Shown here: one piece after another, positions 1 through 64,000 of the stretch | How the letters are laid out: each line of letters starts with the position of its first letter | Position numbering within the stretch: position 1 is the stretch's first letter | Origin: Pseudomonadota bacterium | Lineage (GTDB): Bacteria; Pseudomonadota; Alphaproteobacteria; Acetobacterales; Acetobacteraceae | Assembly (NCBI GenBank): GCA_021801255.1 | Contig: JAJYYH010000039.1 | Location: 2,914-66,913 of the forward strand | Length of the DNA: 64,000 nt | Reading direction: 5' to 3' | The notes under the pieces: model-generated | What the model saw: the letters and a program-made list of their open reading frames with translations, nothing else | What the model was told of the DNA's origin: nothing | Databases searched by the model: none | Made by a program: the position numbers and the translations under genes

Positions 1-797
1 TGTCGATTCGCGATGGAGACGGCGGCAAGGTGCTGGTGCGCTGCCATGCCGGCTGCGACCAGAGGCAGGTAATCGCCGCCCTCCGCACGCGCGGCCTGTG
101 GTCGGAATGCGGGCGACGCCATGTTGGAAAATCAGCGCCACGTCCGGCCGCGACGAAACAACCGGATCAGGATGACGCCAAGCGGACCGAGGCGGCGGCC
201 ACCATCTGGCGGGCCACGATACCGGCGGCCGGCACACCGGTCCAATCCTATCTCGTGTCGCGTGGCCTGCATCTTCCACCACCGCCAGCCCTGCGCTTTC
301 ATGGCGGGCTGAGACATCCCTCGGGCGGCATCTGGCCGGCAATGGTCGCGCTGGTGACGCGCGGTGCCGACGACGCGCCGCTGGCGATCCACCGCACCTT
401 CCTCGCCCGTGACGGCGCCAGCAAGGCCCCTGCCGATCCGCAGAAGATGATGCTCGGCCCCTGCCGTCGTGGCGTCGTTCGCCTTGCCGCTCCTGCCGAG
501 GTACTGATGATCGGTGAGGGTATCGAGACCTGCCTCGCCGCCATGCAGGCGAGCGGCCATCCCGCCTGGGCGGCGCTCTCGACCTCCGGCCTGCGTGCCC
601 TCGATCTGCCGAAGGAGGTACGCGACGTGATCGTGCTGGCCGACGGCGACGAGCCCGGCGAGGCGGCGGCGCGGGACTGCGCCTGGCGGTGGAAGCGGGA
701 GGGACGGCGCGTGCGCATCGCCCGCCCACCGCAGGGAATGGATTTCAACGACATGCTGATGGGCCGCGCGCCCGCAATGCGGGAGGGCGCGCAATGA
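1..797 (+). CDS. Toprim-domain primase-like protein (5'-partial)
   Basis: The frame is open from nt 3. Cys/His cluster RCHAGCD; Toprim-type acidic motif VLADGDEPGEAAA. Stop TGA 795-797 overlaps the next start (ATGA). Confidence 0.7.
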   Translation, partial: SIRDGDGGKVLVRCHAGCDQRQVIAALRTRGLWSECGRRHVGKSAPRPAATKQPDQDDAKRTEAAATIWRATIPAAGTPVQSYLVSRGLHLPPPPALRFHGGLRHPSGGIWPAMVALVTRGADDAPLAIHRTFLARDGASKAPADPQKMMLGPCRRGVVRLAAPAEVLMIGEGIETCLAAMQASGHPAWAALSTSGLRALDLPKEVRDVIVLADGDEPGEAAARDCAWRWKREGRRVRIARPPQGMDFNDMLMGRAPAMREGAQ

Positions 798-2737
798 CCG
801 GCGACCACATGGACGAACCAGAAGACCTGATCGCGGCCACCATCGACACGGCCGAGGACATCCCCGATCCGTTGGATGGGTTGGTCGAGAAAACCGCGAA
901 CGATCCCGGCGCTCCGTTCGCGCCCGATGTCCTGGAACGGCTCGCCGCGTTGAAAAAGGATGACCGCTCGGCCTTCGAAGCGCTGCGGTCCCGATTGAAG
1001 AAGGCAGGCTGTCGGGTCACCGCCCTCGATGAAGCCATGGCCGACGAAAGCGGTGATGGCGGACGCAGCCCCTCCCAGGCCGACATCCTGATCGAACTGG
1101 CTGCGGCTGCCGATCTGTTCCATTCCCCGGACGGCACTGGCTTCGCCGACATCGATATCAATGGCCATCGTGAAACCTGGCCAATCCGCGCCAAGGGTTT
1201 TCGCCGCTGGCTGGCCCGTCGCTTCTTCGAGGCGACCGAGGGTGCGCCAAGTTCCGAGGCGCTGCAATCGGCCCTCAACGTGATTGAGGCCAAGGCCCAT
1301 TTCGACGGACCGGAACGCATCGTCCATGTCCGTGTCGGCGGGCTGGACGGTCGGCTTTACCTCGACCTTGGCGACGAGGCGTGGCGGGCGGTGGAGATCG
1401 ACACCACCGGCTGGCGGGTGATCGACAATCCCCCCGTTCGATTCCGCCGCGCCGCCGGAATGCAGCCCTTGCCGATGCCGGCGCCCGGCGGCTCCGTCGA
1501 TAGGCTGCGATCCTTCCTCAACGTCCAGTCCGATGCCGACTTCGTGCTGGTGGTCGCCTGGACGCTGGCCGTCTTGCGCAATCGCGGCCCCTATCCGGTA
1601 ATCGTGCTGTCAGGCGAGCAGGGATCAGCAAAATCCACCTTCTCGGCAATCCTGCGGGCGCTCCTCGATCCCAATACCGCGCCGCTGCGCGCCTTGCCGC
1701 GCGAGGATCGCGATCTGTTCATCGCCGCCAGCAACGGTCATGTGCTCGCCTTCGACAATGTGTCGGGCCTGCCGGCCTGGATTTCCGACACCCTGTGCCG
1801 GCTGGCCACCGGCGGCGGCTTCGCGGTGCGCCAATTGTACACCGACCACGACGAGGTGCTGTTCGACGCCGCCCGGCCGGTGATTCTGAACGGGATCGAG
1901 GATATCGTCACCCGTCCCGACTTGGCCGACCGGGCCGTCTTTCTGACCCTGGAACCGATCCCGGAGGAGCGCCGCCGTCCCGAGGCGGAATTGTGGGCCG
2001 CGTTCAATGCCGAACGCCCGCGCATTCTGGGCGTGCTGCTCGACGCGGTGGTGGTGGGGCTCCGTCGCCTGCCGGAAACCCGTTTGGAGAAGCTGCCCCG
2101 CATGGCCGATTTCGCACTGTGGGCGACGGCCTGCGAGACGGCGCTATGGTGCGCTGGCACCTTCTGGGCCGCCTATTGCGGCAACCGCGACGACGCGGTG
2201 GAGGGCGTGATCGACGCCGACCCGATCGCCGCCGCCGTACGCGCCATCATGCTGACGCGGACGGTGTGGACGGGAACCGCCTCCGATCTTCTGGGCGCCC
2301 TGGCTAGGGTGGCGGGCGAGCGCGTCGCCAAGTCCAAGACTTGGCCGGATAGCGCTCGGGCGCTGGCGGGCCGGCTGCGGCGGGCGGCAACTTTCCTGCG
2401 CAAGATCGGCATCGAGATCGGCTTCGGGCGCGAAGGACGGGCACGGACGCGCACGATCCACATCTCCACCATACCCGGCCAGTCCAAGCCGGAAGATGGC
2501 GGGGCGCAACCGTCCGCATCGTCCGCGTCCATGTCGAAGTCCAACCCGGCTAAGGGCTTCACGGCTCCCGATCTGCGGACGGTCGCCAACGATGCGGACG
2601 GTACGGGCCGCGCCTCGGTCCCAACCGTCCGCGCCAACCCGTTGAAATCCAATGCGGGAAGCGATGCGGACGGTGCGGACGCAAATCGCCCGTCTCAATC
2701 CGGGCAGGAAAAAGTGGGTTGGAGAGCCCGGCTATGA
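794..2737 (+). CDS. P-loop NTPase, SF3/D5-like helicase of phage/plasmid primase-helicase modules
   Basis: ATG 794 is coupled to the upstream stop. Walker A-like VLSGEQGSAKST, Walker B-like HVLAFDNVS, motif C-like VILNGIE. The first 35 codons of tracked ORF 689..2737 overlap the toprim gene and were discounted. Confidence 0.6.
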   Translation: MTGDHMDEPEDLIAATIDTAEDIPDPLDGLVEKTANDPGAPFAPDVLERLAALKKDDRSAFEALRSRLKKAGCRVTALDEAMADESGDGGRSPSQADILIELAAAADLFHSPDGTGFADIDINGHRETWPIRAKGFRRWLARRFFEATEGAPSSEALQSALNVIEAKAHFDGPERIVHVRVGGLDGRLYLDLGDEAWRAVEIDTTGWRVIDNPPVRFRRAAGMQPLPMPAPGGSVDRLRSFLNVQSDADFVLVVAWTLAVLRNRGPYPVIVLSGEQGSAKSTFSAILRALLDPNTAPLRALPREDRDLFIAASNGHVLAFDNVSGLPAWISDTLCRLATGGGFAVRQLYTDHDEVLFDAARPVILNGIEDIVTRPDLADRAVFLTLEPIPEERRRPEAELWAAFNAERPRILGVLLDAVVVGLRRLPETRLEKLPRMADFALWATACETALWCAGTFWAAYCGNRDDAVEGVIDADPIAAAVRAIMLTRTVWTGTASDLLGALARVAGERVAKSKTWPDSARALAGRLRRAATFLRKIGIEIGFGREGRARTRTIHISTIPGQSKPEDGGAQPSASSASMSKSNPAKGFTAPDLRTVANDADGTGRASVPTVRANPLKSNAGSDADGADANRPSQSGQEKVGWRARL

Positions 2738-3267
2738 GCGCGGCCGACGCCATCAAGGCGGCTCGCGCCGCCGGCATCGACCTGGAGATTGATGGCGACG
2801 ATCTGGTGCTGAACGCCACCATGCCGCCGCCCGCCGCCGTGCTCGACCTGCTATCGCGCCACAAGGTCGCCATCGTGGCCTTGCTGCGTCCGGCCAAGGA
2901 TGGATGGTCGGCCGACGACTGGCGGGTCTTCTTCGACGAGCGCGCCGGTATCGCCGAGTTCGATGGCGGGCTACCACGCGCGCAGACCGAGGTCCGCGCC
3001 TTCGCCTGCTGCGTCGCCGAGTGGCTCAACCGCAATCCTGTGCGGTCACCGCATGGGCGCTGCCTTGGATGCGGTGGCGGCGAACAGGCCCATGATCCGC
3101 TGCTGCCGTTTGGCACTGCAATCATCGGCCATGCCTGGTTGCATTCCGGATGCTGGGCAGCCTGGCATACCGCCCGGAAGGCCGAGGCCGTCACCGCGCT
3201 GGCGACGATGGGGATCGTGGCACCGGCCAACTTTCCAGACGATTTCGGAAAAAGCGGGGGCGTGTGA
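2734..3267 (+). CDS. Hypothetical protein (Cys/His-rich C-terminal half)
   Basis: ATG 2734 overlaps the upstream stop region (gene ends 2737). Coding-like composition; CLGCGGG...HAWLHSGCWAAWH cluster. Stop 3265-3267 overlaps the next ATG (TGATG). Confidence 0.55.
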   Translation: MSAADAIKAARAAGIDLEIDGDDLVLNATMPPPAAVLDLLSRHKVAIVALLRPAKDGWSADDWRVFFDERAGIAEFDGGLPRAQTEVRAFACCVAEWLNRNPVRSPHGRCLGCGGGEQAHDPLLPFGTAIIGHAWLHSGCWAAWHTARKAEAVTALATMGIVAPANFPDDFGKSGGV

Positions 3268-3914
3268 TGGGCGGATTCGGATCGGGACGGCCGAGCGGTT
3301 CGGGGCGCGACACGGTGGAAGGCAGCCGTTCGATTGATATCAACCGGCTGCACAAGGTGGGCTGCCTGGCTCCTGGATGGGCCGGCGGCTGGCAATGGAC
3401 CCGCGACGGCGAGAAGGTTGCCTCGATCAGCATGCGTGCCGAGGCCGACCGGCTGCATCTGTCCTATCGCGTGCGCATCGGCGGCGGCGAATGGGAAGAC
3501 GTGGCCGAGACCGTCCGCATCGTCCGCGTCGCCTGCCGGCTCGGCGGAACGCGGCCCTATTTCATCTGCCCTGGCGTGGTCAACGGCATCCCCTGCGGCT
3601 GGCGCGTCGCCAAGCTGCACGGTCCTGGGCGCTATTTCCTGTGCCGCCATTGCTATCGGTTGGCCCATGCCAGTCAGAGCGAGGGCGCTTTGGACCGGAT
3701 GCACCGGCGAGCCCACAAACTCAAGCAGCGGCTCGGCGGCGACCCCGGCACGAATTTTTTCTTCCCCCAACGGCCCAAGGGCATGTGGCGGCGCACCTAC
3801 GAGCGCCTGCGCGAACAAGCCTCCGAGGCCGAGATGCTGGCCGATAAAGCCTTTGAAATCGAGGCGGCGCGGCTGCTGGCACGGATCGACAATCGGAAAT
3901 GGAGAAGGAGATAA
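3267..3914 (+). CDS. Hypothetical protein with zinc-ribbon-like motif
   Basis: Starts MGGFGSGRPSG at ATG 3267. CPGVVNGIPCGW...CRHC four-Cys arrangement. Same-strand tight packing. Confidence 0.55.
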   Translation: MGGFGSGRPSGSGRDTVEGSRSIDINRLHKVGCLAPGWAGGWQWTRDGEKVASISMRAEADRLHLSYRVRIGGGEWEDVAETVRIVRVACRLGGTRPYFICPGVVNGIPCGWRVAKLHGPGRYFLCRHCYRLAHASQSEGALDRMHRRAHKLKQRLGGDPGTNFFFPQRPKGMWRRTYERLREQASEAEMLADKAFEIEAARLLARIDNRKWRRR

Positions 3915-3919
3915 CAGCG

Positions 3920-4729
3920 ATGATCGAGAGCAAGACCACCCTGCCGGCGGAGGCTGGCGGCATCGAGATCACGCGCTTCAACGCGCTGCGCCACGGTATC
4001 CTGTCCCGGTACACGATACTGCCGTGGGAGGATGCCGGCGAATACCGGGCGCTTGTCTCGGCGCTGGTGGCGGAGCATCGGCCACTGGGACCGACCGAGG
4101 AACATCTGGTCGAGGAACTGGCCGGCATTCTGTGGCGCAAGCGCCGCTTGCGGTTGGCCGAGGCTGCCGCCCACCGGCGCGGTCTCAACGGCACGCTGGC
4201 CTCGTACCGGGAGACGGTGAAGATGGCGCTGGTCCATCTCGACGCCGCCGACCAGACCGTGCGGGTGATCGATGCCATCCGCGCCACCGATGCCGACACC
4301 GACGACGACATCCGGGATATTCTTGACGGCAAAGCGATGGTCCGTCGTGCCCTCGACCTGCTCGGCTCCCGGCGCAACGACGCCTATGAAGCCGCGCTGG
4401 CAGCGCTCCGAGAGGACACGCAAGCTTGGTGGGCGGACGTGCTGGCGCACGCTCCCGGCGAGCAGACGGAGGACGAACCGCCCGCCACGGCCGACGCAGA
4501 GGGGTTGCGCCGCTTCTTGGAAGGCGAGGTGCTGCCCTGGCTGGAGACTCGCAAGAAGGAACTGGCGAATCGGCCGCTGATCCGCGAGCAGGCGTTCGGC
4601 GAGGCGCTGGACCCCGACAAGCTGGAACGGCTGGGCCGCTACGAGGTGCATCTCGACCGCAAACTGGAACGGATGCTCGCCATGCTGCTGCGCCTCAAGG
4701 ACCTGCGGCAAGCGACGGTTGAACCCTGA
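3920..4729 (+). CDS. Hypothetical protein (helical, acidic)
   Basis: ATG 3920 is preceded by AAGGAGA 7 nt upstream. An alternative ATG at 3899 would overlap the previous gene. Confidence 0.5.
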   Translation: MIESKTTLPAEAGGIEITRFNALRHGILSRYTILPWEDAGEYRALVSALVAEHRPLGPTEEHLVEELAGILWRKRRLRLAEAAAHRRGLNGTLASYRETVKMALVHLDAADQTVRVIDAIRATDADTDDDIRDILDGKAMVRRALDLLGSRRNDAYEAALAALREDTQAWWADVLAHAPGEQTEDEPPATADAEGLRRFLEGEVLPWLETRKKELANRPLIREQAFGEALDPDKLERLGRYEVHLDRKLERMLAMLLRLKDLRQATVEP

Positions 4730-4830
4730 TCCGTTTGGCAAAATAGGCGACCAGTGGCAGGGCGATTGAGTACGCCATTGCCTATCCGGCCAGATTGGCC
4801 AAAACTCGCCACATGCGGCGCGAGGACCAG

Positions 4831-5049
4831 ATGAGAACTCTGGCGGCAACAGACGCCAAGTACGGCTTCGGCCGGCTGATTGATCTAGCCCGCACGGCGC
4901 CGGTGATGGTCGCCAAGCATGGGCGTCCCGTCGTCGTGGTGATGGCGGTCGAGGAGTTCGAGCGGCTGACGGCGCGGGACGCGCCCGTGACTGCCGCCGG
5001 TGAGGCATACGGCGGACATACGAACGGGTCGGAACTGGCGGACGACTGA
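4831..5049 (+). CDS. Phd/YefM-family type II antitoxin (orphan, no cognate toxin downstream)
   Basis: MRTLAATDAKYGFGRLIDLARTAPVMVAKHGRPVVVVMAVEEFERL matches the Phd/YefM N-terminal fold signature. The next gene, hsdR, starts 6 nt after the stop. The start could also be 4795 or 4813. Confidence 0.7.
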   Translation: MRTLAATDAKYGFGRLIDLARTAPVMVAKHGRPVVVVMAVEEFERLTARDAPVTAAGEAYGGHTNGSELADD

Positions 5050-5054
5050 CCGGC

Positions 5055-7502
5055 ATGGACAAGCGCGCCCTCAGCGAGCGGGACATCTGCACCAAGTTCA
5101 TCACGCCCGCCTTACAGCAGGCGGGCTGGGATGAAATGGCGCAAATCCGAGAGGAAGTGAGTTTCACCAAGGGCCGCATCATCGTGCGCGGGAAGCTGGT
5201 CACACGCGGCCAGGCCAAGCGCGCCGACTACATCCTCTATTTCAGGCCCAACATTCCGCTGGCGCTGATCGAGGCGAAGGACAATACCCACAGCGTCGGC
5301 GACGGCATGCAGCAGGGGCTTGAATACGCCACGACCCTCGACATCCCCTTCGTGTTCTCGTCCAACGGCGACGGGTTTGTGTTCCATGACCGCACCGGCG
5401 CGGGCGGCGCGACCGAGACGAACCTCGCGCTCGACACCTTTCCCTCGCCAGCCGATCTCTGGGGACGCTATCGCGCATGGAAGGGGCTTACAGCCGAAGG
5501 CGAGCAGATCGTCCTTCAGGACTATTTCGACGACGGCAGCAGCAAGGCCCCGCGCTATTACCAGGTCAACGCCGTCAACGCGGCGATCGAGGCCATCGCT
5601 AAGGGCCGCGACCGCATCCTGCTGGTCATGGCGACCGGCACAGGCAAGACCTACACCGCCTTTCAGATCATCTGGCGGCTGTGGAAGGCCGGGCGCAAGA
5701 AGCGCATTCTTTTCCTGGCCGACCGCAACGTGCTGATCGACCAGACGATGGTCAACGACTTCCGGCCGTTCGGCTCGGCGATGGCGAAGCTGTCCACCAA
5801 CGCCAAGACCATCGGGCGCGACGACGGGAGCAGCATCGAACTGACCACGGCCATTGATAAGAAGCGCCGCATCGACACGGCCTACGAGGTCTATCTCGGC
5901 CTCTATCAGGCGATCACCGGCCCGGAGGAACGGCAAAAGCTGTTCCGCGAGTTCTCGCCCGGTTTCTTCGACCTGATCGTGATCGACGAGTGCCATCGGG
6001 GCAGCGCCGCCGAGGATTCGGCGTGGCGCGAAATCCTCGACTATTTCTCGTCTGCCACCCAGATCGGCATGACCGCTACGCCGAAGGAGACGAAATACGT
6101 CTCCAATATCGCGTATTTCGGCGAGCCGGTTTACACCTATTCCCTGAAGCAAGGCATCCACGATGGCTTCCTCGCGCCCTACAAGGTGGTCAAGGTCCAT
6201 ATCGACCGTGACGTGGAGGGCTACCGGCCCGAGAAAGGCCAGCTCGACCGCGAAGGCGAGGAGGTGGAGGACCGCATCTACAACACCAAGGACTTCGACC
6301 GCACGCTGGTGCTGGACGATCGCACCAAGCTGGTCGCGAGCAAGGTCACGGAGTTCCTGAAGGAGAGCGGCGACCGGTTCCAGAAAACCATCGTCTTCTG
6401 CGTCGATCAGGAACACGCGGCCCGGATGCGGCAGGCACTCGTCAATGAGAACGCCGATCTTGTCGCCGAGAATCACCGCTACGTCATGCGCATCACCGGC
6501 GGTGACCCCGAAGGCCAGGCCGAACTGGACAACTTCATCGACCCCGAATCCCGGTACCCCGTCCTCGTCACCACCTCGCGCCTCTTGTCCACTGGCGTCG
6601 ATGTGCAAACCTGCCGGCTGATCGTGCTCGACCGCGAGGTCGGCTCGATGACCGAGTTCAAGCAGATCGTCGGGCGTGGCACCCGCGTCCACGAGGACAC
6701 CCGGAAATTCTACTTCACCCTGATCGACTTCCGGGGCGCCACCAGCCATTTCGCCGACCCCGAGTTCGACGGCGAACCGGTGCAGATTTACGAGCCGGGA
6801 GAGGACGATCCCATTACCCCGCCCGATGTACCGCCGACCGGCGAAGATGGCGAGACGCTGCCGCAACGGCCCGGGGATGACGAAACCACCGTCGATGGGC
6901 CACCCGATGTCACCTTCCCGCCGGTCGGCGGCAAGGTAAAGAAGATTTATGTCGATGGCGTCGGGGCCACCATCATCGCGGAACGGGTGGAGTACCTCGA
7001 TGAGGACGGCAGGCTCGTCACCGAGTCGCTGCGCGATTTCACGAAGAAGGCGCTGAAGAAGCGTTTCGCCAGCCTCGACAACTTCCTGAAGCGCTGGAAG
7101 GCGGCGGAGCGCAAGCAAGCGATCGTGGAGGAGTTGGAGGCCGAGGGTCTGCCGCTCGATCTCGTGGCCGAGGAACTGGGCAAGGACCTCGATCCGTTCG
7201 ATCTGATCTGCCATGTCGCCTTTGACCAGAAGCCGCTCACCCGCCGCGAACGGGCGGAAAACGTAAGAAAGCGTGACGTTTTCACCAAATACGGCGATCA
7301 GGCCCGCGCCGTGCTCGACGCGCTGCTCGCGAAATATGCCGATGAGGGCGTGCTCGACCTCGACGACAGCAGTATGCTGAAGATCGCCCCGTTCAACCGG
7401 ATGGGCAGCGTTGTCGAACTCATCAGGGCATTCGGCGGGAAAGACGGCTTCGAGCAGGCTATCCACGAATTGCAATCAGCCCTTTATCAGGAATCCGCGT
7501 AA
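5055..7502 (+). CDS. hsdR: Type I restriction enzyme R subunit
   Basis: N-terminal ICTKFITPALQQAGWD nuclease-region signature; Walker A MATGTGKT; DEAH box VIDECHRG; motif VI QIVGRGTR. 815 aa. Confidence 0.95.
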   Translation: MDKRALSERDICTKFITPALQQAGWDEMAQIREEVSFTKGRIIVRGKLVTRGQAKRADYILYFRPNIPLALIEAKDNTHSVGDGMQQGLEYATTLDIPFVFSSNGDGFVFHDRTGAGGATETNLALDTFPSPADLWGRYRAWKGLTAEGEQIVLQDYFDDGSSKAPRYYQVNAVNAAIEAIAKGRDRILLVMATGTGKTYTAFQIIWRLWKAGRKKRILFLADRNVLIDQTMVNDFRPFGSAMAKLSTNAKTIGRDDGSSIELTTAIDKKRRIDTAYEVYLGLYQAITGPEERQKLFREFSPGFFDLIVIDECHRGSAAEDSAWREILDYFSSATQIGMTATPKETKYVSNIAYFGEPVYTYSLKQGIHDGFLAPYKVVKVHIDRDVEGYRPEKGQLDREGEEVEDRIYNTKDFDRTLVLDDRTKLVASKVTEFLKESGDRFQKTIVFCVDQEHAARMRQALVNENADLVAENHRYVMRITGGDPEGQAELDNFIDPESRYPVLVTTSRLLSTGVDVQTCRLIVLDREVGSMTEFKQIVGRGTRVHEDTRKFYFTLIDFRGATSHFADPEFDGEPVQIYEPGEDDPITPPDVPPTGEDGETLPQRPGDDETTVDGPPDVTFPPVGGKVKKIYVDGVGATIIAERVEYLDEDGRLVTESLRDFTKKALKKRFASLDNFLKRWKAAERKQAIVEELEAEGLPLDLVAEELGKDLDPFDLICHVAFDQKPLTRRERAENVRKRDVFTKYGDQARAVLDALLAKYADEGVLDLDDSSMLKIAPFNRMGSVVELIRAFGGKDGFEQAIHELQSALYQESA

Positions 7503-7506
7503 GCCC

Positions 7507-8963
7507 ATGTCTGTCCGCACCACCGTCAAATCGATCCAGGATATCATGCGCCAGGATACCGGCGTCGATGGCGATGCCCAGCGCATCAGCCAATTGTGCT
7601 GGATGTTCTTCCTGAAAATCATCGACGATCAGGATCAGGAACTCGAACTCCTCGACCGCAATTACCGCTCGCCGATTCCGGTGGAATACCAGTGGCGCAC
7701 CTGGGCGGCGAACCGCGAGGGGATCACGGGTGAGGAACTCATTGCCTTCGTCAACGGCGAGTTGTTTCCGGCGCTCAAAAACCTTTCAGTCTCGCCCAAG
7801 CCCGGCGACCGCCGCCGTGTCGTGCGCGACGTGTTCGAGGATGCCTACAACTACATGAAATCCGGCCAACTCATGCGGCAGGTGGTGAACCGGATCGATG
7901 ATGTCGATTTCAACAACCTCGTTGAACGCCAGCATTTCGGCGACATCTATGAGCAGATTCTCAATGATCTGCAATCAGCCGGCAACGCGGGCGAGTACTA
8001 CACGCCGCGCGCTGTCACAGCTTTCATGGCCGACCGGATCGACCCGCACCCCGGGGAACTTCTGCTCGATCCCGCCTGCGGCACCGGCGGCTTCCTGACC
8101 AGCGCCATCCGCCACATGCGCGACCGCTACGTGAAGCGGCCCGAGGACGAGCAGAAGATGCAGGCCGCGTTGCGCGCGGTCGAGAAGAAGCAGCTTCCGC
8201 ACATGCTCTGCGTCACCAACATGCTGTTGTACGGCATCGAGGACCCCGGCTTCGTCCGCCACGACAACACGCTGGCGCGCCCCTATATCAGTTATACGCA
8301 GTCCGACCGGGTGGACATCGTGCTGACCAATCCGCCCTTCGGCGGGCGCGAGGAAGACGGGATCGAGTCCAACTTCCCGCAGCATTTCCGCACGCGGGAG
8401 ACCGCGGACCTGTTCCTCGCCCTCATCATCCGGCTGCTGAAGCCGGGCGGGCGCGCCGCCGTGGTGCTGCCGGACGGCACGCTGTTCGGCGAGGGCGTCA
8501 AGACCCGGCTCAAGGAACATCTGATGGAGGAATGCAACCTCCACACCATCGTCCGCCTGCCCAATTCCGTCTTCCGGCCCTATGCCTCGATCGGCACCAA
8601 CCTGCTGTTCTTCGAGAAGGGCACGCCGACCAAGGACATCTGGTTCTACGAGCACCGGGTGCCGGAAGGCCAGAAAGCCTATTCGATGACCAGGCCGATC
8701 CGCCTGGAGCATCTGCAAGGCTGCATCGACTGGTGGGGCGGCAAGGCTCGGAAGGGCCGCGAGGAAACCCCGCAAGCCTGGAAAGTGACGGCCGATGAGG
8801 TGAAGGCGCGCGGCTACAACCTTGACATCAAGAACCCGCATAGCGTGGCGGATGACCACGGCGACCCCGAGGCGCTGCTCGCAGCCTCAACGCCGCCGAG
8901 GCCGAGACGGCGAGCTTGCGCGAGCAACTCAAGACGATCCTTGCCGAGGCGCTGCCGCGATGA
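7507..8963 (+). CDS. hsdM: Type I R-M DNA methyltransferase M subunit, apparent frameshift near 8881-8886
   Basis: AdoMet motif LDPACGTGGF and catalytic motif NPPFGG. After ...GDPEALLA the start frame turns into Arg/Ser/Pro-rich junk that runs to 9309. The frame offset by 2 nt reads SLNAAEAETASLREQLKTILAEALPR-stop (TGA 8961-8963), a typical HsdM C-terminal helix. Confidence 0.85.
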
Positions 8964-9011
8964 CATCCATGACACGGGTGGACAAACGCCCGCTCATGCC
9001 CGGAGGCCGCC

Positions 9012-9428
9012 ATGCATCCCGCCATTGCTGAAAAGCGCGAGACGTTGGCCGCACTCTGCCGCCGCTACGGCGTGGTTCGCCTGGAGGTATTCGGCTCGGC
9101 CGCGCGTGGCACGGATTTCGACCCCGCAAGCAGCGACGCGGATTTCCTCGTCGAGTTCGACAAGGCCGGCGGCCTATCTCCGCTCGACCAGTTCTTCGGC
9201 CTCGCCGAGGCGCTGGAAACGCTGCTCGGCCGCCCGGTCGATCTCGTCGAACCATCGGCCATCAGGAACCCCTATCTTCGCGCCGCGATCAACCGGTCGA
9301 GAGAGTTGATCCACGGCTATGCGACTGTCGATCATCCCCAGGTATGGCGGATCGTGCGGGAGTCGCTTCCCGGCCGTCGCGAGACGGTTGCCGCCCTCTT
9401 GGCCGAAATGGGCCCGCCCGACCCATGA
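9012..9428 (+). CDS. MntA-like nucleotidyltransferase antitoxin fused in frame to the C-terminal ~40 aa of a HepT (DUF86/HEPN) toxin
   Basis: NTase motifs FGSAARGT...DADFLVEF in residues 1-~95. The tail is SRELIHGYATVDHPQVWRIVRESLPGRRETVAALLAEMG, which matches the HEPN R-x(4-6)-H..Y end of DUF86 proteins. The remaining ~80-100 aa of a HEPN domain is absent. The stop overlaps the hsdS start (ATGA). Confidence 0.75.
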   Translation: MHPAIAEKRETLAALCRRYGVVRLEVFGSAARGTDFDPASSDADFLVEFDKAGGLSPLDQFFGLAEALETLLGRPVDLVEPSAIRNPYLRAAINRSRELIHGYATVDHPQVWRIVRESLPGRRETVAALLAEMGPPDP

Positions 9429-11146
9429 ACGCCGAACGTCTGCTCGCCCATTACCACCGCATCGCCGACGCCCCGGACGCCATCGCCCGGCTGCGGCGGT
9501 TCATTCTCAACCTCGCCGTGCGCGGCAAACTGGTGCCGCAGAACCCTAACGACGAGCCGGCGGCGGAGTTGCTGAAGCGGATTGCGAGGGAGATTCCGGC
9601 CTCAAAGGGCGGACGTTCCTGGACAGGCCCGATGGCATACGATGTGCCGAAGGGTTGGGTCTGGATACGCCTCGGCAGACTGGTTGCACACTCGGACGCG
9701 GGATGGAGCCCGAAAACCGAAGATTTTCCGCGAAGTGGCGATGAATGGGGCGTCCTGAAAGTTAGCGCCGTTTCATGGGACAAGTTCCGTCCATGGGAAA
9801 ACAAGCAGGTATTGCCGGGAACTGAACCGAGGACTCAAGCTGAGGTGAAGCAAGGAGATTTCCTGATTTCGAGGGCCAATACGGCTGAATTGATTGCTCG
9901 CGCCGTTCGCGTCGAAGACCATCCATTCAAGCTCATGATGAGCGACAAGATTGTGCGCCTTCATCTGAGCGCGAACTGCGACCACCGCTTCGTGTGGATC
10001 GTCAATAATTATGCGGATTTTGCAAGAGAGCACTACGTACACCACGCATCTGGCGTAAGCCCGTCTATGAAAAATGTTTCACGAGACGTTATCTTGAACC
10101 TCCCCTTTCCCCTCCCACCCCTCGCCGAACAGCACCGCATCGTCGCCAAGGTCGATGAATTGATGGCGCTGTGCGACCGGCTGGAGGCGGCGCGGAAGGC
10201 GCGGGAGGCGACGCGCGACCGGCTGGCGGCGGCCAGCCTCGCCCGCCTCAACGCCCCCGATCCCGACACCTTCCCCGACGATGCCCGCTTCGTCCTCAAC
10301 ACCCTCCCGGCCCTCACCGCCCGCCCCGACCAGATCAAGCAGCTCCGCCAAACCATCCTCAACCTCGCCGTGCGCGGCAAACTGGTGCCGCAGGACCCAA
10401 ACGACGAACCGGCATCGGAATTGTTGAAGCGGATCGCCAAGGAGAAGGCGCGGCTGGTGAAGGCGGGGGAGATAAGACCAGACCGACCATTGTCGATGAT
10501 CGAGCAAGATGATTTTCCGATGAGCGTGCCGATCGGATGGGCCTTGGCTCGGTTGGCAACGATTAGTCTTCGAATACACTACGGATTCACGGCTTCCGCT
10601 GATTTTGCTTTAAAAAATGTTCGTCTGCTGCGCATCACAGACATTCAAGACAACGCTGTTGACTGGCCCTCTGTCCCTGGGTGCGTGATAGACGCTGGTA
10701 ACGTCGATCAGTACAAAATAGAAAAAGGAGACATTTTAATCGCTAGAACAGGAGGGACGATCGGAAAAACCTTCCTCGTGCGGGATGCCCCTGTAACAGC
10801 AGTGTTTGCTTCATATCTGATACGAGTACAGGGCACGCGACACGTCTTCGACGAGTATTTGAAGTTGTTCTTGGAGTCACCACTCTACTGGACTCAGTTG
10901 CGCGACGGCGCAAGGGGAACAGGTCAGCCAAACGTCAATGGGCACACGTTAGGAATGTTGATCGTTTCCCTCCCACCCCTCGCCGAACAGCACCGCATCG
11001 TCGCCAAGGTCGATGAACTGATGGCGCTGTGCGACCGGCTGGAGGCGAGCCTCGCCACCGCCGCCGACACAAGCCGCCGCCTGCTCGACGCCCTTCTCGT
11101 CGAGGCGCTGGCGCCGGCCGAATCCAAACTGGAGGCGGCGCAATGA
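9425..11146 (+). CDS. hsdS: Type I R-M specificity subunit
   Basis: Two variable target-recognition regions of lower GC (about 9650-10080 and 10480-10960) alternate with duplicated conserved regions (LNLAVRGKLVPQ.PNDEPA.ELLKRIA twice; LPPLAEQHRIVAKVDELMALCDRLEA twice). Confidence 0.95.
   Translation: MNAERLLAHYHRIADAPDAIARLRRFILNLAVRGKLVPQNPNDEPAAELLKRIAREIPASKGGRSWTGPMAYDVPKGWVWIRLGRLVAHSDAGWSPKTEDFPRSGDEWGVLKVSAVSWDKFRPWENKQVLPGTEPRTQAEVKQGDFLISRANTAELIARAVRVEDHPFKLMMSDKIVRLHLSANCDHRFVWIVNNYADFAREHYVHHASGVSPSMKNVSRDVILNLPFPLPPLAEQHRIVAKVDELMALCDRLEAARKAREATRDRLAAASLARLNAPDPDTFPDDARFVLNTLPALTARPDQIKQLRQTILNLAVRGKLVPQDPNDEPASELLKRIAKEKARLVKAGEIRPDRPLSMIEQDDFPMSVPIGWALARLATISLRIHYGFTASADFALKNVRLLRITDIQDNAVDWPSVPGCVIDAGNVDQYKIEKGDILIARTGGTIGKTFLVRDAPVTAVFASYLIRVQGTRHVFDEYLKLFLESPLYWTQLRDGARGTGQPNVNGHTLGMLIVSLPPLAEQHRIVAKVDELMALCDRLEASLATAADTSRRLLDALLVEALAPAESKLEAAQ
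9503..9590 (+). repeat. hsdS conserved-region direct repeat, copy 1 (partner 10355-10440)
   Basis: Includes an identical 36-nt run, ctcaacctcgccgtgcgcggcaaactggtgccgcag, present in both copies. Confidence 0.9.
10111..10189 (+). repeat. hsdS distal conserved-region direct repeat, copy 1 (partner 10969-11047)
   Basis: 79 nt, cctcccacccctcgccgaacagcaccgcatcgtcgccaaggtcgatgaa(t/c)tgatggcgctgtgcgaccggctggaggcg, with 1 mismatch between copies. Confidence 0.95.
10355..10440 (+). repeat. hsdS conserved-region direct repeat, copy 2 (partner 9503-9590)
   Basis: See partner; flanking codons are also similar. Confidence 0.9.
10969..11047 (+). repeat. hsdS distal conserved-region direct repeat, copy 2
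   Basis: 78/79 identical to 10111-10189. Confidence 0.95.
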
Positions 11147-12297
11147 CCGGCGCGCCGGTCGATCCCCATCTGCTGCGCTGGGCGCGGGAACGGGCCGGGC
11201 TGGAGCCGGCCGATCTGCTCCACCGCTTCCCCAAGCTGGAGGAATGGGAGACGGGCGCGCGACAGCCCACGCTCCGGCAGTTGGAGAGCTTCGCCCACGC
11301 CGTCCACGTGCCGGTGGGCTACCTGTTCCTGCCCGCGCCGCCCGACGAGAAGCTGCCGATTCCCGATTTCCGCACCATGGCGGGGCGCCCGGTGCGGCGG
11401 GTCAGCCCCAATCTGCTCGATACGCTCTACGCCTGCCAGGAACGGCAGGGCTGGTACCGCGAATTCGCGGTGGTGACCCACGCGGCCAAGGCGCCGTTCG
11501 TCGGCAGCCTGACCACCGAAACGCCGGTCGCCGAGGCGGCGCGGGCCATGGGCGCGGCGCTGGGCTTCGATCTCGACGCGCGCGCGGCCTGCCGCACCTG
11601 GGAAGAGGCGCTGCGGCTATTCATCGGCCAGGCCGACCGCGCCGGAATCCTGGTGATGGTCAGCGGCGTGGTGTTGAGCAACAACCGGCGCAGACTCGAC
11701 CCAGACGAGTTTCGCGGCTTCGCCTTGGCCGACGCCCTGGCGCCACTGGTCTTCATCAACGGCGCCGACACCAAGGCCGGGCAGATGTTCACCCTCGCCC
11801 ACGAGCTTGCCCATCTGTGGCTGGGCGCCTCGGCGTTGTCCGACACCAGTCCGGCGATCATGGGCGGGCACCGGCGGGAAGAGGTGTGGTGCAACGCCGT
11901 GGCGGCGGAACTGCTGGTGCCGCTGGATGCCGTGCGTGCGGCACTTGTCGAAGACGAGGCGCTCGACGCGACGTTGCACCGGCTGGCACGGCGCTTCAAG
12001 GTCAGCACCCTGGTGATTCTGCGCCGCCTGCTCGACGCGGGCGCGCTCGACCGCGCGGGCTTCGATGCGGCATGGGGCGCCGAATTGGATCGGCTGCGCC
12101 GGCTGGCGCGGGATGGCGCCGACGGTGGCGACTTCTACCGCACCACGCTGTCCCGCGTCAGCCGCCGGTTCGCCCGCGCCCTGGTGGAAAGCACGCTGGA
12201 GGGCCAGACGCTTTATCGCGACGCCTTCCGCATGCTGGGGGTGGCGAGGACCGAGACCTTCAATACCATCGGCCGCGAGGTGGGGGTGATGCTTTGA
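11143..12297 (+). CDS. XRE-like HTH + ImmA/IrrE (COG2856/DUF955) zinc metallopeptidase
   Basis: ATG 11143 overlaps the hsdS stop (ATGA). N-terminal HTH-like LLRWARERAGLEPADLL...TLRQLESFAHAVHVPVGYLF. HEXXH motif in TLAHELAHLWLG. Confidence 0.8.
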   Translation: MTGAPVDPHLLRWARERAGLEPADLLHRFPKLEEWETGARQPTLRQLESFAHAVHVPVGYLFLPAPPDEKLPIPDFRTMAGRPVRRVSPNLLDTLYACQERQGWYREFAVVTHAAKAPFVGSLTTETPVAEAARAMGAALGFDLDARAACRTWEEALRLFIGQADRAGILVMVSGVVLSNNRRRLDPDEFRGFALADALAPLVFINGADTKAGQMFTLAHELAHLWLGASALSDTSPAIMGGHRREEVWCNAVAAELLVPLDAVRAALVEDEALDATLHRLARRFKVSTLVILRRLLDAGALDRAGFDAAWGAELDRLRRLARDGADGGDFYRTTLSRVSRRFARALVESTLEGQTLYRDAFRMLGVARTETFNTIGREVGVML

Positions 12298-12809
12298 CCC
12301 GCTACCTGCTCGACGCCAACATCTTCATTCAGGCCAAGAACCTGCATTACGGCTTCGATTTCTGCCCGGCCTTCTGGGATTGGCTGATCGCTCGGAACAA
12401 GGCCGGCATGGTGGCCAGCATCGAGAAGGTGGGGGACGAACTCCAGGCCGGCGGGGATGATCTTTCGACCTGGGCGGACCAGCGCGGGCGCGGGTTCTTC
12501 ATGCCGCCCGATGATGCCGTCCTGCCCGCATTGCGGCAAGTCAGCACCTGGGCGACCGGCCAATCCTATGAACCCGCCGCCATCGCCACCTTCTTGCAGG
12601 TCGCCGATTACTGGCTCCTCGCCCAGGCGCTGGCCCACGGCTTCACCATCGTGACGCATGAGGTGCCGTCCGAATCGACCCGCAAGATCAAGATTCCCAA
12701 TGCCTGCATCGGTCTCGGGATCGCCTGTCTGAGCCCCTACGAGATGCTGCGCCGTGAACGCGCACGCTTCGTGCTGGGCGGTGCATCATCGAGGCCCCAA
12801 AATGGCTGA
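12294..12809 (+). CDS. DUF4411-family PIN-like protein (usual partner of ImmA/IrrE peptidases)
   Basis: TTG 12294 overlaps the upstream stop (TTGA). (M)TRYLLDANIFIQAKNLHYGFDFCPAFWDWL is the characteristic DUF4411 N-terminus. Only the last 171 codons of tracked ORF 11244..12809 are judged real. Confidence 0.7.
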   Translation: MTRYLLDANIFIQAKNLHYGFDFCPAFWDWLIARNKAGMVASIEKVGDELQAGGDDLSTWADQRGRGFFMPPDDAVLPALRQVSTWATGQSYEPAAIATFLQVADYWLLAQALAHGFTIVTHEVPSESTRKIKIPNACIGLGIACLSPYEMLRRERARFVLGGASSRPQNG

Positions 12810-12940
12810 AGCCGCCCAGGCGAACCGGGACGGCCTCGAACGCTCCTCCTACGCATGGCAGGTGAGACCTGCTTCATATGCCGCGCTTGATGCCGAGAAT
12901 CAACGAATTCCGTATGCTGGCCGTGGCGGGACAGACTGAC

Positions 12941-13798
12941 ATGCCCGCCTTCACCCGCTATATCGGCATCGACTATTCGGGCGCGGAAACGCCGTCCGCC
13001 AGCCTGAGGGGCTTGCGCGTCTACCAGACCGAAGGCACCACACGGCCCGTCGAGGTGCCGCCGCCGCCCAGCCGGCGCACCTATTGGACCCGCAAGGGCA
13101 TCGCGGAATGGCTGGTGGAGACGCTGGCCGAGGACGTGCCGACGCTGGTCGGCATCGATCATGGTTTCTCGTTCCCGCTGCGCTATTTCGAGGTTCACCG
13201 CCTGCCGCCCGACTGGCCGGCATTCCTCGACGATTTCCAACGCCATTGGCCGACTGATGAGGACAACAGCTACGTCGATTTCGTGCGCGACGGTTCCGCC
13301 GGCAACGGGGCCGCGCGCATGGGCCATGCACGCTGGCGGCGGCTGACCGAGGAACGGGCCGGCGGCGCCAAATCGGTCTTTCATTTTGACGTGCAGGGGA
13401 CGGTCGCGAAATCCACCCATGCCGGCCTTCCGTGGCTGCGCTTCATGCGCCGGCAATTGGGCGCGCGCGTGCATTTCTGGCCGTTCGACGGCTGGGACAT
13501 TCCGGCCGGCCGCTCCGCCATTGCCGAGGTCTATCCGGCGCTGTGGAGCCGCAGCTTCGCCCGCGAGGAACGCACCGCCGACCAGCACGACGCCTTCAGC
13601 ATCGCCGCCTGGCTGTCGCGCGCTGGCCACGACGGCACCCTGGCCGCGTTCCTGAAGCCAGACCTGACACCGCCCGAGCGCACCGTGGCCCAGGTCGAGG
13701 GCTGGATACTGGGCGTGCCGGGCTTGATCCGGGCCGACGGCGAGCGCAACGATTCAAAAGGCGCCGCTTGCAATCCGCTAGCGTCAAGTTTACACTAA
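12941..13798 (+). CDS. Uncharacterised protein (possible RNase H-like/ASKHA-like fold)
   Basis: Starts MPAFTRYIGIDYSGAETP. There is a second LVGIDHGFSF motif and a conserved-looking C-terminus QVEGWILGV. It sits between the DUF4411 gene and the recombinase. The fold assignment is a guess. Confidence 0.5.
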   Translation: MPAFTRYIGIDYSGAETPSASLRGLRVYQTEGTTRPVEVPPPPSRRTYWTRKGIAEWLVETLAEDVPTLVGIDHGFSFPLRYFEVHRLPPDWPAFLDDFQRHWPTDEDNSYVDFVRDGSAGNGAARMGHARWRRLTEERAGGAKSVFHFDVQGTVAKSTHAGLPWLRFMRRQLGARVHFWPFDGWDIPAGRSAIAEVYPALWSRSFAREERTADQHDAFSIAAWLSRAGHDGTLAAFLKPDLTPPERTVAQVEGWILGVPGLIRADGERNDSKGAACNPLASSLH

Positions 13799-13803
13799 AC
13801 AGT

Positions 13804-15423
13804 ATGGCAAAGACACCGAAGCCCACACCCGCCGATCCCGCCCGCAAACAGGCGGTGATCTATGCTCGCGTCTCCTCGAAGGAGCAGGAGAAAGAGGGCT
13901 TCTCGATCCCCGCGCAATTGAAACTGCTGAAGGACTACGCCTCGGCCAACGGCTTCGCGCTCGCCCAGGAATACGTGGACGTTGAGACCGCCAAGCACAC
14001 GGGGCGCACCGCCTTCGGCGAGATGATCGCCTATCTGAAGGTCCATCCGGCCATCCGCGTGCTGCTGGTCGAGAAAACAGACCGGCTCTACCGCAACCTC
14101 AAGGACTGGGTGACCATCGACGAGTTGGACATCGAAATCCACTTTCCAAAGGAAGGGGTGGTGCTGTCGCGCGACTCGCGATCGTCGGAAAAGTTCATGC
14201 ACGGCATCAAAGTGCTGATGGCGAAGAACTACATCGACAACCTGTCCGAGGAGGCGCGCAAGGGCCAGCAGGAAAAGGCCGAGCAGGGCATCTGGCCGAC
14301 CAAATGCCCGCTGGGCTACCGCAACGCCGTCGGCCCCGACGGCAAGAAGATCATTGTCACCGATCCGGCCGTGGCCCCCGTCATCACCAAGATGTTCCAG
14401 CGCTACGCCACCGGCCAATACTCGTTGCAAGAGGTGGCGCTGATGGCGCACGGCGACGGCCTGGCCTACCGCAAGAGCGGCGCCAAGGTTCCGGTCAGCA
14501 GCATCCACAAAATCCTGCACAACCGGCTCTACACCGGCTGGTTCGAGTGGAAGGGCAAGCTGATCCAGGGACGCCACGAGGCGCTGGTCACGATCGATCT
14601 GTGGGAGCGGGCGCAGGATGTGCTCGCCGGCCGCTTCGCCAAGAAGCATCGGCGCGTCACCCACGATTTCGCCTTCTCCGGCCTGATGACCTGCGCCCAT
14701 TGCGGCTGCTCGATCGTCGGCGAGATCAAGAAGCAGCGCTACGTCTACTATCACTGCACCGGTTATGCCGGAAAAAGCGAGGGCACGCCCGGCACCTGCC
14801 ATCGCAAATATGTCCGCGAGGAAGTGCTGGAGCAGCAGTTCACCGAGATGCTCGGGCGCCTGCGCTTCGATGACGAGGTGCTGGCCTGGGTGCGGGATGC
14901 CCTGCGCGCCAGCCATGCCGACGAACGCCGCGACCACGAGGAAGCCATCGCCCGTCTGCGGGCCGAGCACAAGCGGCTCGGCGACCGGATCAACGCCATG
15001 TATATCGACAAGCTGGATGGCAAGATCGGCGGCGACTTCTACGACCAGTTCGCCGGCCAATGGCGGGAGGAACAGGCCCGCTGCCAACGGGAGATCGACT
15101 GCCACGAATCCGCCGAGCAGTCTTACATGGACGACGGGATCAGGATTCTCGAACTGGCGCAGAACGCCCAGCGCCTGTTCGCACGCCAGGAACCGCGCCA
15201 GAAAAGGCGCCTGCTCAATTTCGTGCTATCGAACTGCATCTGGGACGATGGAAAGATCACCCCGACCTTCCGTCAACCCTTTGATCTGTTGACGGAAACC
15301 ACCGCCATCGCTGCGCGCCAGGAGGCGGCGACAGTAGCCAATTCGGCGAAAAGTGAGATTTGGCTGGGGGACCTGGATTCGAACCAAGGCTGCCCGGGTC
15401 AGAGCCGGGAGTTCTACCGCTAA
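13804..15423 (+). CDS. Large serine recombinase (resolvase/invertase catalytic domain + recombinase domain + zinc ribbon + coiled coil)
   Basis: Catalytic-Ser motif AVIYARVSSKEQEKEGFSIPAQ. Zinc-ribbon Cys cluster CAHCGCSIVG...YVYYHCTGY. Long helical C-terminal region. The last 63 nt are antisense to tRNA-Gln. Confidence 0.9.
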   Translation: MAKTPKPTPADPARKQAVIYARVSSKEQEKEGFSIPAQLKLLKDYASANGFALAQEYVDVETAKHTGRTAFGEMIAYLKVHPAIRVLLVEKTDRLYRNLKDWVTIDELDIEIHFPKEGVVLSRDSRSSEKFMHGIKVLMAKNYIDNLSEEARKGQQEKAEQGIWPTKCPLGYRNAVGPDGKKIIVTDPAVAPVITKMFQRYATGQYSLQEVALMAHGDGLAYRKSGAKVPVSSIHKILHNRLYTGWFEWKGKLIQGRHEALVTIDLWERAQDVLAGRFAKKHRRVTHDFAFSGLMTCAHCGCSIVGEIKKQRYVYYHCTGYAGKSEGTPGTCHRKYVREEVLEQQFTEMLGRLRFDDEVLAWVRDALRASHADERRDHEEAIARLRAEHKRLGDRINAMYIDKLDGKIGGDFYDQFAGQWREEQARCQREIDCHESAEQSYMDDGIRILELAQNAQRLFARQEPRQKRRLLNFVLSNCIWDDGKITPTFRQPFDLLTETTAIAARQEAATVANSAKSEIWLGDLDSNQGCPGQSREFYR

Positions 15424-15434
15424 ACTATCCCCCA
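15361..15434 (-). tRNA. tRNA-Gln (anticodon CUG)
   Basis: Manual cloverleaf of the minus strand: acceptor TGGGGGA/TCCCCCA (U1-A72, typical of bacterial tRNA-Gln), D arm GTT..AAC, anticodon stem CCCGG/CCGGG with loop CT-CTG-AC, T arm CTTGG-TTCGAAT-CCAGG, discriminator G, encoded CCA. Confidence 0.9.
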
Positions 15435-15507
15435 ACGCATCCTCGAGCCTTCTACCGCGCGGTGATGCGAGCGACAAGGGTGGTTGCGACCAGCCGGGTT
15501 CGGCCCG

Positions 15508-16875
15508 CTAGCGGGGCTCGGCGCGCGCCACCGGGGTGAGGCGGGAGAGGCTCGCGAGGGCGGCAAGCCCGGCCGCGAGGGTGGCGAGTGCCAGCGCCAG
15601 TTGCGGCCCGCGCGCCGGCGAGATCGCGAAGGTCAGGGCGACCAACGCCGCACCCACGGTCTGGCCGAGCAGCCTTGCGGTCGCCAGCATCCCGCTCGCC
15701 CCCCCGCTCCGCTCGCGCGGCGCCGCGGTCAGCATGGCGCGGTTGTTTGGCGAGTTGAAAAAGCCGAACCCCGCCCCGCACAGCATCATGCGCCAAACGA
15801 CATCGGCCGGGCTCGGCTCGGGCGGCAGGAAAGTGAGTAGGGCGAGCCCGGCGGCCATCATCGCCAGTCCGATGCCGCCCAGCGTTCCCGCGGCATAGCG
15901 GTCGGCGAGGCGGCCGGCGAAGGGTGCGACGACGGCGACGGCGACCGGCCAGGGGGTCATCAGCAATCCCGTTCGCACCTCGCCCCAGCGCAGTGTGTTC
16001 TCAAACAGAAAAGGCAGCGAGACGAAAGCCAGGCTCTGTCCGGCGAAGGCAGCGATCGAGGTCGCGACCGAGAGCGCGAACAGCGGAATGCGCAGCAGAT
16101 CGACGGGCAGCATCGGCGCGGTCTGGGCCAGTTGCCGGACCACCAGCCAGGCGCCGAAGCCGAGCGCGCCCGCCAGTTCCGCGCCAACCACCAGACCCGC
16201 CGCGCCATGCCCCAGCCCGTCGATGCCGATGATGAGGAGGCCGAAGGTCAGCGCGTTCAGCGTGGCGCTGGAAAAATCAAATTTCTGCTCCGAGTGCGGG
16301 GTTTTTGGCAGTGCCCTGGCGGCAACCGCGAGCGCCACCAGGCCGAGCGGCACATTGATGGCGAACAGCCATTGCCAGGGAGCAATGGAGAGGATGCCGG
16401 CGGCAACCGTCGGGCCGACCGCCGCCGAGGTCGAGGCCACCATGGCATTGAGCCCGAGACCGCGGCCGATCAGCCGGCGCGGATAGATGAAGCGCACCAG
16501 CGCGCCGTTGACGCTCATGATCCCGGCGGCGCCGAAACCCTGCAGCACACGGGCGAGCGTCAGCATCGGCAGGGTGTGCGAGAGCGCGCAGGCGAGCGAG
16601 GCCAGGGTAAAAACCCCGAGCCCGGCCCAATAGACCCGCCGGTAGCCGCGCCGCTCGCCGAGCGCGGCGAGCGGCAGCAGCGAGACGGTGACGGCGAGCT
16701 GATAGGCGTTCACCACCCAGACCGCGCTGGCGGGGTCGGCATTGACGTCGCGGGCGATGGTGGGCAGCGCGACATTGGCGATGGCGCCGTCCATCACCGC
16801 CAGCGTCAGGCCAAGCCAGATGGTGAGGGCGCCCCAGGTGCGTTGCGGCAGCGGCAGCCCGTCGGCACTCTCCAT
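15508..16875 (-). CDS. MFS transporter (drug:H+ antiporter-like)
   Basis: Starts MESADGLPLPQRTWGALTIWLGL...; multi-TM profile; MFS-like LGERRGYRRVY loop. The upstream 500 codons of tracked ORF 15508..18381 are antisense to the amidase gene and were rejected. Confidence 0.85.
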   Translation of the reverse strand: MESADGLPLPQRTWGALTIWLGLTLAVMDGAIANVALPTIARDVNADPASAVWVVNAYQLAVTVSLLPLAALGERRGYRRVYWAGLGVFTLASLACALSHTLPMLTLARVLQGFGAAGIMSVNGALVRFIYPRRLIGRGLGLNAMVASTSAAVGPTVAAGILSIAPWQWLFAINVPLGLVALAVAARALPKTPHSEQKFDFSSATLNALTFGLLIIGIDGLGHGAAGLVVGAELAGALGFGAWLVVRQLAQTAPMLPVDLLRIPLFALSVATSIAAFAGQSLAFVSLPFLFENTLRWGEVRTGLLMTPWPVAVAVVAPFAGRLADRYAAGTLGGIGLAMMAAGLALLTFLPPEPSPADVVWRMMLCGAGFGFFNSPNNRAMLTAAPRERSGGASGMLATARLLGQTVGAALVALTFAISPARGPQLALALATLAAGLAALASLSRLTPVARAEPR

Positions 16876-16992
16876 CGCGGCTCTATTCCCTCCGATCGAA
16901 CTTCGAGCCTTAGCGGCGGGGCGCGGAATTGGCCAGGGGGAGCGACATTTCGGGTCTTTACGGGCCGTGCCGGAGGCGGCAGGCTCGACCCC

Positions 16993-18336
16993 ATGGAAAC
17001 CGTGCTCGATCAGGCGGCGGCGCTCGCCGCCGGCAAGCTCACCGCCCGCGCGCTCGTCGAGCAATCGCTGGCGCGCGTCCAAGACCCCGCCGGGGAGGGC
17101 GCGCGCGCCTTCCTCAAGGTTCATGCCGAAGCGGCACGGGCCAGCGCCGAGGCAGAGGACCAGCTCCGCGCCGCCGGGCGCGCGCCTTCTCCCTATGCCG
17201 GCATTCCGATCAGCCTCAAGGATCTGTTCGATATCGCCGGCGAGCCGACGCCGGCGGGCTCGCTGGCCCTGGCCGACGCGCCGCCCGCGCGTGCCCACGC
17301 GCCGATCGTGGCCCGCCTGATCGCCGCCGGGTTCATCCCCATCGGGCGCACCAACATGACCGAGTTCGCCTATTCCGGGCTCGGCCTCAACCCGCATTTT
17401 GGCACCCCGAAAAGCCCCTTCGAGCGCGCCATCGGCCGGGTGCCGGGGGGAAGTTCCGCGGGCGCCGCGGTCTCGGTCGCCGACGGCATGGTGGCGGGTG
17501 CGATCGGCACTGATACCGGCGGTTCGTGCCGCATTCCAGCGGCGTTCTGCGGCGTCACCGGCTTCAAGCCGACGGCGCGGCGGGTGCCGCGGGAGGGCGT
17601 TCTGCCGCTTTCGGTGACGCTCGATTCGGTCGGCTCGCTCGCCGCGAGCGTTGCCTGCTGCGCCCTTCTCGATGCGGTGATGGCCGGCGAAACGCCACAT
17701 CCGTCCGTGCCCGCCACGCTCACCGGGCTCAGGCTCGCGGTGCCGCTCGGCCATGCGCTGGCGGGGCTCGACGGCCCAATCGCCGAGGCTTTTGGGCGGG
17801 CGTGCCGCCTGCTCTCGGCCGCCGGAGCGCGGATCATTGAGCAGGGTTTCCCTGCGCTTGAGGAAATCCCGGCGGCCAACCGTCAGGGCGGCTTCAGCCC
17901 GCCCGAGGCCTATGCCTGGCATCGTGCGCTGCTCGCCGAAAAAGCCGCGCTTTACGATCCGCGCGTTGCCGCGCGCATCCGCCGTGGCGCCGAGATGAGT
18001 GCCGCCGACTATGTCGATCTTTGCGCCACCCGTGCCCGCCTGATCGCCGCCATGGACGCGGCCACGGCGCCGTTCGATGCGCTTATTCTCCCCACCGTGC
18101 CGATTGTGCCGCCCCCGATCGATGCCTGCGCCGAGGATGCCGACTACTGGCGTCTCAATGCCCAGACGCTGCGCAATACGTCGCTGGTCAATTTTCTCGA
18201 CCGCCCAGCCTTCAGCCTGCCTTGCCATCGCCCCGGCGAGGCGCCGGCCGGGCTCATGGTGGTCGGCGAGACCATGGGTGACGCGCGGCTTTTCGCCATC
18301 GCCGCCGGCGTGGAAGCCGTGCTTGCCGGGCGCTGA
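16993..18336 (+). CDS. Amidase (amidase-signature family, GatA-like)
   Basis: IPISLKDLFD plus the signature GGSSAGAAVSVADGMVAGAIGTDTGGSCRIPAAFCG. ATG 16993 gives 447 aa. Confidence 0.9.
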   Translation: METVLDQAAALAAGKLTARALVEQSLARVQDPAGEGARAFLKVHAEAARASAEAEDQLRAAGRAPSPYAGIPISLKDLFDIAGEPTPAGSLALADAPPARAHAPIVARLIAAGFIPIGRTNMTEFAYSGLGLNPHFGTPKSPFERAIGRVPGGSSAGAAVSVADGMVAGAIGTDTGGSCRIPAAFCGVTGFKPTARRVPREGVLPLSVTLDSVGSLAASVACCALLDAVMAGETPHPSVPATLTGLRLAVPLGHALAGLDGPIAEAFGRACRLLSAAGARIIEQGFPALEEIPAANRQGGFSPPEAYAWHRALLAEKAALYDPRVAARIRRGAEMSAADYVDLCATRARLIAAMDAATAPFDALILPTVPIVPPPIDACAEDADYWRLNAQTLRNTSLVNFLDRPAFSLPCHRPGEAPAGLMVVGETMGDARLFAIAAGVEAVLAGR

Positions 18337-18358
18337 ACGAGGGCGCCATACGCTGCCG

Positions 18359-19504
18359 GTGGTTCTGGCGCTCGGCACCACCCAGACGCTCGCTTGGGCG
18401 TCGAGCTATTATATTCCGGCGATCCTCGCCGAGCCGATCGGGCGGGGCACCGGCACCAGCGCGACGATGGTATTCGCCGCCGTGTCGGCGGCCTTGCTGT
18501 TCGCCGCCGGGTTCGGACCACTGGTTGGTCGGATTATCGACATGCGTGGTGGGCGGATCGTGCTGATCGCCTCCAATCTGACATTGGCCGCGGGATTGGT
18601 GGCGCTGGCGCTCGCCCAGGGGCCGGTGTCGCTGTTCGCCGCCTGGGCGGTGCTCGGGCTGGGCATGGCGCTGGGGCTTTATGATACGGCTTTTGCGACC
18701 CTCGCCGGGCTCTATGGCAATGCGGCACGCGGGCCGATCACCGGCATTACCCTGCTCGCTGGCTTCGCCTCGACGATCGGCTGGCCACTGAGCGCGCTGT
18801 TCGCCGAGGCGCTCGGCTGGCGCGGCGCCTGCCTGGTCTGGGCCGGGCTGCATCTGGTGATCGGGCTGCCGCTCAACGCCCTGCTGGTGCCGCAAGCCCC
18901 ACCCCCGCCGCCCAAGCCGCCATCCGGCGAGCCGCGCGATCAGCGGCGTGAGATGGTGCTGCTGGCCTATATCTTTGCCTCGGCCTGGTTCGTCACCGGC
19001 GCGATGGCGACGCATCTGCCGCATCTCTTGCAGATGGCCGGGGCGAGCCGGACGGCGGCGATCGCGTCGGCGGCGCTGGTCGGGCCGGCGCAGGTGCTGG
19101 CGCGCGTGGTCGAGTTTCTGTTTCTGCGCCACACCCACCCTTTGGTCTCGACGCGCATCGCAACCTTGCTCCATCCCCTCGGCGTGGCCTTGCTGGCCGT
19201 CCTCGGCGCGCCGGGGGCAGCCGGGTTCGCCCTGCTCTATGGCGCTGGCAATGGCATTCTCACGATTTCGCGCGGCACGCTGCCATTGGCGATTTTCGGC
19301 CCCCTGGGCTATGGCGCGCGCACCGGCTGGCTCGGCGCCCCGGCGCGCGCGACCCAGGCCCTGGCGCCGCTGCTGTTCGGCCTCCTTCTCAATTGGTTCG
19401 GCCTTTACGCCCTCGTGGTCTCGGCGGGGCTCTGCCTCTCGGCGCTTGGGGCGCTCTTCATGCTGCGCAGCAGGAGAGCACCCCAGAGCAGCGCCGCCGC
19501 ATAG
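18359..19504 (+). CDS. MFS transporter
   Basis: LALGTTQTLAWASSYYIPAILAEPI... with about 12 TM segments. The start is uncertain: GTG 18359, or GTG 18278 overlapping the amidase 3' end. Confidence 0.75.
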   Translation: MVLALGTTQTLAWASSYYIPAILAEPIGRGTGTSATMVFAAVSAALLFAAGFGPLVGRIIDMRGGRIVLIASNLTLAAGLVALALAQGPVSLFAAWAVLGLGMALGLYDTAFATLAGLYGNAARGPITGITLLAGFASTIGWPLSALFAEALGWRGACLVWAGLHLVIGLPLNALLVPQAPPPPPKPPSGEPRDQRREMVLLAYIFASAWFVTGAMATHLPHLLQMAGASRTAAIASAALVGPAQVLARVVEFLFLRHTHPLVSTRIATLLHPLGVALLAVLGAPGAAGFALLYGAGNGILTISRGTLPLAIFGPLGYGARTGWLGAPARATQALAPLLFGLLLNWFGLYALVVSAGLCLSALGALFMLRSRRAPQSSAAA

Positions 19505-20043
19505 CTCACCAGAACATCGCTCGGCCAATGCGCGCCAAGTGCGATACGGGCGGCAAACCCCACGACGAGCGCTATTCCCCCCGTGAGCCACCATAGCCTG
19601 CGCCGCGCCATGATCCCGCAAAGCAGCAGAAAACCGACCGTCGCGCCGAACAGCAGAGCGAAGGTCGAGGGGAAGGCCGAGCCGGGCGGGTGGCCAACGA
19701 CGCGGATCAAGCTGGCGTTCGGGCGCGGCTGGAAGAGGATGAGGCGCAGACCCCGGTCGAGCACGACCATACCGGCGAAGCTCGCCACGGCGGCAAGCGC
19801 CCCGCGCCAGCCGAACAACCACGCGCCGCCGCCGAGCGCGAGCAGCAGCAGCAGAAAGGCCGCAGGAAAGCTCGCGAGACCAGAGACGAACTCGGCCCAA
19901 GCCGGCGCGGCGGGCAGTGCGCCCTGCACCATGCGCGCGAAGGGCGGATCGCCGGGCAGAAAAGGGCGGGTCGCCTCGGCCACGATCAGCAGCGCGAGAA
20001 GTGAAAAGCCAAGCGCAAATTGCCAACCCGGGCGAGGCATCAT
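19405..20043 (-). CDS. PAP2-family phosphatase (membrane)
   Basis: PAP2 motifs PSTFA and GAHWPSDV; several TM segments. The start overlaps the P450 stop (ATGA on the minus strand). Confidence 0.8.
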   Translation of the reverse strand: MMPRPGWQFALGFSLLALLIVAEATRPFLPGDPPFARMVQGALPAAPAWAEFVSGLASFPAAFLLLLLALGGGAWLFGWRGALAAVASFAGMVVLDRGLRLILFQPRPNASLIRVVGHPPGSAFPSTFALLFGATVGFLLLCGIMARRRLWWLTGGIALVVGFAARIALGAHWPSDVLVSYAAALLWGALLLRSMKSAPSAERQSPAETTRA

Positions 20044-21389
20044 TTCCCCCGGCGCGGCGAAAGAAGAAAGGACACCGGGCGGTTGGGCTGCGTCGTCACG
20101 ACGCTGACCGGGAACACCGGGGCCGCGTCCGCGCGCTCCAGAACAAAATCGCGCACCAGGGTCGCGAGCACCAGGGTTGCCTCGGCCAACGCGAATTGCG
20201 CGCCGACGCAGACCCGCGGGCCAGCCCCGAACGGCAGGTAGGCGAAGCGCGGTATCAAGGGCGCGCCGGGAAGAAAGCGTTCAGGATCAAAGCGCTCAGG
20301 TGCGTCCCAGAGTTGCCGGTGCCGGTGCAGCACCCAGGGCGCGATCATCACCAGCGCCCCGCGCGGGATGACGAGATCGCCGCAGCGATCCTCGGCGATG
20401 GCTTCCCGCACGATGGTGGCGGCCGGTGGGTAGAGCCGCAGCGCCTCGCTCACCACGGCGCGGGTATATTCCAGCCGGCCGAGCGCCTCGGCGATGCCGC
20501 CGGGGCCGAGATCGAGACCGCGCGCCTCCTCGGCGATGCGGGCCTGCACCGCGGGGGCGGTGGCAAGCAGCAGGCTGGCCCAGAACAGGGTGAGCGCCGT
20601 CGTCTCGTGTCCCGCGATGATCATTGTGGCGACCTCGTCGCGCAATTGCCGCATGCCCACCTTGCCATCGGGGGCCGAGGCCGCGCGCAGGAGATCGAAC
20701 AGGTCCGGCGTCTCTCGCGCCCCCGGGGCGCGCTCGCGCGCGGCGATGACGCGGGTCATCAGCCCCATCCAGCGCCGCTGGAAGCGCCAACGAGCGAAAT
20801 CACGCGGGCTCGGAAGCCAGATCGGCAGCACCAGATCGAGGAAGTCCGGCCGCGACAGTGCCTGGGCGGACTGCGTGAGCAGCGCCCGCATCGCGGTGGC
20901 GAAGGGTGCCATGCCGAGGGAAAACATCGAGCGGCCGGCGATCTCGAGCGCGAGGGTCTGCATCTCGGCGAGCAGGTCGATCTCGGGGGTCAGCCGCTCC
21001 CGCCACGCGACGGTGGCCCCGGCGGCGTGGCGCATTAGGGATGGGAGGGCGCGGGGCGCGAGGGTGGGGGCGATCAGCCGGCGCTGCCGGCGCCACAATT
21101 CACCCTCGCTCAGCAGCAGCCCACGCCCGACGAAGGGACGAAGCAGGCGGATCGAGGGCGCGGTGCGGCGGTAATTCTCGGCATGGCCGATCAGCACGTG
21201 CTGGATCGCCTCCGGTGCGTTGAGCAGCAGGCGCGGGCGGCCGAGAAAATTCTGGCGCTCGATGGCGCTGTCGTAGGCCTCCTCGGTCCAGAGCTGTAGC
21301 GGGTTGTCGCGCACCACCCGCAACACTGCGCGCCAGGAAAGCGCCGCCTTGGGGGGCGCCGGCACCGCCAGCGATAATGGCTCGGCCAT
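20040..21389 (-). CDS. Cytochrome P450
   Basis: Heme-ligand loop FGAGPRVCVGAQFA, I-helix-like IIAGHETT, ExxR (EALRLYPP). The start is taken at MAEPLSLAVP (21389). Confidence 0.9.
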   Translation of the reverse strand: MAEPLSLAVPAPPKAALSWRAVLRVVRDNPLQLWTEEAYDSAIERQNFLGRPRLLLNAPEAIQHVLIGHAENYRRTAPSIRLLRPFVGRGLLLSEGELWRRQRRLIAPTLAPRALPSLMRHAAGATVAWRERLTPEIDLLAEMQTLALEIAGRSMFSLGMAPFATAMRALLTQSAQALSRPDFLDLVLPIWLPSPRDFARWRFQRRWMGLMTRVIAARERAPGARETPDLFDLLRAASAPDGKVGMRQLRDEVATMIIAGHETTALTLFWASLLLATAPAVQARIAEEARGLDLGPGGIAEALGRLEYTRAVVSEALRLYPPAATIVREAIAEDRCGDLVIPRGALVMIAPWVLHRHRQLWDAPERFDPERFLPGAPLIPRFAYLPFGAGPRVCVGAQFALAEATLVLATLVRDFVLERADAAPVFPVSVVTTQPNRPVSFLLSPRRGK

Positions 21390-21457
21390 CCTGTCCTCCG
21401 CGTCTATGGTCTCGCGGCGAGAATAGGCGATCACGACGCTCCCCGCATCCCTCGCCG

Positions 21458-21508
21458 CCCCATGTTTACCCATGCCCCGTGTTTACCCACACCCCGCGTT
21501 TACCCAAT
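21458..21508. promoter_or_regulatory. Three tandem 17-bp direct repeats CCCCnnGTTTACCCAnn in the divergent P450/EAL intergenic region
   Basis: GTTTACCCA occurs at 21464, 21481 and 21498 (exact 17-nt period), each time preceded by CCCC. Confidence 0.6.
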
Positions 21509-21609
21509 CGTCACGCTCTTCGGCGAGAATGACGCCCGTGCCCCTTTTTGTCGCCGGATCGAACGATTTGACATCTCCTCCCCCCCATGCTTCCGCGCGC
21601 GCGGCCCAA

Positions 21610-22428
21610 ATGGCCAGGGTGAATGACCAACCTTCGGGATGGGAATGGGCCTCGGGGTTGGAGCGGGCAGAGTTCAAACGGCTGGAGCAGGATATCCGCC
21701 GCGCCCTCGGCGCCGCGGATTTCACCCTCTTGTACCAGCCGCGCTATCAGCTCCGCACCCATCGGCCGGTCGGTGCCGAGGCCCTGATCCGCTGGCAACA
21801 CCGTAAGCGTGGGCTGGTGCCGCCGGGGCTCTTCCTGCCGGTGGCCGAGCAGAGCGGCCTGATCAACGAGATCGGCGGCTTTGTGCTGCACGCCGCCTGC
21901 ATTGCCGCCGCAGGCTGGCCATCGTCGCTGGGGATCTCGGTCAATATCTCAGCCCGGCAATTGCTGGACGGCGTTCTGCTCGATCAGGTGGCCGCGGCCC
22001 TTGAGGCCGCTGCCCTCGACCCCGAGCGGCTGGAGCTTGAAGTCACCGAGACGATACTGCTCGATCTCAGTCTCGATGTGCAATTCATGCTGGCGGCGCT
22101 GCGCGATTTGGGGGTCGGCCTCGCGCTCGACGATTTCGGCACCGGCCATACCAGCCTCGCGACCCTCAAGCGCCTGCCTTTCACGGTCATGAAAATCGAC
22201 CGCTCGGTGGTGCGTACCCTGCCGCGGGACCGCGAGGACGCAGCGATCGTGCGGGCGATTGTCGGCACGGCCCAGGCGCTCGGCCTGTCGGTGGTGGCCG
22301 AGGGCATCGAGAATGCCGAGCAGGAGGCGTTTCTCGCCGCCATCGGCTGCGACAGCGGCCAGGGTTTTTTGTTCAGCCCGCCGCTCTCTGGCCATGAGAT
22401 CATCAGCCGCCTCGGCGCTGGCGCCTGA
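21610..22428 (+). CDS. EAL-domain protein (putative c-di-GMP phosphodiesterase)
   Basis: EALIRW, NISARQ, ELEVTE, DDFGTG, KIDRS, EGIE and QGFLFS motifs are all present. The start is uncertain (ATG 21610, 21529 or 21472). Confidence 0.85.
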   Translation: MARVNDQPSGWEWASGLERAEFKRLEQDIRRALGAADFTLLYQPRYQLRTHRPVGAEALIRWQHRKRGLVPPGLFLPVAEQSGLINEIGGFVLHAACIAAAGWPSSLGISVNISARQLLDGVLLDQVAAALEAAALDPERLELEVTETILLDLSLDVQFMLAALRDLGVGLALDDFGTGHTSLATLKRLPFTVMKIDRSVVRTLPRDREDAAIVRAIVGTAQALGLSVVAEGIENAEQEAFLAAIGCDSGQGFLFSPPLSGHEIISRLGAGA

Positions 22429-22735
22429 ACACTTATTTGTCAGAAATTCCACAAATGTAGCGAATAAGACGCGGTCTCGCATGATGCCGGCTGCGGCGGC
22501 AGCGTGGAAGTGTTTGGTTTATGGCTGTTTTCTGGTGCGGCTCTCAGGAAGCCGGGGGCGTTCCGGGGTCGACGCTAGGTGTAGCGGTTTTACCACAGTT
22601 GGGCTAGTACATCTCCGCGGCACCTTCCCGTTGCTGGCGAGCGACGTTATCTACCGGTCTCGGCAACGCCTATGCCCTAACGGGGGCCGCCGACCCCTCC
22701 CCTGGGTGTGGGACAGAAATGAGGAGAACCTGAAT

Positions 22736-23863
22736 ATGAAGTTGCGCGTCGCTCTTTTGGCGGCCACCGTGATGGCGGTGCCGCTGATCGCCAAGGCCCA
22801 GCCGATCAATGGCATCTATGTCGGCGGCGGCATCGGTCTCAACCTGTTGCAGGATGAGACGGTCAACCACTCGCCCGCGCTCGGTACCGGGAATTCCATG
22901 GCCGCGTTCAACCCCGGCTATGTCGGCGAGGTGAGTGTCGGCTACGGGCTCGGCGCGCTGAACTCGGCGTTGAGCGGCTTCCGCGTCGAATTGGAGGGCA
23001 ATTACAGCGATAATTCCCTGCAATCCATCGGCACCGGCGCCGCCCCCGCGAGCATCAAGGGCAGCCAGGACAACTACGGCGCCCTGGTCAATATCCTCTA
23101 TGACATCGACCCCAACAAGCTCGGCCTCAACGAGCATTTTGTCTATCCCTATGTTGGTCTTGGCGCTGGCTATGAGGCGATGAATCTTGCCGGCTTCAGT
23201 GAAAACTTTGCCACCTCGCGGACTTCGGGGGGCAGCAACACGGTCGGCGGGTTCGCCTATCAGGGGATCGTCGGCCTGTCCTGGCCGATCTCCTCGGTGC
23301 CGGGCCTCGCCGTTACCACCGAATACCGCATGCTCGGCGTGATGGATCCGCAGGGCGCCTATCATGCCTCGACGACCTCCGGCGGCGCGACGGTGGCCCG
23401 GGGTAATCTGAATTTCGGCAATGAATTCAACCATGAATTCCTCCTCGGCGTGCGCTATGCGTTTGGCGCGGCGCCGCCGCCACCGCCGCCCGCCCCGGCT
23501 CCGGTTGCCGCGCCAGCGCCGGCGCCAGCGCCAGCGCGGACCTATCTCGTGTTCTTTGACTGGGACAAGGCCGATCTGACCGATCGCGCGAAGCAGATCG
23601 TCGCCGAGGCGGCGCAGGCCTCGACGCGGGTGCAGTACACGCGGATCGACGTCAACGGCTACACCGACCGCTCCGGCAGCGCGCAATACAACCAGAAGCT
23701 CTCGGTCAAGCGCGCCGAGAACGTCGCGGCCGAGCTGGTGCGCGATGGCGTGCCGAAGAACGTGATCGACATCCAGGGCTTCGGCGAGACCCACCCCCTG
23801 GTGCCGACCGCCGATGGCGTGCGCGAGCCGCAAAACCGCCGCGTCGAGATCATTATCAAGTAG
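22736..23863 (+). CDS. OmpA-family outer-membrane protein (beta-barrel + Pro/Ala linker + OmpA C-like domain), paralog 1
   Basis: Signal peptide MKLRVALLAATVMAVPLIAKA, linker APPPPPPAPAPVAAPAPAPAPA, OmpA-like NGYTDRSGSAQYNQKLSVKRAENV...NRRVEIIIK. Confidence 0.9.
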   Translation: MKLRVALLAATVMAVPLIAKAQPINGIYVGGGIGLNLLQDETVNHSPALGTGNSMAAFNPGYVGEVSVGYGLGALNSALSGFRVELEGNYSDNSLQSIGTGAAPASIKGSQDNYGALVNILYDIDPNKLGLNEHFVYPYVGLGAGYEAMNLAGFSENFATSRTSGGSNTVGGFAYQGIVGLSWPISSVPGLAVTTEYRMLGVMDPQGAYHASTTSGGATVARGNLNFGNEFNHEFLLGVRYAFGAAPPPPPPAPAPVAAPAPAPAPARTYLVFFDWDKADLTDRAKQIVAEAAQASTRVQYTRIDVNGYTDRSGSAQYNQKLSVKRAENVAAELVRDGVPKNVIDIQGFGETHPLVPTADGVREPQNRRVEIIIK

Positions 23864-23881
23864 TTGATGCCGTGCCTGCCG

Positions 23882-23899
23882 CCGGGGCGCACGCCCCGG
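23882..23899 (+). terminator. Possible intrinsic terminator hairpin after ompA-like paralog 1
   Basis: ccggggcg-ca-cgccccgg stem-loop 19 nt after the stop, followed by a T-containing stretch (tggcctttcccttt). The U-tract is weak. Confidence 0.35.
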
Positions 23900-24090
23900 T
23901 GGCCTTTCCCTTTCCCTTGCCCTGGGAACTGTCCCGGCGGGCAATGTTGTAAATATATCACAACCGATCAGACAAAGCCCGCGATCATATTCTCGTCTTG
24001 ACGGTATTGAATAAATTGCCGCAAAAGTAAGACCGCTCGGCGGCACGCATCACGGGGCCGCGACCAAAACGGGTTGGAACGAGGAAAATC

Positions 24091-25221
24091 ATGAAACTGC
24101 GCGCGGCGCTTATGGCTGCGAGCCTTTTGGCGATACCGCTGATCGCCAAGGCCCAGCCGATCAATGGCCTCTATGTCGGTGGCGGCATCGGCCTCAACGT
24201 GTTGCAGGATGAGACGGTCAACCACTCGGCCGCGCTCGGCACCCCGAATACCATGGCGATGTTCAACGCCGGCTATGTCGGCGAGGTGAGTGTCGGCTAC
24301 GGGCTCGGCGCGCTGAACTCGGCGTTGAGCGGCTTCCGCGTCGAGTTGGAGGGCAATTACATCGACAATTCGATGCAATCCAACAATTCCGGGGCCAACC
24401 CGATGTTGATCAAGGGCAGCCAGGACAGTTACGGCGCCCTAGTCAACATCCTCTATGACATCGACCCCAACAAGCTCGGCCTCAACGAGCATCTCTTCTA
24501 TCCCTATGTCGGCCTTGGCGCTGGCTATGAGGCGATGAATCTTGCCGGTTTCAGTGAGACATTCGTGACCAGTTCGCGGATTACCTCCGGGGGCAGCAAC
24601 ACGGTCGGCGGCTTCGCCTATCAGGGGATCATCGGCCTGTCCTGGCCGATCTCCGCGGTGCCGGGCCTCGCCGTTACCACCGAATACCGCATGCTCGGCG
24701 TGATGGGCCCGCAAGGCGCCTATAATGCGTCAACCGTGAGCGGCGGGCATGAAGTGGCCCGCGGCAATCTCGATTTCGGCAATGAATTCAACCATGAATT
24801 CCTCCTCGGCGTGCGCTATGCGTTTGGCGCGGCGCCGCCACCGCCGCCCGCCCCGGCTCCGGTTGCCGCGCCAGCGCCGGCGCCAGCGCCAGCGCGGACC
24901 TATCTCGTGTTCTTTGACTGGGACAAGGCCGATCTGACCGATCGCGCGAAGCAGATCGTCGCCGAGGCGGCGCAGGCCTCGACGCGGGTGCAGTACACGC
25001 GGATCGACGTCAACGGCTACACCGACCGCTCCGGCAGCGCGCAATACAACCAGAAGCTCTCGGTCAAGCGCGCCGAGAACGTCGCGGCCGAGCTGGTGCG
25101 CGATGGCGTGCCGAAGAACGTGATCGACATCCAGGGCTTCGGCGAGACCCACCCCCTGGTGCCGACCGCCGATGGCGTGCGCGAGCCGCAAAACCGCCGC
25201 GTCGAGATCATTATCAAGTAA
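24091..25221 (+). CDS. OmpA-family outer-membrane protein, paralog 2
   Basis: Same architecture as 22736-23863. The 3' ~450 nt are identical apart from one 3-nt indel and the stop codon. Confidence 0.9.
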   Translation: MKLRAALMAASLLAIPLIAKAQPINGLYVGGGIGLNVLQDETVNHSAALGTPNTMAMFNAGYVGEVSVGYGLGALNSALSGFRVELEGNYIDNSMQSNNSGANPMLIKGSQDSYGALVNILYDIDPNKLGLNEHLFYPYVGLGAGYEAMNLAGFSETFVTSSRITSGGSNTVGGFAYQGIIGLSWPISAVPGLAVTTEYRMLGVMGPQGAYNASTVSGGHEVARGNLDFGNEFNHEFLLGVRYAFGAAPPPPPAPAPVAAPAPAPAPARTYLVFFDWDKADLTDRAKQIVAEAAQASTRVQYTRIDVNGYTDRSGSAQYNQKLSVKRAENVAAELVRDGVPKNVIDIQGFGETHPLVPTADGVREPQNRRVEIIIK

Positions 25222-25223
25222 TC

Positions 25224-26462
25224 TTGCGTTTCCTGCCCGCTGATGCGGCGAGCTACAAAGGCCTCGCCGCTCTGCTGATTTTTGTCGCCACATACGGCGT
25301 CGTGGGCTTCGGCCGGTTACCCTGGTTTCGCCTCGACCGAACCGGAGCGGCCTTTCTCGGCGCGGTGCTGATGGTGGCGAGCGGCGCGCTCAGTCTCGCC
25401 GAGGCCTATCAGGCGATCGATCTCGACACGCTCGCCTTGCTTCTCGGCATGATGGTCGTCGTGGCCTCGTTGCGGCTCGCCGGCGGCTTCCAGTTGATCG
25501 CCGCCTGGGCGGTGCGGCGGGCGCGCCATCCCCTGCTGCTGCTCGCGGCGGTGGTGGGCGTCTCGGGGGTGTTCTCGGCGTTTCTGGTGAACGACACGAT
25601 CTGCCTGGTGCTGACGCCGCTGGTGCTGGATGTGGTGAAACGCCTCGGGCGCCGCCCGGTGCCTTATATGCTGGCGATCGCCATGGCGGCCAATGTCGGC
25701 AGTGTCGCGACCATCACCGGCAATCCGCAGAACATGATCATCGGCAGCCTCTCGCGCATCCCCTACGGCGTGTTCACCGCCCGTCTGGCGCCGGTGGCGG
25801 CGATCGGGCTGCTGGCGACCCTGGTGCTGATCACGATCATCTGGCGCGAGGAATTCCTGGTGCGCGCGCACCTCGCCGCCGAGCCGGCGCGGGCGCGGAT
25901 TTCGCCCCCCCTGGTGCGCAAGACCGTGCTGGTGACACTCGGCCTGATCGCGGCGTTTTTCCTCGGCGTGCCGCCGGCCGAGGCAGCGATGGTGGCCGGC
26001 GGGGTGCTGCTGCTCACTCGGCGGCTCAAAGCCCAGCGCTTCTATGCCGAGGTCAATGGCGCGCTGTTGCTGATGTTCGCCGGTCTCTTCGTGGTGGTGG
26101 CCGGGCTACAGCACGCGGTGCTCGATGAGCGGCTGATCGCGCGCATCGCCGCCTGGCATCTCGATCAGGTCGCGGTGTTGAGCCTGCTGACGGCAGCGCT
26201 CTCCAACATCGTGAGCAACGTGCCGGCAGTGCTCGTGCTCCGCCCCTTCATCGCCCATCTCGCCGATCCCACGCGAGCCTGGCTCGCGGTCGCCATGGCC
26301 TCGACGCTCGCCGGCAATTTCACCATCGTGGGCTCGGTGGCCAATCTGATTGTCGTGCAGCTTGCGGCGGCGGAAGGGGTCCATGTCGGCTTCTGGACCT
26401 ATTTCGCGGTCGGCGCGCCGCTCACCGTGCTGACCCTGGCGGCCGGCATTGTCCTCCTCTAG
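25224..26462 (+). CDS. ArsB/NhaD-superfamily (SLC13-like) permease
   Basis: Polytopic membrane protein with the MAANVGSVATITGNPQNMIIG signature. TTG start 25224 lies 2 nt after the ompA-like stop, so the start is uncertain. Confidence 0.75.
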   Translation: MRFLPADAASYKGLAALLIFVATYGVVGFGRLPWFRLDRTGAAFLGAVLMVASGALSLAEAYQAIDLDTLALLLGMMVVVASLRLAGGFQLIAAWAVRRARHPLLLLAAVVGVSGVFSAFLVNDTICLVLTPLVLDVVKRLGRRPVPYMLAIAMAANVGSVATITGNPQNMIIGSLSRIPYGVFTARLAPVAAIGLLATLVLITIIWREEFLVRAHLAAEPARARISPPLVRKTVLVTLGLIAAFFLGVPPAEAAMVAGGVLLLTRRLKAQRFYAEVNGALLLMFAGLFVVVAGLQHAVLDERLIARIAAWHLDQVAVLSLLTAALSNIVSNVPAVLVLRPFIAHLADPTRAWLAVAMASTLAGNFTIVGSVANLIVVQLAAAEGVHVGFWTYFAVGAPLTVLTLAAGIVLL

Positions 26463-26538
26463 CCAGCGCGTCGCGGGCCATAAAAAAGGCCGGAGGATCA
26501 CCCGATCCCCCGGCCTGTTGCGCATGACGAGCGTGGCG

Positions 26539-27204
26539 TTAATCCGCGGCAAGCGCCATGTGTCGCCCGATCATCTTCTTGCTGACATGGTCCTCGACCG
26601 CCACGGCGATCTGTTCGGCGTGGCTGGCCATGACGTGGTCCGCCCCGGCAAAAATGCGATAATCGACGGTGACGCCTTTTTGGGTGTTGAGCTTGTCCAC
26701 GAGCTTGCGCACCGAGGGTTCGGGGACAAGGTCGTCATTGTCGCCATGGATCATCAGCCCGCCACACGGGCAGGGGGCGAGGAAACCGAAATCGTAGTGG
26801 CTCGCGGGCGGTGCGATGCTGACCCAGCCCGAAACCTCGGGGCGACGCATCAGAAGCTGCATGCTGACAAAGGCGCCAAAGGAATAGCCGGCGATCCACA
26901 ACCCGCCGGCATGCGGATTCACCGCCTGCAGCCAGTCGAGCGCGGCGGCGGCGTCGCTGATTTCGCCGATGCCGCCGTCATAGCGCCCCTGGCTCCGCCC
27001 GACACCGCGGAAATTGAACCGCATCACCGAGAAGCCGAGACGCTGGAACGACTGATACACCGTATAGGTGATGCGATTGTTCATCGTCCCGCCATGCAGC
27101 GGGTGTGGATGCAGCACCAGGGCGACCGGCGCACCGGTCTCCTTGGAGTGGTGGTAGCGACCTTCCAACCGCCCATCAGGGCCGGCGAACATGACTTCGG
27201 GCAT
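26539..27204 (-). CDS. Alpha/beta hydrolase (COG2945-like)
   Basis: Starts MPEVMFAGPDGRLEGRY; HPHPLHGGTMNN; nucleophile-elbow-like AGYSFGA; C-terminal GADH. Confidence 0.8.
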   Translation of the reverse strand: MPEVMFAGPDGRLEGRYHHSKETGAPVALVLHPHPLHGGTMNNRITYTVYQSFQRLGFSVMRFNFRGVGRSQGRYDGGIGEISDAAAALDWLQAVNPHAGGLWIAGYSFGAFVSMQLLMRRPEVSGWVSIAPPASHYDFGFLAPCPCGGLMIHGDNDDLVPEPSVRKLVDKLNTQKGVTVDYRIFAGADHVMASHAEQIAVAVEDHVSKKMIGRHMALAAD

Positions 27205-27906
27205 GATTTTGCTTTCCGTTCTTTGCTCACATACGGCCATTCCTGGCCGTCTCACGACTGGTTTCTGACGTTTTCGCCGCGCTTGCGCGCAACATCCTCC
27301 CTTTTCCCCAGCTCATTTTCGAGCCATTCCAGAGCCAAACCCATCTCGCAGCCCAACACAGAACCAGCCCGCGCGTTCCCGATATTGCGGCGCGTCCCTC
27401 GCCGATGGGCCAAACCCCGGCCACGGAACCCGCCTCACGCCCCACCTGTTCGATCGAAAAGCTATCCGATTCTTTTAGCGGATGCTACGATTTCCGATTG
27501 CACCGGGGCGCGCGATCCCTAATTCTTGATCACATAGGCTTGGAAACCGAAGGGAACCACTCTGTGGCGTCACTGTCCTCCACACCCACCTTGCCGAGGC
27601 CTCGGCATGCGGCGACGAAGAACTTCGTGACGTTCCGGGCCCACCTGCTGTCCCTGGTCCACCACGATCGGGACGACGGGCTTTCCCTTGGCGGCGGCTC
27701 AGCCTCTTTCGGGTCTCGTTCGGGCTTTTGCTCCTCTCACGGTTTCACACTCTCCTCGTTGGTTCTGACGTTTCTGGTTGCTCTACTCTGGTCTTGTCGG
27801 GTCGGCTTCCCCTTCTCGCTCGGCGCTCCGCTACGGGCTCTTCAAGAAAGCCGCCGCGAAGCGAATATAGGTCTCTATGGTCGCCAATTCATAATGGAAA
27901 TGTCGC

Positions 27907-28584
27907 ATGGCCTTCATTTTTTTGCGTGAGACCATCCGGGCCTATCGCGAGAAGGATCCGGCGGCGCATTCCGACCTCGAGGTGCTGCTCTGCTATCCCG
28001 GTCTCCATGCCCTGATGTGGCATCGCCTGGCGCAAGCGCTGTGGCGCCGCCGCCTGCGCCTGCTCGGGCGGCTGGTTTCCTATCTCAGCCGCTGGCTCAC
28101 TGGCATCGAGATCCATCCCGGCGCGCGCGTCGGCCGGCGCGTGATCATCGACCACGGCATGGGGGTGGTGATCGGCGAGACCGCCGAAATCGGCGATGAT
28201 GTCTATATGTATCATCAGGTTACCTTGGGGGGCACCACCTCCGAGCGGGGCAAGCGCCACCCCACCATCGGCAACGGCGTGATCATCGGCGCCGGGGCGA
28301 AGGTGCTCGGGGCGATCACCATCGGCGACAACGCCCGGATCGGCGCCAATGCGGTGGTGGTGCAGCCGGTCGCGGCCGGCACCACGGTGGTGGGCATTCC
28401 CGCGCGCCCGATCGAGCGTCAGCGCCACGCCCCCTGCTTCGATCCCTATGGCACGCCGGCCGAGGCGGCGCTCGATCCGCTGCTCCGCGACGTGGAAAGC
28501 CTCCGCGCCGAACTCACCGAGGTCGAGGCGCGGCTCGCGCGGCTCGCGTCGGGGGTGAAAATGCGCGAGTCGGCCGGAGATTAG
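27907..28584 (+). CDS. cysE: Serine O-acetyltransferase
   Basis: [49 protein letters not shown], and hexapeptide repeats. Confidence 0.9.
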
Positions 28585-28587
28585 AGC

Positions 28588-29037
28588 ATGCAACTCTCCA
28601 CACGCGGGCGCTACGCGGTCATCGCCCTGGTTGATCTCGCCGCGCACGCGGAACCCGATTGCGCCGCCCGGCCGGTGAGCCTCGCCGAGGTCGCCGCGCG
28701 CCAGGGCATTAGCCCAGCCTATCTCGAACAGATTTTCGGCCGCCTGCGCCGCGCCGGCCTGGTGATCTCGGCGCGCGGCCCGGGCGGCGGCTACTGCCTC
28801 GCGCGGCCGGCCATGCAAATCACCATCGCGACCGTCATCCGCGCCGTCGATGAAGGCAACGCCGAGGGGTGCTGCCTTGACGGCATCGCGATCGGCGCCG
28901 CGGACGGCCCGACGGCCGCGCTGTGGCAGGAACTCTGCCAGCGTATCCATGACTTCCTCGACGCCATCACCCTCGCCGACGTGGTCGCCGGCAAGTGCGG
29001 CGTGGGGCATCCCGGCAAACCGCGGAAAGCTGCTTGA
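28588..29037 (+). CDS. Rrf2-family transcriptional regulator (IscR/CymR-like)
   Basis: MQLSTRGRYAVIALVDLA...ISPAYLEQIFGRLRRAGLVISARGPGGGY. Confidence 0.9.
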   Translation: MQLSTRGRYAVIALVDLAAHAEPDCAARPVSLAEVAARQGISPAYLEQIFGRLRRAGLVISARGPGGGYCLARPAMQITIATVIRAVDEGNAEGCCLDGIAIGAADGPTAALWQELCQRIHDFLDAITLADVVAGKCGVGHPGKPRKAA

Positions 29038-29038
29038 A

Positions 29039-30148
29039 ATGCCGCGCGCGGAAACCGCGCAGCGGCGGGTCTATCTCGACGCGAACGCCACCGAGCCGCT
29101 GCTTCCCGCGGCGCGCGCGGCGCTGCTCGCGGCGTTTGACCAGATCGGCAATCCCGCCTCCGTGCATGGCCCCGGCCGCGCCGCCCGTGCGCTCCTCGAA
29201 GCTGCGCGCGAGACCATCGCCCAGCGCTTCGGCGCCCGCCCGGCCGATCTCGTCTTCACCTCCGGCGGTACCGAGGCCAATACCCTGGCGATCACCGGGC
29301 TTGGCATCGGGCGGAGGCGGATCATCGGCGCCACCGAACACGACGCGGTGCGCGCCGCCGCCCCGGAGGCCACGATCCTGCCAGTCGATTCCGCCGGACG
29401 CGCCGACCTCGCCGCCCTGGAGCAGATCCTGGCGGGCACGGACGACGCCTTCGTCGCCCTCATGCTCGCCAACAACGAAACCGGCGTCCTCCATCCCATC
29501 CCAGCGGCCGCGCGCCTATGCCACCGCTTCGGCGCGCATCTCCATGTCGATGCGGTGCAGGCGGCCGGGCGCCTGGCGCTCGATTGGGCGGCCCTCGGCG
29601 CCGACAGTCTCGCGCTTTCCGCCCACAAGCTCGGCGGCCCGACCGGCGTCGGGGCGCTGCTGCTCGCCCCGGACGCCGCCGATCGTCTGGTGCCGCTGAT
29701 CAAGGGTGGCGGCCAGGAGCGCGGGCGGCGCGGCGGCACCCCGGCGCTCGCCGCCATCGCCGGCTTCGCCGCCGCCGCGAGCACGCCGCCCGCCGACCTC
29801 GCCCCTTTGCGCGATGCCGCCGAAATGGCCGCGCGCGCGGCTGGCGCCATCGTCTGCGGCGCCGGCGCCGCGCGCCTGCCCAACACCACCTGCCTCGCTC
29901 TGCCCGGCGTGGCGGCGGAAACCCAGGTGATCGCGCTCGATCTCGCCGGGATCGCGGTCTCGGCGGGGGCGGCGTGCAGCTCCGGCAAGGTCGCGCGGAG
30001 CCACGTGCTGGCGGCGATGGGGCTCGGCGAGCTTGCCGGCCAGGCGATCCGCGTCTCGCTGCCGTGGAATGTCTGCGCCGACGATATCACGGCCTTCGCC
30101 GCCGCCTATCAGGCGATGGCGCGGCGCCTCGCCCGCCGCGCCGCCTGA
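29039..30148 (+). CDS. Cysteine desulfurase (NifS/IscS class V aminotransferase)
   Basis: YLDANATEP, FTSGGTEANT, PLP-Lys motif SAHKLGGP, active-site Cys loop SAGAACSSG. ATG 29039 lies 1 nt after the Rrf2 stop. Confidence 0.9.
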   Translation: MPRAETAQRRVYLDANATEPLLPAARAALLAAFDQIGNPASVHGPGRAARALLEAARETIAQRFGARPADLVFTSGGTEANTLAITGLGIGRRRIIGATEHDAVRAAAPEATILPVDSAGRADLAALEQILAGTDDAFVALMLANNETGVLHPIPAAARLCHRFGAHLHVDAVQAAGRLALDWAALGADSLALSAHKLGGPTGVGALLLAPDAADRLVPLIKGGGQERGRRGGTPALAAIAGFAAAASTPPADLAPLRDAAEMAARAAGAIVCGAGAARLPNTTCLALPGVAAETQVIALDLAGIAVSAGAACSSGKVARSHVLAAMGLGELAGQAIRVSLPWNVCADDITAFAAAYQAMARRLARRAA

Positions 30149-30238
30149 ACGCCGCGCCGGCTTGCAGGGCAATAGTGGACGTTCTACCTCCGCCGCCATC
30201 CACCCGCGCGGCCACGGCCAAGATAGAGCGAGCTCGCC

Positions 30239-30571
30239 ATGCCCAGAATGACCTTCATCGAACGCGACGGCACCAGGCGCGAGGTTGACGCCCCGCTCGG
30301 CCTCTCGGTGCTGGAAATCGCCCATCGCCACGACATCGATATCGAGGGCGCTTGTGAAGGCTCGCTCGCCTGCTCGACCTGCCACGTCATCGTCGATCCC
30401 GCCTGGTTCGGCAAACTCGCAACCCCCAGCGAAGACGAGGAGGATATGCTCGACCTCGCCTTCGGCCTGGAAAAAACCTCCCGCCTCGGCTGCCAGATCG
30501 TGATGAGCGACCAACTCGACGGCCTCACCGTCCGCCTCCCCGCCGCCACCCGCAACCTGCTCAACGAATGA
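30239..30571 (+). CDS. 2Fe-2S ferredoxin (adrenodoxin/Fdx type)
   Basis: [12 protein letters not shown]....LGCQI cysteine pattern; 110 aa. Confidence 0.9.
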
Positions 30572-30683
30572 CCACGATGCGGCGACGTGGGAAGGAAGGC
30601 AAGGCCAGGAGGGCGCCGCTCTCCTGCACCACCCGCCAGGGACAATGTCCCCGGACCCTCTCCCGGCAACCCTCCTCCAGGAT

Positions 30684-30749
30684 GGGGGTCTGGGGCTACT
30701 GGCCCCAGCGGGGCGTCCAGAGGGGCAGCGCCCCTCTGGCCTTACTTTT
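30684..30749. repeat. REP-like intergenic hairpin repeat, copy A
   Basis: tctgggg-ctactgg-ccccag followed by ccagagggg-cagcg-cccctctgg-cctta. Shares its order and core with the copies at 55444-55560 and 62009-62056. Confidence 0.7.
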
Positions 30750-30779
30750 CGCCCGTTCAGCCGCGTCGGGAGGTCATGC

Positions 30780-31856
30780 GTGAGGGTGGTGGTGGCGATG
30801 TCGGGCGGGGTGGATAGTTCCGTGGTGGCGGGGCTGTTAGCCGAGGCCGGCCATGAGGTGGTGGGGGTCACCCTGCAGCTTTACGATCATGGCGCGGCGC
30901 GCGGGCGCAAGGGCGCCTGTTGTGCCGGCCAAGACATCCATGATGCCCGCCGGGTCGCCGATCATCTGGGAATTGCGCATTACGTGATCGATGCCGAGGC
31001 GCGGTTTCGCGCCGCGGTGATCGAGGATTTTGCCGCATCTTACGCGGCCGGCGAGACGCCGGTGCCGTGCGTGCGCTGCAACCAGAGCGTGAAATTCGGC
31101 GATTTGCTGGCGCTGGCGCGCGATCTGGGGGCGGCGGCGCTGGCGACCGGGCATTATGTGCGGCGCCTTGAGGGGCCGGCGGGGGTGGAACTGCATCGCG
31201 CGGCGGATCTGGCGCGCGATCAGAGCTGGTTTCTGTTTGCCACGACCCGCGCGCAGCTCGAATTCTGTCGTTTCCCCCTGGGCGAGATGGCGAGCAAAAC
31301 GGTGGTGCGGGCGGCGGCGGCGCGGCTTGGCCTGCCAGTTGCAGAAAAGCCGGACAGCCAGGATATCTGTTTCGTTCCGGAAGGGCGTTATTCGGACGTG
31401 GTGGCGCGGCTGCGCCCGGAGGCGGCGCTGCCGGGCGAGATCGTGTCGCGCGCGGGTCGTGCGCTCGGGCGCCATGAAGGGATTGCGCACTACACCGTCG
31501 GGCAGGCCAAGCGGCTGGGGATGGCGGGGATGGCGGATGGTGTGCCGCAGGTGGTGGTGGCGCTCGATGCCACGCGGCGGCGGGTGGTGGTGGCGCCGCG
31601 CGGGGCAGCCGGTGTGCGCCGCGTCGGCCTGCGCGAGGTGAACTGGCTGGCGCCGCTGCCGACCGCCCCGGTGCCCTGCGCGGTGAAGCTCCGCGCCCGC
31701 GAGACGCCGCAGCCGGCCGTGGTGCGGCTGGGGGCGGAATGTGCGGCGACGGTCGAGCTGGACGCCCCGGCGCTTGCCGCGCCGGGCCAGGCTTGCGTGT
31801 TTTATCAGGGCACTCAGGTGCTCGGCGGCGGCTTCATCACGGCGAGCGGCGGTTGA
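30780..31856 (+). CDS. mnmA: tRNA 2-thiouridine(34) synthase
   Basis: PP-loop [13 protein letters not shown]; CCAGQD...; [13 protein letters not shown] 30780 gives the canonical (M)[10 protein letters not shown]-terminus. Confidence 0.9.
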
Positions 31857-31893
31857 CGACCTGGGGGCTGGGGCGGTATCTGAGCCCGGCTGT

Positions 31894-31968
31894 GGCGGCG
31901 TAGCTCAGCGGTAGAGCAGGGGAATCATAATCCCTTGGTCGGTGGTTCAAATCCGCCCGCCGCTACCA
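31894..31968 (+). tRNA. tRNA with CAU anticodon, elongator type (Met, or Ile2 if lysidine-modified)
   Basis: Manual fold: acceptor GGCGGCG/CGCCGCT (G1-U72), D arm GCTC-AGCGGTA-GAGC, anticodon arm GGGGA-AT-CAT-AA-TCCCT, variable loop TGGTC, T arm GGTGG-TTCAAAT-CCGCC, then A-CCA. It lacks initiator features (no C1xA72, no three G-C pairs next to the loop). Confidence 0.85.
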
Positions 31969-32273
31969 TTTACGACTGTTAGCATTTGATAATTTTTCGT
32001 AACATTTTAATAGCATTTTACCTGGCAACCCGCATCGGGTTTCGTGATCTGGAATGAGTTTTGTCCTTCACCGCGAAGGGAATGCCCCGGCGCGGTTGGC
32101 TCGCTGGATCATGGGCGCGGGAGAGATCGGCGTGCGTGTCGGGCGATAGGCTTTTCGTCGCTGCCAGGCACAAGCCGCGCGCCAGGGTCACGGGCCGGTT
32201 GCCCTGGCGCCAGCCGCGTGGCACCGTCGTTTCCACACTCGAAGCGCCCAAACGACGAAACGATGGAAGCCAC

Positions 32274-33182
32274 GTGACCCCGATCTGCGCCCGCCATCCC
32301 AACGCGTATGCCGCAAGCCCGCTCGACCGCGCGGCCAACCGGCGCGACGACGCCGGGTTCATCGCGGCGACCTTGGCCTCGCCGGAGAGCCTGTTCGTGC
32401 CGCTCTGGCGCGGGCACATTCTGCTGCGCGCGGGGCGTGCGGCGTTGCTTGCCGGACGCGCCGCCGATCCCTGCCGGGGCGCCGAGGTCATGGCATTTCT
32501 CGGCCTCTGGGAGGGGCGAGCGGTGTTTGCCGTCGAGTTCGGCGATCGCGATCCCGACGCTTCCCCGCCCGCGCTCGCCGAGGGCGCCGAATTCGCCGAT
32601 CTGCGTACCGCCGTGGGCAGCCTGCCCGCGGCCGAGGCGGCGATCCTTGCCCATGCCCGCGCGCTCATGCACTGGCGGACGCGGCATCGTTTTTGCCCGA
32701 TTTGCGGTGGCGCCTGCGCTCCCGCCAGTGCGGGACATGTCTTGGTCTGCACGCGCTGCCAGGCGCAGCATTTCCCGCGCACCGATCCCGCGGTCATCAT
32801 GCTGGTGGTGCGCGGCGATCAAGCGCTGCTCGGCCATGCGCCGCGTTTTCCTGCCGAGATGTATTCGACCCTGGCCGGCTTCGTCGAGCCGGGCGAAAGC
32901 CTCGAAGAGGCGGTGGCTCGCGAGGTGTTCGAGGAAACCGGTGTGCGGGTCGGCGCGGTGCATTATCATTCCAGCCAGCCCTGGCCGTTTCCGGCCTCGA
33001 TCATGCTCGGCTTTCATGCCAAGGCGCTGACCGAGGAGATCGTGCTTGATCACGATGAATTAGCCGATGCGCGGTGGTTTTCGCGCGCCGACCTCCGCGA
33101 CCACAAGATGCTGGGCTTCCGTCTGCCGCGCGGCGACAGTATCGCCCGGCGGCTGATCGAGGACTGGCTCGTGTCCGGCTGA
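32274..33182 (+). CDS. nudC: NAD+ diphosphatase (NUDIX, NudC type)
   Basis: Zinc ribbon CPICGG...CTRCQ, Nudix box GFVEPGESLEEAVAREVFEETG, and SQPWPFP. GTG 32274 is the proposed start. Confidence 0.85.
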   Translation: MTPICARHPNAYAASPLDRAANRRDDAGFIAATLASPESLFVPLWRGHILLRAGRAALLAGRAADPCRGAEVMAFLGLWEGRAVFAVEFGDRDPDASPPALAEGAEFADLRTAVGSLPAAEAAILAHARALMHWRTRHRFCPICGGACAPASAGHVLVCTRCQAQHFPRTDPAVIMLVVRGDQALLGHAPRFPAEMYSTLAGFVEPGESLEEAVAREVFEETGVRVGAVHYHSSQPWPFPASIMLGFHAKALTEEIVLDHDELADARWFSRADLRDHKMLGFRLPRGDSIARRLIEDWLVSG

Positions 33183-33201
33183 ACCGGCCGGGCGAAGCAC
33201 G

Positions 33202-35010
33202 ATGCTGGTTCCGGGCGTGATGGCGACGCTGGTCCTGCTGCTCGCCGCGGGGCTTGTCGCCGGGCTGGTCGGAGGGGCGGCGGCTCTGCTGCTGGCCGCG
33301 CCGCAGCGGTGGCTTGGCAGGTTCTTGTGGCTGGCGCCGCTGGGGGCGGCGGTGCTCGGGGGCCTCGTCTGCGGCGCCGGGACAGGGGGGCGGGCACTCC
33401 TCGCCCTGCCGCTTGGTCTGCCAGGATACGGCGCGGTGCTCACGATCGACGGGTTGGCGGGATTTTTCCTGATGGCGAGCGGCGTCGCGCTGGCCGCCGT
33501 GCTGCGTCTCGTCCCACCGGCCCGCCCCGCTGCCGCAGCCCTGCTCGCGGGGTTTTACGCCAGCCTGCTCGCGGCCGATGGGTTTACGCTGATCGCCGCG
33601 CTTGCCGCGACCCTGGTCGCGCTTTGGCGCCTTGTGGCGGCGGGGCGGGGGACGGTACTGGCGGGGATCGTCGGGCTCGGCGCACTCTTGCTGGCGCTGG
33701 CCCGGCTGGCGCCGCTGTTTCCCGATGGCGCACCCGATGTCGCTTTCAGCGCCATGCGCGCGGCGCCGCAGGCTGGGGCGCGGGGGGCTGCGATCGTGGC
33801 GCTGGCTTTGCTTGGCGCTGGCTTGATCGCGCTCCCCTTGCTGTGGCCTGCCCGGCTCGGGCGGCGGGTAGCGCACGAAGCCGCCCTGATCGTTGCTTTG
33901 TTGGTGCCGAGCGGGCTCTATCTCGTGCTGCGGTTCACCGGCGATCTGGCGGCGCTCGGCGCCGCGCCAGGGCAGGACGTGATAATCGTGCTGGGAGGTG
34001 CGGCGCTCATGCTGGGCGGGGCGCGGGAGGCCCTGCTTACCATAACGCTCGGCCGCATCGCCGCCGCCGTGGGCGTGGCGCTGCTCGGCGAGGCGATCCT
34101 GGCGTGCGGGGTTGCCGCCCTCGCGCGCGGCGCCGATCTCACCGATGCGGCGCACGCGGCGGCCAGCGCGGCGTTGCTGCTGGTGTTTCTGGCGAGCCTC
34201 GCGCCGGTGCTTCTGCTGCTGGTCGCGGCCGTGCTCCGCGCCGAGGCGGGAACCGAGGCGCTTGCCCGGCTCGGCGGCCTTGCCCCGCGCCTGCCGTTTA
34301 CCGCCGCAAGCGCACTGGCCGGGGCGAGCGCGCTCGCGGCGCTGCCGCCGGGACCGGGATTCGCGGCGATGGCGCTGCTGCTCGGCACGCTTTGGCATCT
34401 GCCGCGCATCGGCGGCGGCGCTGGCGCATTTGGCGCGGCACTCTTGGTGGCCCTACTCGGCGCCGGCCTGGCCCTCGGGGTTTTCGCCATGCTGCGCTTT
34501 CTTGGCCTGGGTTTTCTCGGCCCCCCACGCACCCCGCGCGCCTCGGCCGCGACCGAGAGCGATCGCCCGGCGTGCTGGGTTCTGGGCGGGCTTGCCGGGC
34601 TTCTCGCGCTGGCCGGCGTGGCCCCCGGCCTCATTCTGTGGCTTGCCAGCCCGGCGTTGGCGGTGCTGCTGCCGGCAGCGGCGGCGGTGTCAGGGGGGCT
34701 GCGGCCGGGCTGGCTCGCCTGGCTCGCACCACCGCTCCTGGCCGGGCTGCTCGTCGCGCTGGTTGCCTTGATGCAACGCTTTCGCGGCGCGCAGGCGGAT
34801 GCCGCGCGGCCGGAATCGGCTTGGCAGGAGGGCTATGGTCCGCCGCCGCGCTGGCTGCCTTTCGGTGATCCTGCGACGCTGATCGACCCGGCTTGCTTCA
34901 CCGCGTCATGGCGCTGCGCCGAACGCCCGCTTGGGGCGGCGCTGGCGCGGCTTGCCCGGCGCCCGCGCGCTGCCTGGCGAGCGGGCTGCGCCGCTTGGTG
35001 GGAGGGATGA
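33202..35010 (+). CDS. Antiporter-like membrane subunit (HyfB/NuoL family) of a hydrogenase-related complex, highly divergent
   Basis: About 14+ TM, Ala/Leu/Gly-rich. LTIDGLAGFFL resembles the HyfB/NuoL N-terminal motif. The C-terminal ESAWQEGYGPPP resembles GDAWACGYG of HyfB. First gene of a four-gene coupled operon. Confidence 0.55.
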   Translation: MLVPGVMATLVLLLAAGLVAGLVGGAAALLLAAPQRWLGRFLWLAPLGAAVLGGLVCGAGTGGRALLALPLGLPGYGAVLTIDGLAGFFLMASGVALAAVLRLVPPARPAAAALLAGFYASLLAADGFTLIAALAATLVALWRLVAAGRGTVLAGIVGLGALLLALARLAPLFPDGAPDVAFSAMRAAPQAGARGAAIVALALLGAGLIALPLLWPARLGRRVAHEAALIVALLVPSGLYLVLRFTGDLAALGAAPGQDVIIVLGGAALMLGGAREALLTITLGRIAAAVGVALLGEAILACGVAALARGADLTDAAHAAASAALLLVFLASLAPVLLLLVAAVLRAEAGTEALARLGGLAPRLPFTAASALAGASALAALPPGPGFAAMALLLGTLWHLPRIGGGAGAFGAALLVALLGAGLALGVFAMLRFLGLGFLGPPRTPRASAATESDRPACWVLGGLAGLLALAGVAPGLILWLASPALAVLLPAAAAVSGGLRPGWLAWLAPPLLAGLLVALVALMQRFRGAQADAARPESAWQEGYGPPPRWLPFGDPATLIDPACFTASWRCAERPLGAALARLARRPRAAWRAGCAAWWEG

Positions 35011-35885
35011 TGGCGGGCATGGTGGAAATTCCGCACCTCGCCTTGATGATCGCCGCGGCCCTGGCCCTCGGCGTGGGGGTTCGGGACAAGCCTGGGTTTG
35101 CCGCGATGCGGGAGAATTTTTTGATGTGGCGCGGGCTGTGGCGTCAGCGCGCGCGCTGGCCAGCGCCCTTGACCGGGGCGTTCTGGCTCGCGCCCGCGCT
35201 CAGTCTGGCCAGCGTCTTGCTCGCCGCCGCCCTTACGCCCTCCTTCACGACCGCCTTACCTGGTGCCGCGCTTGCTTCCCTGCCGCTGCTCGCGGGCCTG
35301 CTCGGGCTGTCGGCGCTGGCGCCGGGTCTGGCGCTGCTGGAGGGGGGAACGACGGCGGGGGGCCTCGCGCTCGGATGGCGGCTCGGCTTCGGCGTGCTCG
35401 CGACACCGATCCTGTTTCTCGTGTTGTGGAGCCTGGCGCAGCTCGCGGGCGGGGTTCTCATCGGCGGCATCAGCGCCGAGATCGCCGCGGGCGCGCCGCT
35501 CGCGCCCCGCCTGCTCGGTCTGCTGGCCCTGGCCGCCCTGGCCCGCTGCGCTCCCGAGCCGCTGCCTTGCCCGGACCATGCGGGCCGCGCGCGCGCGGCT
35601 TTTCTTGCCGCCGCCGCGCTACGCCGCGTCGTGCTGTGCAGCCTCATCGCCGATCTGTTTTTTCCCGCCGGCCTCGCCGGGACCGAGGTCGCGGGTTGGG
35701 GGATCGGCATCCTCGCCTGGGTGATCAAGGCCGGGGCGGTGGCGCTCGCCGGGTCGGCGCTGGCCCCGGCGCGCCCAGCAACGCGGCGTCCAAGCCCGAC
35801 ACTGCTCAGCCCAGAGCTGGGCGCGGCCTGGGCGCTGGCCCTCGGTGCCGCGCTGTCGGCCGCCTTCGCGCGCGGGGCGGCATGA
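35007..35885 (+). CDS. Integral membrane subunit (possibly NuoH/HycD-like) of the hydrogenase-related complex
   Basis: ATG 35007 overlaps the upstream stop (ATGA). Polytopic Ala/Leu-rich protein. The family assignment rests on operon position and only weak similarity. Confidence 0.4.
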   Translation: MMAGMVEIPHLALMIAAALALGVGVRDKPGFAAMRENFLMWRGLWRQRARWPAPLTGAFWLAPALSLASVLLAAALTPSFTTALPGAALASLPLLAGLLGLSALAPGLALLEGGTTAGGLALGWRLGFGVLATPILFLVLWSLAQLAGGVLIGGISAEIAAGAPLAPRLLGLLALAALARCAPEPLPCPDHAGRARAAFLAAAALRRVVLCSLIADLFFPAGLAGTEVAGWGIGILAWVIKAGAVALAGSALAPARPATRRPSPTLLSPELGAAWALALGAALSAAFARGAA

Positions 35886-37357
35886 CCAGTGCCCGCGATC
35901 TTCTCGCCGCCGCGCCGCTGGAAGCGGATCTCCATCCCTGGCCGGGACGGGTGCTCGATGCGGATTCCTGGCGCGCTTTGGCCACCGCACCGGAGAGCGA
36001 AGAGCTTCTCCTGCTCGCCCTCTGGGCTTCGGGCGGGCGGGTGCGGGCGCTGTTTCGCGGCCCCGCGGGAGACATCCTGCCGGTGGTGGCGCCGCTTGCC
36101 GATCGCGGCTTCGCCGCCCTCTCGCCACACTGGCCGGTGGCGGACGATTTCGAGCGGGTGGTCGGCGATCTCTGGGGCTATCGCGCCGCGGGCGGCGCGG
36201 AGGCGCCGCTCCTCGATCATGGCTTGTGGCCCTGCACCGCCCCGCTCGCCGCCCGCCCCGGCCCGCCCGCCGCCGAGCCGGCCTGGGCGGAGTTTTTCCC
36301 CGATGCGCCTTCCGGGCAACTGGCGATCGGGCCGGCCAGCGGCGATCTCGCCGGCCCCGCCCATTGGCGGTTCCGCCTGGATGGGGAGTGCATCGCCGCC
36401 GTCGCGCGCCGGCCGGGCTATGCCCATAAGGGTCAGATCGCCTTGATGCGCGAGAGGACGGCGCGGGTTGCGGCACGCTTCGCCGCCCGCCTCGCGGCCG
36501 AGGCGACCGTCGCGCACAGCCTCGCCTTCGCCACCGCCGCCGAGGCCGCACTTGGGGTCGCCGCGCCGCCCCGTGCCGTGGCACTGCGCGGCGTGATGGC
36601 CGAGATCGAGCGCATCACGACCCATCTCTCCCGCCTCGTCACCCTTGCCGAGCTGACCGGCGCCGCGCCCGCCGCGCGGTTGGGTGCCGCGGCGCTGGCG
36701 GCGCTGCGGGAGGCTTGCGGGAGCGTTTTCGGCCATCGGCTGATGATGGACGTGCTGATCCCCGGGGGGCTCGCCGGTGATCTCGATGCCGCGGGGGCGC
36801 GCGGCCTCGCCGGCGCTCTTGATCAGGTGGAGAGCCGCCTTGCCGGCTTCTCCCTCGCCGAATCGGCGCTGGCCGGGCGTGGGCGGGTGGCGCGGGATAC
36901 CTTGCGCCGGCTCACGGGCTGCGGATTTGCCGCCCGCGCCTGTGGCAGCCGCGAAGACGCGCGCCGCAATCCTGGCTATCCGCCCTATGACCGGCTCGAT
37001 TTCGCGCTTCCCGAGATTGTTGGCGGCGATGTCGAGGCGCGGGCATGGGCGCGGCGCGAGGAGATCGCGCTCGCGCTCACCCTGGCGCGCGTGCTGCTCG
37101 CCGATCTGCCCCCCGGCCCGGTGCTGGCGCCCCTCCCGAACGGCACCGGCAAGGGGCTTGGGCTCGCCGAGGGGCCAGAGGGCGAGATCTGGCATTTTCT
37201 GGAGATCGAGGGTGGGTTGATCGTCGCGGCGTTTCCCTGCGATCCCGGCTGGCGCACCGGGAGGCTGCTGGAGGCGGCGCTGCGGGGGGCGGCGTGGGAC
37301 GAGTTCGCGCTGATCCGCGCGTCCTTCGGCGGCAGCGTGCCGGGGATGGATCTGTGA
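35882..37357 (+). CDS. Fused NuoC/NuoD-like (HycE-like) large subunit lacking NiFe-binding cysteines
   Basis: ATG 35882 overlaps the upstream stop. NuoC-like WPVADDFERVVGDLWGY. NuoD/HycE-like GPAHWRFRLDGECI...GYAHKG. ARLAAEATVAHSLAF replaces the R-x-C-G-x-C-x-x-x-H motif, and the C-terminal ASFGGSVPGMDL replaces D-P-C-x-x-C. Confidence 0.75.
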   Translation: MTSARDLLAAAPLEADLHPWPGRVLDADSWRALATAPESEELLLLALWASGGRVRALFRGPAGDILPVVAPLADRGFAALSPHWPVADDFERVVGDLWGYRAAGGAEAPLLDHGLWPCTAPLAARPGPPAAEPAWAEFFPDAPSGQLAIGPASGDLAGPAHWRFRLDGECIAAVARRPGYAHKGQIALMRERTARVAARFAARLAAEATVAHSLAFATAAEAALGVAAPPRAVALRGVMAEIERITTHLSRLVTLAELTGAAPAARLGAAALAALREACGSVFGHRLMMDVLIPGGLAGDLDAAGARGLAGALDQVESRLAGFSLAESALAGRGRVARDTLRRLTGCGFAARACGSREDARRNPGYPPYDRLDFALPEIVGGDVEARAWARREEIALALTLARVLLADLPPGPVLAPLPNGTGKGLGLAEGPEGEIWHFLEIEGGLIVAAFPCDPGWRTGRLLEAALRGAAWDEFALIRASFGGSVPGMDL

Positions 37358-37731
37358 GCCGGGCGGGTGGCGGACGGGCGGTGTTTTTTCTCGATGCCGG
37401 CGGCTGTGGCGGCTGCGCGCTCGAACTCCAGCTCGTGGTGCGGCGGGCCGGTTTCCGGCTCGCCGCGAGCCCGGCGGCCGCCGCGATCCTGCTGGTCGCG
37501 GGGCCGGTCGGCGCGGCCATGGACTACGCCCTCGAAGCCGCCTGGCAAGCCATGGCGGGGCCGAAATTTCTTGTGGCGCTTGGCGATTGCGCGATCGATG
37601 GCGGCGTGTTCCAGGGCAGCTATGCCTGCCGGGGGGGACTCGCTCGGCGCGCACCCGATCTCGTCATCCGCGGCTGCCCGCCCGATCCGGAAACCATCCT
37701 GGGCGCCCTCGCCACCCTCCCCGAGGACTGA
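37354..37731 (+). CDS. NuoB/HycG-like small subunit with retained [4Fe-4S] cysteine ligands
   Basis: GTG 37354 overlaps the upstream stop (GTGA). DAGGCGGCALE, LGDCAIDGG and RGCPPDP motifs. 125 aa. Confidence 0.75.
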   Translation: MSRAGGGRAVFFLDAGGCGGCALELQLVVRRAGFRLAASPAAAAILLVAGPVGAAMDYALEAAWQAMAGPKFLVALGDCAIDGGVFQGSYACRGGLARRAPDLVIRGCPPDPETILGALATLPED

Positions 37732-37747
37732 GCGTTTTAAAAAGAAT
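37727..37747 (+). repeat. 21-bp AT-rich direct repeat, left copy (partner 39960-39980)
   Basis: actgagcgttttaaaaagaat; includes the TGA stop of the NuoB-like gene. Confidence 0.85.
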
Positions 37748-37770
37748 GCCCTCGCGCGCCGGCGCTGGCC

Positions 37771-38268
37771 TCAATGATGGCCACTGAAGCCGCCGCCGCC
37801 ATGGAACCCACCGCCGCCAAAACCGCCGCCATGGAAGCCGCCGCCATGGAAGCCGCCGCCAAAGCCGCCATGATTGCCCGCGAAGCCGCCGAAATGGCCA
37901 CCCGGCCCGCCATAGGTATGCGCCCAGTTGCCACGGAAGCCGCCGCCCGCGGGGCCGCCAAAGGCGCGGCCATTGTAAAACCCGCCATGGCTGAAGTTAT
38001 TGAAATTATTATAGATCCCATACCCGCCGAAGCCCAGCAGACCGATGCCCGCGAAACCCAGCCCCCAGCCCCAGGGATCGTAGCCGCCGTAGCCGTAATA
38101 GGGGCCGCCCCCATAGCCATAATCGCCATAGCCGCCGTAATCGCCATAGCCGCCATCATAGCCATAGCCGGCGGTATAATAGCTCGCGGGCTCGCTGCAG
38201 GCCGCGACCAGAGCCGTGAGGCCGAGGATCGCCCAGAGATGGCGCGGCCGCTGCTTCCTGCCCAACAT
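37771..38268 (-). CDS. Gly/Tyr/His-rich putative lipoprotein
   Basis: AAGGAGA RBS 7 nt upstream of the ATG. Signal peptide with lipobox MLGRKQRPRHLWAILGLTALVAAC. The mature part is low complexity (GYGYDGGYGDYGGYGDYGYGGGPYYGYGGY ... GGFHGGGFHGGGFGGGGFHGGGGFSGHH). Confidence 0.6.
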   Translation of the reverse strand: MLGRKQRPRHLWAILGLTALVAACSEPASYYTAGYGYDGGYGDYGGYGDYGYGGGPYYGYGGYDPWGWGLGFAGIGLLGFGGYGIYNNFNNFSHGGFYNGRAFGGPAGGGFRGNWAHTYGGPGGHFGGFAGNHGGFGGGFHGGGFHGGGFGGGGFHGGGGFSGHH

Positions 38269-38443
38269 GACGTCGTCTCCTTCAAGGCACGCCCGATGCG
38301 CACCCCAATACTCCCATACATGGAAAGCCCCGATGATGCGATAACCACCCGAGGTCGATGATTTCACGATCAAATTTCGGCGACGAAATGGCATGGCGGC
38401 GGCATGTCTTCCCATATCCGCGGCGCATCCACATTTTCCTCTC

Positions 38444-39964
38444 ATGCGGGTTCATTTCATGCAGGCGGGAGGGCGGGTTGTGGCGCGCGCGACGTTAGCG
38501 GGGCTGATGCTGCTCGGGCTCGCCGCTGCGCCGACGCGCGCCGCGCCGCCCGCCCAGGGCGGCGCATCGACGGAGAGTGTTGCACCGCCGGGCCGGGTCG
38601 GGCGGATCGCTGCGCTGCGCGGGGCGGTGGCGTTGCGCCAGGCGGGGGGTGGGGTCGCGCCGGCGCGGCAGAACGATCCGCTGACGAGCGCCAGCGTGGT
38701 CGAAACCGGCGCGGGGGCACAGGTAAAACTCGAAATCGGCCCGAGCCGGCTCTGGCTCGATCAGCGGAGCCGCCTCGCCATCGATCGCCTCGATGACCAG
38801 CATTTCATCGCGACACTCAGCGCCGGCGCGCTGTTCCTTGATGTGCGCGACCCGCAACCGGGCGAGGGCTGGTATGTTCTCACCGCGCGCGCGACGCTGG
38901 TCGTGCGGCGCACCGGCCGCTTCGTCATCAACGCTGGCGATGCCACCCAGCCGAGCCGATTCTCGGCACTCGACGCGCCGGCCGATCTCGTCACCGAGGG
39001 CCGCACCCTGCATCTCGGCGTCGAGCGGAGCGCCGCGTTTCTCGGCACCGCGCCGCCCTATCGCGGTGGCATCGGCGATCTCGTGGTCGATGATTTCACC
39101 GCGCTGATGGGCCAGCACGACCCGGCCGAATACGCCTCCTCGCCGCCGGTCTTCGCCCTGCCCCCGCGGGTCGCGGCAATGACCGGGGGCGAGACGCTGA
39201 TGCAGCTCGGCAATTGGGTGAATAATCCGGCTTTCGGCCCACTCTGGTATCCCCCCGTCGGGCCGGGCTGGTCGCCCTACACGAGGGGCGGCATCTGGAC
39301 CTATGTCGCGCCCTGGGGCTGGACCTGGGTGTCCTCCGAGTCCTGGGGGTTCGCGCCGTTCCATTACGGCCGCTGGGTGGCGATCGACGGCACCTGGGCC
39401 TGGGCACCGGAGATCGCCAACGCCCCGCTCAATGCGCCGCCGATCTATGCCCCGGCCCTGGTGACGTTCCTTGGCACCAATGCCGGGGTCGGGATCGGCA
39501 GCGGCTTCGGCTTCGAGTTCGGCCTGCCGAGCGCCTACCCCTTCGCGCCGCTGGCCTGGGCGCCGCTCTGGCCGGGCGAGTTCTACCTGCCGCCCTATCC
39601 GGTCAACCGCACCTATCTCCGGGCCATCAACCGCGCCAATGTCGCCGATCCCGACCACCCCGTGGCGCCCGACCCCGCGCATCTCGCGGCGCGCCCCGGG
39701 GCTGTGACCAGCGCCGCCCTCGCGGCGGCGAGCCTGCCGGCCAGGGCCGCGCCTTCGGCCGCCGCGCCGGGCCGGGCGGAGACAGCGGAGGCGGTGGTCG
39801 ATGAGGAGCATGTCAGCGCCGAGCATGTCATGGCGCGGGTGCGGCCGGGCTTCGCCCGCGCCATGGCGGCGCGGAGCGCGGCGGCGGCACGGGCGGGATT
39901 TGCCGCCCGCACCACGAGTCTCACGGGCCTACCCGCCCGGCCACACGCCAGTTCCCATCACTGA
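38444..39964 (+). CDS. FecR-like / DUF6600-like secreted protein
   Basis: Signal-like LAGLMLLGLAAAPTRA, then a FecR-like beta region (VGRIAALRGAVALR...ATLVVRRTGRF), then a Trp/Tyr/Pro-rich segment WYPPVGPGWSPY...WGWTWVSSESWGFAPFHYGRWVAIDGTWAWAP. The start is 38444 or 38459. Confidence 0.6.
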   Translation: MRVHFMQAGGRVVARATLAGLMLLGLAAAPTRAAPPAQGGASTESVAPPGRVGRIAALRGAVALRQAGGGVAPARQNDPLTSASVVETGAGAQVKLEIGPSRLWLDQRSRLAIDRLDDQHFIATLSAGALFLDVRDPQPGEGWYVLTARATLVVRRTGRFVINAGDATQPSRFSALDAPADLVTEGRTLHLGVERSAAFLGTAPPYRGGIGDLVVDDFTALMGQHDPAEYASSPPVFALPPRVAAMTGGETLMQLGNWVNNPAFGPLWYPPVGPGWSPYTRGGIWTYVAPWGWTWVSSESWGFAPFHYGRWVAIDGTWAWAPEIANAPLNAPPIYAPALVTFLGTNAGVGIGSGFGFEFGLPSAYPFAPLAWAPLWPGEFYLPPYPVNRTYLRAINRANVADPDHPVAPDPAHLAARPGAVTSAALAAASLPARAAPSAAAPGRAETAEAVVDEEHVSAEHVMARVRPGFARAMAARSAAAARAGFAARTTSLTGLPARPHASSHH

Positions 39965-39980
39965 GCGTTTGAAAAAGAAT
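39960..39980 (+). repeat. 21-bp AT-rich direct repeat, right copy
   Basis: actgagcgtttgaaaaagaat; 20/21 identical to 37727-37747; includes the TGA stop of the DUF6600-like gene. Confidence 0.85.
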
Positions 39981-40037
39981 CTCCCACCACCCCGGAATCG
40001 GCGGGAAAAAACCAATGTTCCCAGTGGGCATGCTTTT

Positions 40038-40979
40038 TCAAGTTCGATTGATCTCCACGCCCTGACCGAGCAGGCGCAGTCCCGGCTCCGGCCAGTCCAT
40101 CACCGCGAGCTGGCCGGTACCCGAGAGGGTGATATAGGCGGTGCGCATATCCGCGCCGCCGAAGCAGATGTTGGTCGGATAGGCCTCCGGCATCTTGACC
40201 TGGCGCACCACCCGCCCGTCGGGCGCGATCTCGGTGATGTGGCCGGTGTTGAGGGTGGCGACGGCGACATTGCCCGAGGCCATCACGGCTAGGCTGTCGA
40301 AGCGCTGAAACCCCGCGAGGCCGGCGATCAGCCGTCCGCCATGCGGGGAGGCGGGAAAGGGCTGCTTGCGCGCGACGCCGGGGCCTTCGAGATCGAAGCC
40401 CCAGAGCCGGGAGGTTTCGGTCTCCGCGACATAGACCACCTTGCCATCCGGCGAGAGGCCGATGCCGTTCGGCGTCAGCACCGGATAGGCGATCTCGGTG
40501 ATCGCCGAGCCGTCGGCGCGGGCATAATAGACCCCGCCATGGTCGCGATCCTCGGCCCGCACCTTGCCGAGATCGGTGAAATAGAAGCCGCCCGCGTCAT
40601 CGAATACGATGTCGTTCGGCCCACGCAGCCGGCGCGCGCCGCAATGGTCATAGAGCTTCGTCACCGCGCCGGTTTTGGCATCGATGCGCTCGATCCGCCC
40701 GCCGGCGTAGTTTTTCGCCTGCATCACGGGGAGCAACAGACCGGCGCGCTCGGCCCATTCGAAGCCGCCATTATTGCAGAGGTAATAGGCGCCATCGGGG
40801 CCGATCGCGAGCCCGTTGGGGCCGCCGCCGGTTTCGGCGAGAACCGTGACGGTGCCATCGGGGGCGACGCGGCTGATGGTGCCGCGGGCGATCTCGACGA
40901 GCACCACCGAGCCGTCGGCGAGCGCCACCGGACCCTCCGGAAAGCGCAAGCCCCTGGCCATGATCCTGATCTGTGCCAT
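40038..40979 (-). CDS. SMP-30/gluconolactonase/LRE-family protein
   Basis: Starts MAQIRIMARGLRFPEGPV; repeated beta-propeller motifs GPNGLAIGPDG, PNDIVFDDAGGFYFTD, PNGIGLSPDG. Confidence 0.85.
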   Translation of the reverse strand: MAQIRIMARGLRFPEGPVALADGSVVLVEIARGTISRVAPDGTVTVLAETGGGPNGLAIGPDGAYYLCNNGGFEWAERAGLLLPVMQAKNYAGGRIERIDAKTGAVTKLYDHCGARRLRGPNDIVFDDAGGFYFTDLGKVRAEDRDHGGVYYARADGSAITEIAYPVLTPNGIGLSPDGKVVYVAETETSRLWGFDLEGPGVARKQPFPASPHGGRLIAGLAGFQRFDSLAVMASGNVAVATLNTGHITEIAPDGRVVRQVKMPEAYPTNICFGGADMRTAYITLSGTGQLAVMDWPEPGLRLLGQGVEINRT

Positions 40980-41079
40980 GCGTCGTTTCTCCCAATGATT
41001 GACGCCGGAGAGAGTATCCGATTTGCTGCGCGCGAAAAGAGGCGCGCCCACGCGCCGCCACAAGACAGGGAGAGAAATA

Positions 41080-42222
41080 ATGACCGGGGGCAAGAGCATG
41101 GTCACGCGCCGCATCTGGCTTGGCGGAGCGGCGGGGCTCGCCGCGGGCGCGCTCCTGGCGCCGTCGCGGCCTCGCGCCGAGGATGCCTATATCCTCGGCA
41201 CGCTGTTCCCGATGGCCGGGCCGAATGCCGAATATGGCACGATCTTTACCGCCGGCGCCGAGATGGCGCTCAAGCATGTCGCCGCCGATAAAATGCTCTC
41301 GCGCCCGCTCGTGCTGCGCGCCGAGGACAGCGAGGGCACGCCGCAAGGCGGCGCGGTCGGCATGAGCAAGCTCGTCAATGTCGATCGCGCGGTCTATGTA
41401 CTGATCGGCTTTACCGGAGTTTCCAAGGCCGCCGCCCCGATCGGCGCGCGCGCCAAGGTGGTGCTGGTCAATGGCGGCGGCGTCGGCCCCGATCTCGCCG
41501 GCCTCTCGCCCTATTATTGGAATGTCATCCCCCTGGTGCCCGACGAGATCAAGGTGCTGGTGCCCTTCCTGATGGCGCGCAAGCTGCGCCGCATCGCCCT
41601 CATTTACGTCAACGACCCGTTCGGCAACGGTCTGTTGAAATCATTGAAGGGCGATCTCACGGCGGCCGGGGGCGAGATTGTCACCGCCGATGCCATCGCG
41701 CCCACCGACCAGCAATTTTCCGCGATCGCCGCGCGCATCCGCACGCTCTCGCCCGATGCCGTCTATTTCGCCTCCTACGGCGCGCAGCAGGCGGAAATCA
41801 TCAAGCAATTGCGCGATGCCGGGATCAGCCAGCAATTGCTCACCTATTCCGCCGCGACCATCCCCTCGGTGCGCAATCTGCCCGAGGCGGAAGGGCTCAT
41901 TTTCACCAACCAGGCCGCCGACTGGTCGGCTGATGATCCCATAACCAAGCGCTTTGTCGCCGATTGGCGAGCGGCGTATCACACCGATCCCACCACCTAC
42001 AATCAAAACTACTACAACGCCGTCAGGCTTTTTGCCCTGCTCGCACAGCAATTGGAAAAATCGGGAAAACCCGTCAATGGCGATAACCTGCGCGCCGCCC
42101 TGCTCGCCACCCGCCGCTTCCCGCTGGTCGGCGGCGAGGGCGTGTTCGACGACCTCTGCGATATTTCGATGAAAATCGTTGTCAACCGCTATCAGGACGG
42201 CAAGCTCGTGCCGATCGGCTGA
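41080..42222 (+). CDS. ABC transporter substrate-binding protein (branched-chain amino acid / LivJ-like, PBP1)
   Basis: GGGAGAG RBS; signal sequence with RRIWLGGAAGLAAGALLAP; ILGTLFPMAGPNAEYG typical of the LivJ/LivK family. Confidence 0.85.
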   Translation: MTGGKSMVTRRIWLGGAAGLAAGALLAPSRPRAEDAYILGTLFPMAGPNAEYGTIFTAGAEMALKHVAADKMLSRPLVLRAEDSEGTPQGGAVGMSKLVNVDRAVYVLIGFTGVSKAAAPIGARAKVVLVNGGGVGPDLAGLSPYYWNVIPLVPDEIKVLVPFLMARKLRRIALIYVNDPFGNGLLKSLKGDLTAAGGEIVTADAIAPTDQQFSAIAARIRTLSPDAVYFASYGAQQAEIIKQLRDAGISQQLLTYSAATIPSVRNLPEAEGLIFTNQAADWSADDPITKRFVADWRAAYHTDPTTYNQNYYNAVRLFALLAQQLEKSGKPVNGDNLRAALLATRRFPLVGGEGVFDDLCDISMKIVVNRYQDGKLVPIG

Positions 42223-42228
42223 TCTGCC

Positions 42229-43098
42229 ATGCTGATCCTGCAATTGCTGGTCTCGGGGATCGAGGCCGGCGCGCTCTATGCGCTGACCGCCGCCGGCTTC
42301 GCGCTGATTTTTGGCGCGACACGGATTTTTCATTTTGCCCATGGCGCGACCTATGCGTTGGCCGGCTACGCCTTCGTACTAGCGACGCGCCTGGGCTGGG
42401 CGTGGCCGGCGGGCGTCGGGCTCGCGCTGGTCGTGGCGATCGCTTTCGGGTTGCTGCTCGAAGCCGCCGTCTATCGGCCGATCCAGCGCCATCATGGCGC
42501 GTTTTTTACGGTGTTTGTCGCGGCCTTCGGCGTGGTGATCGTCGTGCAAAGCCTGATCGAACTCAGTTTCGGCCGCGCCTTCATCGCCATTTCGAGCCCG
42601 CTCACCCGCGCCCACGAGGTCCTGCCGGGTCTCTATATCGCGCGGGTGTTCTGGCTCGCGCTCGCCACGGCCGGGGTGGTTTTCGCCGTCCTCGGCGCCT
42701 TTCTCGCGCGCACGCGGGCCGGCATCGGGCTGCGCGCGCTCGCCGAAAACCCCGATCTGCTACGCGCCTTTGGCCTCTCCTCACGCCGCCTTTCGGCGCT
42801 CGCCTTCGCGCTTGGCTCGGCACTCGCGGTGCCGGGCGCGGTGCTCGGCGCGATGACCACCGGGTTGTCGCCAGGGGTTGGCGCGCATGTCATGCTGATC
42901 AGCCTCGCCGCCTCGGTGATGGGCGGCATCGGCAGTCTGCGCGGCGCGGCGCTGGCCGGGCTCTTGCTCGGCATCGTCGAAAATCTCGTCGTCGCCGGGC
43001 TCGATACGCAGTGGAGCGAGGCGGCGGGCTTCGTTGCGCTGTTCGCCTTCATCCTGTTCCGCCCGCGCGGGATTTTTGGCGCGGCGCTGGTGCGATGA
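42229..43098 (+). CDS. livH: Branched-chain amino acid ABC transporter permease
   Basis: MLILQLLVSGIEAGALYALTAAGFALIFG... LivH-type N-terminus; 289 aa. Confidence 0.85.
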   Translation: MLILQLLVSGIEAGALYALTAAGFALIFGATRIFHFAHGATYALAGYAFVLATRLGWAWPAGVGLALVVAIAFGLLLEAAVYRPIQRHHGAFFTVFVAAFGVVIVVQSLIELSFGRAFIAISSPLTRAHEVLPGLYIARVFWLALATAGVVFAVLGAFLARTRAGIGLRALAENPDLLRAFGLSSRRLSALAFALGSALAVPGAVLGAMTTGLSPGVGAHVMLISLAASVMGGIGSLRGAALAGLLLGIVENLVVAGLDTQWSEAAGFVALFAFILFRPRGIFGAALVR

Positions 43099-43973
43099 CC
43101 GCCTATCTCCTTAATCTCGCGCAACTCGCCGCGATTTTTGGCCTGCTTAGTGTCAGCCTCAACATCCTGATCGGCTATGGCGGCATTTTCAGTGTCGCGC
43201 ACGCGGTGTTTTTTGGTCTCGGCGCCTATGCCGGGGCGCATGTCGCGCTCGATCTGTTTCCCGATCTGCTGCTCGCAGCGCTTGCCTCGGCCCTCATCGC
43301 CGGGCTGCTCTCGGCGGCGCTCGCGCTTCCCGCCTTGCGCGTGCGGGGCGAATATTTCGTTATCGCCAGTCTTGGCCTGCAAATGCTGGCGACCACCGTG
43401 TTCACCGAGGCGCAAGCCATCACCGGCGGGCTTGGCGGACTGGTCGGCATCCCGCCGCCGACGCTGTTCGGCTTCACGCTTGCCGATCCCTTGGTATTCC
43501 TGTTCTGCTGCCTCGCCTTCCTGGCGCTGGCGCTGGCGCTGGTGCGGCAACTCATGCGCGGCAGTTTCGGCCGCGCCTTGATGGCTCTGCGTGATTCCGA
43601 AATGGCCGCGGAGGCTCTCGGCAAGAATGTCGCGCTGATCAAGACCCTGGCGGTGGTGCTCGGCACGGCCTTTGCCGGCATCGCCGGCGCCCTGTTCGCG
43701 TTCCAGGAAGAATTCGTCAACGTCGAGAGCTTTACCCTGGATCAATCTGTGCTGATCCTGGCGATGGTGATCATCGGCGGTGCCGGCACGCTTTCGGGCC
43801 CGCTCATCGGCACGCTTCTGCTGCTGCTTTTGCCCGCCGCTCTCACTTTCATTCCCTTCATTCCACCGACCGATATCGGCGCCGTGCAGCAGCTGATCTA
43901 CGGTTTTGCGATGACACTGCTGATGATTTTTCGCCCCGCCGGCCTCGCCGGGCGCGCGATGGGGCGGCGATGA
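43095..43973 (+). CDS. livM: Branched-chain amino acid ABC transporter permease
   Basis: ATG 43095 overlaps the livH stop. LSVSLNILIGYGGIFSVAHAVFFGLGAY. Confidence 0.85.
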   Translation: MTAYLLNLAQLAAIFGLLSVSLNILIGYGGIFSVAHAVFFGLGAYAGAHVALDLFPDLLLAALASALIAGLLSAALALPALRVRGEYFVIASLGLQMLATTVFTEAQAITGGLGGLVGIPPPTLFGFTLADPLVFLFCCLAFLALALALVRQLMRGSFGRALMALRDSEMAAEALGKNVALIKTLAVVLGTAFAGIAGALFAFQEEFVNVESFTLDQSVLILAMVIIGGAGTLSGPLIGTLLLLLLPAALTFIPFIPPTDIGAVQQLIYGFAMTLLMIFRPAGLAGRAMGRR

Positions 43974-44713
43974 GCGCGCTGTTGTCGGCGCGTGGCCTGA
44001 CCCGGCATTTTGGCGGCATCAATGCGGTCGAGGCGGTCGATCTCGATCTCGCGCCGGGCATCATCACCGCCCTTGTCGGCCCGAATGGCGCGGGCAAGAC
44101 GACGCTTTTCAATCTCATCACTGGCCATCTCGCCGCCGATGCCGGTGTGGTCGAATTGTTTGGCCAGAAAATTACCGGGCATGCGCCGCATCGCATCGCG
44201 CGCATGGGGCTGGCGCGCAGTTTCCAGGATCTGCGCCTGTTCGCGCGAATGAGCGTGCGCGACAACGTGCTCGCCGCGACCGAGCCGGTCTCGTGGTTCT
44301 GGCAGCCCGGAGGCGTCCGCGCGGCCCGGGAACGCGCCGCACGCGGGGCGCAGGCGCTGGAACGCACCGGGCTTGCGCCACTGGCCCGCGCCGAGGCGGC
44401 TGATCTCGCCTATGCCGAGCGCAAATTCCTCTCGCTCGCGCGTATTCTGGCGAGCGGGGCGCGCATCTGGCTGCTCGATGAGCCGGCCTCGGGGCTCGAT
44501 CCCGCCTCACGCGCGCGTTTCACGGCGCTGTTGCGCGCGGCGGTCGCGGACGGCGTGACGATCTGCCTGATCGAGCATAATCTCGATATCGTCATCGAAC
44601 TTGCCGACCGTATCGTTTTTCTTGATCAGGGCCGCAAGCTCGCCGAAGGCGCGCCCGAGAGCGTCCTCGGCGATCCCCGCCTGGCCGCGATCTATTTCGG
44701 CGAACGCGCGTGA
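43970..44713 (+). CDS. livG: ABC transporter ATP-binding protein (LivG-like)
   Basis: Walker A GPNGAGKTT, signature-like YAERKFLSLARIL, Walker B IWLLDEPASG. Confidence 0.85.
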   Translation: MSALLSARGLTRHFGGINAVEAVDLDLAPGIITALVGPNGAGKTTLFNLITGHLAADAGVVELFGQKITGHAPHRIARMGLARSFQDLRLFARMSVRDNVLAATEPVSWFWQPGGVRAARERAARGAQALERTGLAPLARAEAADLAYAERKFLSLARILASGARIWLLDEPASGLDPASRARFTALLRAAVADGVTICLIEHNLDIVIELADRIVFLDQGRKLAEGAPESVLGDPRLAAIYFGERA

Positions 44714-45417
44714 ATTTTGTTCTGCAAGCCGAGGGGATTGCCGCGAGCTATGGCGGGCGGGCGGTGCTCGATGGCATCGATCTGGCGCTCGCGGCGGGCG
44801 AAAGCCTTTGTCTGATCGGCCATAATGGCGCGGGGAAATCGACCCTGCTGCGCGTGCTGTTCGGGCTTCATCCGGCCCTCTCGGGCACCGTACGGCTCGA
44901 CGGCGCGGCACTTCGACCCGATCCCGCCGCGATGGCGCGCGCCGGGATCGCCTATGTGCCGGAGGGGCGCGGCGTCTTTCCCGGCCTGACGGTTGCCGAG
45001 AATTTTGCCCTGGCGCTCTGGTCGGCGGGGATCGCGGGCGCCGAGGCAAATACGCGCATCACGGAGGTCTTCGCGGTTTTGCCGATGGTGCGCGGCTTTT
45101 ATGCCCGCCCTGCCGGCACACTCTCGGGCGGGCAGCAGCAGATGGTCGCGATCGGGCGCGCGCTTTTGTGCCGCCCGCGCATCCTGCTGCTCGATGAACC
45201 CTCGATCGGCCTCGCGCCCAGGACTTTTCAGGAATTGCTGCGCCCGCTCGCCGCCTTGCAGCGGGCGCGCGGCATGGCGATGCTGCTGGTCGAGCAGAAC
45301 GTGGCGGAGGCCTTCAAGGTCTGCGATCGGGTCGCGGTGATGAAGTCGGGTCGGATGATTTTTTCCGGCCCTCCCAGCGACCTTGCCGATCACGCGCGAT
45401 TGATGGAATTGTTCTGA
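44710..45417 (+). CDS. livF: ABC transporter ATP-binding protein (LivF-like)
   Basis: Walker A GHNGAGKST, signature LSGGQQQM, Walker B ILLLDEPS. Confidence 0.85.
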   Translation: MNFVLQAEGIAASYGGRAVLDGIDLALAAGESLCLIGHNGAGKSTLLRVLFGLHPALSGTVRLDGAALRPDPAAMARAGIAYVPEGRGVFPGLTVAENFALALWSAGIAGAEANTRITEVFAVLPMVRGFYARPAGTLSGGQQQMVAIGRALLCRPRILLLDEPSIGLAPRTFQELLRPLAALQRARGMAMLLVEQNVAEAFKVCDRVAVMKSGRMIFSGPPSDLADHARLMELF

Positions 45418-45436
45418 TTTCGGGATTTTGAATACC

Positions 45437-46441
45437 ATGGAGAATGCCTTTACCGCCCATAATATTCGCCTCGACGATGGCCGCGCGACGCTGCCCTCTT
45501 TGCGCTGGACGATCGATCGGAGCACGGTTCTGCGCGCCGCGCGCACCCTGCTCGGGGTCGTCTATCCCGAGGGCCTCGCCGGCAAGACGATCGTCGATGT
45601 CGGCTGCCTCGAAGGCGGCTACACGACCGAGTTCGCGCGCCTCGGCATGACGGCAACCGGGATCGAGGTGCGGGAGAGCAATTTTGTCAACTGCATGTAT
45701 GTCAAGGAGCATGTCAATCTCGACAATCTGCGCTTCATTCATGACGACGCCAACAATATTGAGCATCATGGGAAATTCGACGTGTTTTTTATCAATGGCC
45801 TGCTCTACCATCTCGACAAGCCGCGCGAATTCCTGGAGAAAGCCGCAAAAAATTGTGACAAGGTTCTGATCCTGCAAACCCATGTCGCGAATGCCGGGAT
45901 TTCGGAGGCGATCAAACGCCACAGTCTTTCGGAAATTTGCGAGCATGAAGGGCTGCGCGGCAGATGGTATCCGGAATACGAAGCCTTGTCCGCGGAGCAA
46001 CTGGAGCGGATGAAATGGCATTCCTGGTCAAACGCCAAATCCTTCTGGATACAGAAGGAGTATCTCATCGACCTGATCCGGCATATCGGCTTCGATCTGG
46101 TCTTCGAACAATTTGACTTCATGGACGACGTGGTCGCGGAGATGACCGGCGGATTCTACAAGACCGATGACCGGGTGATGCTGGTGGGCGTCAAGCGCGC
46201 AGCGGGTGAGGATCGGGGGCCATCGGCGGGCGAATTCTGGTACCCGTTTCCGCCCGCCACGAGCGTGAGCGCGACCGCTTCGCCCGAGCCGCCCGCCACC
46301 GCCCCGGTATCGGGGCAGGACGCCCTAGAAATCGCGGCGCTTCGCCAGGAGATCGCGCTGCTGCGCGGCTCGACCTCGTGGAAAATGACGGCGCCGCTCC
46401 GCGCGCTCATCGGGCGATGGCGACTTGCCCGGTCTCGCTGA
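45437..46441 (+). CDS. Class I SAM-dependent methyltransferase with C-terminal coiled coil and STSWKMTAPLR motif
   Basis: Motif I IVDVGCLEGGYT, motif post-I ATGIEVR. Lower GC than the flanks (about 45650-46150). Alternative TTG start at 45428. Confidence 0.75.
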   Translation: MENAFTAHNIRLDDGRATLPSLRWTIDRSTVLRAARTLLGVVYPEGLAGKTIVDVGCLEGGYTTEFARLGMTATGIEVRESNFVNCMYVKEHVNLDNLRFIHDDANNIEHHGKFDVFFINGLLYHLDKPREFLEKAAKNCDKVLILQTHVANAGISEAIKRHSLSEICEHEGLRGRWYPEYEALSAEQLERMKWHSWSNAKSFWIQKEYLIDLIRHIGFDLVFEQFDFMDDVVAEMTGGFYKTDDRVMLVGVKRAAGEDRGPSAGEFWYPFPPATSVSATASPEPPATAPVSGQDALEIAALRQEIALLRGSTSWKMTAPLRALIGRWRLARSR

Positions 46442-46502
46442 AACTTTCATAACCCTGTCAGTGCCGCCAAACTGTCGGCCGCTCCGACGATCGCTATATC
46501 CC

Positions 46503-46527
46503 GTCCAGGGACAAAGCCCCGGCCTTG
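46503..46527. repeat. Partial REP-like unit (copy D)
   Basis: gtccagggacaaagccccggccttgc resembles the terminal TCCAGGG..CCCTGGCCTTA hairpin of copies A and B. It abuts the smc stop. Confidence 0.4.
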
Positions 46528-49500
46528 CTACTCCGCCGCCAGGCGCGGCGGCTCGACCAACTCGGTGGCGTGGGCGAGATCGACTGAGAGCAGGCGTGAA
46601 ACACCGCGTTCCTGCATGGTCACGCCATAGAGTCGGTCCATTCGCGCCATGGTGAAGTGATGGTGCGTCACCACCAGGAAGCGGGTGCCGGTTTCGCGCA
46701 CCATGTCTTCGAGCAGGATGCAGAAGCGCTCGACATTGGCGTCATCGAGGGGCGCATCGACCTCGTCGAGCACCGAGACCGGGGCGGGGTTGCAGCGGAA
46801 CACCGCGAAGATCAGCGAGAGCGCGGTGAGCGCCTGCTCGCCACCCGAGAGCAGCGAGAGGGTAGCGAGTTTCTTGCCCGGGGGCTGGGCGTAGATCTCC
46901 AACCCGGCGGCCAAGGGGTCTTCCGAGCCGACGAGGGCGAGATGCGCCCGCCCGCCGCCGAACATGCGGGCAAAGAGCGCCTGAAAATGCTGATCGACGG
47001 CGGTGAAAACCGTCGAAAGCCGCTCCCGCCCCTCGCGGTTGAGATGGCCGATCGAGCCGCGCAGCTTGGCGATCGCGGTGGTGATCTCGGCGCATTCGGC
47101 GATGATGGTGGTGATTTGCGCCTCGATCTCGCTGGCCTCGATTTCGACGCGGAGATTGACCGGCCCCATCTCCTCGCGCTCGCGGGTGAGACGCTCGAAG
47201 CGCTTGCGGGATTTTTCCTCGGCCTCCGCGTCCGCTGGGCCGGTGATCTCGGGGAAGACGGGGGAGGTACCGAGCCGCTCCAGCACCCGCTCGGCCACCA
47301 CGCCCCAGGCGTGATCGGCCTGCGCCAATGCGCCCTCGGCGCGCACCATCGCCTCGCGCGCGGTGGCAAGGGCGGCCTCGGCGGCGCGGGCGGTGCGGGC
47401 GGCGGCGGCGTCCGCCTGCTCGCCCTCGGCAAGCGCGGCGGCGGCGCGGCGGTGCTGTTCGGTCGCGGCGTCGAGCGCGGCGGCGCTGGCTTCGCGCGCC
47501 GCCGTGAGTTCGGTCGGGGCGGCCTCGCGCGCGGCGAGCGTGGTTTCGACCTCGGCAAAGCGGGTGGCGAGATCGGCGAGGCGCAAGGCGGCATCGCGCG
47601 CCCGCTCTTCCCACGCCTGTCGCTCGCTGGCGATGGCGGCGTGACGGGCAGCGCGGAGGGTGCTCATGCGATCGAGCGTTTCGCGGGCGCTCAGCGCCTC
47701 GGTCTCGGCGGCGCGGGCGGCGGCGAAGGCGCTCCGCGCCGCCTCGCGCGCGGTGCGGAGCAGGGCGGCGTCGGGCAGCGCCGCGCGTGCTTGCTGGGCC
47801 CGGGTCAGGGTGGAGTCGGCCTCGGCCGCCTCAGCCGCGGCACGCTGCCATTGCTCTTCGAGCGCAGCGCGGCGGCTGGCGGCCGCGGCGGCCTCGGCCT
47901 GAAGCCGCGCCAGCGCCTCGCGCGCCCGTTCCCGGCGTTGCTCGGCGCTCCGGCGCGCGGCACGGGCTTCCTGCTCGGCGGCGCGGGAGGTTTTTTCGAC
48001 GGTCTCGGCCTCGGCGCGCGCGGCCTCGACGGCGTCCTTCTCGGCGCGCGCGGCGGTGAGCCGCGTGCGGAGCGCGGCGAGGCGATTGCGCTGGGTGAGC
48101 CGCACCGCCGCCGGGGTCGGTGTGCCGGCACGGATGGTATAGCCGTCCCAGCGCCACACCCCGCCGGCCCGCGAAACCAGCATCTGCCCCGGCGCCAGCG
48201 CTGCCTGTAGCGCTGTTCCAGCGGCATCATCGGCGACCAGGCCGATCGCGGCGAGCGCGCGGGCCAGGGCGGCGGGCGCGCCGACTAACGTGGCGAGGCT
48301 CACGGTGCCGGCCGGCAAGGGCAGCGAATCGCGCGCGGGAAGCTCGCGCCAGTGCCGCGGCGCCTCGGGATCGGCCGCCGATTCCAGCTCCTCGCCCAAC
48401 GCCGCGCCGAGCGCCGCCTCCAGCCCCGCCGGCACTTCCAGCGCATCGACCATTGGCGGCCAGCGTTCGCCATCCTTGACGGCGAGCAATTCGGCGAGCG
48501 CGTCGGCCTCGGCCTTGATGCGCGCCAGTGCTGCCCCGGCGGCGCTGGCGCGTGCGCGGGCCTCGGCGAAGGTAGCTTCCGCGGCGGTCCGCGCCGTCTC
48601 GGCGGCAACCAGTTGAGCGCTTGCCGCCGCCAGCGCCGCCAGCGCCGCGTCCTGTTCGGCGCTGGCGGCGGCGAGGCTTTGGGGATCGGGCGGGGGAATG
48701 CGCGCGCGCTCGGCCTCGAGGCGCGCGAGATGGCCGGCGGCGCGGCGCTGGCGGGCTTCGGACTCGGCCAGGGCGGTTGCCAGCGCGCGGCTCTCCGCCT
48801 CCGCCGCCGCCGCCGCCTCGGTGGCGCGGTTGGCTTCGGCCTCGGCGGCGCGGGCGGCATCCTGGCTGGCGATGACGGCTGCCTCGGCCGCCGCGTGGTG
48901 CCCAGGATGGGCGGCGTCCTCGGCTTTGAGCCGGGCCGCTTCATCGTCGAGCCGCGCGAGCGCGGCGGCGGCGTCGCGGCGGGCCGTGCCGGCATGGTCG
49001 CGATCGCGCACGATCTGGGCGCGGCGCGCACGAGCCTCCTCGAGAGCGCTCCGGGCGCGACGTTCCTCGGCGGCGATCTGCTCGAGCGCGACGCGGGCGC
49101 GCTCGAGCGCGGTGCGCGCCTCGGCCTCGGCGGCGCGGAGCGGCGGCAGGGTGGCGGCGGTCGTCGTGGCGGCGGTGGCGGCGGCAGCGGCCTCGTGCTG
49201 CGCCGCCTCGGCCGCGGCCGCGGCTGCCGCCGCTGCCGCCCGCGCCTGCACCCGCCCGATTTCCGCCCGGGCATGCTGGATCGCCAGGAATTCCGCCTCC
49301 GCCGCGCGGATCGCCCCCGAAAGGTTGCGGTAGCGGCTGGCCTGGCGAGCCTGACGCTTGAGCCCCTGGAGCTGGCTATCGAGCTGGCCGCGCAATTCCT
49401 CGGCGCGGGTGAGATTCGCCTCGGCGGCGCGCAGTTTCAGCTCAGCCTCGTGGCGGCGGGCGTGCAGGCCGGTGATACCGGCGGCCTCCTCGAGGATCAT

Positions 49501-49989
49501 CCGCCGCTCCTCGGGCCGGGCGTTGACCAGGGCGGCAACCCGCCCCTGGCTCACCATCGCCGAGGCGCGCGCGCCGGAGGCGAGATCGGCGAACAGGGTT
49601 TGCACGTCGCGCGCCCGCGCCTCGCGCCCGTTGATGCGAAAGGCGCTGCCCGTGCCGCGCTCGATGCGCCGGGTGACCTCGATCTCCGCCTGCTCATGGA
49701 AAGGCGGCGGGGCGCGACCGGCGGCGTCCTCGAGCAGCAGCGTGACCTCGGCGAGGTTGCGCGAGGGGCGATGCGCGGTGCCGGCGAAGATCACGTCGTC
49801 CATCTCGCCACCACGCAGGCTGCGCGCCGAGTTCTCCCCCATCGCCCAGCGCAGCGCCTCGACGACGTTCGACTTGCCGCAGCCATTCGGCCCGACAATG
49901 CCGGTGAGGCCGGGCAGGATGTCGAGCGTCGTGGTCTCGGCGAAGCTCTTGAAGCCGGCAATGCGCAGGCGGGCGAAGCTCACGGGCAC
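46528..49989 (-). CDS. smc: Chromosome segregation protein SMC
   Basis: Walker A GPNGCGKSNV at the N-terminus, very long Ala/Glu/Arg coiled coils, signature LSGGEQALTALSL and Walker B VSVLDEVDAPLD at the C-terminus. 1153 aa. Confidence 0.95.
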   Translation of the reverse strand: MPVSFARLRIAGFKSFAETTTLDILPGLTGIVGPNGCGKSNVVEALRWAMGENSARSLRGGEMDDVIFAGTAHRPSRNLAEVTLLLEDAAGRAPPPFHEQAEIEVTRRIERGTGSAFRINGREARARDVQTLFADLASGARASAMVSQGRVAALVNARPEERRMILEEAAGITGLHARRHEAELKLRAAEANLTRAEELRGQLDSQLQGLKRQARQASRYRNLSGAIRAAEAEFLAIQHARAEIGRVQARAAAAAAAAAAEAAQHEAAAAATAATTTAATLPPLRAAEAEARTALERARVALEQIAAEERRARSALEEARARRAQIVRDRDHAGTARRDAAAALARLDDEAARLKAEDAAHPGHHAAAEAAVIASQDAARAAEAEANRATEAAAAAEAESRALATALAESEARQRRAAGHLARLEAERARIPPPDPQSLAAASAEQDAALAALAAASAQLVAAETARTAAEATFAEARARASAAGAALARIKAEADALAELLAVKDGERWPPMVDALEVPAGLEAALGAALGEELESAADPEAPRHWRELPARDSLPLPAGTVSLATLVGAPAALARALAAIGLVADDAAGTALQAALAPGQMLVSRAGGVWRWDGYTIRAGTPTPAAVRLTQRNRLAALRTRLTAARAEKDAVEAARAEAETVEKTSRAAEQEARAARRSAEQRRERAREALARLQAEAAAAASRRAALEEQWQRAAAEAAEADSTLTRAQQARAALPDAALLRTAREAARSAFAAARAAETEALSARETLDRMSTLRAARHAAIASERQAWEERARDAALRLADLATRFAEVETTLAAREAAPTELTAAREASAAALDAATEQHRRAAAALAEGEQADAAAARTARAAEAALATAREAMVRAEGALAQADHAWGVVAERVLERLGTSPVFPEITGPADAEAEEKSRKRFERLTREREEMGPVNLRVEIEASEIEAQITTIIAECAEITTAIAKLRGSIGHLNREGRERLSTVFTAVDQHFQALFARMFGGGRAHLALVGSEDPLAAGLEIYAQPPGKKLATLSLLSGGEQALTALSLIFAVFRCNPAPVSVLDEVDAPLDDANVERFCILLEDMVRETGTRFLVVTHHHFTMARMDRLYGVTMQERGVSRLLSVDLAHATELVEPPRLAAE

Positions 49990-49998
49990 AGGCGGCTC

Positions 49999-50607
49999 TC
50001 AGCTCGCGGAGACGCCGATGAAGGCGGCGAAGGCGGCGTAGCTCATCTCGCCAGGATGGGTATGGCCGTCATGAACGAAGGTCGGGGTCGAGTCGATCTG
50101 GAATTCGTCCTCGGCCTTCTGCTGCCCGGCGAGGATGAATTGCTGGAGATCCTTGTCCGCGATCGCGGCGTCGAAAGCGGCGCGCGGCATGCCGGCGAGA
50201 CCGGCCATCTTGGCGAGCTCCTCGCGCGGGTTGGCGTCGCGGTTGAAGGCCCAGCGGTCCTGGCTGGCAAACAGCGCCGCGACGAACGGCTCATAACGCT
50301 CCACGGGGAGCGAGCGGGCGACCATCGCCGCCATCAGCGCCACCCGGTCGAGCGGAAAATCGTGGTAGATCATTTGCAGCTTGCCGGGTTCGATCAGCTT
50401 GGCCTTCACCTCCGGCATGGTCTCGCGCGAGAAGGCGGCGCAGTGGGTGCAGGTGAGAGAGAAGAATTCGCTCACCTTGATCGGCGCCTGATCTGCCCCA
50501 AGGGTGCGCGGGGAAAAGCGCGGATCGCCCTCGGCGGCGCTAGCGCGGCGCGCGAGGAAGGGCGTGGTCGCCACAAGAGCTAGTAGGGAACGGCGCTCAA
50601 TCGGCAT
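49999..50607 (-). CDS. DsbA-family thiol:disulfide oxidoreductase (Tat/Sec-exported)
   Basis: Starts MPIERRSLLALVATTPFLARRASA; CxxC active site SLTCTHCAAF. Confidence 0.85.
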   Translation of the reverse strand: MPIERRSLLALVATTPFLARRASAAEGDPRFSPRTLGADQAPIKVSEFFSLTCTHCAAFSRETMPEVKAKLIEPGKLQMIYHDFPLDRVALMAAMVARSLPVERYEPFVAALFASQDRWAFNRDANPREELAKMAGLAGMPRAAFDAAIADKDLQQFILAGQQKAEDEFQIDSTPTFVHDGHTHPGEMSYAAFAAFIGVSAS

Positions 50608-50668
50608 TTTCACCTCTATATCTTGAAAGCTGGTATATCGCGAAAGCGGCCTGGCGGCACGGAAAAAA

Positions 50669-51178
50669 TCATCGGCGCCGCCCAGCGGCATAGACGGCGC
50701 GGCCGAGCGCGTCGAGGGCATTGCGCAGTTCGGCATGGGGGAAATCGGCGAGGCGGGCGGCAAGGCGAGCGGCGACCGTGGGGTCGGGCGGCGGGCGGGG
50801 CGGGGGGCAGGCCATCGGTGCCAGCAGATCCTGCACGAAGCGCAGCCGCTCGACCGCTCGGCGGCCAAGATGGGTGTTGATCCGTTCGGCCAGCGCGCCC
50901 GCCATGTGCTGCAATTCCAGCGCCACCGGCCCGGCGCAGGCCAGCGTCAGGGTGCCGGCGGCAAGCCGGCGCGGGGTGGTGACCTCGGCGAGGCGGGGGC
51001 CGACGATGCTCGGCCAATCGGCGAGGATTTGCGCCGTCGCCGGGGCGCGCTTGCGAAACGTCGGGCGCAGCAGCGGCGCGAGGAGGGCGCCGAGCGGGCG
51101 CGGGCCGTAGATGCTGCGCGGCGCCTCCGGCTTGTCCTGCATCGCCGCGGGCGGCATATCCTTGGGCGTGCGCGCCAT
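50669..51178 (-). CDS. DUF721-domain protein (DciA-like)
   Basis: LADWPSIVGPRLAEVTTPRRLAAGTLTLACAGPVALELQHMAGALAERINTHLGRRAVERLRF is the DUF721 pattern. AAGGAAGGA RBS before ATG 51178; alternative start at 51229. Confidence 0.7.
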   Translation of the reverse strand: MARTPKDMPPAAMQDKPEAPRSIYGPRPLGALLAPLLRPTFRKRAPATAQILADWPSIVGPRLAEVTTPRRLAAGTLTLACAGPVALELQHMAGALAERINTHLGRRAVERLRFVQDLLAPMACPPPRPPPDPTVAARLAARLADFPHAELRNALDALGRAVYAAGRRR

Positions 51179-51185
51179 TCCTTCC

Positions 51186-52310
51186 TTGCCCGCCGCCTTC
51201 TCCACCCCCTCCCTGGGTAATCCGCTCATCCGCGAACTCTCTTCCTGGCCTGATCTGCTGGCTTGGCCCGATCTGCTCGCCTGGTATGACCGCCATCGCC
51301 GTGCTCTCCCCTGGCGGGCGACACCCGGCGAGACGGCCGACCCCTATCGGGTCTGGCTCAGCGAGATCATGCTACAGCAGACCACAGTTGCCACGGTGAT
51401 ACCCTATTTTCACCGCTTTACCCAACGCTTCCCTGACATTAACGCCCTCGCCGCGGCGGCGGAAGAAGATGTGCTCGCGCTCTGGGCCGGGCTCGGCTAC
51501 TACGCCCGCGCCCGCAACCTCGTGGCCGCCGCCCGCGCCGTCGCCGCTCGCGGGGGTTTTCCGCGCGACCTGGCGGGGCTGCGCGCCTTGCCGGGCATCG
51601 GTCCCTATACCGCCGCCGCCATCGGAGCGATCGCTTTCGGGGCAGCTTCCTTGCCGGTCGACGGCAATGTCCTGCGCGTGCTGGTGCGCCATTTCGCCAT
51701 CGCCGATCCCTTGCCCGGCGCTCGGGCGGCGATCCTGGCGCGCGCCGCGGCCCTCGCCCGCGATGCCGCGTTCCGTGCCCGCCCAGGGGACGCGGTGCAG
51801 GCGCTGTTCGATCTTGGCGCCGGGGTCTGCATGCCGGGGCGGCCGGATTGCGCGCTCTGTCCGCTGGCTGGGAATTGTCGCGGCCTAGCCGCCGGATTGG
51901 CCGCCGAGCTGCCGCGGAAGTCCGCCAAACCGCCGCGGCCGGAGCGTTTCGGGGCACAATTCTGGCTCGTCGATGCGGCCGATCAGGTATTGCTCCGCCG
52001 CCGTCCCCGCAACGGTCTGCTCGGCGGCATGGTCGAGTTGCCCGGCACGCCGTGGCGCGCGGCGCCATATTCGCCCGCCGAGGCGCTGGCGCTCGCGCCA
52101 ATGGCCGCGGATTGGCGCGCCGCCGGCGTCGTGCGGCATGTTTTTACCCATTTTGCCCTCACCCTCGAGGTGCACGCCGCCCGCGTCGAGCGCATCACGG
52201 CGCCGGGCTTTCTTCGCCCGCTTGCCGCCCTCGATGCCGAGGCATTGCCTTCGGTGATGCGCAAATGCGTCCGCGCCGCCGCGCGCGCCGCCGCGTGGCG
52301 GGCGGCGTGA
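51186..52310 (+). CDS. mutY: A/G-specific adenine DNA glycosylase
   Basis: LLAWYDRHRRALPWR, LSEIMLQQT, GLGYYARARNL, LPGIGPYTAAAI, and the Fe-S loop CMPGRPDCALCPLAGNC. The start is uncertain (TTG 51186 avoids overlap with the divergent gene; ATG 51111 is also in frame). Confidence 0.85.
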   Translation: MPAAFSTPSLGNPLIRELSSWPDLLAWPDLLAWYDRHRRALPWRATPGETADPYRVWLSEIMLQQTTVATVIPYFHRFTQRFPDINALAAAAEEDVLALWAGLGYYARARNLVAAARAVAARGGFPRDLAGLRALPGIGPYTAAAIGAIAFGAASLPVDGNVLRVLVRHFAIADPLPGARAAILARAAALARDAAFRARPGDAVQALFDLGAGVCMPGRPDCALCPLAGNCRGLAAGLAAELPRKSAKPPRPERFGAQFWLVDAADQVLLRRRPRNGLLGGMVELPGTPWRAAPYSPAEALALAPMAADWRAAGVVRHVFTHFALTLEVHAARVERITAPGFLRPLAALDAEALPSVMRKCVRAAARAAAWRAA

Positions 52311-53536
52311 GAGCGCCACGCAAGCCCGCGGTCGGGTTCGCGCTGGCGCTGCTGGCGATCGATGCGCTCGGCATCGGCCTGATCATCCCGATCGTGCCGC
52401 AACTGGTGTTGCAGTTCATGGGCGGCGATGCCAGCCACGCCGCCTTCTGGGTGGGGATTCTCGCCACCAGTTTTTCCGCCATGCAGTTCGTCTTCGCCCC
52501 GGTGCTGGGCGGGCTTTCGGATCGCTTCGGGCGCCGCCCGGTGATGCTGCTCTCGGTTCTCGGTCTCGGCCTCGACTATCTCATCCTCGCCGCCAGCCCC
52601 TCGCTCGCCTGGCTGTTCGTGGCGCGTCTCCTGGCCGGGGTGACGACGGGGAATATCTCGGCGACCACCGCCTATATCGCCGATGTCACGCCACCCGAGC
52701 GGCGCGGCCAGCAATTCGGCCTCGTGGGGGCGATGTTCGGCCTGGGCTTCATCCTCGGCCCGGCGATGGGCGGCATGCTCGGCGCGATCTGGCTGCGTCT
52801 GCCTTTCCTGGTCGCCGCCGCATTATCGCTGTGCAACGCGCTCTATGGCTTTCTGGTGCTGCCCGAATCGCTGCCGCCGGAGCGGCGGCGGGCGTTTTCC
52901 TGGCGCCGCGCCAACCCGCTCGGCGCCCTGGCGAGCCTTGCCGGCAACCGCCGCGCGCTCCGCCTCGGCCTGGCCTGGAGCTGCACCTGGTTTGGCCTCG
53001 GCGCCCTGCAAAGCGCCTTTGTGCTTTCGACCGCGCTCCGCTTCGGCTGGCAGACCACCGAGAACGGCGCGGCGCTGGCGGCGGCGGGGCTGTCGCAGGC
53101 GCTGGTGCAGGGCTTGCTCATCCGCCGGCTGATCGGCGGGCTCGGCGAGATCCGGGTGGCCCTGCTCGGCTGCCTGCTCGCGGCACTGGCGCAGGGCGTC
53201 TTCGCCTTCGCCTTCGCCGGCTGGATGATGTATGTTGGCGTCGTGGTCTCGGCCCTTGGCGCCATCAACACGCCGGCGATCCGCGCCCTGTTCTCGGCGC
53301 AATCCGGCGCCGACCGCCAGGGCGAGGCGCAGGGCGTGCTGGCGGCGCTGCAAAGTTTTACGGCGATTTTTGCCCCCCTCGTGGGGGCGGCGCTGTTCTC
53401 CGCCTGCACCCCGGGGGATGCGGTGATTTTCTTCCCCGGTGCGCCCTTTCTGTTCGCCGCCCTGACCTATCTCGCCGCCGCCCTGATAATCCGCGCGATC
53501 GCGCCCGCCACGCCACTCGTCTCAGATGATCGGTGA
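52307..53536 (+). CDS. MFS transporter (TetA/TCR-like)
   Basis: GTG 52307 overlaps the mutY stop (GTGA). [12 protein letters not shown] motif; 12-TM profile. Confidence 0.8.
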
Positions 53537-53625
53537 AATGACCCCGCCCGTAAGCGGCTGCGGCGTGCCGAAAGTCTATTGGCAGAGCAACTGCCGAAGT
53601 AGCCCCGTGTAGGAGATTGGGCCCA

Positions 53626-55443
53626 ATGAAAATCCACTTTTTGCAAACCGCCGAGGTAACCTACAGACCGCTGCTGGAAGCGACATCACGGACTGTCGTA
53701 GAATATTGTAGCCGGCATCAATGCAGCTATGAGTCGTATTTCGGGATCATCCGCGGGTACCATCCCTGGCATGCAGCGTTCAATCGCATAGCGTTGTTGA
53801 AGCGGCTGGTGGACACAGGGTTCTCAGGATGGGTCTGCTATCTGGACGCGGACGCCTACGTCGTCGATCTGGATTTCGACCTAAAAACTTATCTCAGGGA
53901 TAAGGATAACGTTGCCCTCGTCATTGCCCCGGGGGGACCGACTGGTCACTGGTGGGACGTCAACTCTGGCGTCTTTCTCATCAACCTGGCCCATCCGGTC
54001 GGACAGGCAATCGTGTGTGAGTGGTCTCGCCTGTTTGATGAAATTGCGGACGAGCAATTACGCGCGGCGGCAGATTGGGTTACGGACGATCAGACTTTCC
54101 TTCACCAGTTATTACAAAACATTCCTGACGCTGAGCAATTTACTCTGGTTGACGCGGAACATCCCAGGCTTCTGAACTATGGTGATGGCACGTTCGTCAG
54201 ACAGGTTTTGCGGGTTGAAGGCAGCCCTGAAAAGAGAGCTGATTACTTAAGGATTGAAACTGATAAATTGCTTGGATTTACCCAAGGTTCAGTCAGCGAA
54301 CTGGAAAATTTTTCCGCTGCGCTCGACGAGTTTATCCGATCCGTGACGGCATTTGGCGAACACGCCAGCGAGGCCGATCACACTATCGTTGCCACAAGCC
54401 TGAATGAAATCCTCGCGCGCTACCTCGCGCGGAGCAACGCGCGTAGGGCGTTTTCCTTCGATTTCGCTGACTTAATAACGGATTTGCGGCTCAATCATGC
54501 CGAGCTATGCCTCATAACGATCGCCGATGGCGGGGTGCGAATTTCCTTGCACAAAGACTGGCGCGGGCTGTATTCGTTCGACGGAACAGTGCGCCGCTGT
54601 GCCGGCGTGGTGTTTCTTCTCGATCGCGTGTTGCGGCGCAATCCGATGATACGTGGCACCTTTCTCTGCGAGCTCGGCGATCGCGGCAATTTTCCGAGCG
54701 TGAATTTTTCCAACAATACGCCCGGCGGCTGCCTCATTCCCGATCCGGAATTTTTTGAATCGCGCGGCTACGAGGCAACGCGGCAACAATTCCGCGAGGA
54801 CTTCATTCCCTGGGAACAGCGCCTCGCGCAGGTCTTCTGGCGCGGCTCTAGCACCGGACACCGTCTGTTCGATCCGCCGGGCGAGGATGCGGCGGATGAT
54901 TTCGCCTGGCTGCAACGCCTCGCCCTCTGCGCTCGCGCCAGGAGCGCCGCGCGGCCCGACATGTTCGATGTCGGCCTCACCAGGATCGTGCAGATCGAGG
55001 AGCCGCACCTCGTCGCGCGGATCGAGCGCGCCGGGTTTTTGCGCCCCTATGTCCCCCGCGTCGAATTCATGCGTCACAAGGGGGTGATCGTGGCGAATGG
55101 TAATTGCAATGCCTGGGACGCCGCCTTCTGCGGCCTGCTCACCGGTTCCTGCGTCCTCCTGATCGGCTCGCCGCTGCGCTATCGGCAATGGTATTACGAC
55201 GCGCTCACGCCATGGGAGCATTACGTGCCGGTCGCGGCCGATCTTTCCGATCTCGAGGAAGCCGCCGCCTGGGTTCTCGCCCACGACGACCGCGCCCGCG
55301 CGATCGGCGCCGCCGGGCGGCACTTCGCGCTCGCCCAGTCCTTCGACGCCGCGATCGAGGAGGCCATCACCCGGCTCGCCGCCTGGATCCCACACAATCC
55401 CTTCGCGGGATTTGCCCCGCGCGGCGAGGAAAATTCATCTTAA
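53626..55443 (+). CDS. Two-domain glycosyltransferase: N-terminal GT-A-like nucleotide-sugar transferase + C-terminal CAP10/GT90-like domain
   Basis: AGGAGA RBS. N-terminal WVCYLDADAYVVD (DxD) ...WDVNSGVFLIN. C-terminal VFWRGSSTG...VANGNCNAWDAAFCGLLTGSCVL...WYYDALTPWEHYVPV resembles CAP10/KDELC-type transferases. GC is clearly lower than the flanks over about 53600-54800. Confidence 0.6.
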   Translation: MKIHFLQTAEVTYRPLLEATSRTVVEYCSRHQCSYESYFGIIRGYHPWHAAFNRIALLKRLVDTGFSGWVCYLDADAYVVDLDFDLKTYLRDKDNVALVIAPGGPTGHWWDVNSGVFLINLAHPVGQAIVCEWSRLFDEIADEQLRAAADWVTDDQTFLHQLLQNIPDAEQFTLVDAEHPRLLNYGDGTFVRQVLRVEGSPEKRADYLRIETDKLLGFTQGSVSELENFSAALDEFIRSVTAFGEHASEADHTIVATSLNEILARYLARSNARRAFSFDFADLITDLRLNHAELCLITIADGGVRISLHKDWRGLYSFDGTVRRCAGVVFLLDRVLRRNPMIRGTFLCELGDRGNFPSVNFSNNTPGGCLIPDPEFFESRGYEATRQQFREDFIPWEQRLAQVFWRGSSTGHRLFDPPGEDAADDFAWLQRLALCARARSAARPDMFDVGLTRIVQIEEPHLVARIERAGFLRPYVPRVEFMRHKGVIVANGNCNAWDAAFCGLLTGSCVLLIGSPLRYRQWYYDALTPWEHYVPVAADLSDLEEAAAWVLAHDDRARAIGAAGRHFALAQSFDAAIEEAITRLAAWIPHNPFAGFAPRGEENSS

Positions 55444-55560
55444 GGCCAGGGGTTTCACCCCTGGACCCCAGCAAAGGCGGAGCCTTTGCAATCCTTTCCG
55501 GGACGCGGGTCTGGGGAAGCTGGCCCCAGCGGATCCAGGGCGGAGCCCTGGCCTTATTTA
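55444..55560. repeat. REP-like intergenic hairpin repeat cluster, copy B (four hairpins)
   Basis: ccagggg-tttca-cccctgg; gcaaaggc-gga-gcctttgc; tctgggg-aagctgg-ccccag; ccagggc-gga-gccctgg-cctta. Confidence 0.75.
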
Positions 55561-55567
55561 CTGGACG

Positions 55568-56587
55568 TTATGCTGCGCGCTCCTGGCGCCGCGCCGCCCG
55601 GCGTGCAAGGGCGGAGATCGCGTTGCGGCAGAGGATTTCCGCTGGCGCGCCGGTCTGCTTGCAGGCCAGCTCGGTCTCGAACAGCGTGGCCAGCGCGCCG
55701 GCGAGCGCGGGCTCGGGCCAGAGACGGAGCGCCGCGCTGAAGGCGCCCTGGCGCCGGGCAAAAAGCGGCGGGCGAAGGTGCCGGATCGCCTCCGTCTCGG
55801 CAACCCCCTCGGCGATCGCCGCGCGCACCCGGTGCAGGCGCTGAAGATGCAGAATGGCGGCGCGTAAAATGCCGATCGCCGCCGCCCCTTCGGCCAGCGC
55901 CGTTTCCAACGCGCGCTCGGCCAGAGCGATGCGCCCGGCGGTCGCGGCGAACAGCGCGTCATCGAGCGACAAGCCGGCGAGATCGCCGGTGCAGGCCATG
56001 GCATCAGGCAGATCGACGGTGCCGCCGGGGCCGACATAGAGGGCGAGTTTTTCCAGCTCCTGCTCGCTCGCCAGCCGATCGGCGCCAAGCTGGGTGGTGA
56101 GCCACTCCAGCGCTTCGGCGCGGATCGTCACACGATGGGCGGCAAGGCTCGCGCGGATCGTCTCGCCGAGCGCGCGGCCTTCCTCGGGATAGCAGCCGAT
56201 CGCGGCGGCGCTCTTGGCGCGCTCGATCAGCGCGCGCAGGCGCGAGCGCGGCGGCAATTCGCCGGCTTCCAGCACCAGCAACCCCTCGCCGGGGCCGTCG
56301 AGCGCCGCCTGGACGGCCTGGGTGGCGCGGTCATCGGCATCGCGCACGCGCACCACGCGCCGCCCGCCGGTGAGCGCCAGGGACGCCATCTCCTCGGGGA
56401 TGCGCGCGAAGCCCTCGCGATCGAACTCAGCCAGACGAAACGGATCGTCGAGCGCACCCAGCACGGCGCGCGCCAGCATGGCACCACGCGCGCGGATGAG
56501 GCCGGCGTCGGAGCCATGCAACAGCACGGCGCGCCAGGGCGCGGGATTGCCGAGGGCGGCGGCGGCGGCGCGGGCGTCGAGCTTCAC
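55568..56587 (-). CDS. holA: DNA polymerase III subunit delta
   Basis: 339 aa, with LLHGSDAGLIR near the N-terminus. Conserved leuS-lptE-holA order; the start overlaps the lptE stop. Confidence 0.8.
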   Translation of the reverse strand: MKLDARAAAAALGNPAPWRAVLLHGSDAGLIRARGAMLARAVLGALDDPFRLAEFDREGFARIPEEMASLALTGGRRVVRVRDADDRATQAVQAALDGPGEGLLVLEAGELPPRSRLRALIERAKSAAAIGCYPEEGRALGETIRASLAAHRVTIRAEALEWLTTQLGADRLASEQELEKLALYVGPGGTVDLPDAMACTGDLAGLSLDDALFAATAGRIALAERALETALAEGAAAIGILRAAILHLQRLHRVRAAIAEGVAETEAIRHLRPPLFARRQGAFSAALRLWPEPALAGALATLFETELACKQTGAPAEILCRNAISALARRAARRQERAA

Positions 56588-57147
56588 GAAACGCCGTCGG
56601 GCTTGGCGGGGTGACGCTTGAAATAGCTGGCGAGCTGGAGGGTGATCTGATCGGCGATCTGGATGGCGATGCGCGCGTGGACCTTCTCGTCCTCCAGCGT
56701 GGCATCGAAAAATTGCTGGTCGATGAAGTTGAAGCCGTCGATGGCGCGGGCCTTGCCGGTGGTGAGCGTGGTATGGTGCGGATCCTGGCTACGCAGTGTC
56801 CAGTTGGCGGTGCCGATCACCCGTTGATAGGTGACCGAGGTGTCCGGCTGGATGCCGATGCCCTGCTCGCTGAAAGCGTAGATCACGTCGAGATCGTAGC
56901 GCCGTGCGACGCCGACGCCGCCCAGCTGGAAGCGCTCCTGCAGCGCCTCGCGCAATTCCTGTCCTGGGCGATCCGGGATCGCGCCGACCGTGATGGCGGC
57001 GAGATCGGCCATCTCCGGGTTGATGCCGCTGTCGGAGGCGGTCGCGTACATCGGCGAGAAGCCGCAGCCCTGCAAGATGGCCCCGCCGCCGAGCAGCAGG
57101 AACGCCCGGCGGGCGAGAAAGGGCGGCGAGATAAGCGCCTCACGCAT
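56584..57147 (-). CDS. lptE: LPS-assembly lipoprotein LptE
   Basis: Lipobox LLGGGAILQGC; size and position between leuS and holA. Confidence 0.75.
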   Translation of the reverse strand: MREALISPPFLARRAFLLLGGGAILQGCGFSPMYATASDSGINPEMADLAAITVGAIPDRPGQELREALQERFQLGGVGVARRYDLDVIYAFSEQGIGIQPDTSVTYQRVIGTANWTLRSQDPHHTTLTTGKARAIDGFNFIDQQFFDATLEDEKVHARIAIQIADQITLQLASYFKRHPAKPDGVS

Positions 57148-57150
57148 CGG

Positions 57151-59772
57151 TCACCTCGCGATGACGAAGTTGATGATCCGGTCGGGGACGAAAATCTGCT
57201 TCACGACGCGCGCCCCGGCAAGAGCTTTCGCGATGTTGGGCTCGGCCCGCGCTGCCGCCGCCACCGCGTCCTCGCGGCTGCCCGGCGGCAGCGTGACGGT
57301 GCCGCGGAGCTTGCCTAGAACCTGCACCGCGATCGTCACCTGCTCACGCGCGAGCAGCGCCGGCTCGGCCACCGGCCAGGGCTGTTCGGCGATCAGGGCT
57401 GCCGCCTCGGGAGCCAGCTTTTCGTGCAGGGTCTCGGCGAGATGCGGCATCATCGGCGCGATCAGGCGGCAGAGCAGGAACGCCGCCTCGCGCCGCGCCC
57501 AGGCGAGATCGTCGCCGCCCGCCATGCCGGCTGCAGTCTCAGCCTCGGCGAGGGCGTTGGCGAGTTCGTGCACACGGGCGACCGCCACGTTAAAGGCGAA
57601 ATTTTCCAGAGCCTCGGTCACCGCCGCAACCGCCCGATGGCTCGCCTGGCGAAGCGCCCGGGCGGATGCGGAGAAAGCACCCGGCATCGGCGCATCCGCC
57701 GTGCCCGCGGCGATGGCCTCGACCAGGCGATCAAGCCGCTGGATGAAGCGCCACGCGCCCTGCACGCCGGCCTCGGTCCACTCCATGTCACGCTCGGGCG
57801 GGTTGTCCGAAAGGATGAACCAGCGCGCGGTATCGGCACCAAAGCGGGCGATGATGGCGCCAGGATCGACGGTGTTGCGCCGCGATTTCGACATCGCCTC
57901 GATCCGCCCGACGATCACCGCCTCGCCAGTCTCGCGGTGGCGCGCGCCACCCTCGGGCAGCTTCTCGACCTCGCTCGGATAGAGCCAGGCGCCGGCGGCG
58001 GATTTATAGCTCTCATGCGTCACCATGCCCTGGGTGAACAGCCCGGCGAAGGGTTCGGCGATGCCGAGATGGCCGGTTGCGCGCATGGCGCGGGTGAAGA
58101 AGCGGGCATAGAGCAGGTGCAAAATCGCGTGCTCGATGCCGCCGATATACTGATCGACCGGCAGCCAGTGATCGGCGGCGGCGCGATCGACCGGGCGCGC
58201 CGCGCCGGGGCTACAGAAGCGGGCAAAATACCAGGAGCTATCGACGAAAGTATCGAACGTGTCGGTCTCGCGCCGCGCCGGCCGCCCGCAGGTGGGACAG
58301 ACGACGTGCTTCCAGGTGGGATGATGATCAAGCGGGTTGCCGGGTTTTTCGAAACTCACGTCCTCGGGCAGTTTGACCGGCAGATCGGCTTCGGGCACCG
58401 GCACCACGCCGCAGGCTTGGCAATGGATGATCGGGATCGGGCAGCCCCAATAGCGCTGGCGGCTCACCCCCCAGTCGCGCAGCCGCCAGTTCACCACGCC
58501 CTCGCCGCGACCGCGGCGGGCCAGTTCGGCGATCGCCGCGTCTTTCGCCGCGGCCTCCGAAAGACCATCGAGGAAGCCCGAATTGATCACCACGCCCGGC
58601 CCGTCATAGGCCTGATCGGCGATCACGAAATCCGCCTTCTCCGCCCCCGGCGGCAGCACAACTGGCGTTACCGGCAGGCCGTATTTCCGCGCGAAATCGA
58701 GATCGCGCTGATCATGCGCGGGGCAGCCGAAAATTGCCCCGGTGCCGTAGTCCATCAGCACGAAATTGGCGATCCAGACGGGAAAAGTCGCGTCCTCGCG
58801 GAACGGATGGCGCACCCTGAGGCCGGTATCGAAGCCCTGCTTCGGGGCGGTCTCGATCAGCGCCTCGCTGGTGCCCATGCGCCGGCATTCGGCGATGAAG
58901 GCCGCCGCCTTGGGGTCACGCGCACTGAGTGCCGCGGCCAGCGGATGCTCGGGCGCCAGTGCCAGGAACGACATGCCGAAAAGCGTATCGGGCCGCGTCG
59001 TATAGACCTCGAGATCGGCGATCTCGCCCACTGCCTCGGCGAGCGCGAAACGCACCCGCGCGCCCTCGCTGCGGCCGATCCATTTTTCCTGCATCAGGCG
59101 CACGCGCTCCGGCCAGCGCGGGAGTTGGCCGAGCGCCTCGAGCAGATCGGGGGCGAAGCGGGTGATTTTGAAGGACCATTGGGCGAGCCGCTTCTTCTCG
59201 ACCAGCGCGCCCGAGCGCCAGCCGCGCCCGTCGATCACCTGCTCGTTGGCAAGCACGGTGCCATCGACCGGATCCCAGTTGACCCAGGCCTCGCGCCGCT
59301 CGACGAGGCCGGCGCGGAGGAAATCGAGGAATAATTTCTGCTGATGGCCGTAATAGGCGGGATCGCAGGTGGCAAACTCGCGCTCCCATTCGATCGAGAG
59401 GCCCATGCGCTGCAATTCGCCGCGCATGGTGGCGATGTTGTCCCAGGTCCAGCGTGCGGGGTGGATGCCGCGCTCGCGCGCCGCGTTCTCCGCCGGCAGA
59501 CCGAAGGCGTCCCAGCCCATCGGATGCAGCACCGCGAAGCCGCGCGCCCGCTTGTAGCGCGCCACCACGTCGCCCAGCGTATAGTTGCGGACATGGCCCA
59601 TATGGATGCGCCCCGAGGGGTAGGGGAACATCTCCAGCACGTAGTATTTTGGCTGACCGCCGGCCGGCGCGTCGGCGACGCGGAAGCAGCCGCGCGCCGC
59701 CCATTCCTGCTGCCATCTCGGCTCGGCGGTGGCGAAATCATAGCGCGTCGGGAGGGCGGCAGGTTGGGCCAA
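57151..59772 (-). CDS. leuS: Leucine--tRNA ligase
   Basis: HIGH-type motif [16 protein letters not shown] motif (EAMSKSRRN), CP1 editing-region motifs. 873 aa. Confidence 0.97.
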
Positions 59773-59974
59773 GGCGCGGCTCGCTTTCTTGCTATCCGAT
59801 AGGGGTTTGAGAGGCCATTATTCGTCACAACCCTGGCGCCGGCAACCACGGCCCCGCGCCGGTCTCGCCCGAGACATGCGAAATGCGCGCCCATGCTTGC
59901 TTGCCCGGCGGCGGTGCCGCTATCATATATCGCATTGCAGCAAGCCGCACTGTCTTCGAGCGAAGGATCGCGCC

Positions 59975-60427
59975 GTGCCGGAACACCCCCTGCCGCGCCA
60001 CTGGCAACCCGATCGCATCGAAAAGCGCCCACGCTGGCCGACGCCAGCCCTTGCCGCGAGCCTCGGCCGTGGCCTACGCGGGCACTGCCCGTCTTGTGGG
60101 AAAGGCCATATTTTCAATGGCTACCTCCGCGTCGTCCGAAAATGCCGGAGTTGCAGCGCCCCGCTCGGCGTGGTGCGCGCCGATGATGTGCCGCCCTATT
60201 TCACCATCGTCCTGGTCGGGCATCTGGTGATCCCCGGCATGCTGATCACCGAGCAGAACCTGGCCCCGCCGATCTGGCTGCAGATGGTGGTCTGGGTGCC
60301 GCTCACGCTGTTTCTCACCCTGGCGCTGCTGCGCCCCGTGAAGGGTGCGACCGTCGGGCTGATGCTCCATCTCGGCCTGATGAAGGATGAGGAAAGCGAT
60401 CCCAGCGCCCCGCATGACTTCGGTTGA
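59975..60427 (+). CDS. DUF983-domain membrane protein
   Basis: GTG 59975 with an AAGGA RBS. CPSCGKGHIF...CRSC zinc ribbon, then DDVPPYFTIVLVGHLV and TM segments. Confidence 0.7.
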   Translation: MPEHPLPRHWQPDRIEKRPRWPTPALAASLGRGLRGHCPSCGKGHIFNGYLRVVRKCRSCSAPLGVVRADDVPPYFTIVLVGHLVIPGMLITEQNLAPPIWLQMVVWVPLTLFLTLALLRPVKGATVGLMLHLGLMKDEESDPSAPHDFG

Positions 60428-60893
60428 ACACGACCGGCTGGAGCGCGTCGTCCTCGACGGCGCGGCGCTGACCCGGCTCTCGCCGTTGCTCGAAGCCGAC
60501 CGCGCCCAGGCGGTGGCCGATCTCCAGGCGGAAAACCTGTTTTCCCTGCCCGGCCGCGACGACGGGCCCTATGCGCTGCATCTTTCGATCCAGGAAGGCC
60601 GGCTCTCCTTCGATATCCGCCGCGCCGACGATCGCCCCCTGGCGCTCCATGTCCTGGCCCTCGGCCCGTTTCGCGCGCTCATCAAGGACTATCACCTGCT
60701 GGTCGAAAGCTATCACACCGCCGTTGCGGAGGGGCGCGAGGCGCGCATCCAGGCGATCGACATGGGCCGGCGCGGGCTGCACAACGAGGGCGCCAACCTG
60801 ATGCAGGAGCGGCTCGCCGGCAAGGTGGCGATCGATTTTCCGACCGCGCGGCGACTTTTCACCCTGGTCTGCGTGCTGCATCAGCGGATATAG
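60414..60893 (+). CDS. UPF0262-family protein
   Basis: AVADLQAENLFSL...GPYALHLSIQEGRLSFDIR...IKDYHLLVESY...IQAIDMGRRGLHNEGA is the UPF0262 pattern. Confidence 0.75.
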   Translation: MTSVEHDRLERVVLDGAALTRLSPLLEADRAQAVADLQAENLFSLPGRDDGPYALHLSIQEGRLSFDIRRADDRPLALHVLALGPFRALIKDYHLLVESYHTAVAEGREARIQAIDMGRRGLHNEGANLMQERLAGKVAIDFPTARRLFTLVCVLHQRI

Positions 60894-60905
60894 GATCGCC
60901 GCGTC

Positions 60906-61991
60906 ATGAACATCGACGGCACCCCCTATCGCACCATCTGGCTCGATGACGATGGCTGGTCGCTGCGCATCATCGATCAGACCAAGCTGCCCTGGGGTTT
61001 CGAGATCCTGCGCCTGACCACGCTCGACCAGACGGCGCACGCCATCCGCACCATGCTGGTGCGCGGCGCGCCGCTGATCGGCGCCACCGCCGCCTACGGC
61101 CTCTGCCTCGGCTTGCGCGCCGATGCCTCCGATGCGGCGCTGGAGCGCGCTGCCGCCCTGCTGCTGGCAACGCGCCCGACCGCGGTCAATCTGCGCTGGG
61201 CGCTCGCGCGCATGCTGGCGCGCCTCCGCGACCTTCCCATTCGCGCCCGCCCCGCCGCCGCCTATGCCGAGGCCGCCGCCATCGCCGAGGAGGATGTGGC
61301 GCAGAACGCCGCCATCGGGCGCTTCGGGGTGGAACTCATCGCGCATGCCGCGAGCGGCGGGCGAGCGGTCAATATCCTTACCCATTGCAATGCCGGCTGG
61401 CTTGCCACCGTTGATTGGGGCACCGCCTTGGCGCCGATCTATCAGGCGCATGACCAGGGCATCGCGGTGCATGTCTTCGTCGATGAAACCCGCCCGCGCA
61501 ACCAGGGCGCCTCGCTCACCGCCTGGGAACTCGGCAAGCATGGGGTCGCGCACACGCTGATCACCGACAATGCCGGCGGCCATCTGATGCAGCGCGGCCG
61601 CGTCGATCTGGTCATTGTCGGCGCCGACCGGGTCACCCGCCAGGGCGATGTCGCGAACAAGATCGGCACCTACCTTAAGGCGCTGGCGGCGCGGGATACC
61701 GATGTGCCATTCTGGGTCGCGGTTCCCTCCAGCAGCATCGACTGGACGATCGATGACGGCGTCAGCGAAATCCCGATCGAGGAGCGGGCGGCGAGCGAGG
61801 TGACGATGGTCACCGGCCGGGCGCTCGATGGCAGCATCGCGACCATCCGCATCAGCCCGAAGGAAAGCCCCGCCGCCAACCCGGCCTTCGATGTGACGCC
61901 GGCGCGGCTGGTGAGCGGCCTGATCACCGAGCGCGGCCGCTGCGCGGCGAGCGCCGGTGGCCTGCTCTCGCTGTTCCCCGAGCAGCGTTGA
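60906..61991 (+). CDS. mtnA: S-methyl-5-thioribose-1-phosphate isomerase
   Basis: [57 protein letters not shown]. Confidence 0.9.
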
Positions 61992-62008
61992 ATTTTTTCC
62001 CGTAGCAA

Positions 62009-62056
62009 GGTCCAGGGGCTCGGCCCCTGGTCGGGTCTGGGGCAAAGCCCCAGGTT
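62009..62056. repeat. REP-like intergenic hairpin repeat, copy C
   Basis: ccagggg-ctcgg-cccctgg, then gggtctgggg-caaag-ccccag. Confidence 0.7.
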
Positions 62057-62120
62057 TTAAGCTGTCTGGGTCTGAATTTCTGCTATTGCAGCAAGCGGAC
62101 AGGGAACGTGGGGGTAAATC

Positions 62121-62513
62121 ATGGGCAAAAAATCGGGCGAAGGTCAGAGCGGCGGGGTCAACATCGTGGGGACGGTCGGCTCCGTCGGTGGTGACATCGT
62201 CGGCGGTCATAAGATCGTCGGCCGTTTGCCCGCGGGCGCGCTTGATGACGCTCTGCGTCCGCTGATCGAGGCGATCGGGGCCGCGTCCGCCGAGGCGCGG
62301 GCCGCGGCCGAAACAAGTCTGGCGACGCTGAGGACGGAGGCGGCCCAGGGCAGCGGCGCCAGGGACGGTGTGATCGCCCGATCGCTGGACGCGATCGTGG
62401 GGCTGGTGCCGGGGGCGGCGAGCGCGGTGGTGAGCGCCTTCGCCAAGCCGATCCTTGCGAATATCGCCGGCCCGGTGACGAGCTTCGTGCTTGACAGGCT
62501 GCGGGGCGGATAA
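62121..62513 (+). CDS. Small hypothetical protein with N-terminal Gly-rich GDIVGG-x-KI motif
   Basis: MGKKSGEGQSGGVNIVGTVGSVGGDIVGGHKIVG..., followed by an Ala-rich helical part. 130 aa. The next gene starts 9 nt downstream. Confidence 0.55.
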   Translation: MGKKSGEGQSGGVNIVGTVGSVGGDIVGGHKIVGRLPAGALDDALRPLIEAIGAASAEARAAAETSLATLRTEAAQGSGARDGVIARSLDAIVGLVPGAASAVVSAFAKPILANIAGPVTSFVLDRLRGG

Positions 62514-62522
62514 GCGCCCGCG

Positions 62523-64000
62523 ATGGCGGCCAAGCACAAAGGCGTGAGCCTTTCCGGGACGATCGGCCCCGTGACCGGCGACATCGTCGGCGGCGACAAG
62601 ATCACCTACGGCGCGACCGCCGAAGAACTGCTCGCGGTGCTACAGGAAAATGGGCTTCTCCAAATTGCCGAAGCGGCCGGGCTCGAACGGCGAACCGTCG
62701 TCAAGCTCGCCCAGCGCCTGAACAAGGAGGTTATCGAATTCCCTCAGGCGGTCATCGAACTCGAACGTGCCGTGGAGGTTGCCCGCGAGGTGATCGCCAG
62801 GGGTGAGCGGGGCACGAACCACGACGCATTCGTCAACGCGGTGCTGGCGCGGGTTGCGACGGAGACCCGGAGCGGCGACTTCGATGGCGGGGCACGCACG
62901 ATCGACAAGGGGCTTGCCGAACTCGACGCGGCGCATCGGAGATCACGGGTCGTTCTGCTCGAAGCGGGCGTGAACATGGACATCCTGCGGCGCGACGCGC
63001 CCGGCGCCGCGCGGCGGATCGAGATGCTCGTTGCGATGGACCACCCCACCGAACGGCCCGCGTGGCTGCCGGCGTTCCGCGAACGATACCAGGCGCTTCG
63101 GGAAGATGGCGCGGCAAAAGGGGTCAATTTCTCCCTCTCCATCGCGATCGAACTGGCCCGGCGGATGTTGGCGACCGCGCATGACGGCACCGAGCGTGGA
63201 AACGCCGCGCACCTCCTCGGCAACGCGCTCCGGGCGCTGGGCGAGCGGGAAGCCGGGACGGTGCGGCTGGGCGAAGCGGTGGCGGCCTATCGGCTGGCGC
63301 TGGAGGAGTTCACGCGCGATCGGGTGCCGCTCGACTGGGCAGTGACGCAGAACAATCTCGGCAACGCGCTCGCGAGGCTGGGCGAGCGCGAGGGCGGGAC
63401 GGCGCGGCTGGGCGAAGCGGTCGCGGCCTTTCGGCTGGCGCTGGAGGAGCGGACGCGCGCGCGGGTGCCGCTCGACTGGGCGATGACGCAGAACAACCTC
63501 GGCAACGCGCTCGCGAGTCTGGGCGCGCGGGAAGCTGGGACGGCGCGGCTGGGCGAGGCGGTCGCGGCCTATCGCGCGGCACTGGAGGAGTTCACGCGCG
63601 ATCGGGTGCCACTCGACTGGGCGGCGACGCAGGACAACCTCGGCATCGCGCTCACGAGGCTGGGCGAGCGGGAGAGCGGGACGGCGCGGCTGGGCGAGGC
63701 GGTCGCGGCCTTTCGGCTGGCGCTGGAGGAGTGGACGCGCGAGCGCGTGCCGCTCGACTGGGCGGCGACGCAGAACAACCTCGGCAACGCGCTCCGGGCA
63801 CTGGGCGAGCGGGAGAGCGGGACGGCGCGGCTGGGCGAGGCGGTCGCGGCCTGTCGGCTGGCGCTGGAGGAGTGGACGCGCGAGCGCGTGCCGCTCCAGT
63901 GGGCAGGGACGCAGAACAACCTCGGCAACGCGCTCCGGGCGCTGGGCCAGCGCGAGAGCGGGACGGCGCGGCTGGGCGAAGCGGTCGCGGCCTATCGGCT
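62523..64000 (+). CDS. Tetratricopeptide-repeat protein (3'-partial) with the same N-terminal GDIVGG-x-KI motif
   Basis: My own translation from ATG 62523 is open to the window end; it is not in the ORF track because no stop is reached. N-terminus MAAKHKGVSLSGTIGPVTGDIVGGDKITYG. From about residue 230 there are repeated 47-aa units ...LGNAL.ALGERE.GTARLGEAVAAYRLALEE.TR.RVPLDWA.TQNN.... Confidence 0.8.
   Translation, partial: MAAKHKGVSLSGTIGPVTGDIVGGDKITYGATAEELLAVLQENGLLQIAEAAGLERRTVVKLAQRLNKEVIEFPQAVIELERAVEVAREVIARGERGTNHDAFVNAVLARVATETRSGDFDGGARTIDKGLAELDAAHRRSRVVLLEAGVNMDILRRDAPGAARRIEMLVAMDHPTERPAWLPAFRERYQALREDGAAKGVNFSLSIAIELARRMLATAHDGTERGNAAHLLGNALRALGEREAGTVRLGEAVAAYRLALEEFTRDRVPLDWAVTQNNLGNALARLGEREGGTARLGEAVAAFRLALEERTRARVPLDWAMTQNNLGNALASLGAREAGTARLGEAVAAYRAALEEFTRDRVPLDWAATQDNLGIALTRLGERESGTARLGEAVAAFRLALEEWTRERVPLDWAATQNNLGNALRALGERESGTARLGEAVAACRLALEEWTRERVPLQWAGTQNNLGNALRALGQRESGTARLGEAVAAYR
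63215..64000 (+). repeat. Tandem 141-bp (47-codon) repeats inside the TPR gene
   Basis: gtgccgctcgactggg recurs at 63323, 63464, 63605 (gtgccactcgactggg) and 63746, and gtgccgctccagtggg at 63887. At least 5.5 units are present before the window ends. Confidence 0.9.

Follow-up and report, generated by a model that had tools for sequence, protein, structure and literature searches.

The two genes that directly follow hsdS in the window (the whole stretch of Pseudomonadota DNA that was analysed, 64,000 nucleotides) encode homologues of VapB52 and VapC52. We propose, with moderate confidence, that they form a VapBC52-type toxin–antitoxin system with a role in defence, which occupies the 3′ end of a mobile type I restriction–modification (R-M) operon of the EcoEI type as cargo. 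The kind of system is already known, since a distant relative from Mycobacterium tuberculosis, VapBC52 (Rv2515c/Rv2514c), was solved and characterised in 2026, with crystal structures deposited as PDB 9VZY and 9VZZ (NAR 2026, PMC13273310). The view taken in the initial annotation, that the gene pair lacks an experimentally defined mechanism, is thus outdated, and the pair is no longer a mystery. The noteworthy point is the location: members of this family branch are habitually found within type I R-M operons.

Organisation of the operon

The hsdR, hsdM and hsdS genes lie in one transcription unit (Pfam and PADLOC), in which neighbouring genes are separated by gaps, or share overlaps, of at most 4 nt, except at the junction of hsdM with an MNT-type nucleotidyltransferase gene. 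The window hsdR is 82% identical to that of L001, a locus with the same gene order. The features are as follows.

5055..7502, + strand: hsdR, EcoEI-like type I restriction subunit (Pfam ResIII 1e-44, EcoEI_R_C 7.5e-36, HSDR_N)
7507..9309, + strand: hsdM, N6 methylase with a 1-nt deletion (Pfam N6_Mtase 7e-72, HsdM_N)
9012..9428, + strand: embedded MNT-type nucleotidyltransferase gene (Pfam NTP_transf_2 2.6e-11, Polbeta 8.6e-8)
9425..11146, + strand: hsdS, specificity subunit, 573 aa (Pfam Methylase_S in two stretches; PADLOC Specificity_I 1.5e-147)
11143..12297, + strand: putative VapB52-like antitoxin/sensor, HTH-M78, 384 aa (Pfam Peptidase_M78 5.8e-16; PDB 9vzy_A)
12294..12809, + strand: putative VapC52-like PIN toxin, DUF4411 (Pfam DUF4411 2e-53; 9vzy_D / 9vzz_A, E 2e-9)
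12810..12940, no strand: 131-nt non-coding gap dividing cargo from backbone gene (sequence)
12941..13798, + strand: ORF3, uncharacterised family without a Pfam match (homologue contexts)
13804..15423, + strand: large serine recombinase (Pfam Resolvase, Recombinase, Zn_ribbon_recom)

Relative to the 99.97%-identical contig L168, the window hsdM has lost 1 nt near position 8883. The reading frame shifts after about residue 459 of 485, replacing the last ~27 residues, and the shifted ORF continues to 9309 where an intact version would stop at 8963. Because of this C-terminal frameshift, the window R-M system may not be fully functional. The MNT gene, which is also called in L168, sits between hsdM and hsdS, and its stop overlaps the hsdS start as ATGA at 9425-9428. 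The hsdS ORF is open from 9344 in the window sequence, and its start is most likely 9425 rather than 9344, according to the gene call in the identical contig L166.

The overlaps first noted at either end of the peptidase gene are borne out by the sequence. In the ATGA at 11143-11146, the hsdS stop TGA (11144-11146) is shared with the peptidase ATG at 11143, and in the TTGA at 12294-12297 the peptidase stop (12295-12297) meets the TTG start of the DUF4411 gene at 12294. This second 4-nt overlap occurs at exactly the same position in 75 of 81 related loci (ATGA in 36, TTGA in 21 and GTGA in 14 of the 81), and its retention as NTGA supports the TTG start. The peptidase gene lies directly upstream of the DUF4411 gene in 79 of 80 genome loci. 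Terminator-like and promoter-like signals did not rise above chance, which, together with the overlapping stop and start codons, agrees with the proposal that the pair is expressed as the tail of the type I R-M operon.

Comparison with VapBC52 and other HTH–peptidase systems

Profile searches confirm the families to which the two proteins had been assigned: the product of 11143-12297 falls in Peptidase_M78 (5.8e-16, plus a sub-threshold N-terminal HTH_31) and that of 12294-12809 matches DUF4411 over its full length (PF14367, 2e-53, profile positions 1-159 of 159). Such pairs were predicted earlier as a three-component toxin–antitoxin system, in 2009 (PMC2701414) and 2017 (PMC5499597). In VapBC52, a PIN tRNase toxin is bound in a 1:2 antitoxin:toxin complex held via the antitoxin N-terminal domain; VapC52 cuts the tRNA anticodon loop, inhibits growth and is neutralised by direct binding, while VapB52 undergoes ssDNA-induced, HEXXH-dependent self-cleavage near an ‘FR’ motif (PMC13273310). 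Both window proteins align to the VapBC52 chains of 9VZY. The sensor/effector or toxin–antitoxin arrangement suggested by the initial annotation holds. 9vzy_A matches the peptidase protein over residues 6-350 of 384 (E 2e-20, ~31% identity; HMMER), and 9vzy_D and 9vzz_A match the DUF4411 protein at E 2e-9 and ~29% identity. In both systems a large antitoxin of about 385-415 aa is encoded ahead of the DUF4411 PIN toxin, and both have the N-terminal HTH, the M78 HEXXH plus Glu, the (D)FR linker and four acidic PIN residues. The window peptidase protein consists of an N-terminal XRE-type HTH, the DFR linker, an M78/IrrE Zn-peptidase and a C-terminal part predicted to be helical. Its zinc-site residues H220-E221-x-x-H224 and E247 are invariant among homologues, and its linker P72-I73-P74-D75-F76-R77-T78, invariant in alignment A2, aligns with the DFR of VapB52. 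In the PIN-like domain, D7, E49, D105 and E122 are invariant in 73 homologues.

One departure from VapBC52 concerns the ‘cysteine switch’. VapB52 C229 aligns with Ser233 of the window protein, and this serine is invariant in alignments of 34 and of 44 homologues, neither of which contains the switch cysteine. Latency and trigger may therefore differ from those of VapB52. As the clade lacks a residue thought to keep such peptidases latent, it also provides a natural test of sensor control. The loop comprising residues 232-242 is present and is modelled at low confidence (AF2). The C-terminal region, moreover, is shorter than that of VapB52 and not detectably similar to it: a search with the last 55 residues does not recover 9VZY, and the C-terminal 35-55 residues have no sequence similarity to the toxin-occluding C-terminal domain of VapB52. 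AF2 predicts three short helices here (341-379, pLDDT 40-63). Finally, VapBC52 is a stand-alone chromosomal locus, whereas the window pair is coupled to the type I R-M genes that surround it, and the whole operon is part of an island with a recombinase gene.

When the AF2 peptidase model is submitted to Foldseek, the top matches are CapP (7T5T), PprI (8SLN, with ssDNA), PrpR and IrrE (3DTE), and its N-terminal domain retrieves BswR and C.Csp231I; the structural neighbours published for VapB52 form the same list. The M78/IrrE peptidase fold is common to CapP/CapH (CBASS), IrrE(PprI)/DdrO and ImmA/ImmR, in which peptidases of the CapP, IrrE and ImmA type are activated by ssDNA or DNA damage and cleave an XRE-type HTH protein. 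There the peptidase acts on a separate repressor and the output is transcriptional, whereas in the window protein the presumed substrate, the HTH, belongs to the same chain as the peptidase, the CapP Cys switch is absent and the proposed outcome is that a nuclease toxin is set free. The best PADLOC match of the peptidase protein is RmrA (5e-14), with capP at 6e-13. RosmerTA (RmrT/RmrA) is a two-gene toxin–antitoxin system shown to defend against phages (Millman et al. 2022, doi 10.1101/2022.05.11.491447), and its antitoxin is likewise an HTH–Zn-peptidase. The RmrA models (5e-14 to 6e-2) mostly cover only the peptidase core of the window protein (190-305), two of them spanning residues 32-304. 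The toxins differ, as the DUF4411 protein matches none of the PADLOC models, RmrT included, at E ≤ 0.1. Membership of the PrrC/RloC family was rejected, since neither protein has an ABC-ATPase or PrrC-type nuclease match in Pfam or PADLOC.

Association with type I R-M operons

Of the 47 species-level loci with enough flanking sequence, 28 have the pair within a type I R-M operon (with a Pfam check), and in 24 it is bracketed by hsdS and hsdR, often with coupling on both sides: a 4-nt overlap joins the hsdS stop to the M78 start in about 19 loci, and in about 17 the end of the DUF4411 gene overlaps or directly adjoins the start of hsdR. R-M genes are absent from about 40% of the well-flanked loci. 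The cases are in part not independent of one another, since the pair has diverged together with the HindI-type operons as a single unit. Embedding in R-M operons looks ancestral across the whole clade, and the window captures the switch of the pair from a HindI-type to a second, EcoEI-type R-M operon, again directly after hsdS. Defence genes (R-M, Abi_C, Fic, HEPN/MNT) make up the overwhelming majority of the neighbours of the pair, and the slot that it occupies in the window elsewhere holds PDC-S64, DrmC-like or HNH genes. The defence context that had been claimed for the module is upheld by these observations. Such embedding also offers a tractable model in which to ask whether layered defences merely co-travel or actually signal to one another.

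The clade is very abundant, and its conservation at 70-86% identity across several phyla indicates frequent horizontal transfer. Relatives are present on 46 plasmid records, of which half are conjugative, and plasmid pairs at about 40% identity adjoin TIR, AbiEii or relaxase genes. This mobility, the toxin–antitoxin architecture and the large serine recombinase that ends the window island all speak for pure addiction, in which post-segregational killing would stabilise the R-M/recombinase island or plasmids, with no direct anti-phage role. We nevertheless consider this unlikely. A large, presumably stable antitoxin with a signal-dependent protease is not a classic labile antitoxin, the surrounding genes are overwhelmingly those of defence, and the relatives CapP and RosmerTA act against phages.

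It is also conceivable, if rather doubtful, that the clade has come to serve type I restriction enzymes as a specialised accessory and that, having lost the Cys switch, it responds to the condition of the R-M complex or to the DNA that restriction produces, and not to free ssDNA alone. Were this so, the module would constitute a self-contained alarm for restriction failure or restriction products, linking DNA-level immunity to tRNA-level abortive infection. In such a history its ancestral insertion would have been at the hsdS–hsdR junction, followed by a later transfer into a second family of R-M systems.

A known system in a comparable position is the anticodon nuclease PrrC, which is found in the EcoprrI type I R-M operon. 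PrrC is almost exclusively embedded in type I R-M systems, as mentioned in doi 10.1101/2024.01.29.577857. The likeness is positional and functional, in that related loci hold the module in the operon position of prrC (hsdM-hsdS-X-hsdR) and cutting of the tRNA anticodon loop would be expected from the homologous effector. A guardian of this type would be functionally linked to the type I R-M complex and would fall back on tRNA cutting once the enzyme has been disabled or perturbed by an anti-restriction factor of a phage, or once DNA fragments arise from restriction. The tight overlaps with hsdS and hsdR favour such wiring, as does an apparently ancestral embedding in which the move between R-M families landed again directly after hsdS. 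We judge it improbable, however, given the loci that lack R-M genes, the plasmid pairs with other neighbours and the ability of M. tuberculosis VapBC52 to function with no R-M system as partner. The PrrC proteins are unrelated, and the window module carries its own sensor-antitoxin and is also found outside R-M operons; furthermore, sister elements carry unrelated cargo at the site behind hsdS, so that this may be no more than an insertion hotspot.

It is very hard to credit that the HTH–peptidase is instead a regulator akin to ImmA/ImmR, IrrE/DdrO or an R-M controller, switching R-M operon expression or island excision upon DNA damage with the DUF4411 protein as accessory nuclease: IrrE and ImmA are indeed regulatory proteases, the N-terminal domain resembles the R-M controller C.Csp231I and ImmR DNA-binding domains and a recombinase gene lies nearby, but the pair is inherited as a unit whatever its neighbours, the PIN catalytic residues are invariant and the homologue VapC52 is growth-inhibitory and neutralised by direct binding.

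Proposed mechanism

Taking the pair as a VapBC52-type toxin–antitoxin system, we suggest that it acts as follows. Translation of both genes would be coupled to that of hsdS. The DUF4411 protein is predicted to be a toxic, PIN-fold, Mg-dependent RNase; by homology, its most likely target is the anticodon or variable loop of tRNA. The 384-aa protein would be antitoxin and sensor at once, its N-terminal HTH domain holding a toxin dimer and its IrrE/CapP-like Zn-peptidase domain remaining latent until triggered, most likely by single-stranded or damaged DNA from phage infection. The triggered peptidase may then cut its own chain at the conserved DFR linker, and the released toxin would stop translation, resulting in abortive infection or growth arrest. 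The module could thereby protect against phages as a second layer of defence behind the R-M system, and would also make the island costly to lose. For VapBC52, protection against phage D29 was seen on overexpression of VapC52 only, and toxin plus antitoxin gave none (PMC13273310); since the complete system did not protect, phage defence by an intact member of the VapBC52 family is unproven.

ORF3 and the cargo slot

The initial annotation counted a third gene, ORF3, in the candidate module. It recurs only once among 80 DUF4411 loci, there after hsdR, and is a conserved backbone gene of the element rather than a toxin–antitoxin partner. This is a genuine ORF: translation from 12941 gives the N terminus of its family (MPAF...), which comprises at least 7995 homologues without a Pfam domain (2767 clusters at 50% identity) and merits separate study. 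An RNase H-like fold is possible, a weak lead from modelling (AF2 pLDDT 55, Foldseek E ≥ 0.1). The family closes a variable cargo slot, its long form preceding a serine recombinase, and the ORF3–recombinase pair is also present in L081-L089, L094, L095, L103 and L147-L150. The gene upstream abuts or overlaps ORF3 in the related L081, L082, L084, L094, L127 and L135; the window has the 131-nt gap at this point. The recombinase gene, probably the mobility gene of the island, begins 6 nt after ORF3. In sister elements of the window's type, the slot is occupied by PDC-S64, a DrmC-like PLD, HNH_2 or nothing, and the arrangement of hsdR-hsdM-hsdS, variable slot, ORF3 and serine recombinase points to a hotspot for cargo.

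Relationship of the pair to VapBC52

The HTH–Peptidase_M78 and DUF4411 genes that follow hsdS in the window form a distinct, very abundant clade within the already known VapBC52-type systems, and their points of interest are the loss of a Cys switch and a systematic, translationally coupled embedding in type I restriction-modification (R-M) operons. The initial annotation was right in kind in proposing a toxin–antitoxin type of arrangement for the pair, but it wrongly included a third gene, and it was mistaken in stating that no mechanism had been defined experimentally, since homologues of both proteins have been solved as VapBC52 (Rv2515c/Rv2514c; 9VZY/9VZZ) of M. tuberculosis and their mechanism is published (PMC13273310, NAR, June 2026).

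Features of the window operon and its surroundings (window coordinates, strand, description)
4795–5049, +, Phd-like antitoxin ORF (Phd/YefM-type; 1.9e-10)
5055–7502, +, hsdR (ResIII, EcoEI_R_C)
7507–9309, +, hsdM (N6_Mtase)
9012–9428, +, small MNT-type nucleotidyltransferase gene (NTP_transf_2, 2.6e-11)
9425–11146, +, hsdS (Methylase_S; PADLOC Specificity_I, 1.5e-147)
11143–12297, +, HTH–Peptidase_M78 gene (Pfam)
12294–12809, +, DUF4411 gene (Pfam)
12810–12940, gap of 131 nt between the DUF4411 gene and ORF3
12941–13798, +, ORF3
13804–15423, +, large serine recombinase

The family assignments of the initial annotation are upheld by Pfam, which places 12294–12809 in DUF4411 (2e-53, whole profile covered) and 11143–12297 in Peptidase_M78 (5.8e-16), the latter with a sub-threshold N-terminal HTH match. 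A PDB sequence search aligned residues 6–350 of the peptidase protein with residues 2–358 of 9vzy_A (E 2e-20, ~31% identity) and for the DUF4411 protein gave 9vzy_D and 9vzz_A (E 2e-9, ~29% identity). VapC52 is a DUF4411 PIN tRNase that cleaves anticodon or variable loops, while the VapB52 antitoxin consists of an N-terminal HTH domain, a middle domain combining the M78 peptidase with an HTH, and a helical C-terminal domain (PMC13273310). Antitoxin and toxin associate 1:2, with the toxin as a dimer; binding requires the antitoxin's N-terminal domain, and its C-terminal domain blocks access to the toxin's active site. Single-stranded DNA induces an HEXXH-dependent self-cleavage of VapB52, close to a conserved FR motif, by which the N-terminal domain is lost, and C229 serves as a Cys ‘switch’, a zinc ligand in the latent state, as in CapP. 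In M. smegmatis, toxin overexpression protected against phage D29 and co-expression of toxin and antitoxin did not (PMC13273310). The arrangement had been predicted earlier as a three-component toxin–antitoxin system (PMC2701414; PMC5499597), and in RosmerTA a Zn-peptidase antitoxin and its toxin can defend against phages (doi 10.1101/2022.05.11.491447).

The window clade conserves the PIN acidic residues D7, E49, D105 and E122, the peptidase H220-E221-x-x-H224 together with E247, and a linker, P72-I-P-D-F76-R77-T78, that aligns with the DFR of VapB52. Unlike in VapB52, however, the Cys-switch position is occupied by Ser233, which is invariant among all homologues examined, so the latency mechanism is not directly transferable from VapB52 or CapP. 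Foldseek neighbours of the peptidase AF2 model (pLDDT 69.5) are CapP 7T5T (7e-4), PprI with ssDNA 8SLN, PrpR 6CZ6/6D2S and IrrE 3DTE/3DTI, with BswR 4O8B and C.Csp231I 4JCY for the N-terminal domain, and the structural neighbour list published for VapB52 is the same (PMC13273310). The C-terminal 35–55 residues, poorly modelled by AF2, bear no recognisable similarity to the corresponding domain of VapB52, and the last 55 residues gave only chance matches against the PDB, to orotate phosphoribosyltransferase. Among PADLOC models the peptidase protein matches RmrA and capP, and the DUF4411 protein has no model in PADLOC or NCBIfam; on this basis it would not be classed, together with its partner, as RosmerTA. 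The sole NCBIfam match of the peptidase protein, the spr1629 antitoxin, lies far under cut-off (12.6 bits vs 335).

Relatives in the protein collection number at least 7939 for the DUF4411 protein and at least 8000 for the peptidase protein. A scan of one genome per species gave 80 DUF4411 loci at 67–86% identity, from Alpha-, Beta- and Gammaproteobacteria, Chloroflexota, Verrucomicrobiota, Acidobacteriota, Gemmatimonadota and others. Across these loci (L001–L080) both the M78 and the DUF4411 proteins hold this range of identity between distant phyla, Desulfobacterota included, which indicates that horizontal transfer has been recent and frequent and that purifying selection is strong. In 79 of the 80, the gene immediately upstream of DUF4411 is M78. 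In 75 of 81 loci the peptidase stop and DUF4411 start share an NTGA, located where the window has its TTG (ATGA in 36, TTGA in 21, GTGA in 14), validating this unusual start. The two-gene arrangement is kept even in pairs of ~40% identity on Enterobacter, Sinorhizobium and Gordonia plasmids. Phage genomes are almost devoid of the pair (2 of 50,697 records), and prophage immunity was therefore abandoned as an explanation.

Association with type I R-M operons

For the 80 loci, genes were called, proteins clustered and cluster representatives checked with Pfam. The position of the pair beside an R-M system, noted by the initial annotation for the window, recurs widely: among the 47 loci flanked by at least 5 kb on each side, 28 carry a co-directional hsdM or hsdS upstream, and 24 of these 28 also have hsdR downstream. 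The gene order seen repeatedly is hsdM – (Fic or HEPN-like) – hsdS – (Abi_C) – M78 – DUF4411 – (Abi_C) – hsdR, with an hsdR of HindI-like type (T1RH-like_C, 1e-127). A 4-nt overlap joins the hsdS stop to the M78 start in ~19 loci, and in ~17 the end of DUF4411 overlaps or directly adjoins the hsdR start (−4 or −1).

Median pairwise identities between loci are 70% for hsdM, 66% for hsdR, 69% for M78 and 75% for DUF4411 (r ~0.47), and 34% for hsdS, as expected of a specificity subunit. Since hsdM and hsdR co-diverge with the pair, we reject many independent events as the origin of the association, and clear involvement is limited to two R-M families. A neighbour-joining tree of M78 and DUF4411 shows HindI-type embedding throughout and scattered loci lacking R-M, while the window groups with L001, a Defluviicoccus MAG sharing its hsdR-hsdM-hsdS-M78-DUF4411 order at 82–86% identity, in a single clade nested within the tree. 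In the simplest history, the pair entered a HindI-type operon ancestrally, was lost or relocated several times and moved once into an EcoEI-type operon, where it again stands directly after hsdS.

Other genes accompany the pair in the HindI-type operons (L003–L080; e.g., L014:2585–3322, L045:1811–2905 and L080:6643–7068). An Abi_C-domain gene often adjoins it, and Fic or HEPN-like (NTase_sub_bind) genes lie between hsdM and hsdS, so that several accessory defence-type genes are nested in one operon.

The cargo slot and ORF3

The contexts of ORF3 relatives divide the window element into hsdR-hsdM-hsdS, a variable slot, and ORF3 with the recombinase. This EcoEI-type layout, ending in a large serine recombinase, is conserved between window positions 5055–15423 and five loci carrying ORF3 relatives (L081, L082, L084, L094 and L135). 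The slot holds the M78–DUF4411 pair in the window and is empty in L135; elsewhere it contains PDC-S64, a DrmC-like PLD nuclease with HNH, two HNH_2 genes, or an uncharacterised 418-aa protein. It appears to be a hotspot for defence cargo on a mobile R-M island, and arrival of the pair as cargo by insertion would fit the 131 nt that separate it from ORF3 in the window.

ORF3, which the initial annotation had included as a third gene of the module, was rejected in this role because it recurs with the pair in only one of the 80 DUF4411 loci, L013, and there after hsdR. Its family, very large and without a Pfam domain, has at least 7995 matches and forms 2767 clusters at 50% identity. Across five genomic contexts and 80 metagenome loci, ORF3 always closes a cluster of genes on one strand, and in most cases its start codon touches or overlaps the stop codon of the gene before it. 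The preceding gene is hsdS in L135, a HindI-type hsdR in L013, L103, L127 and L154, HNH_2 genes in L084, L088, L094 and L104, a PDC-S64 candidate in L082 and L149, and the 418-aa protein in L081. After the 285-aa form a large serine recombinase begins 6–9 nt downstream, as in the window; this is not so for the ~260-aa form. HNH_2, DUF6946, HD_4, MazG-like, Phd or GNAT domains occur in longer family members, either genuinely fused or through gene calls that run on.

Invariant residues of ORF3 are D11, D73-H74, D150, E196 and D214-x-H216-D217, and its N terminus is predicted as beta-beta-beta-alpha-beta; together these hint at a putative RNase H-like nuclease. The AF2 model is poor (pLDDT 55), Foldseek returned with it only RNase H-like matches of no significance (E ≥ 0.1), and a profile search against PDB sequences found nothing; no fold is therefore assigned.

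Proposed mechanism of the pair

Homology, motifs and gene coupling of the pair are direct observations, and in its best-supported reading it is a VapBC52-type toxin–antitoxin or abortive-infection module carried in an R-M operon. We propose that the M78 protein, as antitoxin and sensor, would hold the DUF4411 PIN tRNase until a nucleic-acid signal switches on the peptidase, which would then cut at the DFR linker and free the toxin. Toxicity, target, trigger and a role in defence are what we infer for this module.

One rival is a PrrC-like guardian wired to the R-M enzyme. Such a role would suit the operon position, the coupling at both sides of the pair and its movement between R-M families, but loci without R-M exist, relatives reside on plasmids, the module has its own sensor and the slot is promiscuous. 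The further rivals to a VapBC52-type module are a pure addiction module and a regulatory, ImmA/IrrE-like role.

Expression and further features of the window operon

Both overlaps claimed by the initial annotation, ATGA at 11143–11146 (hsdS/M78) and TTGA at 12294–12297 (M78/DUF4411), are present in the sequence. In a scan of 4000–16000, promoter-like and terminator-like sites did not exceed shuffled expectation; internal promoters are thus neither supported nor excluded, and co-expression rests solely on the chain of stop/start overlaps MNT/hsdS, hsdS/M78 and M78/DUF4411.

The window has a G+C content of 67.8%, contigs identical to it occur in at least 11 metagenome samples, and an identical peptidase protein in the protein collection bears the name Acidiphilium, which points to an Acidiphilium-like alphaproteobacterium as the probable source. 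Near position 8883, within hsdM, the window is one base short of a 99.97%-identical contig, L168 (CGCCAGCC in the window vs CGCAGCC), which shifts the frame after about residue 459 of 485 and extends the ORF to 9309 across the next gene. This shorter version is present in contigs from at least 11 samples and may represent an altered methylase C terminus or a recurrent assembly error.

The MNT gene, set between hsdM and hsdS and with its stop overlapping the hsdS start (ATGA at 9425), is a second accessory gene embedded in the window's R-M operon; it has a weak HepT-like C-terminal match, and no separate HEPN partner was seen. The Phd/YefM-type antitoxin ORF stops 6 nt short of hsdR; no gene beside it is an obvious toxin, and sister elements carry Fic (L082) or PIN (L084) genes at this place. 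Within hsdS, two pairs of direct repeats, 9502–9593/10354–10445 (88% identical) and 10106–10189/10965–11047 (98%), are presumably the duplicated conserved regions flanking two target-recognition domains.

Follow-up and report, generated by a model that had tools for sequence, protein, structure and literature searches.

In the 64,000-nucleotide stretch of an Acetobacteraceae contig analysed here (the window), the open reading frame (ORF) of a large serine recombinase ends inside a tRNA-Gln gene on the opposite strand, which raises the question of whether a mobile element has its junction within its own recombinase gene, and whether the C-terminus of the enzyme then depends on integration. According to the Islander paper (PMC4383910), no serine integrase is known to use a tRNA gene as its target. 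Our analysis suggests, with a probability of about 70% for the whole explanation including an exchange of the protein tail, that the gene is the integrase of a 17.7-kb non-conjugative, non-viral restriction-modification island.

Stop-free translation of the recombinase ORF yields a protein ending in ...KSEIWLGDLDSNQGCPGQSREFYR, with the TAA stop codon at 15421–15423, and homologue lengths of 523–540 residues support the ATG start at 13804. ARAGORN and the ORF translation together confirm what an earlier note on this DNA had described, namely that the ORF ends inside antisense tRNA-Gln(CUG), the two sharing 63 nt (15361–15423, tRNA positions 12–74). The note had also counted about 21 C-terminal residues as tRNA-derived; these residues are indeed encoded by tRNA sequence, their number being exactly 20 (W520–R539, WLGDLDSNQGCPGQSREFYR). 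The Trp520 codon (TGG, 15361–15363) is the complement of the tRNA-encoded CCA. This tRNA-Gln(CUG) gene is the sole full copy in the 3.18-Mb assembly, and its identity to the fetched congeners is 99–100% (100% for G003 and ~99% over 78–79 nt for G001 and G005).

Table 1 Features of the island and its junctions. Positions are those of the window unless prefixed C56, which denotes the contig carrying it.
Feature	Position	Strand	Basis
Body of the integrated island	1..15360, from C56:593, 2.3 kb upstream of window base 1	+	Left end, GC, shared backbone genes
Toprim/DUF7146 primase-like gene, C-terminal part	1..797 (whole gene C56:2691-3710)	+	Pfam DUF7146 1.5e-31, Toprim_3 3e-21
682-aa backbone protein	689..2737	+	No Pfam match; homologues 76-82%, same position, six related loci
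Type I restriction-modification cargo hsdR, hsdM, hsdS	5055..11146	+	Pfam ResIII/EcoEI_R_C, N6_Mtase/HsdM_N, Methylase_S
DUF4411-containing gene	11244..12809	+	Pfam DUF4411 3.7e-52
306-aa protein, directly upstream of the recombinase	12878..13798	+	No Pfam match
Large serine recombinase, integrated form, 539 aa	13804..15423	+	ORF translation, Pfam
Ser24 codon, YARVS motif	13873..13875	+	Inside Resolvase match 17-163; invariant in alignment A1
P arm and core	15330..15366		Direct repeat of C56:557-592 at the left boundary, 33/37 columns
Core TGGCTG, complement of tRNA nt 71-76 (CAGCCA), common to both junctions	15361..15366		Congener identity ends at CCA
tRNA-Gln(CUG), intact; acceptor 3′ strand and T arm form the B′ half-site	15361..15434	-	ARAGORN
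Host-encoded tail codons G522-R539 and stop	15367..15423	+	Antisense of acceptor stem, T arm, variable loop, anticodon arm

Pfam matches to Resolvase (PF00239, E=1.6e-22, residues 17–163), Recombinase (PF07508, E=1.5e-14) and Zn_ribbon_recom (PF13408, E=3.7e-13) identify the enzyme, by domain content, as a large serine recombinase, and Ser24 is presumed to be the catalytic nucleophile by analogy to Ser10 of resolvase. Similarity to large serine integrases of solved structure is weak (TP901-1, E=1.7e-7; A118, E=2.7e-5).

The earlier note had called a large serine recombinase at a tRNA 3′ end unusual, but across a large and conserved family this arrangement turns out to be the norm. The database contains more than 5,800 relatives, and among the best 120, which are at least 71% identical, all C-termini read ...(K/S)EIW and then continue into one of a few antisense-tRNA-like classes (LGD, LGDLDSNQD, LGDLDSNQGCPGQSREFYR, LPDLGSNQGPAD and LPGPDSNQRPTG). 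Across 80 related loci taken from species-representative genomes, the Trp codon sits exactly on the tRNA CCA in 63, the targets being tRNA-Gln(CTG) in 38, tRNA-Gln(TTG) in 13 and tRNA-Asn(GTT) in 12; because this same placement recurs, the overlap cannot be due to chance. Stop codons are supplied by the host tRNA variant, for example a TAG within the T stem or a TAA/TGA beyond it. In a tree built by a quick method from 44 complete proteins, with 19 incomplete rows left out, Asn-targeting members form two well-supported clades among the Gln-targeting ones, and in tight clades Gln(CTG) users occur side by side with Gln(TTG) users. Most hosts belong to the Alphaproteobacteria; the remainder include Betaproteobacteria, Myxococcota and Bdellovibrionota. 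Phage and plasmid collections held no close relative, the best match being 32% identical, and so offered no attP from such a source; IMG/VR contained integrated relatives only, and the exact attP pattern was not found there. A literature search found no description of this tRNA-targeting serine recombinase family. A Mesorhizobium survey reports elements at tRNA-Asn and tRNA-Gln and mentions, elsewhere in its text, a few with serine recombinases, the two points standing there unlinked.

Comparison with the tRNA-Gln loci of three congeners shows identity up to the CCA and no relationship immediately beyond it. The left end lies at C56:587–688, on the same contig, which extends 2,913 nt beyond the window start, and 2.3 kb upstream of the window; the left att site thus does fall outside the window, as had been claimed. 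A local alignment of the P-arm repeat at this boundary scores 52–53, against a maximum of 27 in 30 shuffles, and the left copy is 36 nt long and ends in TGGCTG. These six bases recur in all Gln-type right junctions and in most left junctions, while tRNA-Asn junctions carry TGGCTC and one left end TGGGTC; the sequence before the core at left junctions varies among genomes. Since the junctions share the core while the preceding left sequence varies, the alignments imply that the crossover dinucleotide must lie inside the six core bases, and we infer that it is CT or TG. The proposed island junction within the recombinase ORF is thus borne out, at the first six bases of the overlap. On this evidence the insertion point of the island is precisely the CCA end of tRNA-Gln(CUG), and because the junctions share only TGGCTG, the tRNA stays whole without a duplicated tRNA piece.

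Several routes to a finer description of the sites were tried and dropped. Dyad symmetry of the P and P′ arms, read from the sequences, proved too weak to fix the central dinucleotide, its centre falling at CT or TG with no choice between them. In the four genomes of the genus, the DNA flanking tRNA-Gln is unrelated on either side and gene order is heavily scrambled, and no clean attB could be obtained from them; the comparison with relatives carrying an empty locus, which the earlier note had proposed, therefore produced no clean empty site, though it did show that identity ends at the CCA. Contig C10, considered at position 16551 as the far flank, consists upstream of that point of core DNA that is located elsewhere in congeners. 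A motif search for the left end of a compact relative of the tRNA-Asn type (L022) was without match.

The two half-sites on the far side of the core can nevertheless be compared. A TCGAACC motif is common to the P′ arm (offset 23–29) and the tRNA B′ arm (offset 18–24), and when the two arms were aligned in silico at shifts from -6 to +10, the best shift was +5, with a mean identity of 0.60 against a background of ~0.2. For the LI integrase, the motif for the zinc-ribbon domain is described as 5 bp closer to the centre of the site in attB than it is in attP (PMC3783163). The predicted offset of +5 matches this known attP/attB signature of serine integrases.

Between these junctions the island spans ~17.7 kb, from C56:593 to window position 15360, and its large genes are all on the plus strand. 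GC content is 0.57–0.66 across most of 4500–15000, compared with ~0.70 to the right of the tRNA. The genes encode an XRE regulator, an ImmA-like peptidase, a Toprim primase, the 682-aa protein, a type I restriction-modification system, a DUF4411 module, the 306-aa protein and the integrase. Type I restriction-modification cargo is likewise found in ~20 related loci. Homologues of the 306-aa protein (~80%) lie directly upstream of the recombinase in only 20 of the 80 related loci. No candidate for a recombination directionality factor was identified for the island. No second serine recombinase was seen among the island ORFs scanned.

The position of the core has a consequence for the protein. 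Read in the recombinase frame, the left end (C56:587–688) encodes a 33-aa tail, WLRFVNTYRTMC...REMRLAA followed by a stop, of which the part past the core is WLRFVNTYRTMCIAPEPGFRRVLEEIREMRLAA-stop. Joining the island ends, with a predicted joint of ...GAGATT-TGGCTG-CGGTTTGTG..., gives an intact ORF of 552 aa that carries this 33-residue tail, while the integrated gene encodes 539 aa, the last 18 of them antisense tRNA. Because the recombinase ORF crosses the core, the proteins of the ends-joined and integrated forms differ at the C-terminus. In the model that follows, attP is located inside the integrase gene and integration would exchange its C-terminus, giving 552 aa in the free form and 539 aa in the integrated one. 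The integration-dependent protein tail suggested by the earlier note is thus supported at the level of sequence. The same 33-aa tail terminates six full-length homologues (P0080, P0122, P0123, P0125, P0126 and P0063), for which tandem arrays instead of circles could be the source, and left ends in further members of the class and order carry it too, as do 27 metagenome contigs.

The free-form tail varies as a coding sequence does. Over tail codons 11–31 of nine left ends from different genomes, which lie well beyond a 25-bp half-site, variability at the three codon positions is 0.31, 0.16 and 0.57. A length of exactly 33 aa is shared by 18 of the 19 distinct tails; the final residues are AA in 15 of the 19 and LAA in 11. 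At integrated left ends the tail frame lacks its own start codon and follows arbitrary sequence; therefore, selection could reach the tail only through its fusion to the recombinase, with the ends joined. Conserved in length and sequence, and with variation of the coding type, the tail is by all these signs a selected coding sequence. The integrated form, by comparison, continues after W-L for 2, 8 or 18 residues or more, following the host tRNA variant, and since the stop falls wherever that variant supplies one, its tail is unselected.

What the exchange might achieve can be proposed from the tail itself. LAA at the C-terminus is characteristic of the ssrA tag, which ClpXP recognises. The free-form tail would then be functional, most likely as a C-terminal degron of the ClpXP type and possibly with a part in directionality as well, though LAA, at the end of 11 of the 19 tails, is common and not universal. 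The free circle would thereby yield an integrase that is short-lived or integration-proficient, and integration would put unselected sequence in place of the tail, altering the stability or activity of the enzyme. The tail swap would in effect be a built-in record of the state of the element. Taken one step further, and here only as a tentative proposal that we would not yet favour, a separate directionality factor might be needless, the state being written in the integrase gene: the 552-aa circle form would be short-lived and/or capable of integration only, and the 539-aa form would differ in stability or be able to excise. If this were true, a widespread family of serine integrases targeting tRNA ends would control direction by swapping its own C-terminus.

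It is also conceivable, though we consider it unlikely, that the anatomy is as described and the swap has no regulatory meaning, the att site merely lying in the last codons and both forms of the enzyme behaving alike. Such a trivial interpretation was raised for DsiB by McMurdie et al. (PMC3146451), and it would agree with the arbitrary length and sequence of the integrated-form tails. In an AlphaFold model of a free-form homologue, the catalytic core, recombinase domain and coiled coil are confident (helices 349–445, pLDDT up to 94), and the linker and tail, with a short terminal helix at 528–543, have pLDDT below 50. The tail is thus modelled as a flexible appendage, which fits a tethered peptide, gives no structural hint of function and is what a meaningless swap would also produce. 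However, a tail that has no meaning would hardly be expected to keep an exact length of 33 aa, a strong third-position bias and an AA ending in 15 of 19 cases over 69 nt beyond the 25-bp half-site; tail length, third-position bias and AA ends together argue for selection on a translated product that exists only with the ends joined.

A further complication in this genome is the left junction, where no clean host arm is found. The 36-nt repeat there is a remnant of the 3′ end of a different recombinase, and it adjoins a fragment of an IS110-family transposase (C56:140–520, minus strand) and the end of a core gene. Because the left junction consists of a recombinase remnant beside an IS110 fragment, the integration history would not be a simple attP x attB event, or decay followed. 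Many metagenome contigs have such a remnant, 9–34 codons in length, in front of the left end, in a search biased towards them by demanding the last six P-arm bases; in unbiased genome samples, a remnant stands at the left end in only 2 of ~12. Accretion at a tRNA hot spot is the likely origin, a new element inserting in the place of an older one beside the tRNA, with the older one then decaying. For serine integrases, the use of an attR-like site is left unexplained by current models (PMC3783163). In related loci, displaced 45-nt fragments of the tRNA-Gln 3′ end are found after the recombinase, as expected if another element later inserts into the tRNA.

These same observations could be taken to mean that the island is fixed and decaying, that the recombinase no longer moves it, and that the tail at the left end is a relic of an older tandem array. 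The imperfect match of the remnant (33 of 37 columns, not identical) beside the IS110 fragment would suit this view, as would the arrays and displaced tRNA fragments in related loci. We nonetheless judge it quite improbable: the recombinase has an intact ORF and a counterpart elsewhere in a 99% identical protein cluster (P0002), the backbone genes are intact and conserved, and none of P arm, core and P′ arm is missing, such that joined ends give the intact 552-aa ORF.

Least probable by far is a classical tRNA island, formed by tyrosine-type recombination, with its far end marked by a duplicated 3′ segment of the tRNA and with the serine recombinase as a passenger, since, although the island adjoins a tRNA 3′ end, the usual place of tyrosine integrases (PMC4383910), searches of the genome, of the window and of 10 kb upstream in ~45 assessable related loci gave no second copy of any tRNA segment of at least 14 nt, no tyrosine recombinase (PF00589) was found among the island ORFs scanned, a set that took in part of the small ORFs, and the recombinase–tRNA junction is invariant across the family. 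Islander-type tRNA islands are marked by a tyrosine recombinase and a displaced tRNA fragment at the far end, neither of which was found here. The earlier note had looked for attL as a direct repeat of the tRNA 3′ part and would have taken its lack as evidence against an island; nothing beyond TGGCTG is repeated, but such a repeat is the wrong expectation for a serine recombinase and suits tyrosine integrases, so the island reading is not refuted.

The serine integrase island proposed here can be set against several known systems. It resembles the phage-type large serine integrases (Listeria A118/LI Int, TP901-1 Int, phiC31 and Bxb1) in the order of Resolvase, Recombinase and zinc-ribbon domains with long coiled-coil helices, and in short att sites with a tiny shared core and a distal motif 5 bp farther out in attP. 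It differs from them in that the target is a tRNA 3′ end and not a protein gene, that attP lies inside the integrase ORF, that similarity to solved members is weak and that phage or plasmid relatives are at most 32% identical.

The ssrA islands of Dehalococcoides have in common with it that the serine recombinase gene extends over the att site and can continue antisense into a gene for a small RNA. There, the CcrB-like serine recombinase DsiB has a 3′ end that always overlaps the att site (attL) and can run antisense into ssrA (McMurdie et al. 2011; PMC3146451), and the islands form tandem arrays downstream of the RNA gene (PMC3146451). The same authors suggested that DsiB is maybe fully functional only on the circle (PMC3146451). 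Alignments of DsiB are divergent over the stretch overlapping ssrA or the repeat, and a circle-form tail is not described (PMC3146451). Compared by description, this divergence contrasts with the strong conservation of the free-form tail in our family. The target also differs, being tmRNA with an insertion inferred in the T-loop and a 20-bp repeat, whereas here it is the tRNA CCA end with a 6-bp core; and DsiB has a small partner recombinase, DsiA, of which no counterpart was seen among the ORFs scanned here.

Two phage systems provide further parallels in design. The integrase of the myxophage Mx8 and that of the mycobacteriophages BPs and Brujita are tyrosine recombinases. As outlined in a review (PMC6070905), attP of Mx8 lies in int, and integration yields a recombinant gene whose 3′ end is new and whose integrase has changed properties (IntP/IntX; Tojo 1996; Magrini 1999). 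Mx8 IntP/IntX thus shares with the present island an attP within the integrase's own gene and a crossover that alters the C-terminus; the enzyme here is a serine recombinase of a non-viral island, alike in design but not a homologous member. In BPs and Brujita, attP lies inside the repressor ORF, and integration removes 33 C-terminal residues ending in an ssrA-like tag (Broussard 2013; PMC4557955); their integrase also bears a C-terminal proteolysis signal (PMC4557955). Integration would likewise remove a tail of 33 residues here, with the LAA and AA endings noted above, but the split gene there is the repressor, whereas here it is the serine integrase itself, with a tail that resembles a degron in sequence. 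As judged from these comparisons, the present family differs from the Mx8, DsiB and BPs precedents in its CCA-end tRNA target with a 6-bp core, in the splitting of a serine integrase and in a conserved, degron-like free-form tail.

The anatomy described here is read from the sequences of many separate loci; what the tail swap achieves is an inference. The existence of a large family that hits the last bases of tRNA-Gln and tRNA-Asn genes runs counter to the statement that no tRNA-targeting serine integrases are known (PMC4383910). The family is found mostly in Alphaproteobacteria and also in other phyla, often with defence cargo; since it leaves no duplicated tRNA fragment for island-finding software, such islands will probably escape it or receive wrong borders. 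An attP site within the integrase gene, together with a conserved degron-like tail, may represent a natural way for a serine integrase to sense its integrated state, which would bear on the control of directionality and on genome-engineering tools with ready-made tRNA landing sites.

A third class of right junction, present in related loci L009, L041 and L067 and likewise represented by the homologous proteins P0095 and P0049, lies in DNA that is not a tRNA. The recombinase reading frames of this class continue past EIW-L into CNQS..., CSQS... or SVQS..., and the junction DNA reads TGGCTGTGCA.CCAGTC...GCGAAC, which may be a non-tRNA attB mimicking the tRNA arm. At four related loci (L014, L035, L037 and L081), just the 3' ~45 nt of tRNA-Gln, from the CCA to the anticodon arm, directly follow the Trp codon of the recombinase before giving way to unrelated DNA. 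These pieces look like displaced fragments, and a later element inserting into the tRNA would have pushed the serine-integrase island away.

Coordinates of features at the island and in related loci (C56, the contig of the window reaching 2,913 nt further upstream; C10, another contig)
Feature	Location	Strand	Remarks
IS110-family transposase fragment	C56:140-520 (locus L003, outside the window)	minus	DEDD_Tnp_IS110, E=3.8e-6, below Pfam cut-off
306-aa protein	window 12878-13798		no Pfam family
Third-class right junctions	L009:11561; L041:11561; L067:1393
Compact relative	L022:2600-11600		~9 kb, at tRNA-Asn
Region compared for gene order	window 15435-16900		congener loci L085-L088, L096-L098
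~120-bp repeat	C10:~7990-8125 (locus L099, outside the window)

The island backbone also occurs in a compact relative, which retains the XRE, ImmA, primase, 682-aa protein, three small genes and recombinase, and in which the restriction-modification cargo is absent; its left end was not found by a search for the motif of the left-end recombinase tail. The 306-aa protein, ~80% conserved and encoded immediately 5' of the recombinase in 20 of the 80 related loci, is a possible accessory factor, though not a universal one.

At the left junction of the island, the IS110 transposase fragment is flanked by the end of a core gene on one side and by the recombinase remnant on the other, and may mark a deletion that took out an older element. 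The tyrosine-integrase reading frame of P0124 (343 aa, PF00589) crosses a short 3' remnant of a serine recombinase (..SKAENEIW) and continues into a left-end tail (LPFLDTYRTMC...), providing evidence of arrays that mix tyrosine- and serine-integrase islands.

Separately, three congeners each carry the ~120-bp repeat in dozens of copies with 80-93% identity, and the repeat resembles a REP- or MITE-type element.

Each of the four genomes of the genus has its own gene order near tRNA-Gln and the adjacent MFS transporter gene, and the DNA downstream of tRNA-Gln is distinct in each congener, indicating that the tRNA-Gln site is an insertion hot spot in a heavily rearranged genus.

Follow-up and report, generated by a model that had tools for sequence, protein, structure and literature searches.

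Loss of catalytic and coupling residues in a reduced Hyq-type gene cluster probably retained for a role other than energy conversion

Four plus-strand open reading frames, designated g1 to g4, were found at positions 33202-37731 of the window, that is, of the whole stretch of 64,000 nucleotides that was analysed (Table 1). Because GC3 was 0.82-0.85 in these frames and the DNA contained 73-75% GC, they were considered to be the coding ones. Each neighbouring gene pair shared a 4-nt overlap. The junctions were re-read as ATGA (35007-35010), ATGA (35882-35885) and GTGA (37354-37357), in agreement with the translational coupling proposed in an earlier, sequence-only reading of this DNA, and 4-nt overlaps were also called in the two other four-gene loci. 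The nudC gene, the start of which was inferred from homologues of 302-309 aa, lay directly upstream of g1 with a spacer of 19 nt; the spacer was 18-24 nt long in 8/8 other distinct loci of the reduced clade described below. This gene is probably the first one of a transcription unit shared with g1-g4. Nothing was found in a sigma-70 promoter scan.

Table 1. Positions of the cluster genes, of the altered motifs within them and of the bordering genes.
Feature	Position	Strand	Evidence
nudC (NADH pyrophosphatase, about 302 aa, GTG start 32274)	32274..33182	+	Pfam NUDIX, NUDIX-like, Zn_ribbon_NUD
g1, HyqB'/HyfB/NuoL-type antiporter-like subunit, 602 aa	33202..35010	+	NCBIfam, Pfam, AlphaFold2
g2, HyqC'/HycD/NuoH-type subunit, 292 aa, TM5-6 coupling loop deleted	35007..35885	+	hhalign
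NuoH/HycD loop deletion site in g2, about aa 182-185	35550..35561	+	MAFFT and hhalign alignments with canonical HyqC
g3, HyqG', fused NuoC-NuoD/HycE-like large subunit, 491 aa, without NiFe site	35882..37357	+	Pfam, HycE match, AlphaFold2
NiFe motif L1 remnant ARLAAEATVAHS, aa 202-213 of g3	36485..36520	+	alignments to HycE, MbhL, Nqo4
NiFe motif L2 remnant SFGGSVPGMDL-stop, aa 481-491 of g3	37322..37354	+	profile alignment to HycE, MbhL
g4, HyqI'/HycG/NuoB-type small subunit, 125 aa	37354..37731	+	PF01058, HycG, alignment
Convergent ORF, end marker of the cluster, outside the cluster	37771..38445	-	minus-strand frame conserved in L004 (58% aa identity)

The subunit identities were determined by profile and structure matches. 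The g1 product matched NCBIfam hydrogenase-4 subunit B (E 5.8e-25) and Pfam PF00361 (22.6 bits), and the structure nearest to its AlphaFold2 model (pLDDT 67) was HycC (TM 0.72). A Pfam scan of g2 returned no match. In profile-profile alignment with hhalign, g2 was matched to canonical HyqC with a probability of 99.7% (E 1.3e-25), and the HyqC profile matched HycD (E 2.9e-53). The g3 product matched PF00346 (E 5.9e-14) and HycE 7z0s_E (E 8.1e-21); its AlphaFold2 model (pLDDT 92, pTM 0.94) had a TM of 0.86 to both HycE and E. coli NuoCD. Finally, g4 matched PF01058 (E 8.7e-19) and HycG (E 3.3e-16). These family assignments were far beyond chance, and they supported the identities proposed earlier: a HyfB/NuoL-like subunit, a second polytopic subunit, a fused NuoC-NuoD/HycE-like subunit and a 125-aa NuoB/HycG-like subunit. 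It had also been considered that the homologs might belong to a characterised complex; no close match to any such complex was found.

Hyq-type complexes consist of six subunits, occur in Alphaproteobacteria and are related to complex I as well as to the group 4 [NiFe]-hydrogenases. The large subunit g3 retained 83 of the 151 near-invariant columns of canonical HyqG. Proper alignment to HycE and MbhL confirmed that both NiFe-ligand motifs were substituted, as had been claimed from alignment by eye. In L1, A205 and A208 took the places of two cysteines (HycE 'RVCGICGFAHS', MbhL 'RMCGICSFSHN'), and A206 lay at the position of complex I Tyr87 in the alignment that included Nqo4. In L2, S485 and G488 took the places of two cysteines (HycE 'SLDPCYSCTD', MbhL 'SIDPCLSCTD'). 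The protein terminated at D490-L491, and the C-terminal processing extension was absent. Ligand cysteines located elsewhere in the large subunit, an outcome foreseen in the earlier reading, were not found, as there was no invariant cysteine column among nine close homologues. The hydrogenase-type loop 'GPVHAGIIEPGHFRF' was changed to 'GPASGDLAGPAHWRF' in g3; the loop was hydrogenase-like, and of the complex I quinone-site positions (Tyr87, His38), only H161 was retained.

The Hyq 'endo-hydrogenase' operon, hyqRBCEFGI, was described in Azorhizobium caulinodans, with alphaproteobacterial orthologues (Ng 2009, PMC2650096; Sprecher 2012, PMC3357923). Cys-491 and Cys-497 were described for the 504-aa HyqG, and the canonical HyqG C-terminus 'C-NKSFN-C-SYSGHDL' fits these positions (Sprecher 2012, PMC3357923). 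The Hyq-conserved cysteines C258, C491 and C497 of A. caulinodans HyqG corresponded to A256, I478 and G484 in g3. The cluster could be an unconventional 'endo-hydrogenase', as Ludwig and co-workers use the term, handling H2 without a four-cysteine NiFe site, given that hyq deletion in A. caulinodans impairs diazotrophic growth and H2 recycling/evolution although HyqG has no CxxC motifs (PMC2650096, PMC3357923). However, the Hyq authors themselves rate the HyqG NiFe site as 'uncertain, if not unlikely' (PMC2650096, PMC3357923), and the replacement of the three Hyq cysteines, the lack of an invariant cysteine column in the reduced clade, the altered loop and the absence of hyp genes from the window make this explanation extremely improbable. 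That canonical hyq is genetically tied to the recycling of H2 although it lacks the cysteines (PMC2650096, PMC3357923) counts against the interpretation preferred below, and so does the possibility that the active site or the ion path is of an unconventional kind.

When g1 was compared with 38 canonical HyqB sequences, only 6 of 33 conserved K/E/D/H columns were found to be retained, the substitutions being E135A, K209I, K236P, K284G, E293A, H327L, H331A, K335P and E390M. The antiporter residues were mapped on HycC, MbhH and MrpA. The Glu, Lys and His residues of antiporter TM5/7/8/11/12 were gone, and the charge-translocation set (TM5 Glu, TM7/TM8 Lys, TM12 Lys/Glu) was absent as judged on sequence, not activity. 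The C-terminal TM helix of HyqB was also missing from g1. In g2, only 2 of 25 conserved charged columns were retained, and the segment 'AENGRIPVDNPATHLELTMVHEAMxLEYSGR', which is the TM5-6 loop with its glutamates, was deleted; the lost residues were mapped on HycD. The small subunit g4 retained 46 of 71 conserved columns. Its [4Fe-4S] ligands C18/C21 (nt 37405-37416), C79 (37588-37590) and C108 (37675-37677) aligned with the ligands of HycG and MbhJ, which bore out the earlier statement that the hydrogenase-type ligands are kept. About 45 residues at the N-terminus of canonical HyqI had no counterpart in g4, and the canonical 'SPRHAD' was aligned with 'SPAAAA'.

The rest of the window was also searched. 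No CxxCxxCxxxC motif was present in the six frames of the 64 kb, and Pfam scans of the other ORFs revealed neither hyp nor Nuo genes and no gene for a hydrogenase or a formate dehydrogenase. The proposed absence of a NuoI/HycF-type subunit, of hyp and of formate dehydrogenase therefore held for the window. Homologues of hyqE or hyqF were found nowhere in it, and the 4-nt overlaps left no room for either gene between g1-g4. Upstream of g1, nudC occupied the place of hyqR, the regulator gene that, together with NifA/sigma-54 control, characterises the operon of A. caulinodans.

More than 570 Hyq-type related loci were found, mostly in Acetobacteraceae, and most of them had the B-C-E-F-G-I order without a HycF/NuoI gene. 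The NiFe cysteines were absent from all of the best 120 homologues of the large subunit. On these comparisons, the CxxC loss and the missing HycF/NuoI are traits of the whole Hyq family and are not special to this cluster. In a distance-based NJ tree of large subunits, rooted on HycE and drawn without support values, the window belonged to a monophyletic reduced clade, which consisted of a four-gene and a three-gene subclade. This clade branched within a divergent Hyq lineage, and the members of that lineage closest to it had retained six genes, albeit degenerate ones. The three-gene sister clade, which included Acidibrevibacterium fodinaquatile, had no small-subunit gene. By its tree position and gene content, the cluster is placed at the reduced end of the degenerate Hyq lineage. 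What is new here is the loss of hyqE/hyqF, the antiporter Glu/Lys residues, the NuoH loop, the three Hyq cysteines and the NuoB N-terminus. The previous description of the cluster as unusually minimal and sequence-degenerate was correct and named its truly distinctive part.

Selection on the cluster genes was also studied. In nine distinct reduced-clade loci, with about 55-97% large-subunit identity, the ORFs were intact and collinear. The dN/dS ratios were obtained by NG86, which is crude at 75% GC and had dS near saturation for distant pairs. For g1-g4, they amounted to 0.12-0.27 in the comparison with a contig of 97% identity and to 0.22-0.36 with one of 70% identity; within the three-gene clade, the range was 0.19-0.40. 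The genes nudC and DUF6600, which flank the cluster and served as controls, gave 0.12-0.27. Among g1-g4, the ratio was lowest for g4 (0.12-0.22). Gaps were few and frameshifts were not found. By these estimates, g1-g4 are under purifying selection. The concern that the genes might be frameshifted remnants of a hyf/hyc operon was not substantiated, given the lack of frameshifts and dN/dS values similar to those of the neighbours.

The genes could also be incipient pseudogenes without a function, left over from a duplicated hyq operon and in the course of decay. Their degeneration is extreme, with A, G, L, V, P and R making up 67-79% of the residues of g1-g4, and Pfam barely detected g1 and missed g2; moreover, subunits were lost stepwise along the lineage, and the related loci L038 and L074 looked frameshifted. 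However, intact reading frames in nine loci, dN/dS values (0.12-0.40) comparable with those of the flanking genes, the high-confidence fold predicted for the large subunit and the conservation of all four cluster cysteines argue that decay is quite unlikely.

A working energy-converting complex would pass electrons from a cytoplasmic donor via the [4Fe-4S] cluster to an acceptor (a quinone or some other molecule) located in the NuoCD/NuoH cavity and would translocate ions via the antiporter-like subunit. The NuoL-, NuoH-, NuoCD- and NuoB-like set is the minimal core common to such machines, the cluster ligands were conserved in the most constrained gene, and complexes of the 'energy-converting hydrogenase related' (Ehr) class are generally suspected of such coupling (PMC6349859). 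However, every known class of coupling residue was replaced with non-polar residues, proline or a gap, no electron-input subunit was encoded nearby, and in the three-gene sister clade B', C' and G' were still under selection after the Fe-S subunit had been dropped. Such a function, which the Ehr label implies, was considered unlikely. With the NuoH coupling loop gone along with the antiporter Glu/Lys residues, 'energy-converting' is probably a misnomer for the cluster. The filing of the cluster as Ehr-like in the sequence-only reading stood under proper alignment, but the label has to be refined: the cluster is assigned to the Hyq-type branch (hyqBCEFGI) of Ehr complexes.

Alternatively, B', C' and G' (and I') might be swapped into a canonical HyqBCEFGI complex encoded elsewhere, borrowing HyqE and HyqF and, in the three-gene clade, also HyqI. 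Cyanobacterial NDH-1 exchanges NdhD and NdhF paralogues in a parallel manner. The missing subunits are exactly those that a partner operon could supply, canonical HyqB was present in an Acidibrevibacterium sp. MAG (P0124), and a relative (L005/L006, GCA_027371955.1) carried both a canonical hyq operon and a reduced cluster, with hyqB located ~2 kb from nudC and ~3 kb from the cluster. The reduced cluster is directly evident as a paralogue of the canonical operon only in this relative. However, the 3.9-Mb A. fodinaquatile chromosome, which carries a three-gene cluster, was absent among the 120 best canonical HyqB matches listed, which weakly suggests that the three-gene cluster stands alone there. 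Furthermore, the interface-rich NuoH loop and NuoB N-terminus were gone, and so was the C-terminal TM helix, which may brace the neighbouring antiporter-like subunit if the lateral helix of NuoL and its terminal anchor are taken as a model. The exchange of subunits was considered improbable.

The reading that we favour, with moderate confidence, is that the cluster encodes a reduced, 'deranged' Hyq-type (Ehr) complex of a divergent lineage, retained for a role that does not involve energy conversion. Judging by the alignments, nothing is left of the known determinants of catalysis and coupling but the four NuoB-type [4Fe-4S] cysteines. Since the ORFs are intact in nine loci and the dN/dS of 0.1-0.4 resembles that of the neighbours, the cluster would be neither a hydrogenase, nor a canonical pump, nor a pseudogene. 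Selection persists after the loss of the metal site, the ion-pumping residues and two subunits, so the role is probably other than energy conversion.

In this reduced Hyq-type complex, the four proteins would still come together as a small, L-shaped assembly in the membrane, in which a NuoB'-NuoCD' head with one [4Fe-4S] cluster docks on NuoH', with one antiporter-like subunit alongside. The complex would neither produce nor oxidise H2 at a NiFe site, nor would it pump by the canonical lysine/glutamate relay; because of this, the retained role would not be energy conversion. Its most likely role would be that of a structural or scaffolding pseudo-enzyme, by analogy with the ligand-less respiratory proteins of Acetobacteraceae. 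In the four-gene version, electron exchange at a low rate or the sensing of redox state by the one cluster, which is still under constraint, may come on top of this. The four cluster cysteines are strongly conserved and dN/dS is lowest in g4; both observations speak against a purely structural role and suggest that redox chemistry matters in the four-gene subclade.

Finally, the cluster was compared with known systems. It shares with complex I the NuoCD fold and an N2-like cluster site of the NuoB type. In contrast to complex I, it has alanine as the Tyr87 equivalent and no NuoH loop or E-channel acidic residues; NuoA/J/K/M/N, NuoI and the N-module (NuoEFG) are absent, and the window contains no other nuo genes. 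The best solved-structure match for g1-g4 is the E. coli formate hydrogenlyase/hydrogenase-4 core (PDB 7Z0S), the counterparts being HycC/HyfB, HycD/HyfC (via the HyqC profile), HycE/HyfG and HycG/HyfI. Unlike that core, the cluster lacks the NiFe ligands, the C-terminal maturation peptide and the HycF/HycB ferredoxin subunits, and formate dehydrogenase, hyp and hycI genes are missing from the window. Of the hallmarks of group 4 [NiFe]-hydrogenases (Hyc/Hyf/Ech/Mbh), L1, L2 with the extension, HycF/NuoI and hyp were lacking in the window, and only the small-subunit cluster was present.

The Ehr class, which is in use in PMC6349859 and PMC10284858, shares with the cluster a ligand-less large subunit homologous to the group 4 hydrogenase/NuoD subunit, NuoB/C/D/H-like proteins and an Mrp/NuoL-type subunit. 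It is assumed that charge is translocated through the antiporter-like subunits of Ehr complexes in a process coupled to redox reactions, whereas the cluster is without the residues concerned and has one antiporter-like subunit left. Hyq complexes have the same NuoL-like HyqB, NuoH-like HyqC, fused NuoC-NuoD HyqG without either NiFe CxxC motif and ending in ...DL, and NuoB-like HyqI with the CxxC...C...C [4Fe-4S] ligand set, and they likewise have no HycF/NuoI-type subunit. Hyq-type large subunits are 38-48% identical to g3, which nests inside the HyqG radiation. However, Hyq has six structural genes (B, C, E, F, G, I) and hyqR, whereas the cluster has only B, C, G and I, with nudC upstream instead, and has lost three HyqG cysteines, the HyqB Glu/Lys/His residues and last TM helix, the HyqC loop and ~45 N-terminal residues of HyqI.

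A 'deranged', ligand-less bc1 complex and a COX1-like protein, for which structural roles were proposed, were reported in Acetobacteraceae (Degli Esposti et al. 2023, PMC10715153). The present type of cluster is not described in that paper, where the sole mention of hydrogenase concerns type 1 hydrogenase (PMC10715153). The bc1 and COX1-like proteins belong to another enzyme family than the cluster, but they come from what is probably the same bacterial family and are likewise respiratory genes retained despite the loss of ligands (PMC10715153).

The four open reading frames were found at exactly the positions read from the sequence alone, with the junctions ATGA, ATGA and GTGA; they are listed in the table with the other features of the window. 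The DNA has a G+C content of 73-75% and contains numerous spurious overlapping ORFs on both strands. The frames of g1-g4 are considered the real ones because GC3 (0.82-0.85), homologues and substitution patterns agree.

Features of the window, with strand where assigned
Feature	Coordinates	Strand	Remarks
g1, HyqB'/NuoL-like	33202-35010	+	ORF, 602 aa
g2, HyqC'/NuoH-like	35007-35885	+	ORF, 292 aa
g3, HyqG'/fused NuoCD-like	35882-37357	+	ORF, 491 aa
g4, HyqI'/NuoB-like	37354-37731	+	ORF, 125 aa
Convergent ORF at cluster end	37771-38445	-	frame conserved in a relative
Spacer between nudC and g1	33183-33201		
Apparent integrated mobile island	3857-15434		
HsdR, type I restriction-modification	5004-7502		in island
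HsdM, type I restriction-modification	7381-9309		in island
IrrE/M78 peptidase-like gene	11017-12297		in island
Large serine recombinase	13390-15423		end abuts tRNA gene
tRNA gene	15364-15434	-	at recombinase end of island
isc-like group, with mnmA and the tRNA gene after it	27907-31965		
tRNA gene	31894-31965	+	after mnmA, just upstream of nudC
DUF6600/FecR-like gene	38393-39964		
Branched-chain amino acid permease	42229-43098		

The g1 protein was recognised by NCBIfam as 'hydrogenase 4 subunit B' (E 5.8e-25), and its Pfam PF00361 score was 22.6 bits, barely over the cut-off of 21.5. The best structural match of its AlphaFold2 model (pLDDT 67, moderate) was HycC from the formate hydrogenlyase of E. 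coli (TM 0.72), followed by NdhD, MrpD and NuoM; the input alignment consisted mostly of canonical HyqB, and the model bears on the fold alone. No Pfam match was found for g2. Because the profile of the g2 clade matched canonical HyqC (99.7% probability, E 1.3e-25), and HyqC matched HycD (E 2.9e-53), MbhM and Nad1/NuoH, the protein previously described as a second polytopic subunit can now be placed as a NuoH/HycD homologue. The g3 protein matched PF00346, with HycE as the best solved structure (E 8.1e-21), and its AlphaFold2 model, built from a 76-sequence alignment (pLDDT 92, pTM 0.94), overlaid HycE and the fused NuoCD of E. coli end to end (TM 0.86). Matches of g4 were to PF01058 (E 8.7e-19), HycG (E 3.3e-16) and MbhJ.

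Both NiFe-ligand motifs of g3 had been read by eye as substituted, and this was confirmed by alignment to HycE and MbhL, both sequence to sequence and with family profiles. The L1 region ARLAAEATVAHS aligned with 'R(V/M)CGIC(G/S)F(A/S)H(S/N)' and the L2 region 'SFGGSVPGMDL' with 'S(L/I)DPC(Y/L)SCTD', which placed A205, A208, S485 and G488 at the four cysteine positions. Since g3 ends two residues past the L2 motif, a maturation peptide is lacking. The idea of cysteine ligands at other places in g3 was rejected, as none of its six cysteines (118, 170, 279, 347, 354, 453) is invariant in nine close homologues. Among the nine closest large subunits there was no invariant cysteine column at all, and therefore g3 has no displaced thiolate site. 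The residue of Thermus Nqo4 that aligns with A206 is Tyr87, which binds quinone. The lack of an invariant cysteine also speaks against the rival explanation that the cluster encodes an unconventional hydrogenase, which is very improbable. In g4, C18 and C21 (CxxC, the hydrogenase type), C79 and C108 align with the residues that bind the cluster in HycG and MbhJ, so that the hydrogenase-type set noticed earlier in the small subunit is indeed kept.

In total, 295 homologues of g3 were scored, and at least 573 related loci were detected in a scan of species-representative genomes; the majority of titled records were from Acetobacteraceae or other Rhodospirillales, such as Roseomonas, Belnapia, Rhodopila, Siccirubricoccus and Acidocella. 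Most loci consist of six genes, B-C-E-F-G-I, without a ferredoxin-type gene, and the order hyqBCEFGI is known from Azorhizobium caulinodans (PMC2650096, PMC3357923). In the alignment, canonical HyqG proteins (~504 aa) end in C-NKSFN-C-SYSGHDL, in agreement with the published cysteine numbering of A. caulinodans HyqG. The NiFe cysteines are missing in the 120 best homologues of the large subunit (120/120), and hyq was grouped by Degli Esposti (PMC4758237) with the Ehr complexes, as systems related to group 4 in which the canonical Ni-Fe ligands are missing. The Ehr definition (Marreiros et al. 2013) is used here as given in PMC6349859, PMC10284858 and PMC4758237. The lost cysteines and the missing ferredoxin-like subunit, which had been taken as marks of this cluster, are real, yet they are traits of the whole Hyq family and not peculiar to the window.

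Variation in gene structure was also observed within the family. A natural fusion of HyqG-like and HyqI-like parts in one polypeptide was found in P0013 (672 aa; 1.37-Mb ENA contig), a protein of canonical Hyq type. In two further loci, L038 (2676-5335) and L074 (5663-7677), hyqB/hyqC were matched in several short pieces, the pattern to be expected of frameshifted or pseudogenised copies; these sequences show that some family members do decay.

Only eight 90%-identity clusters at least 55% identical to g3 were present in a collection of 5.8 billion clusters. The loci of these close relatives, which form the reduced clade, have two architectures, and nudC lies 18-24 nt upstream of the first cluster gene in all of them (besides the window, the spacer was compared in L001, L004, L005, L007, L010, L093 and L095). 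Four genes, B'C'G'I' (primes denote reduced-cluster counterparts of Hyq genes), were found in the window, L009 (97% identical) and L004 (70%). Three genes, B'C'G', without a small subunit, were found in L001 (Acidibrevibacterium fodinaquatile), L005/6, L007/8/11, L010, L093/94 and L095. In the three-gene loci the genes after that of the large subunit are unrelated ones (OprB, rhodanese or EF-hand), and therefore the absence of the small subunit is not an assembly artefact; no remnant of it was detected by tblastn in L001, L005, L007 and L010, and no such gene was called in L093/94 and L095.

In a neighbour-joining tree rooted on HycE, the reduced clade was monophyletic, with four-gene and three-gene subclades as sisters, and was nested within a large divergent Hyq-like lineage. 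The nearest outgroup, L091 and L092, still has six genes, but these are degenerate: B is without lysine, F is cut to 395 aa with 0-1 lysines, and C, E and F of L092 escape Pfam recognition. Elsewhere in the divergent lineage there are loci with five genes or with what looks like a fusion of E and F. C and E' are joined in one 474-aa ORF in L091 (7396-8820), and a single ORF of 500-611 aa with faint hyqE/hyqF similarity lies between C and G in L025 (8169-10004) and L048 (8481-9986). Neither the reduced clade nor the degenerate lineage was found described in the literature searched.

A canonical hyq operon is present on the opposite strand in one relative (L005/L006, GCA_027371955.1), where ~2 kb separate its hyqB from nudC and 3 kb separate it from the reduced cluster; in this relative at least, the reduced cluster and the canonical operon are paralogous. 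Such coexistence might suit the rival explanation that the cluster encodes stand-ins for subunits of a canonical Hyq complex. This explanation is weakly opposed by the finding that, among the 120 best canonical HyqB matches listed, 0 came from the 3.9-Mb A. fodinaquatile chromosome, which carries a reduced cluster.

The losses were then located by comparison with canonical Hyq. Canonical HyqB is strongly conserved (65-77% identity over the 120 matches listed), and its matches to HycC and MbhH reach E ~1e-55; its TM5 Glu (W-E-L-M-S), TM7 Lys (G-S-K-A-G), TM8 Lys (M-T-K-V-A) and TM12 Glu (G-F-x-S-E-W) align with counterparts in HycC, MbhH and MrpA. In g1 these positions are occupied by A135, I209, P236 and M390. 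K284, E293, H327, H331 and K335 are also substituted, 6 of the 33 conserved K/E/D/H columns survive, and the final TM helix (...LQFLTIRRYL...) is absent. The lack of any lysine in g1 was rejected as evidence by itself; a branched-chain amino acid permease encoded in the window, also a membrane protein, likewise has none. The genome as a whole is poor in lysine, and what counts is the losses at specific positions. The g2 protein is without the segment 'AENGRIPVDNPATHLELTMVHEAMxLEYSGR', which corresponds to the TM5-6 loop of HycD/NuoH, and retains 2 of 25 conserved charged columns. The rival explanation of a working Ehr pump is confronted with these losses in both membrane subunits.

In g3, 83 of 151 near-invariant HyqG columns are retained, the three Hyq cysteines are replaced by A256, I478 and G484, and the hydrogenase-type loop is lost (GPVHAGIIEPGHFRF to GPASGDLAGPAHWRF). 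The best-preserved subunit is g4 (46/71 columns, 4/4 cluster cysteines), in which the N-terminal region of ~45 residues of HyqI is missing and 'SPRHAD' has become 'SPAAAA'. No hyqE or hyqF was found elsewhere in the window, even at E=10 with canonical and degenerate queries. The description of the cluster as minimal and degenerate was thus borne out: it belongs to a reduced lineage without hyqE/hyqF and with residue-level losses in all four subunits. The cluster is a descendant of the Hyq family but falls outside the Hyq definition in gene content and in the three conserved cysteines.

No NuoI/HycF-type subunit, hyp gene or formate dehydrogenase was detected in the window by motif scan or by Pfam analysis of the other ORFs, as had been stated; CxxCxxCxxxC was absent from all frames of the 64 kb, and no nuo or other hydrogenase gene was found by Pfam outside the cluster. 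By Pfam annotation, the remaining ORFs include a type I restriction-modification/recombinase island, transporters, a P450, an EAL protein, a DUF6600 protein, an ABC transporter, SMC, DsbA, MutY and LeuRS. Upstream lies an isc-like group (CysE-like hexapeptide transferase, Rrf2/IscR regulator, IscS/NifS-like class-V aminotransferase, 2Fe-2S ferredoxin) followed by mnmA and nudC. A link of these genes, 3-9 kb upstream, to the cluster was rejected as coincidental, since this neighbourhood is absent from relatives with an available upstream flank. A DUF6600/FecR-like gene occurs near nudC and the reduced cluster in three distinct loci: the window, L004 (6247-6981) and L005 (4843-6348).

The short spacer suggests that nudC-B'C'G'(I') may form one operon. 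A scan of 31500-38600 for sigma-70 promoters and terminators gave nothing exceeding shuffled expectation, and an Rfam scan of the window gave two tRNAs and no other RNA. Synteny with nudC was rejected as proof of a functional link, because a monophyletic clade may simply inherit it and because the canonical operon of L062 likewise adjoins nudC.

Selection was estimated as dN/dS by the Nei-Gojobori method. For g1-g4, values were 0.12-0.27 between the window and L009 and, in gene order, 0.36, 0.28, 0.25 and 0.22 between the window and L004, for which the flanking controls nudC and DUF6600 gave 0.25 and 0.27. Across the four genes, these comparisons contained 2-8 gaps and zero frameshifts. In the three-gene clade, g1, g2 and g3 gave 0.31-0.36, 0.31-0.40 and 0.19-0.24, and nudC of the same genome pairs 0.12-0.20. 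Constraint on the two membrane subunits is somewhat relaxed but clearly present. The dN/dS values and intact frames argue against the rival explanation of decaying genes, and a frameshifted hyf/hyc remnant was rejected by collinearity and dN/dS.

The four proteins would still assemble as a small membrane complex. Such a complex could presumably work neither as a NiFe hydrogenase nor as a canonical redox-driven pump, and its selected role would therefore be that of a structural element or scaffold, or at most slow electron exchange, or sensing, by way of its one cluster. In the window clade g4 is the most constrained gene, which counts against a purely structural role. A bolder and rather doubtful proposal is that the B'-C'-G' core, on which selection continues in loci without the Fe-S subunit, represents a new functional class of membrane module derived from complex I and hydrogenases, neither redox-driven nor ion-pumping. 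It may, for example, stabilise another respiratory complex, organise the membrane, or use the NuoD/NuoH cavity, now remodelled, to bind or sense a ligand; a functional tie to the putatively co-transcribed NADH pyrophosphatase NudC is conceivable. The four-gene form of the window would then be an intermediate still with one [4Fe-4S] cluster.

Complex I, membrane-bound hydrogenases, MBS/Mbx and Ehr have one modular core in common, the minimal functional unit of which is debated. The loci described here constitute a natural deletion series from six degenerate subunits (nearest outgroup) to four (window clade) and three (sister clade). Along it the catalytic site disappeared, as did the coupling loop, the residues of the ion path, two membrane subunits and, as the final step, the Fe-S subunit, while purifying selection was maintained at every stage. 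If the proteins assemble, they would reveal which contacts suffice for a NuoL-NuoH-NuoCD(-NuoB) unit and that such a unit is selectable for a purpose other than energy conversion. Through automatic annotation, the cysteine-less homologues bear public names such as 'nickel-dependent hydrogenase large subunit', 'Ni,Fe-hydrogenase III large subunit', 'hydrogenase 4 subunit B' and, in some records, 'hydrogenase expression protein HypE'. Such names are a likely cause of false calls of H2 metabolism in metagenome studies and can inflate the H2 metabolism inferred for Acetobacteraceae genomes and metagenomes.

The cluster is probably a pseudo-enzyme complex. The Ehr assignment made in the sequence-only reading holds as far as homology and ligand loss go, and by these the cluster is a member of that class; at the catalytic residues it departs from the definitions of both group 4 hydrogenases and complex I. 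Acetobacteraceae keep bc1 and COX1-like proteins without metal ligands, for which structural roles were proposed (PMC10715153), and these provide a precedent, probably from the same bacterial family as the window.
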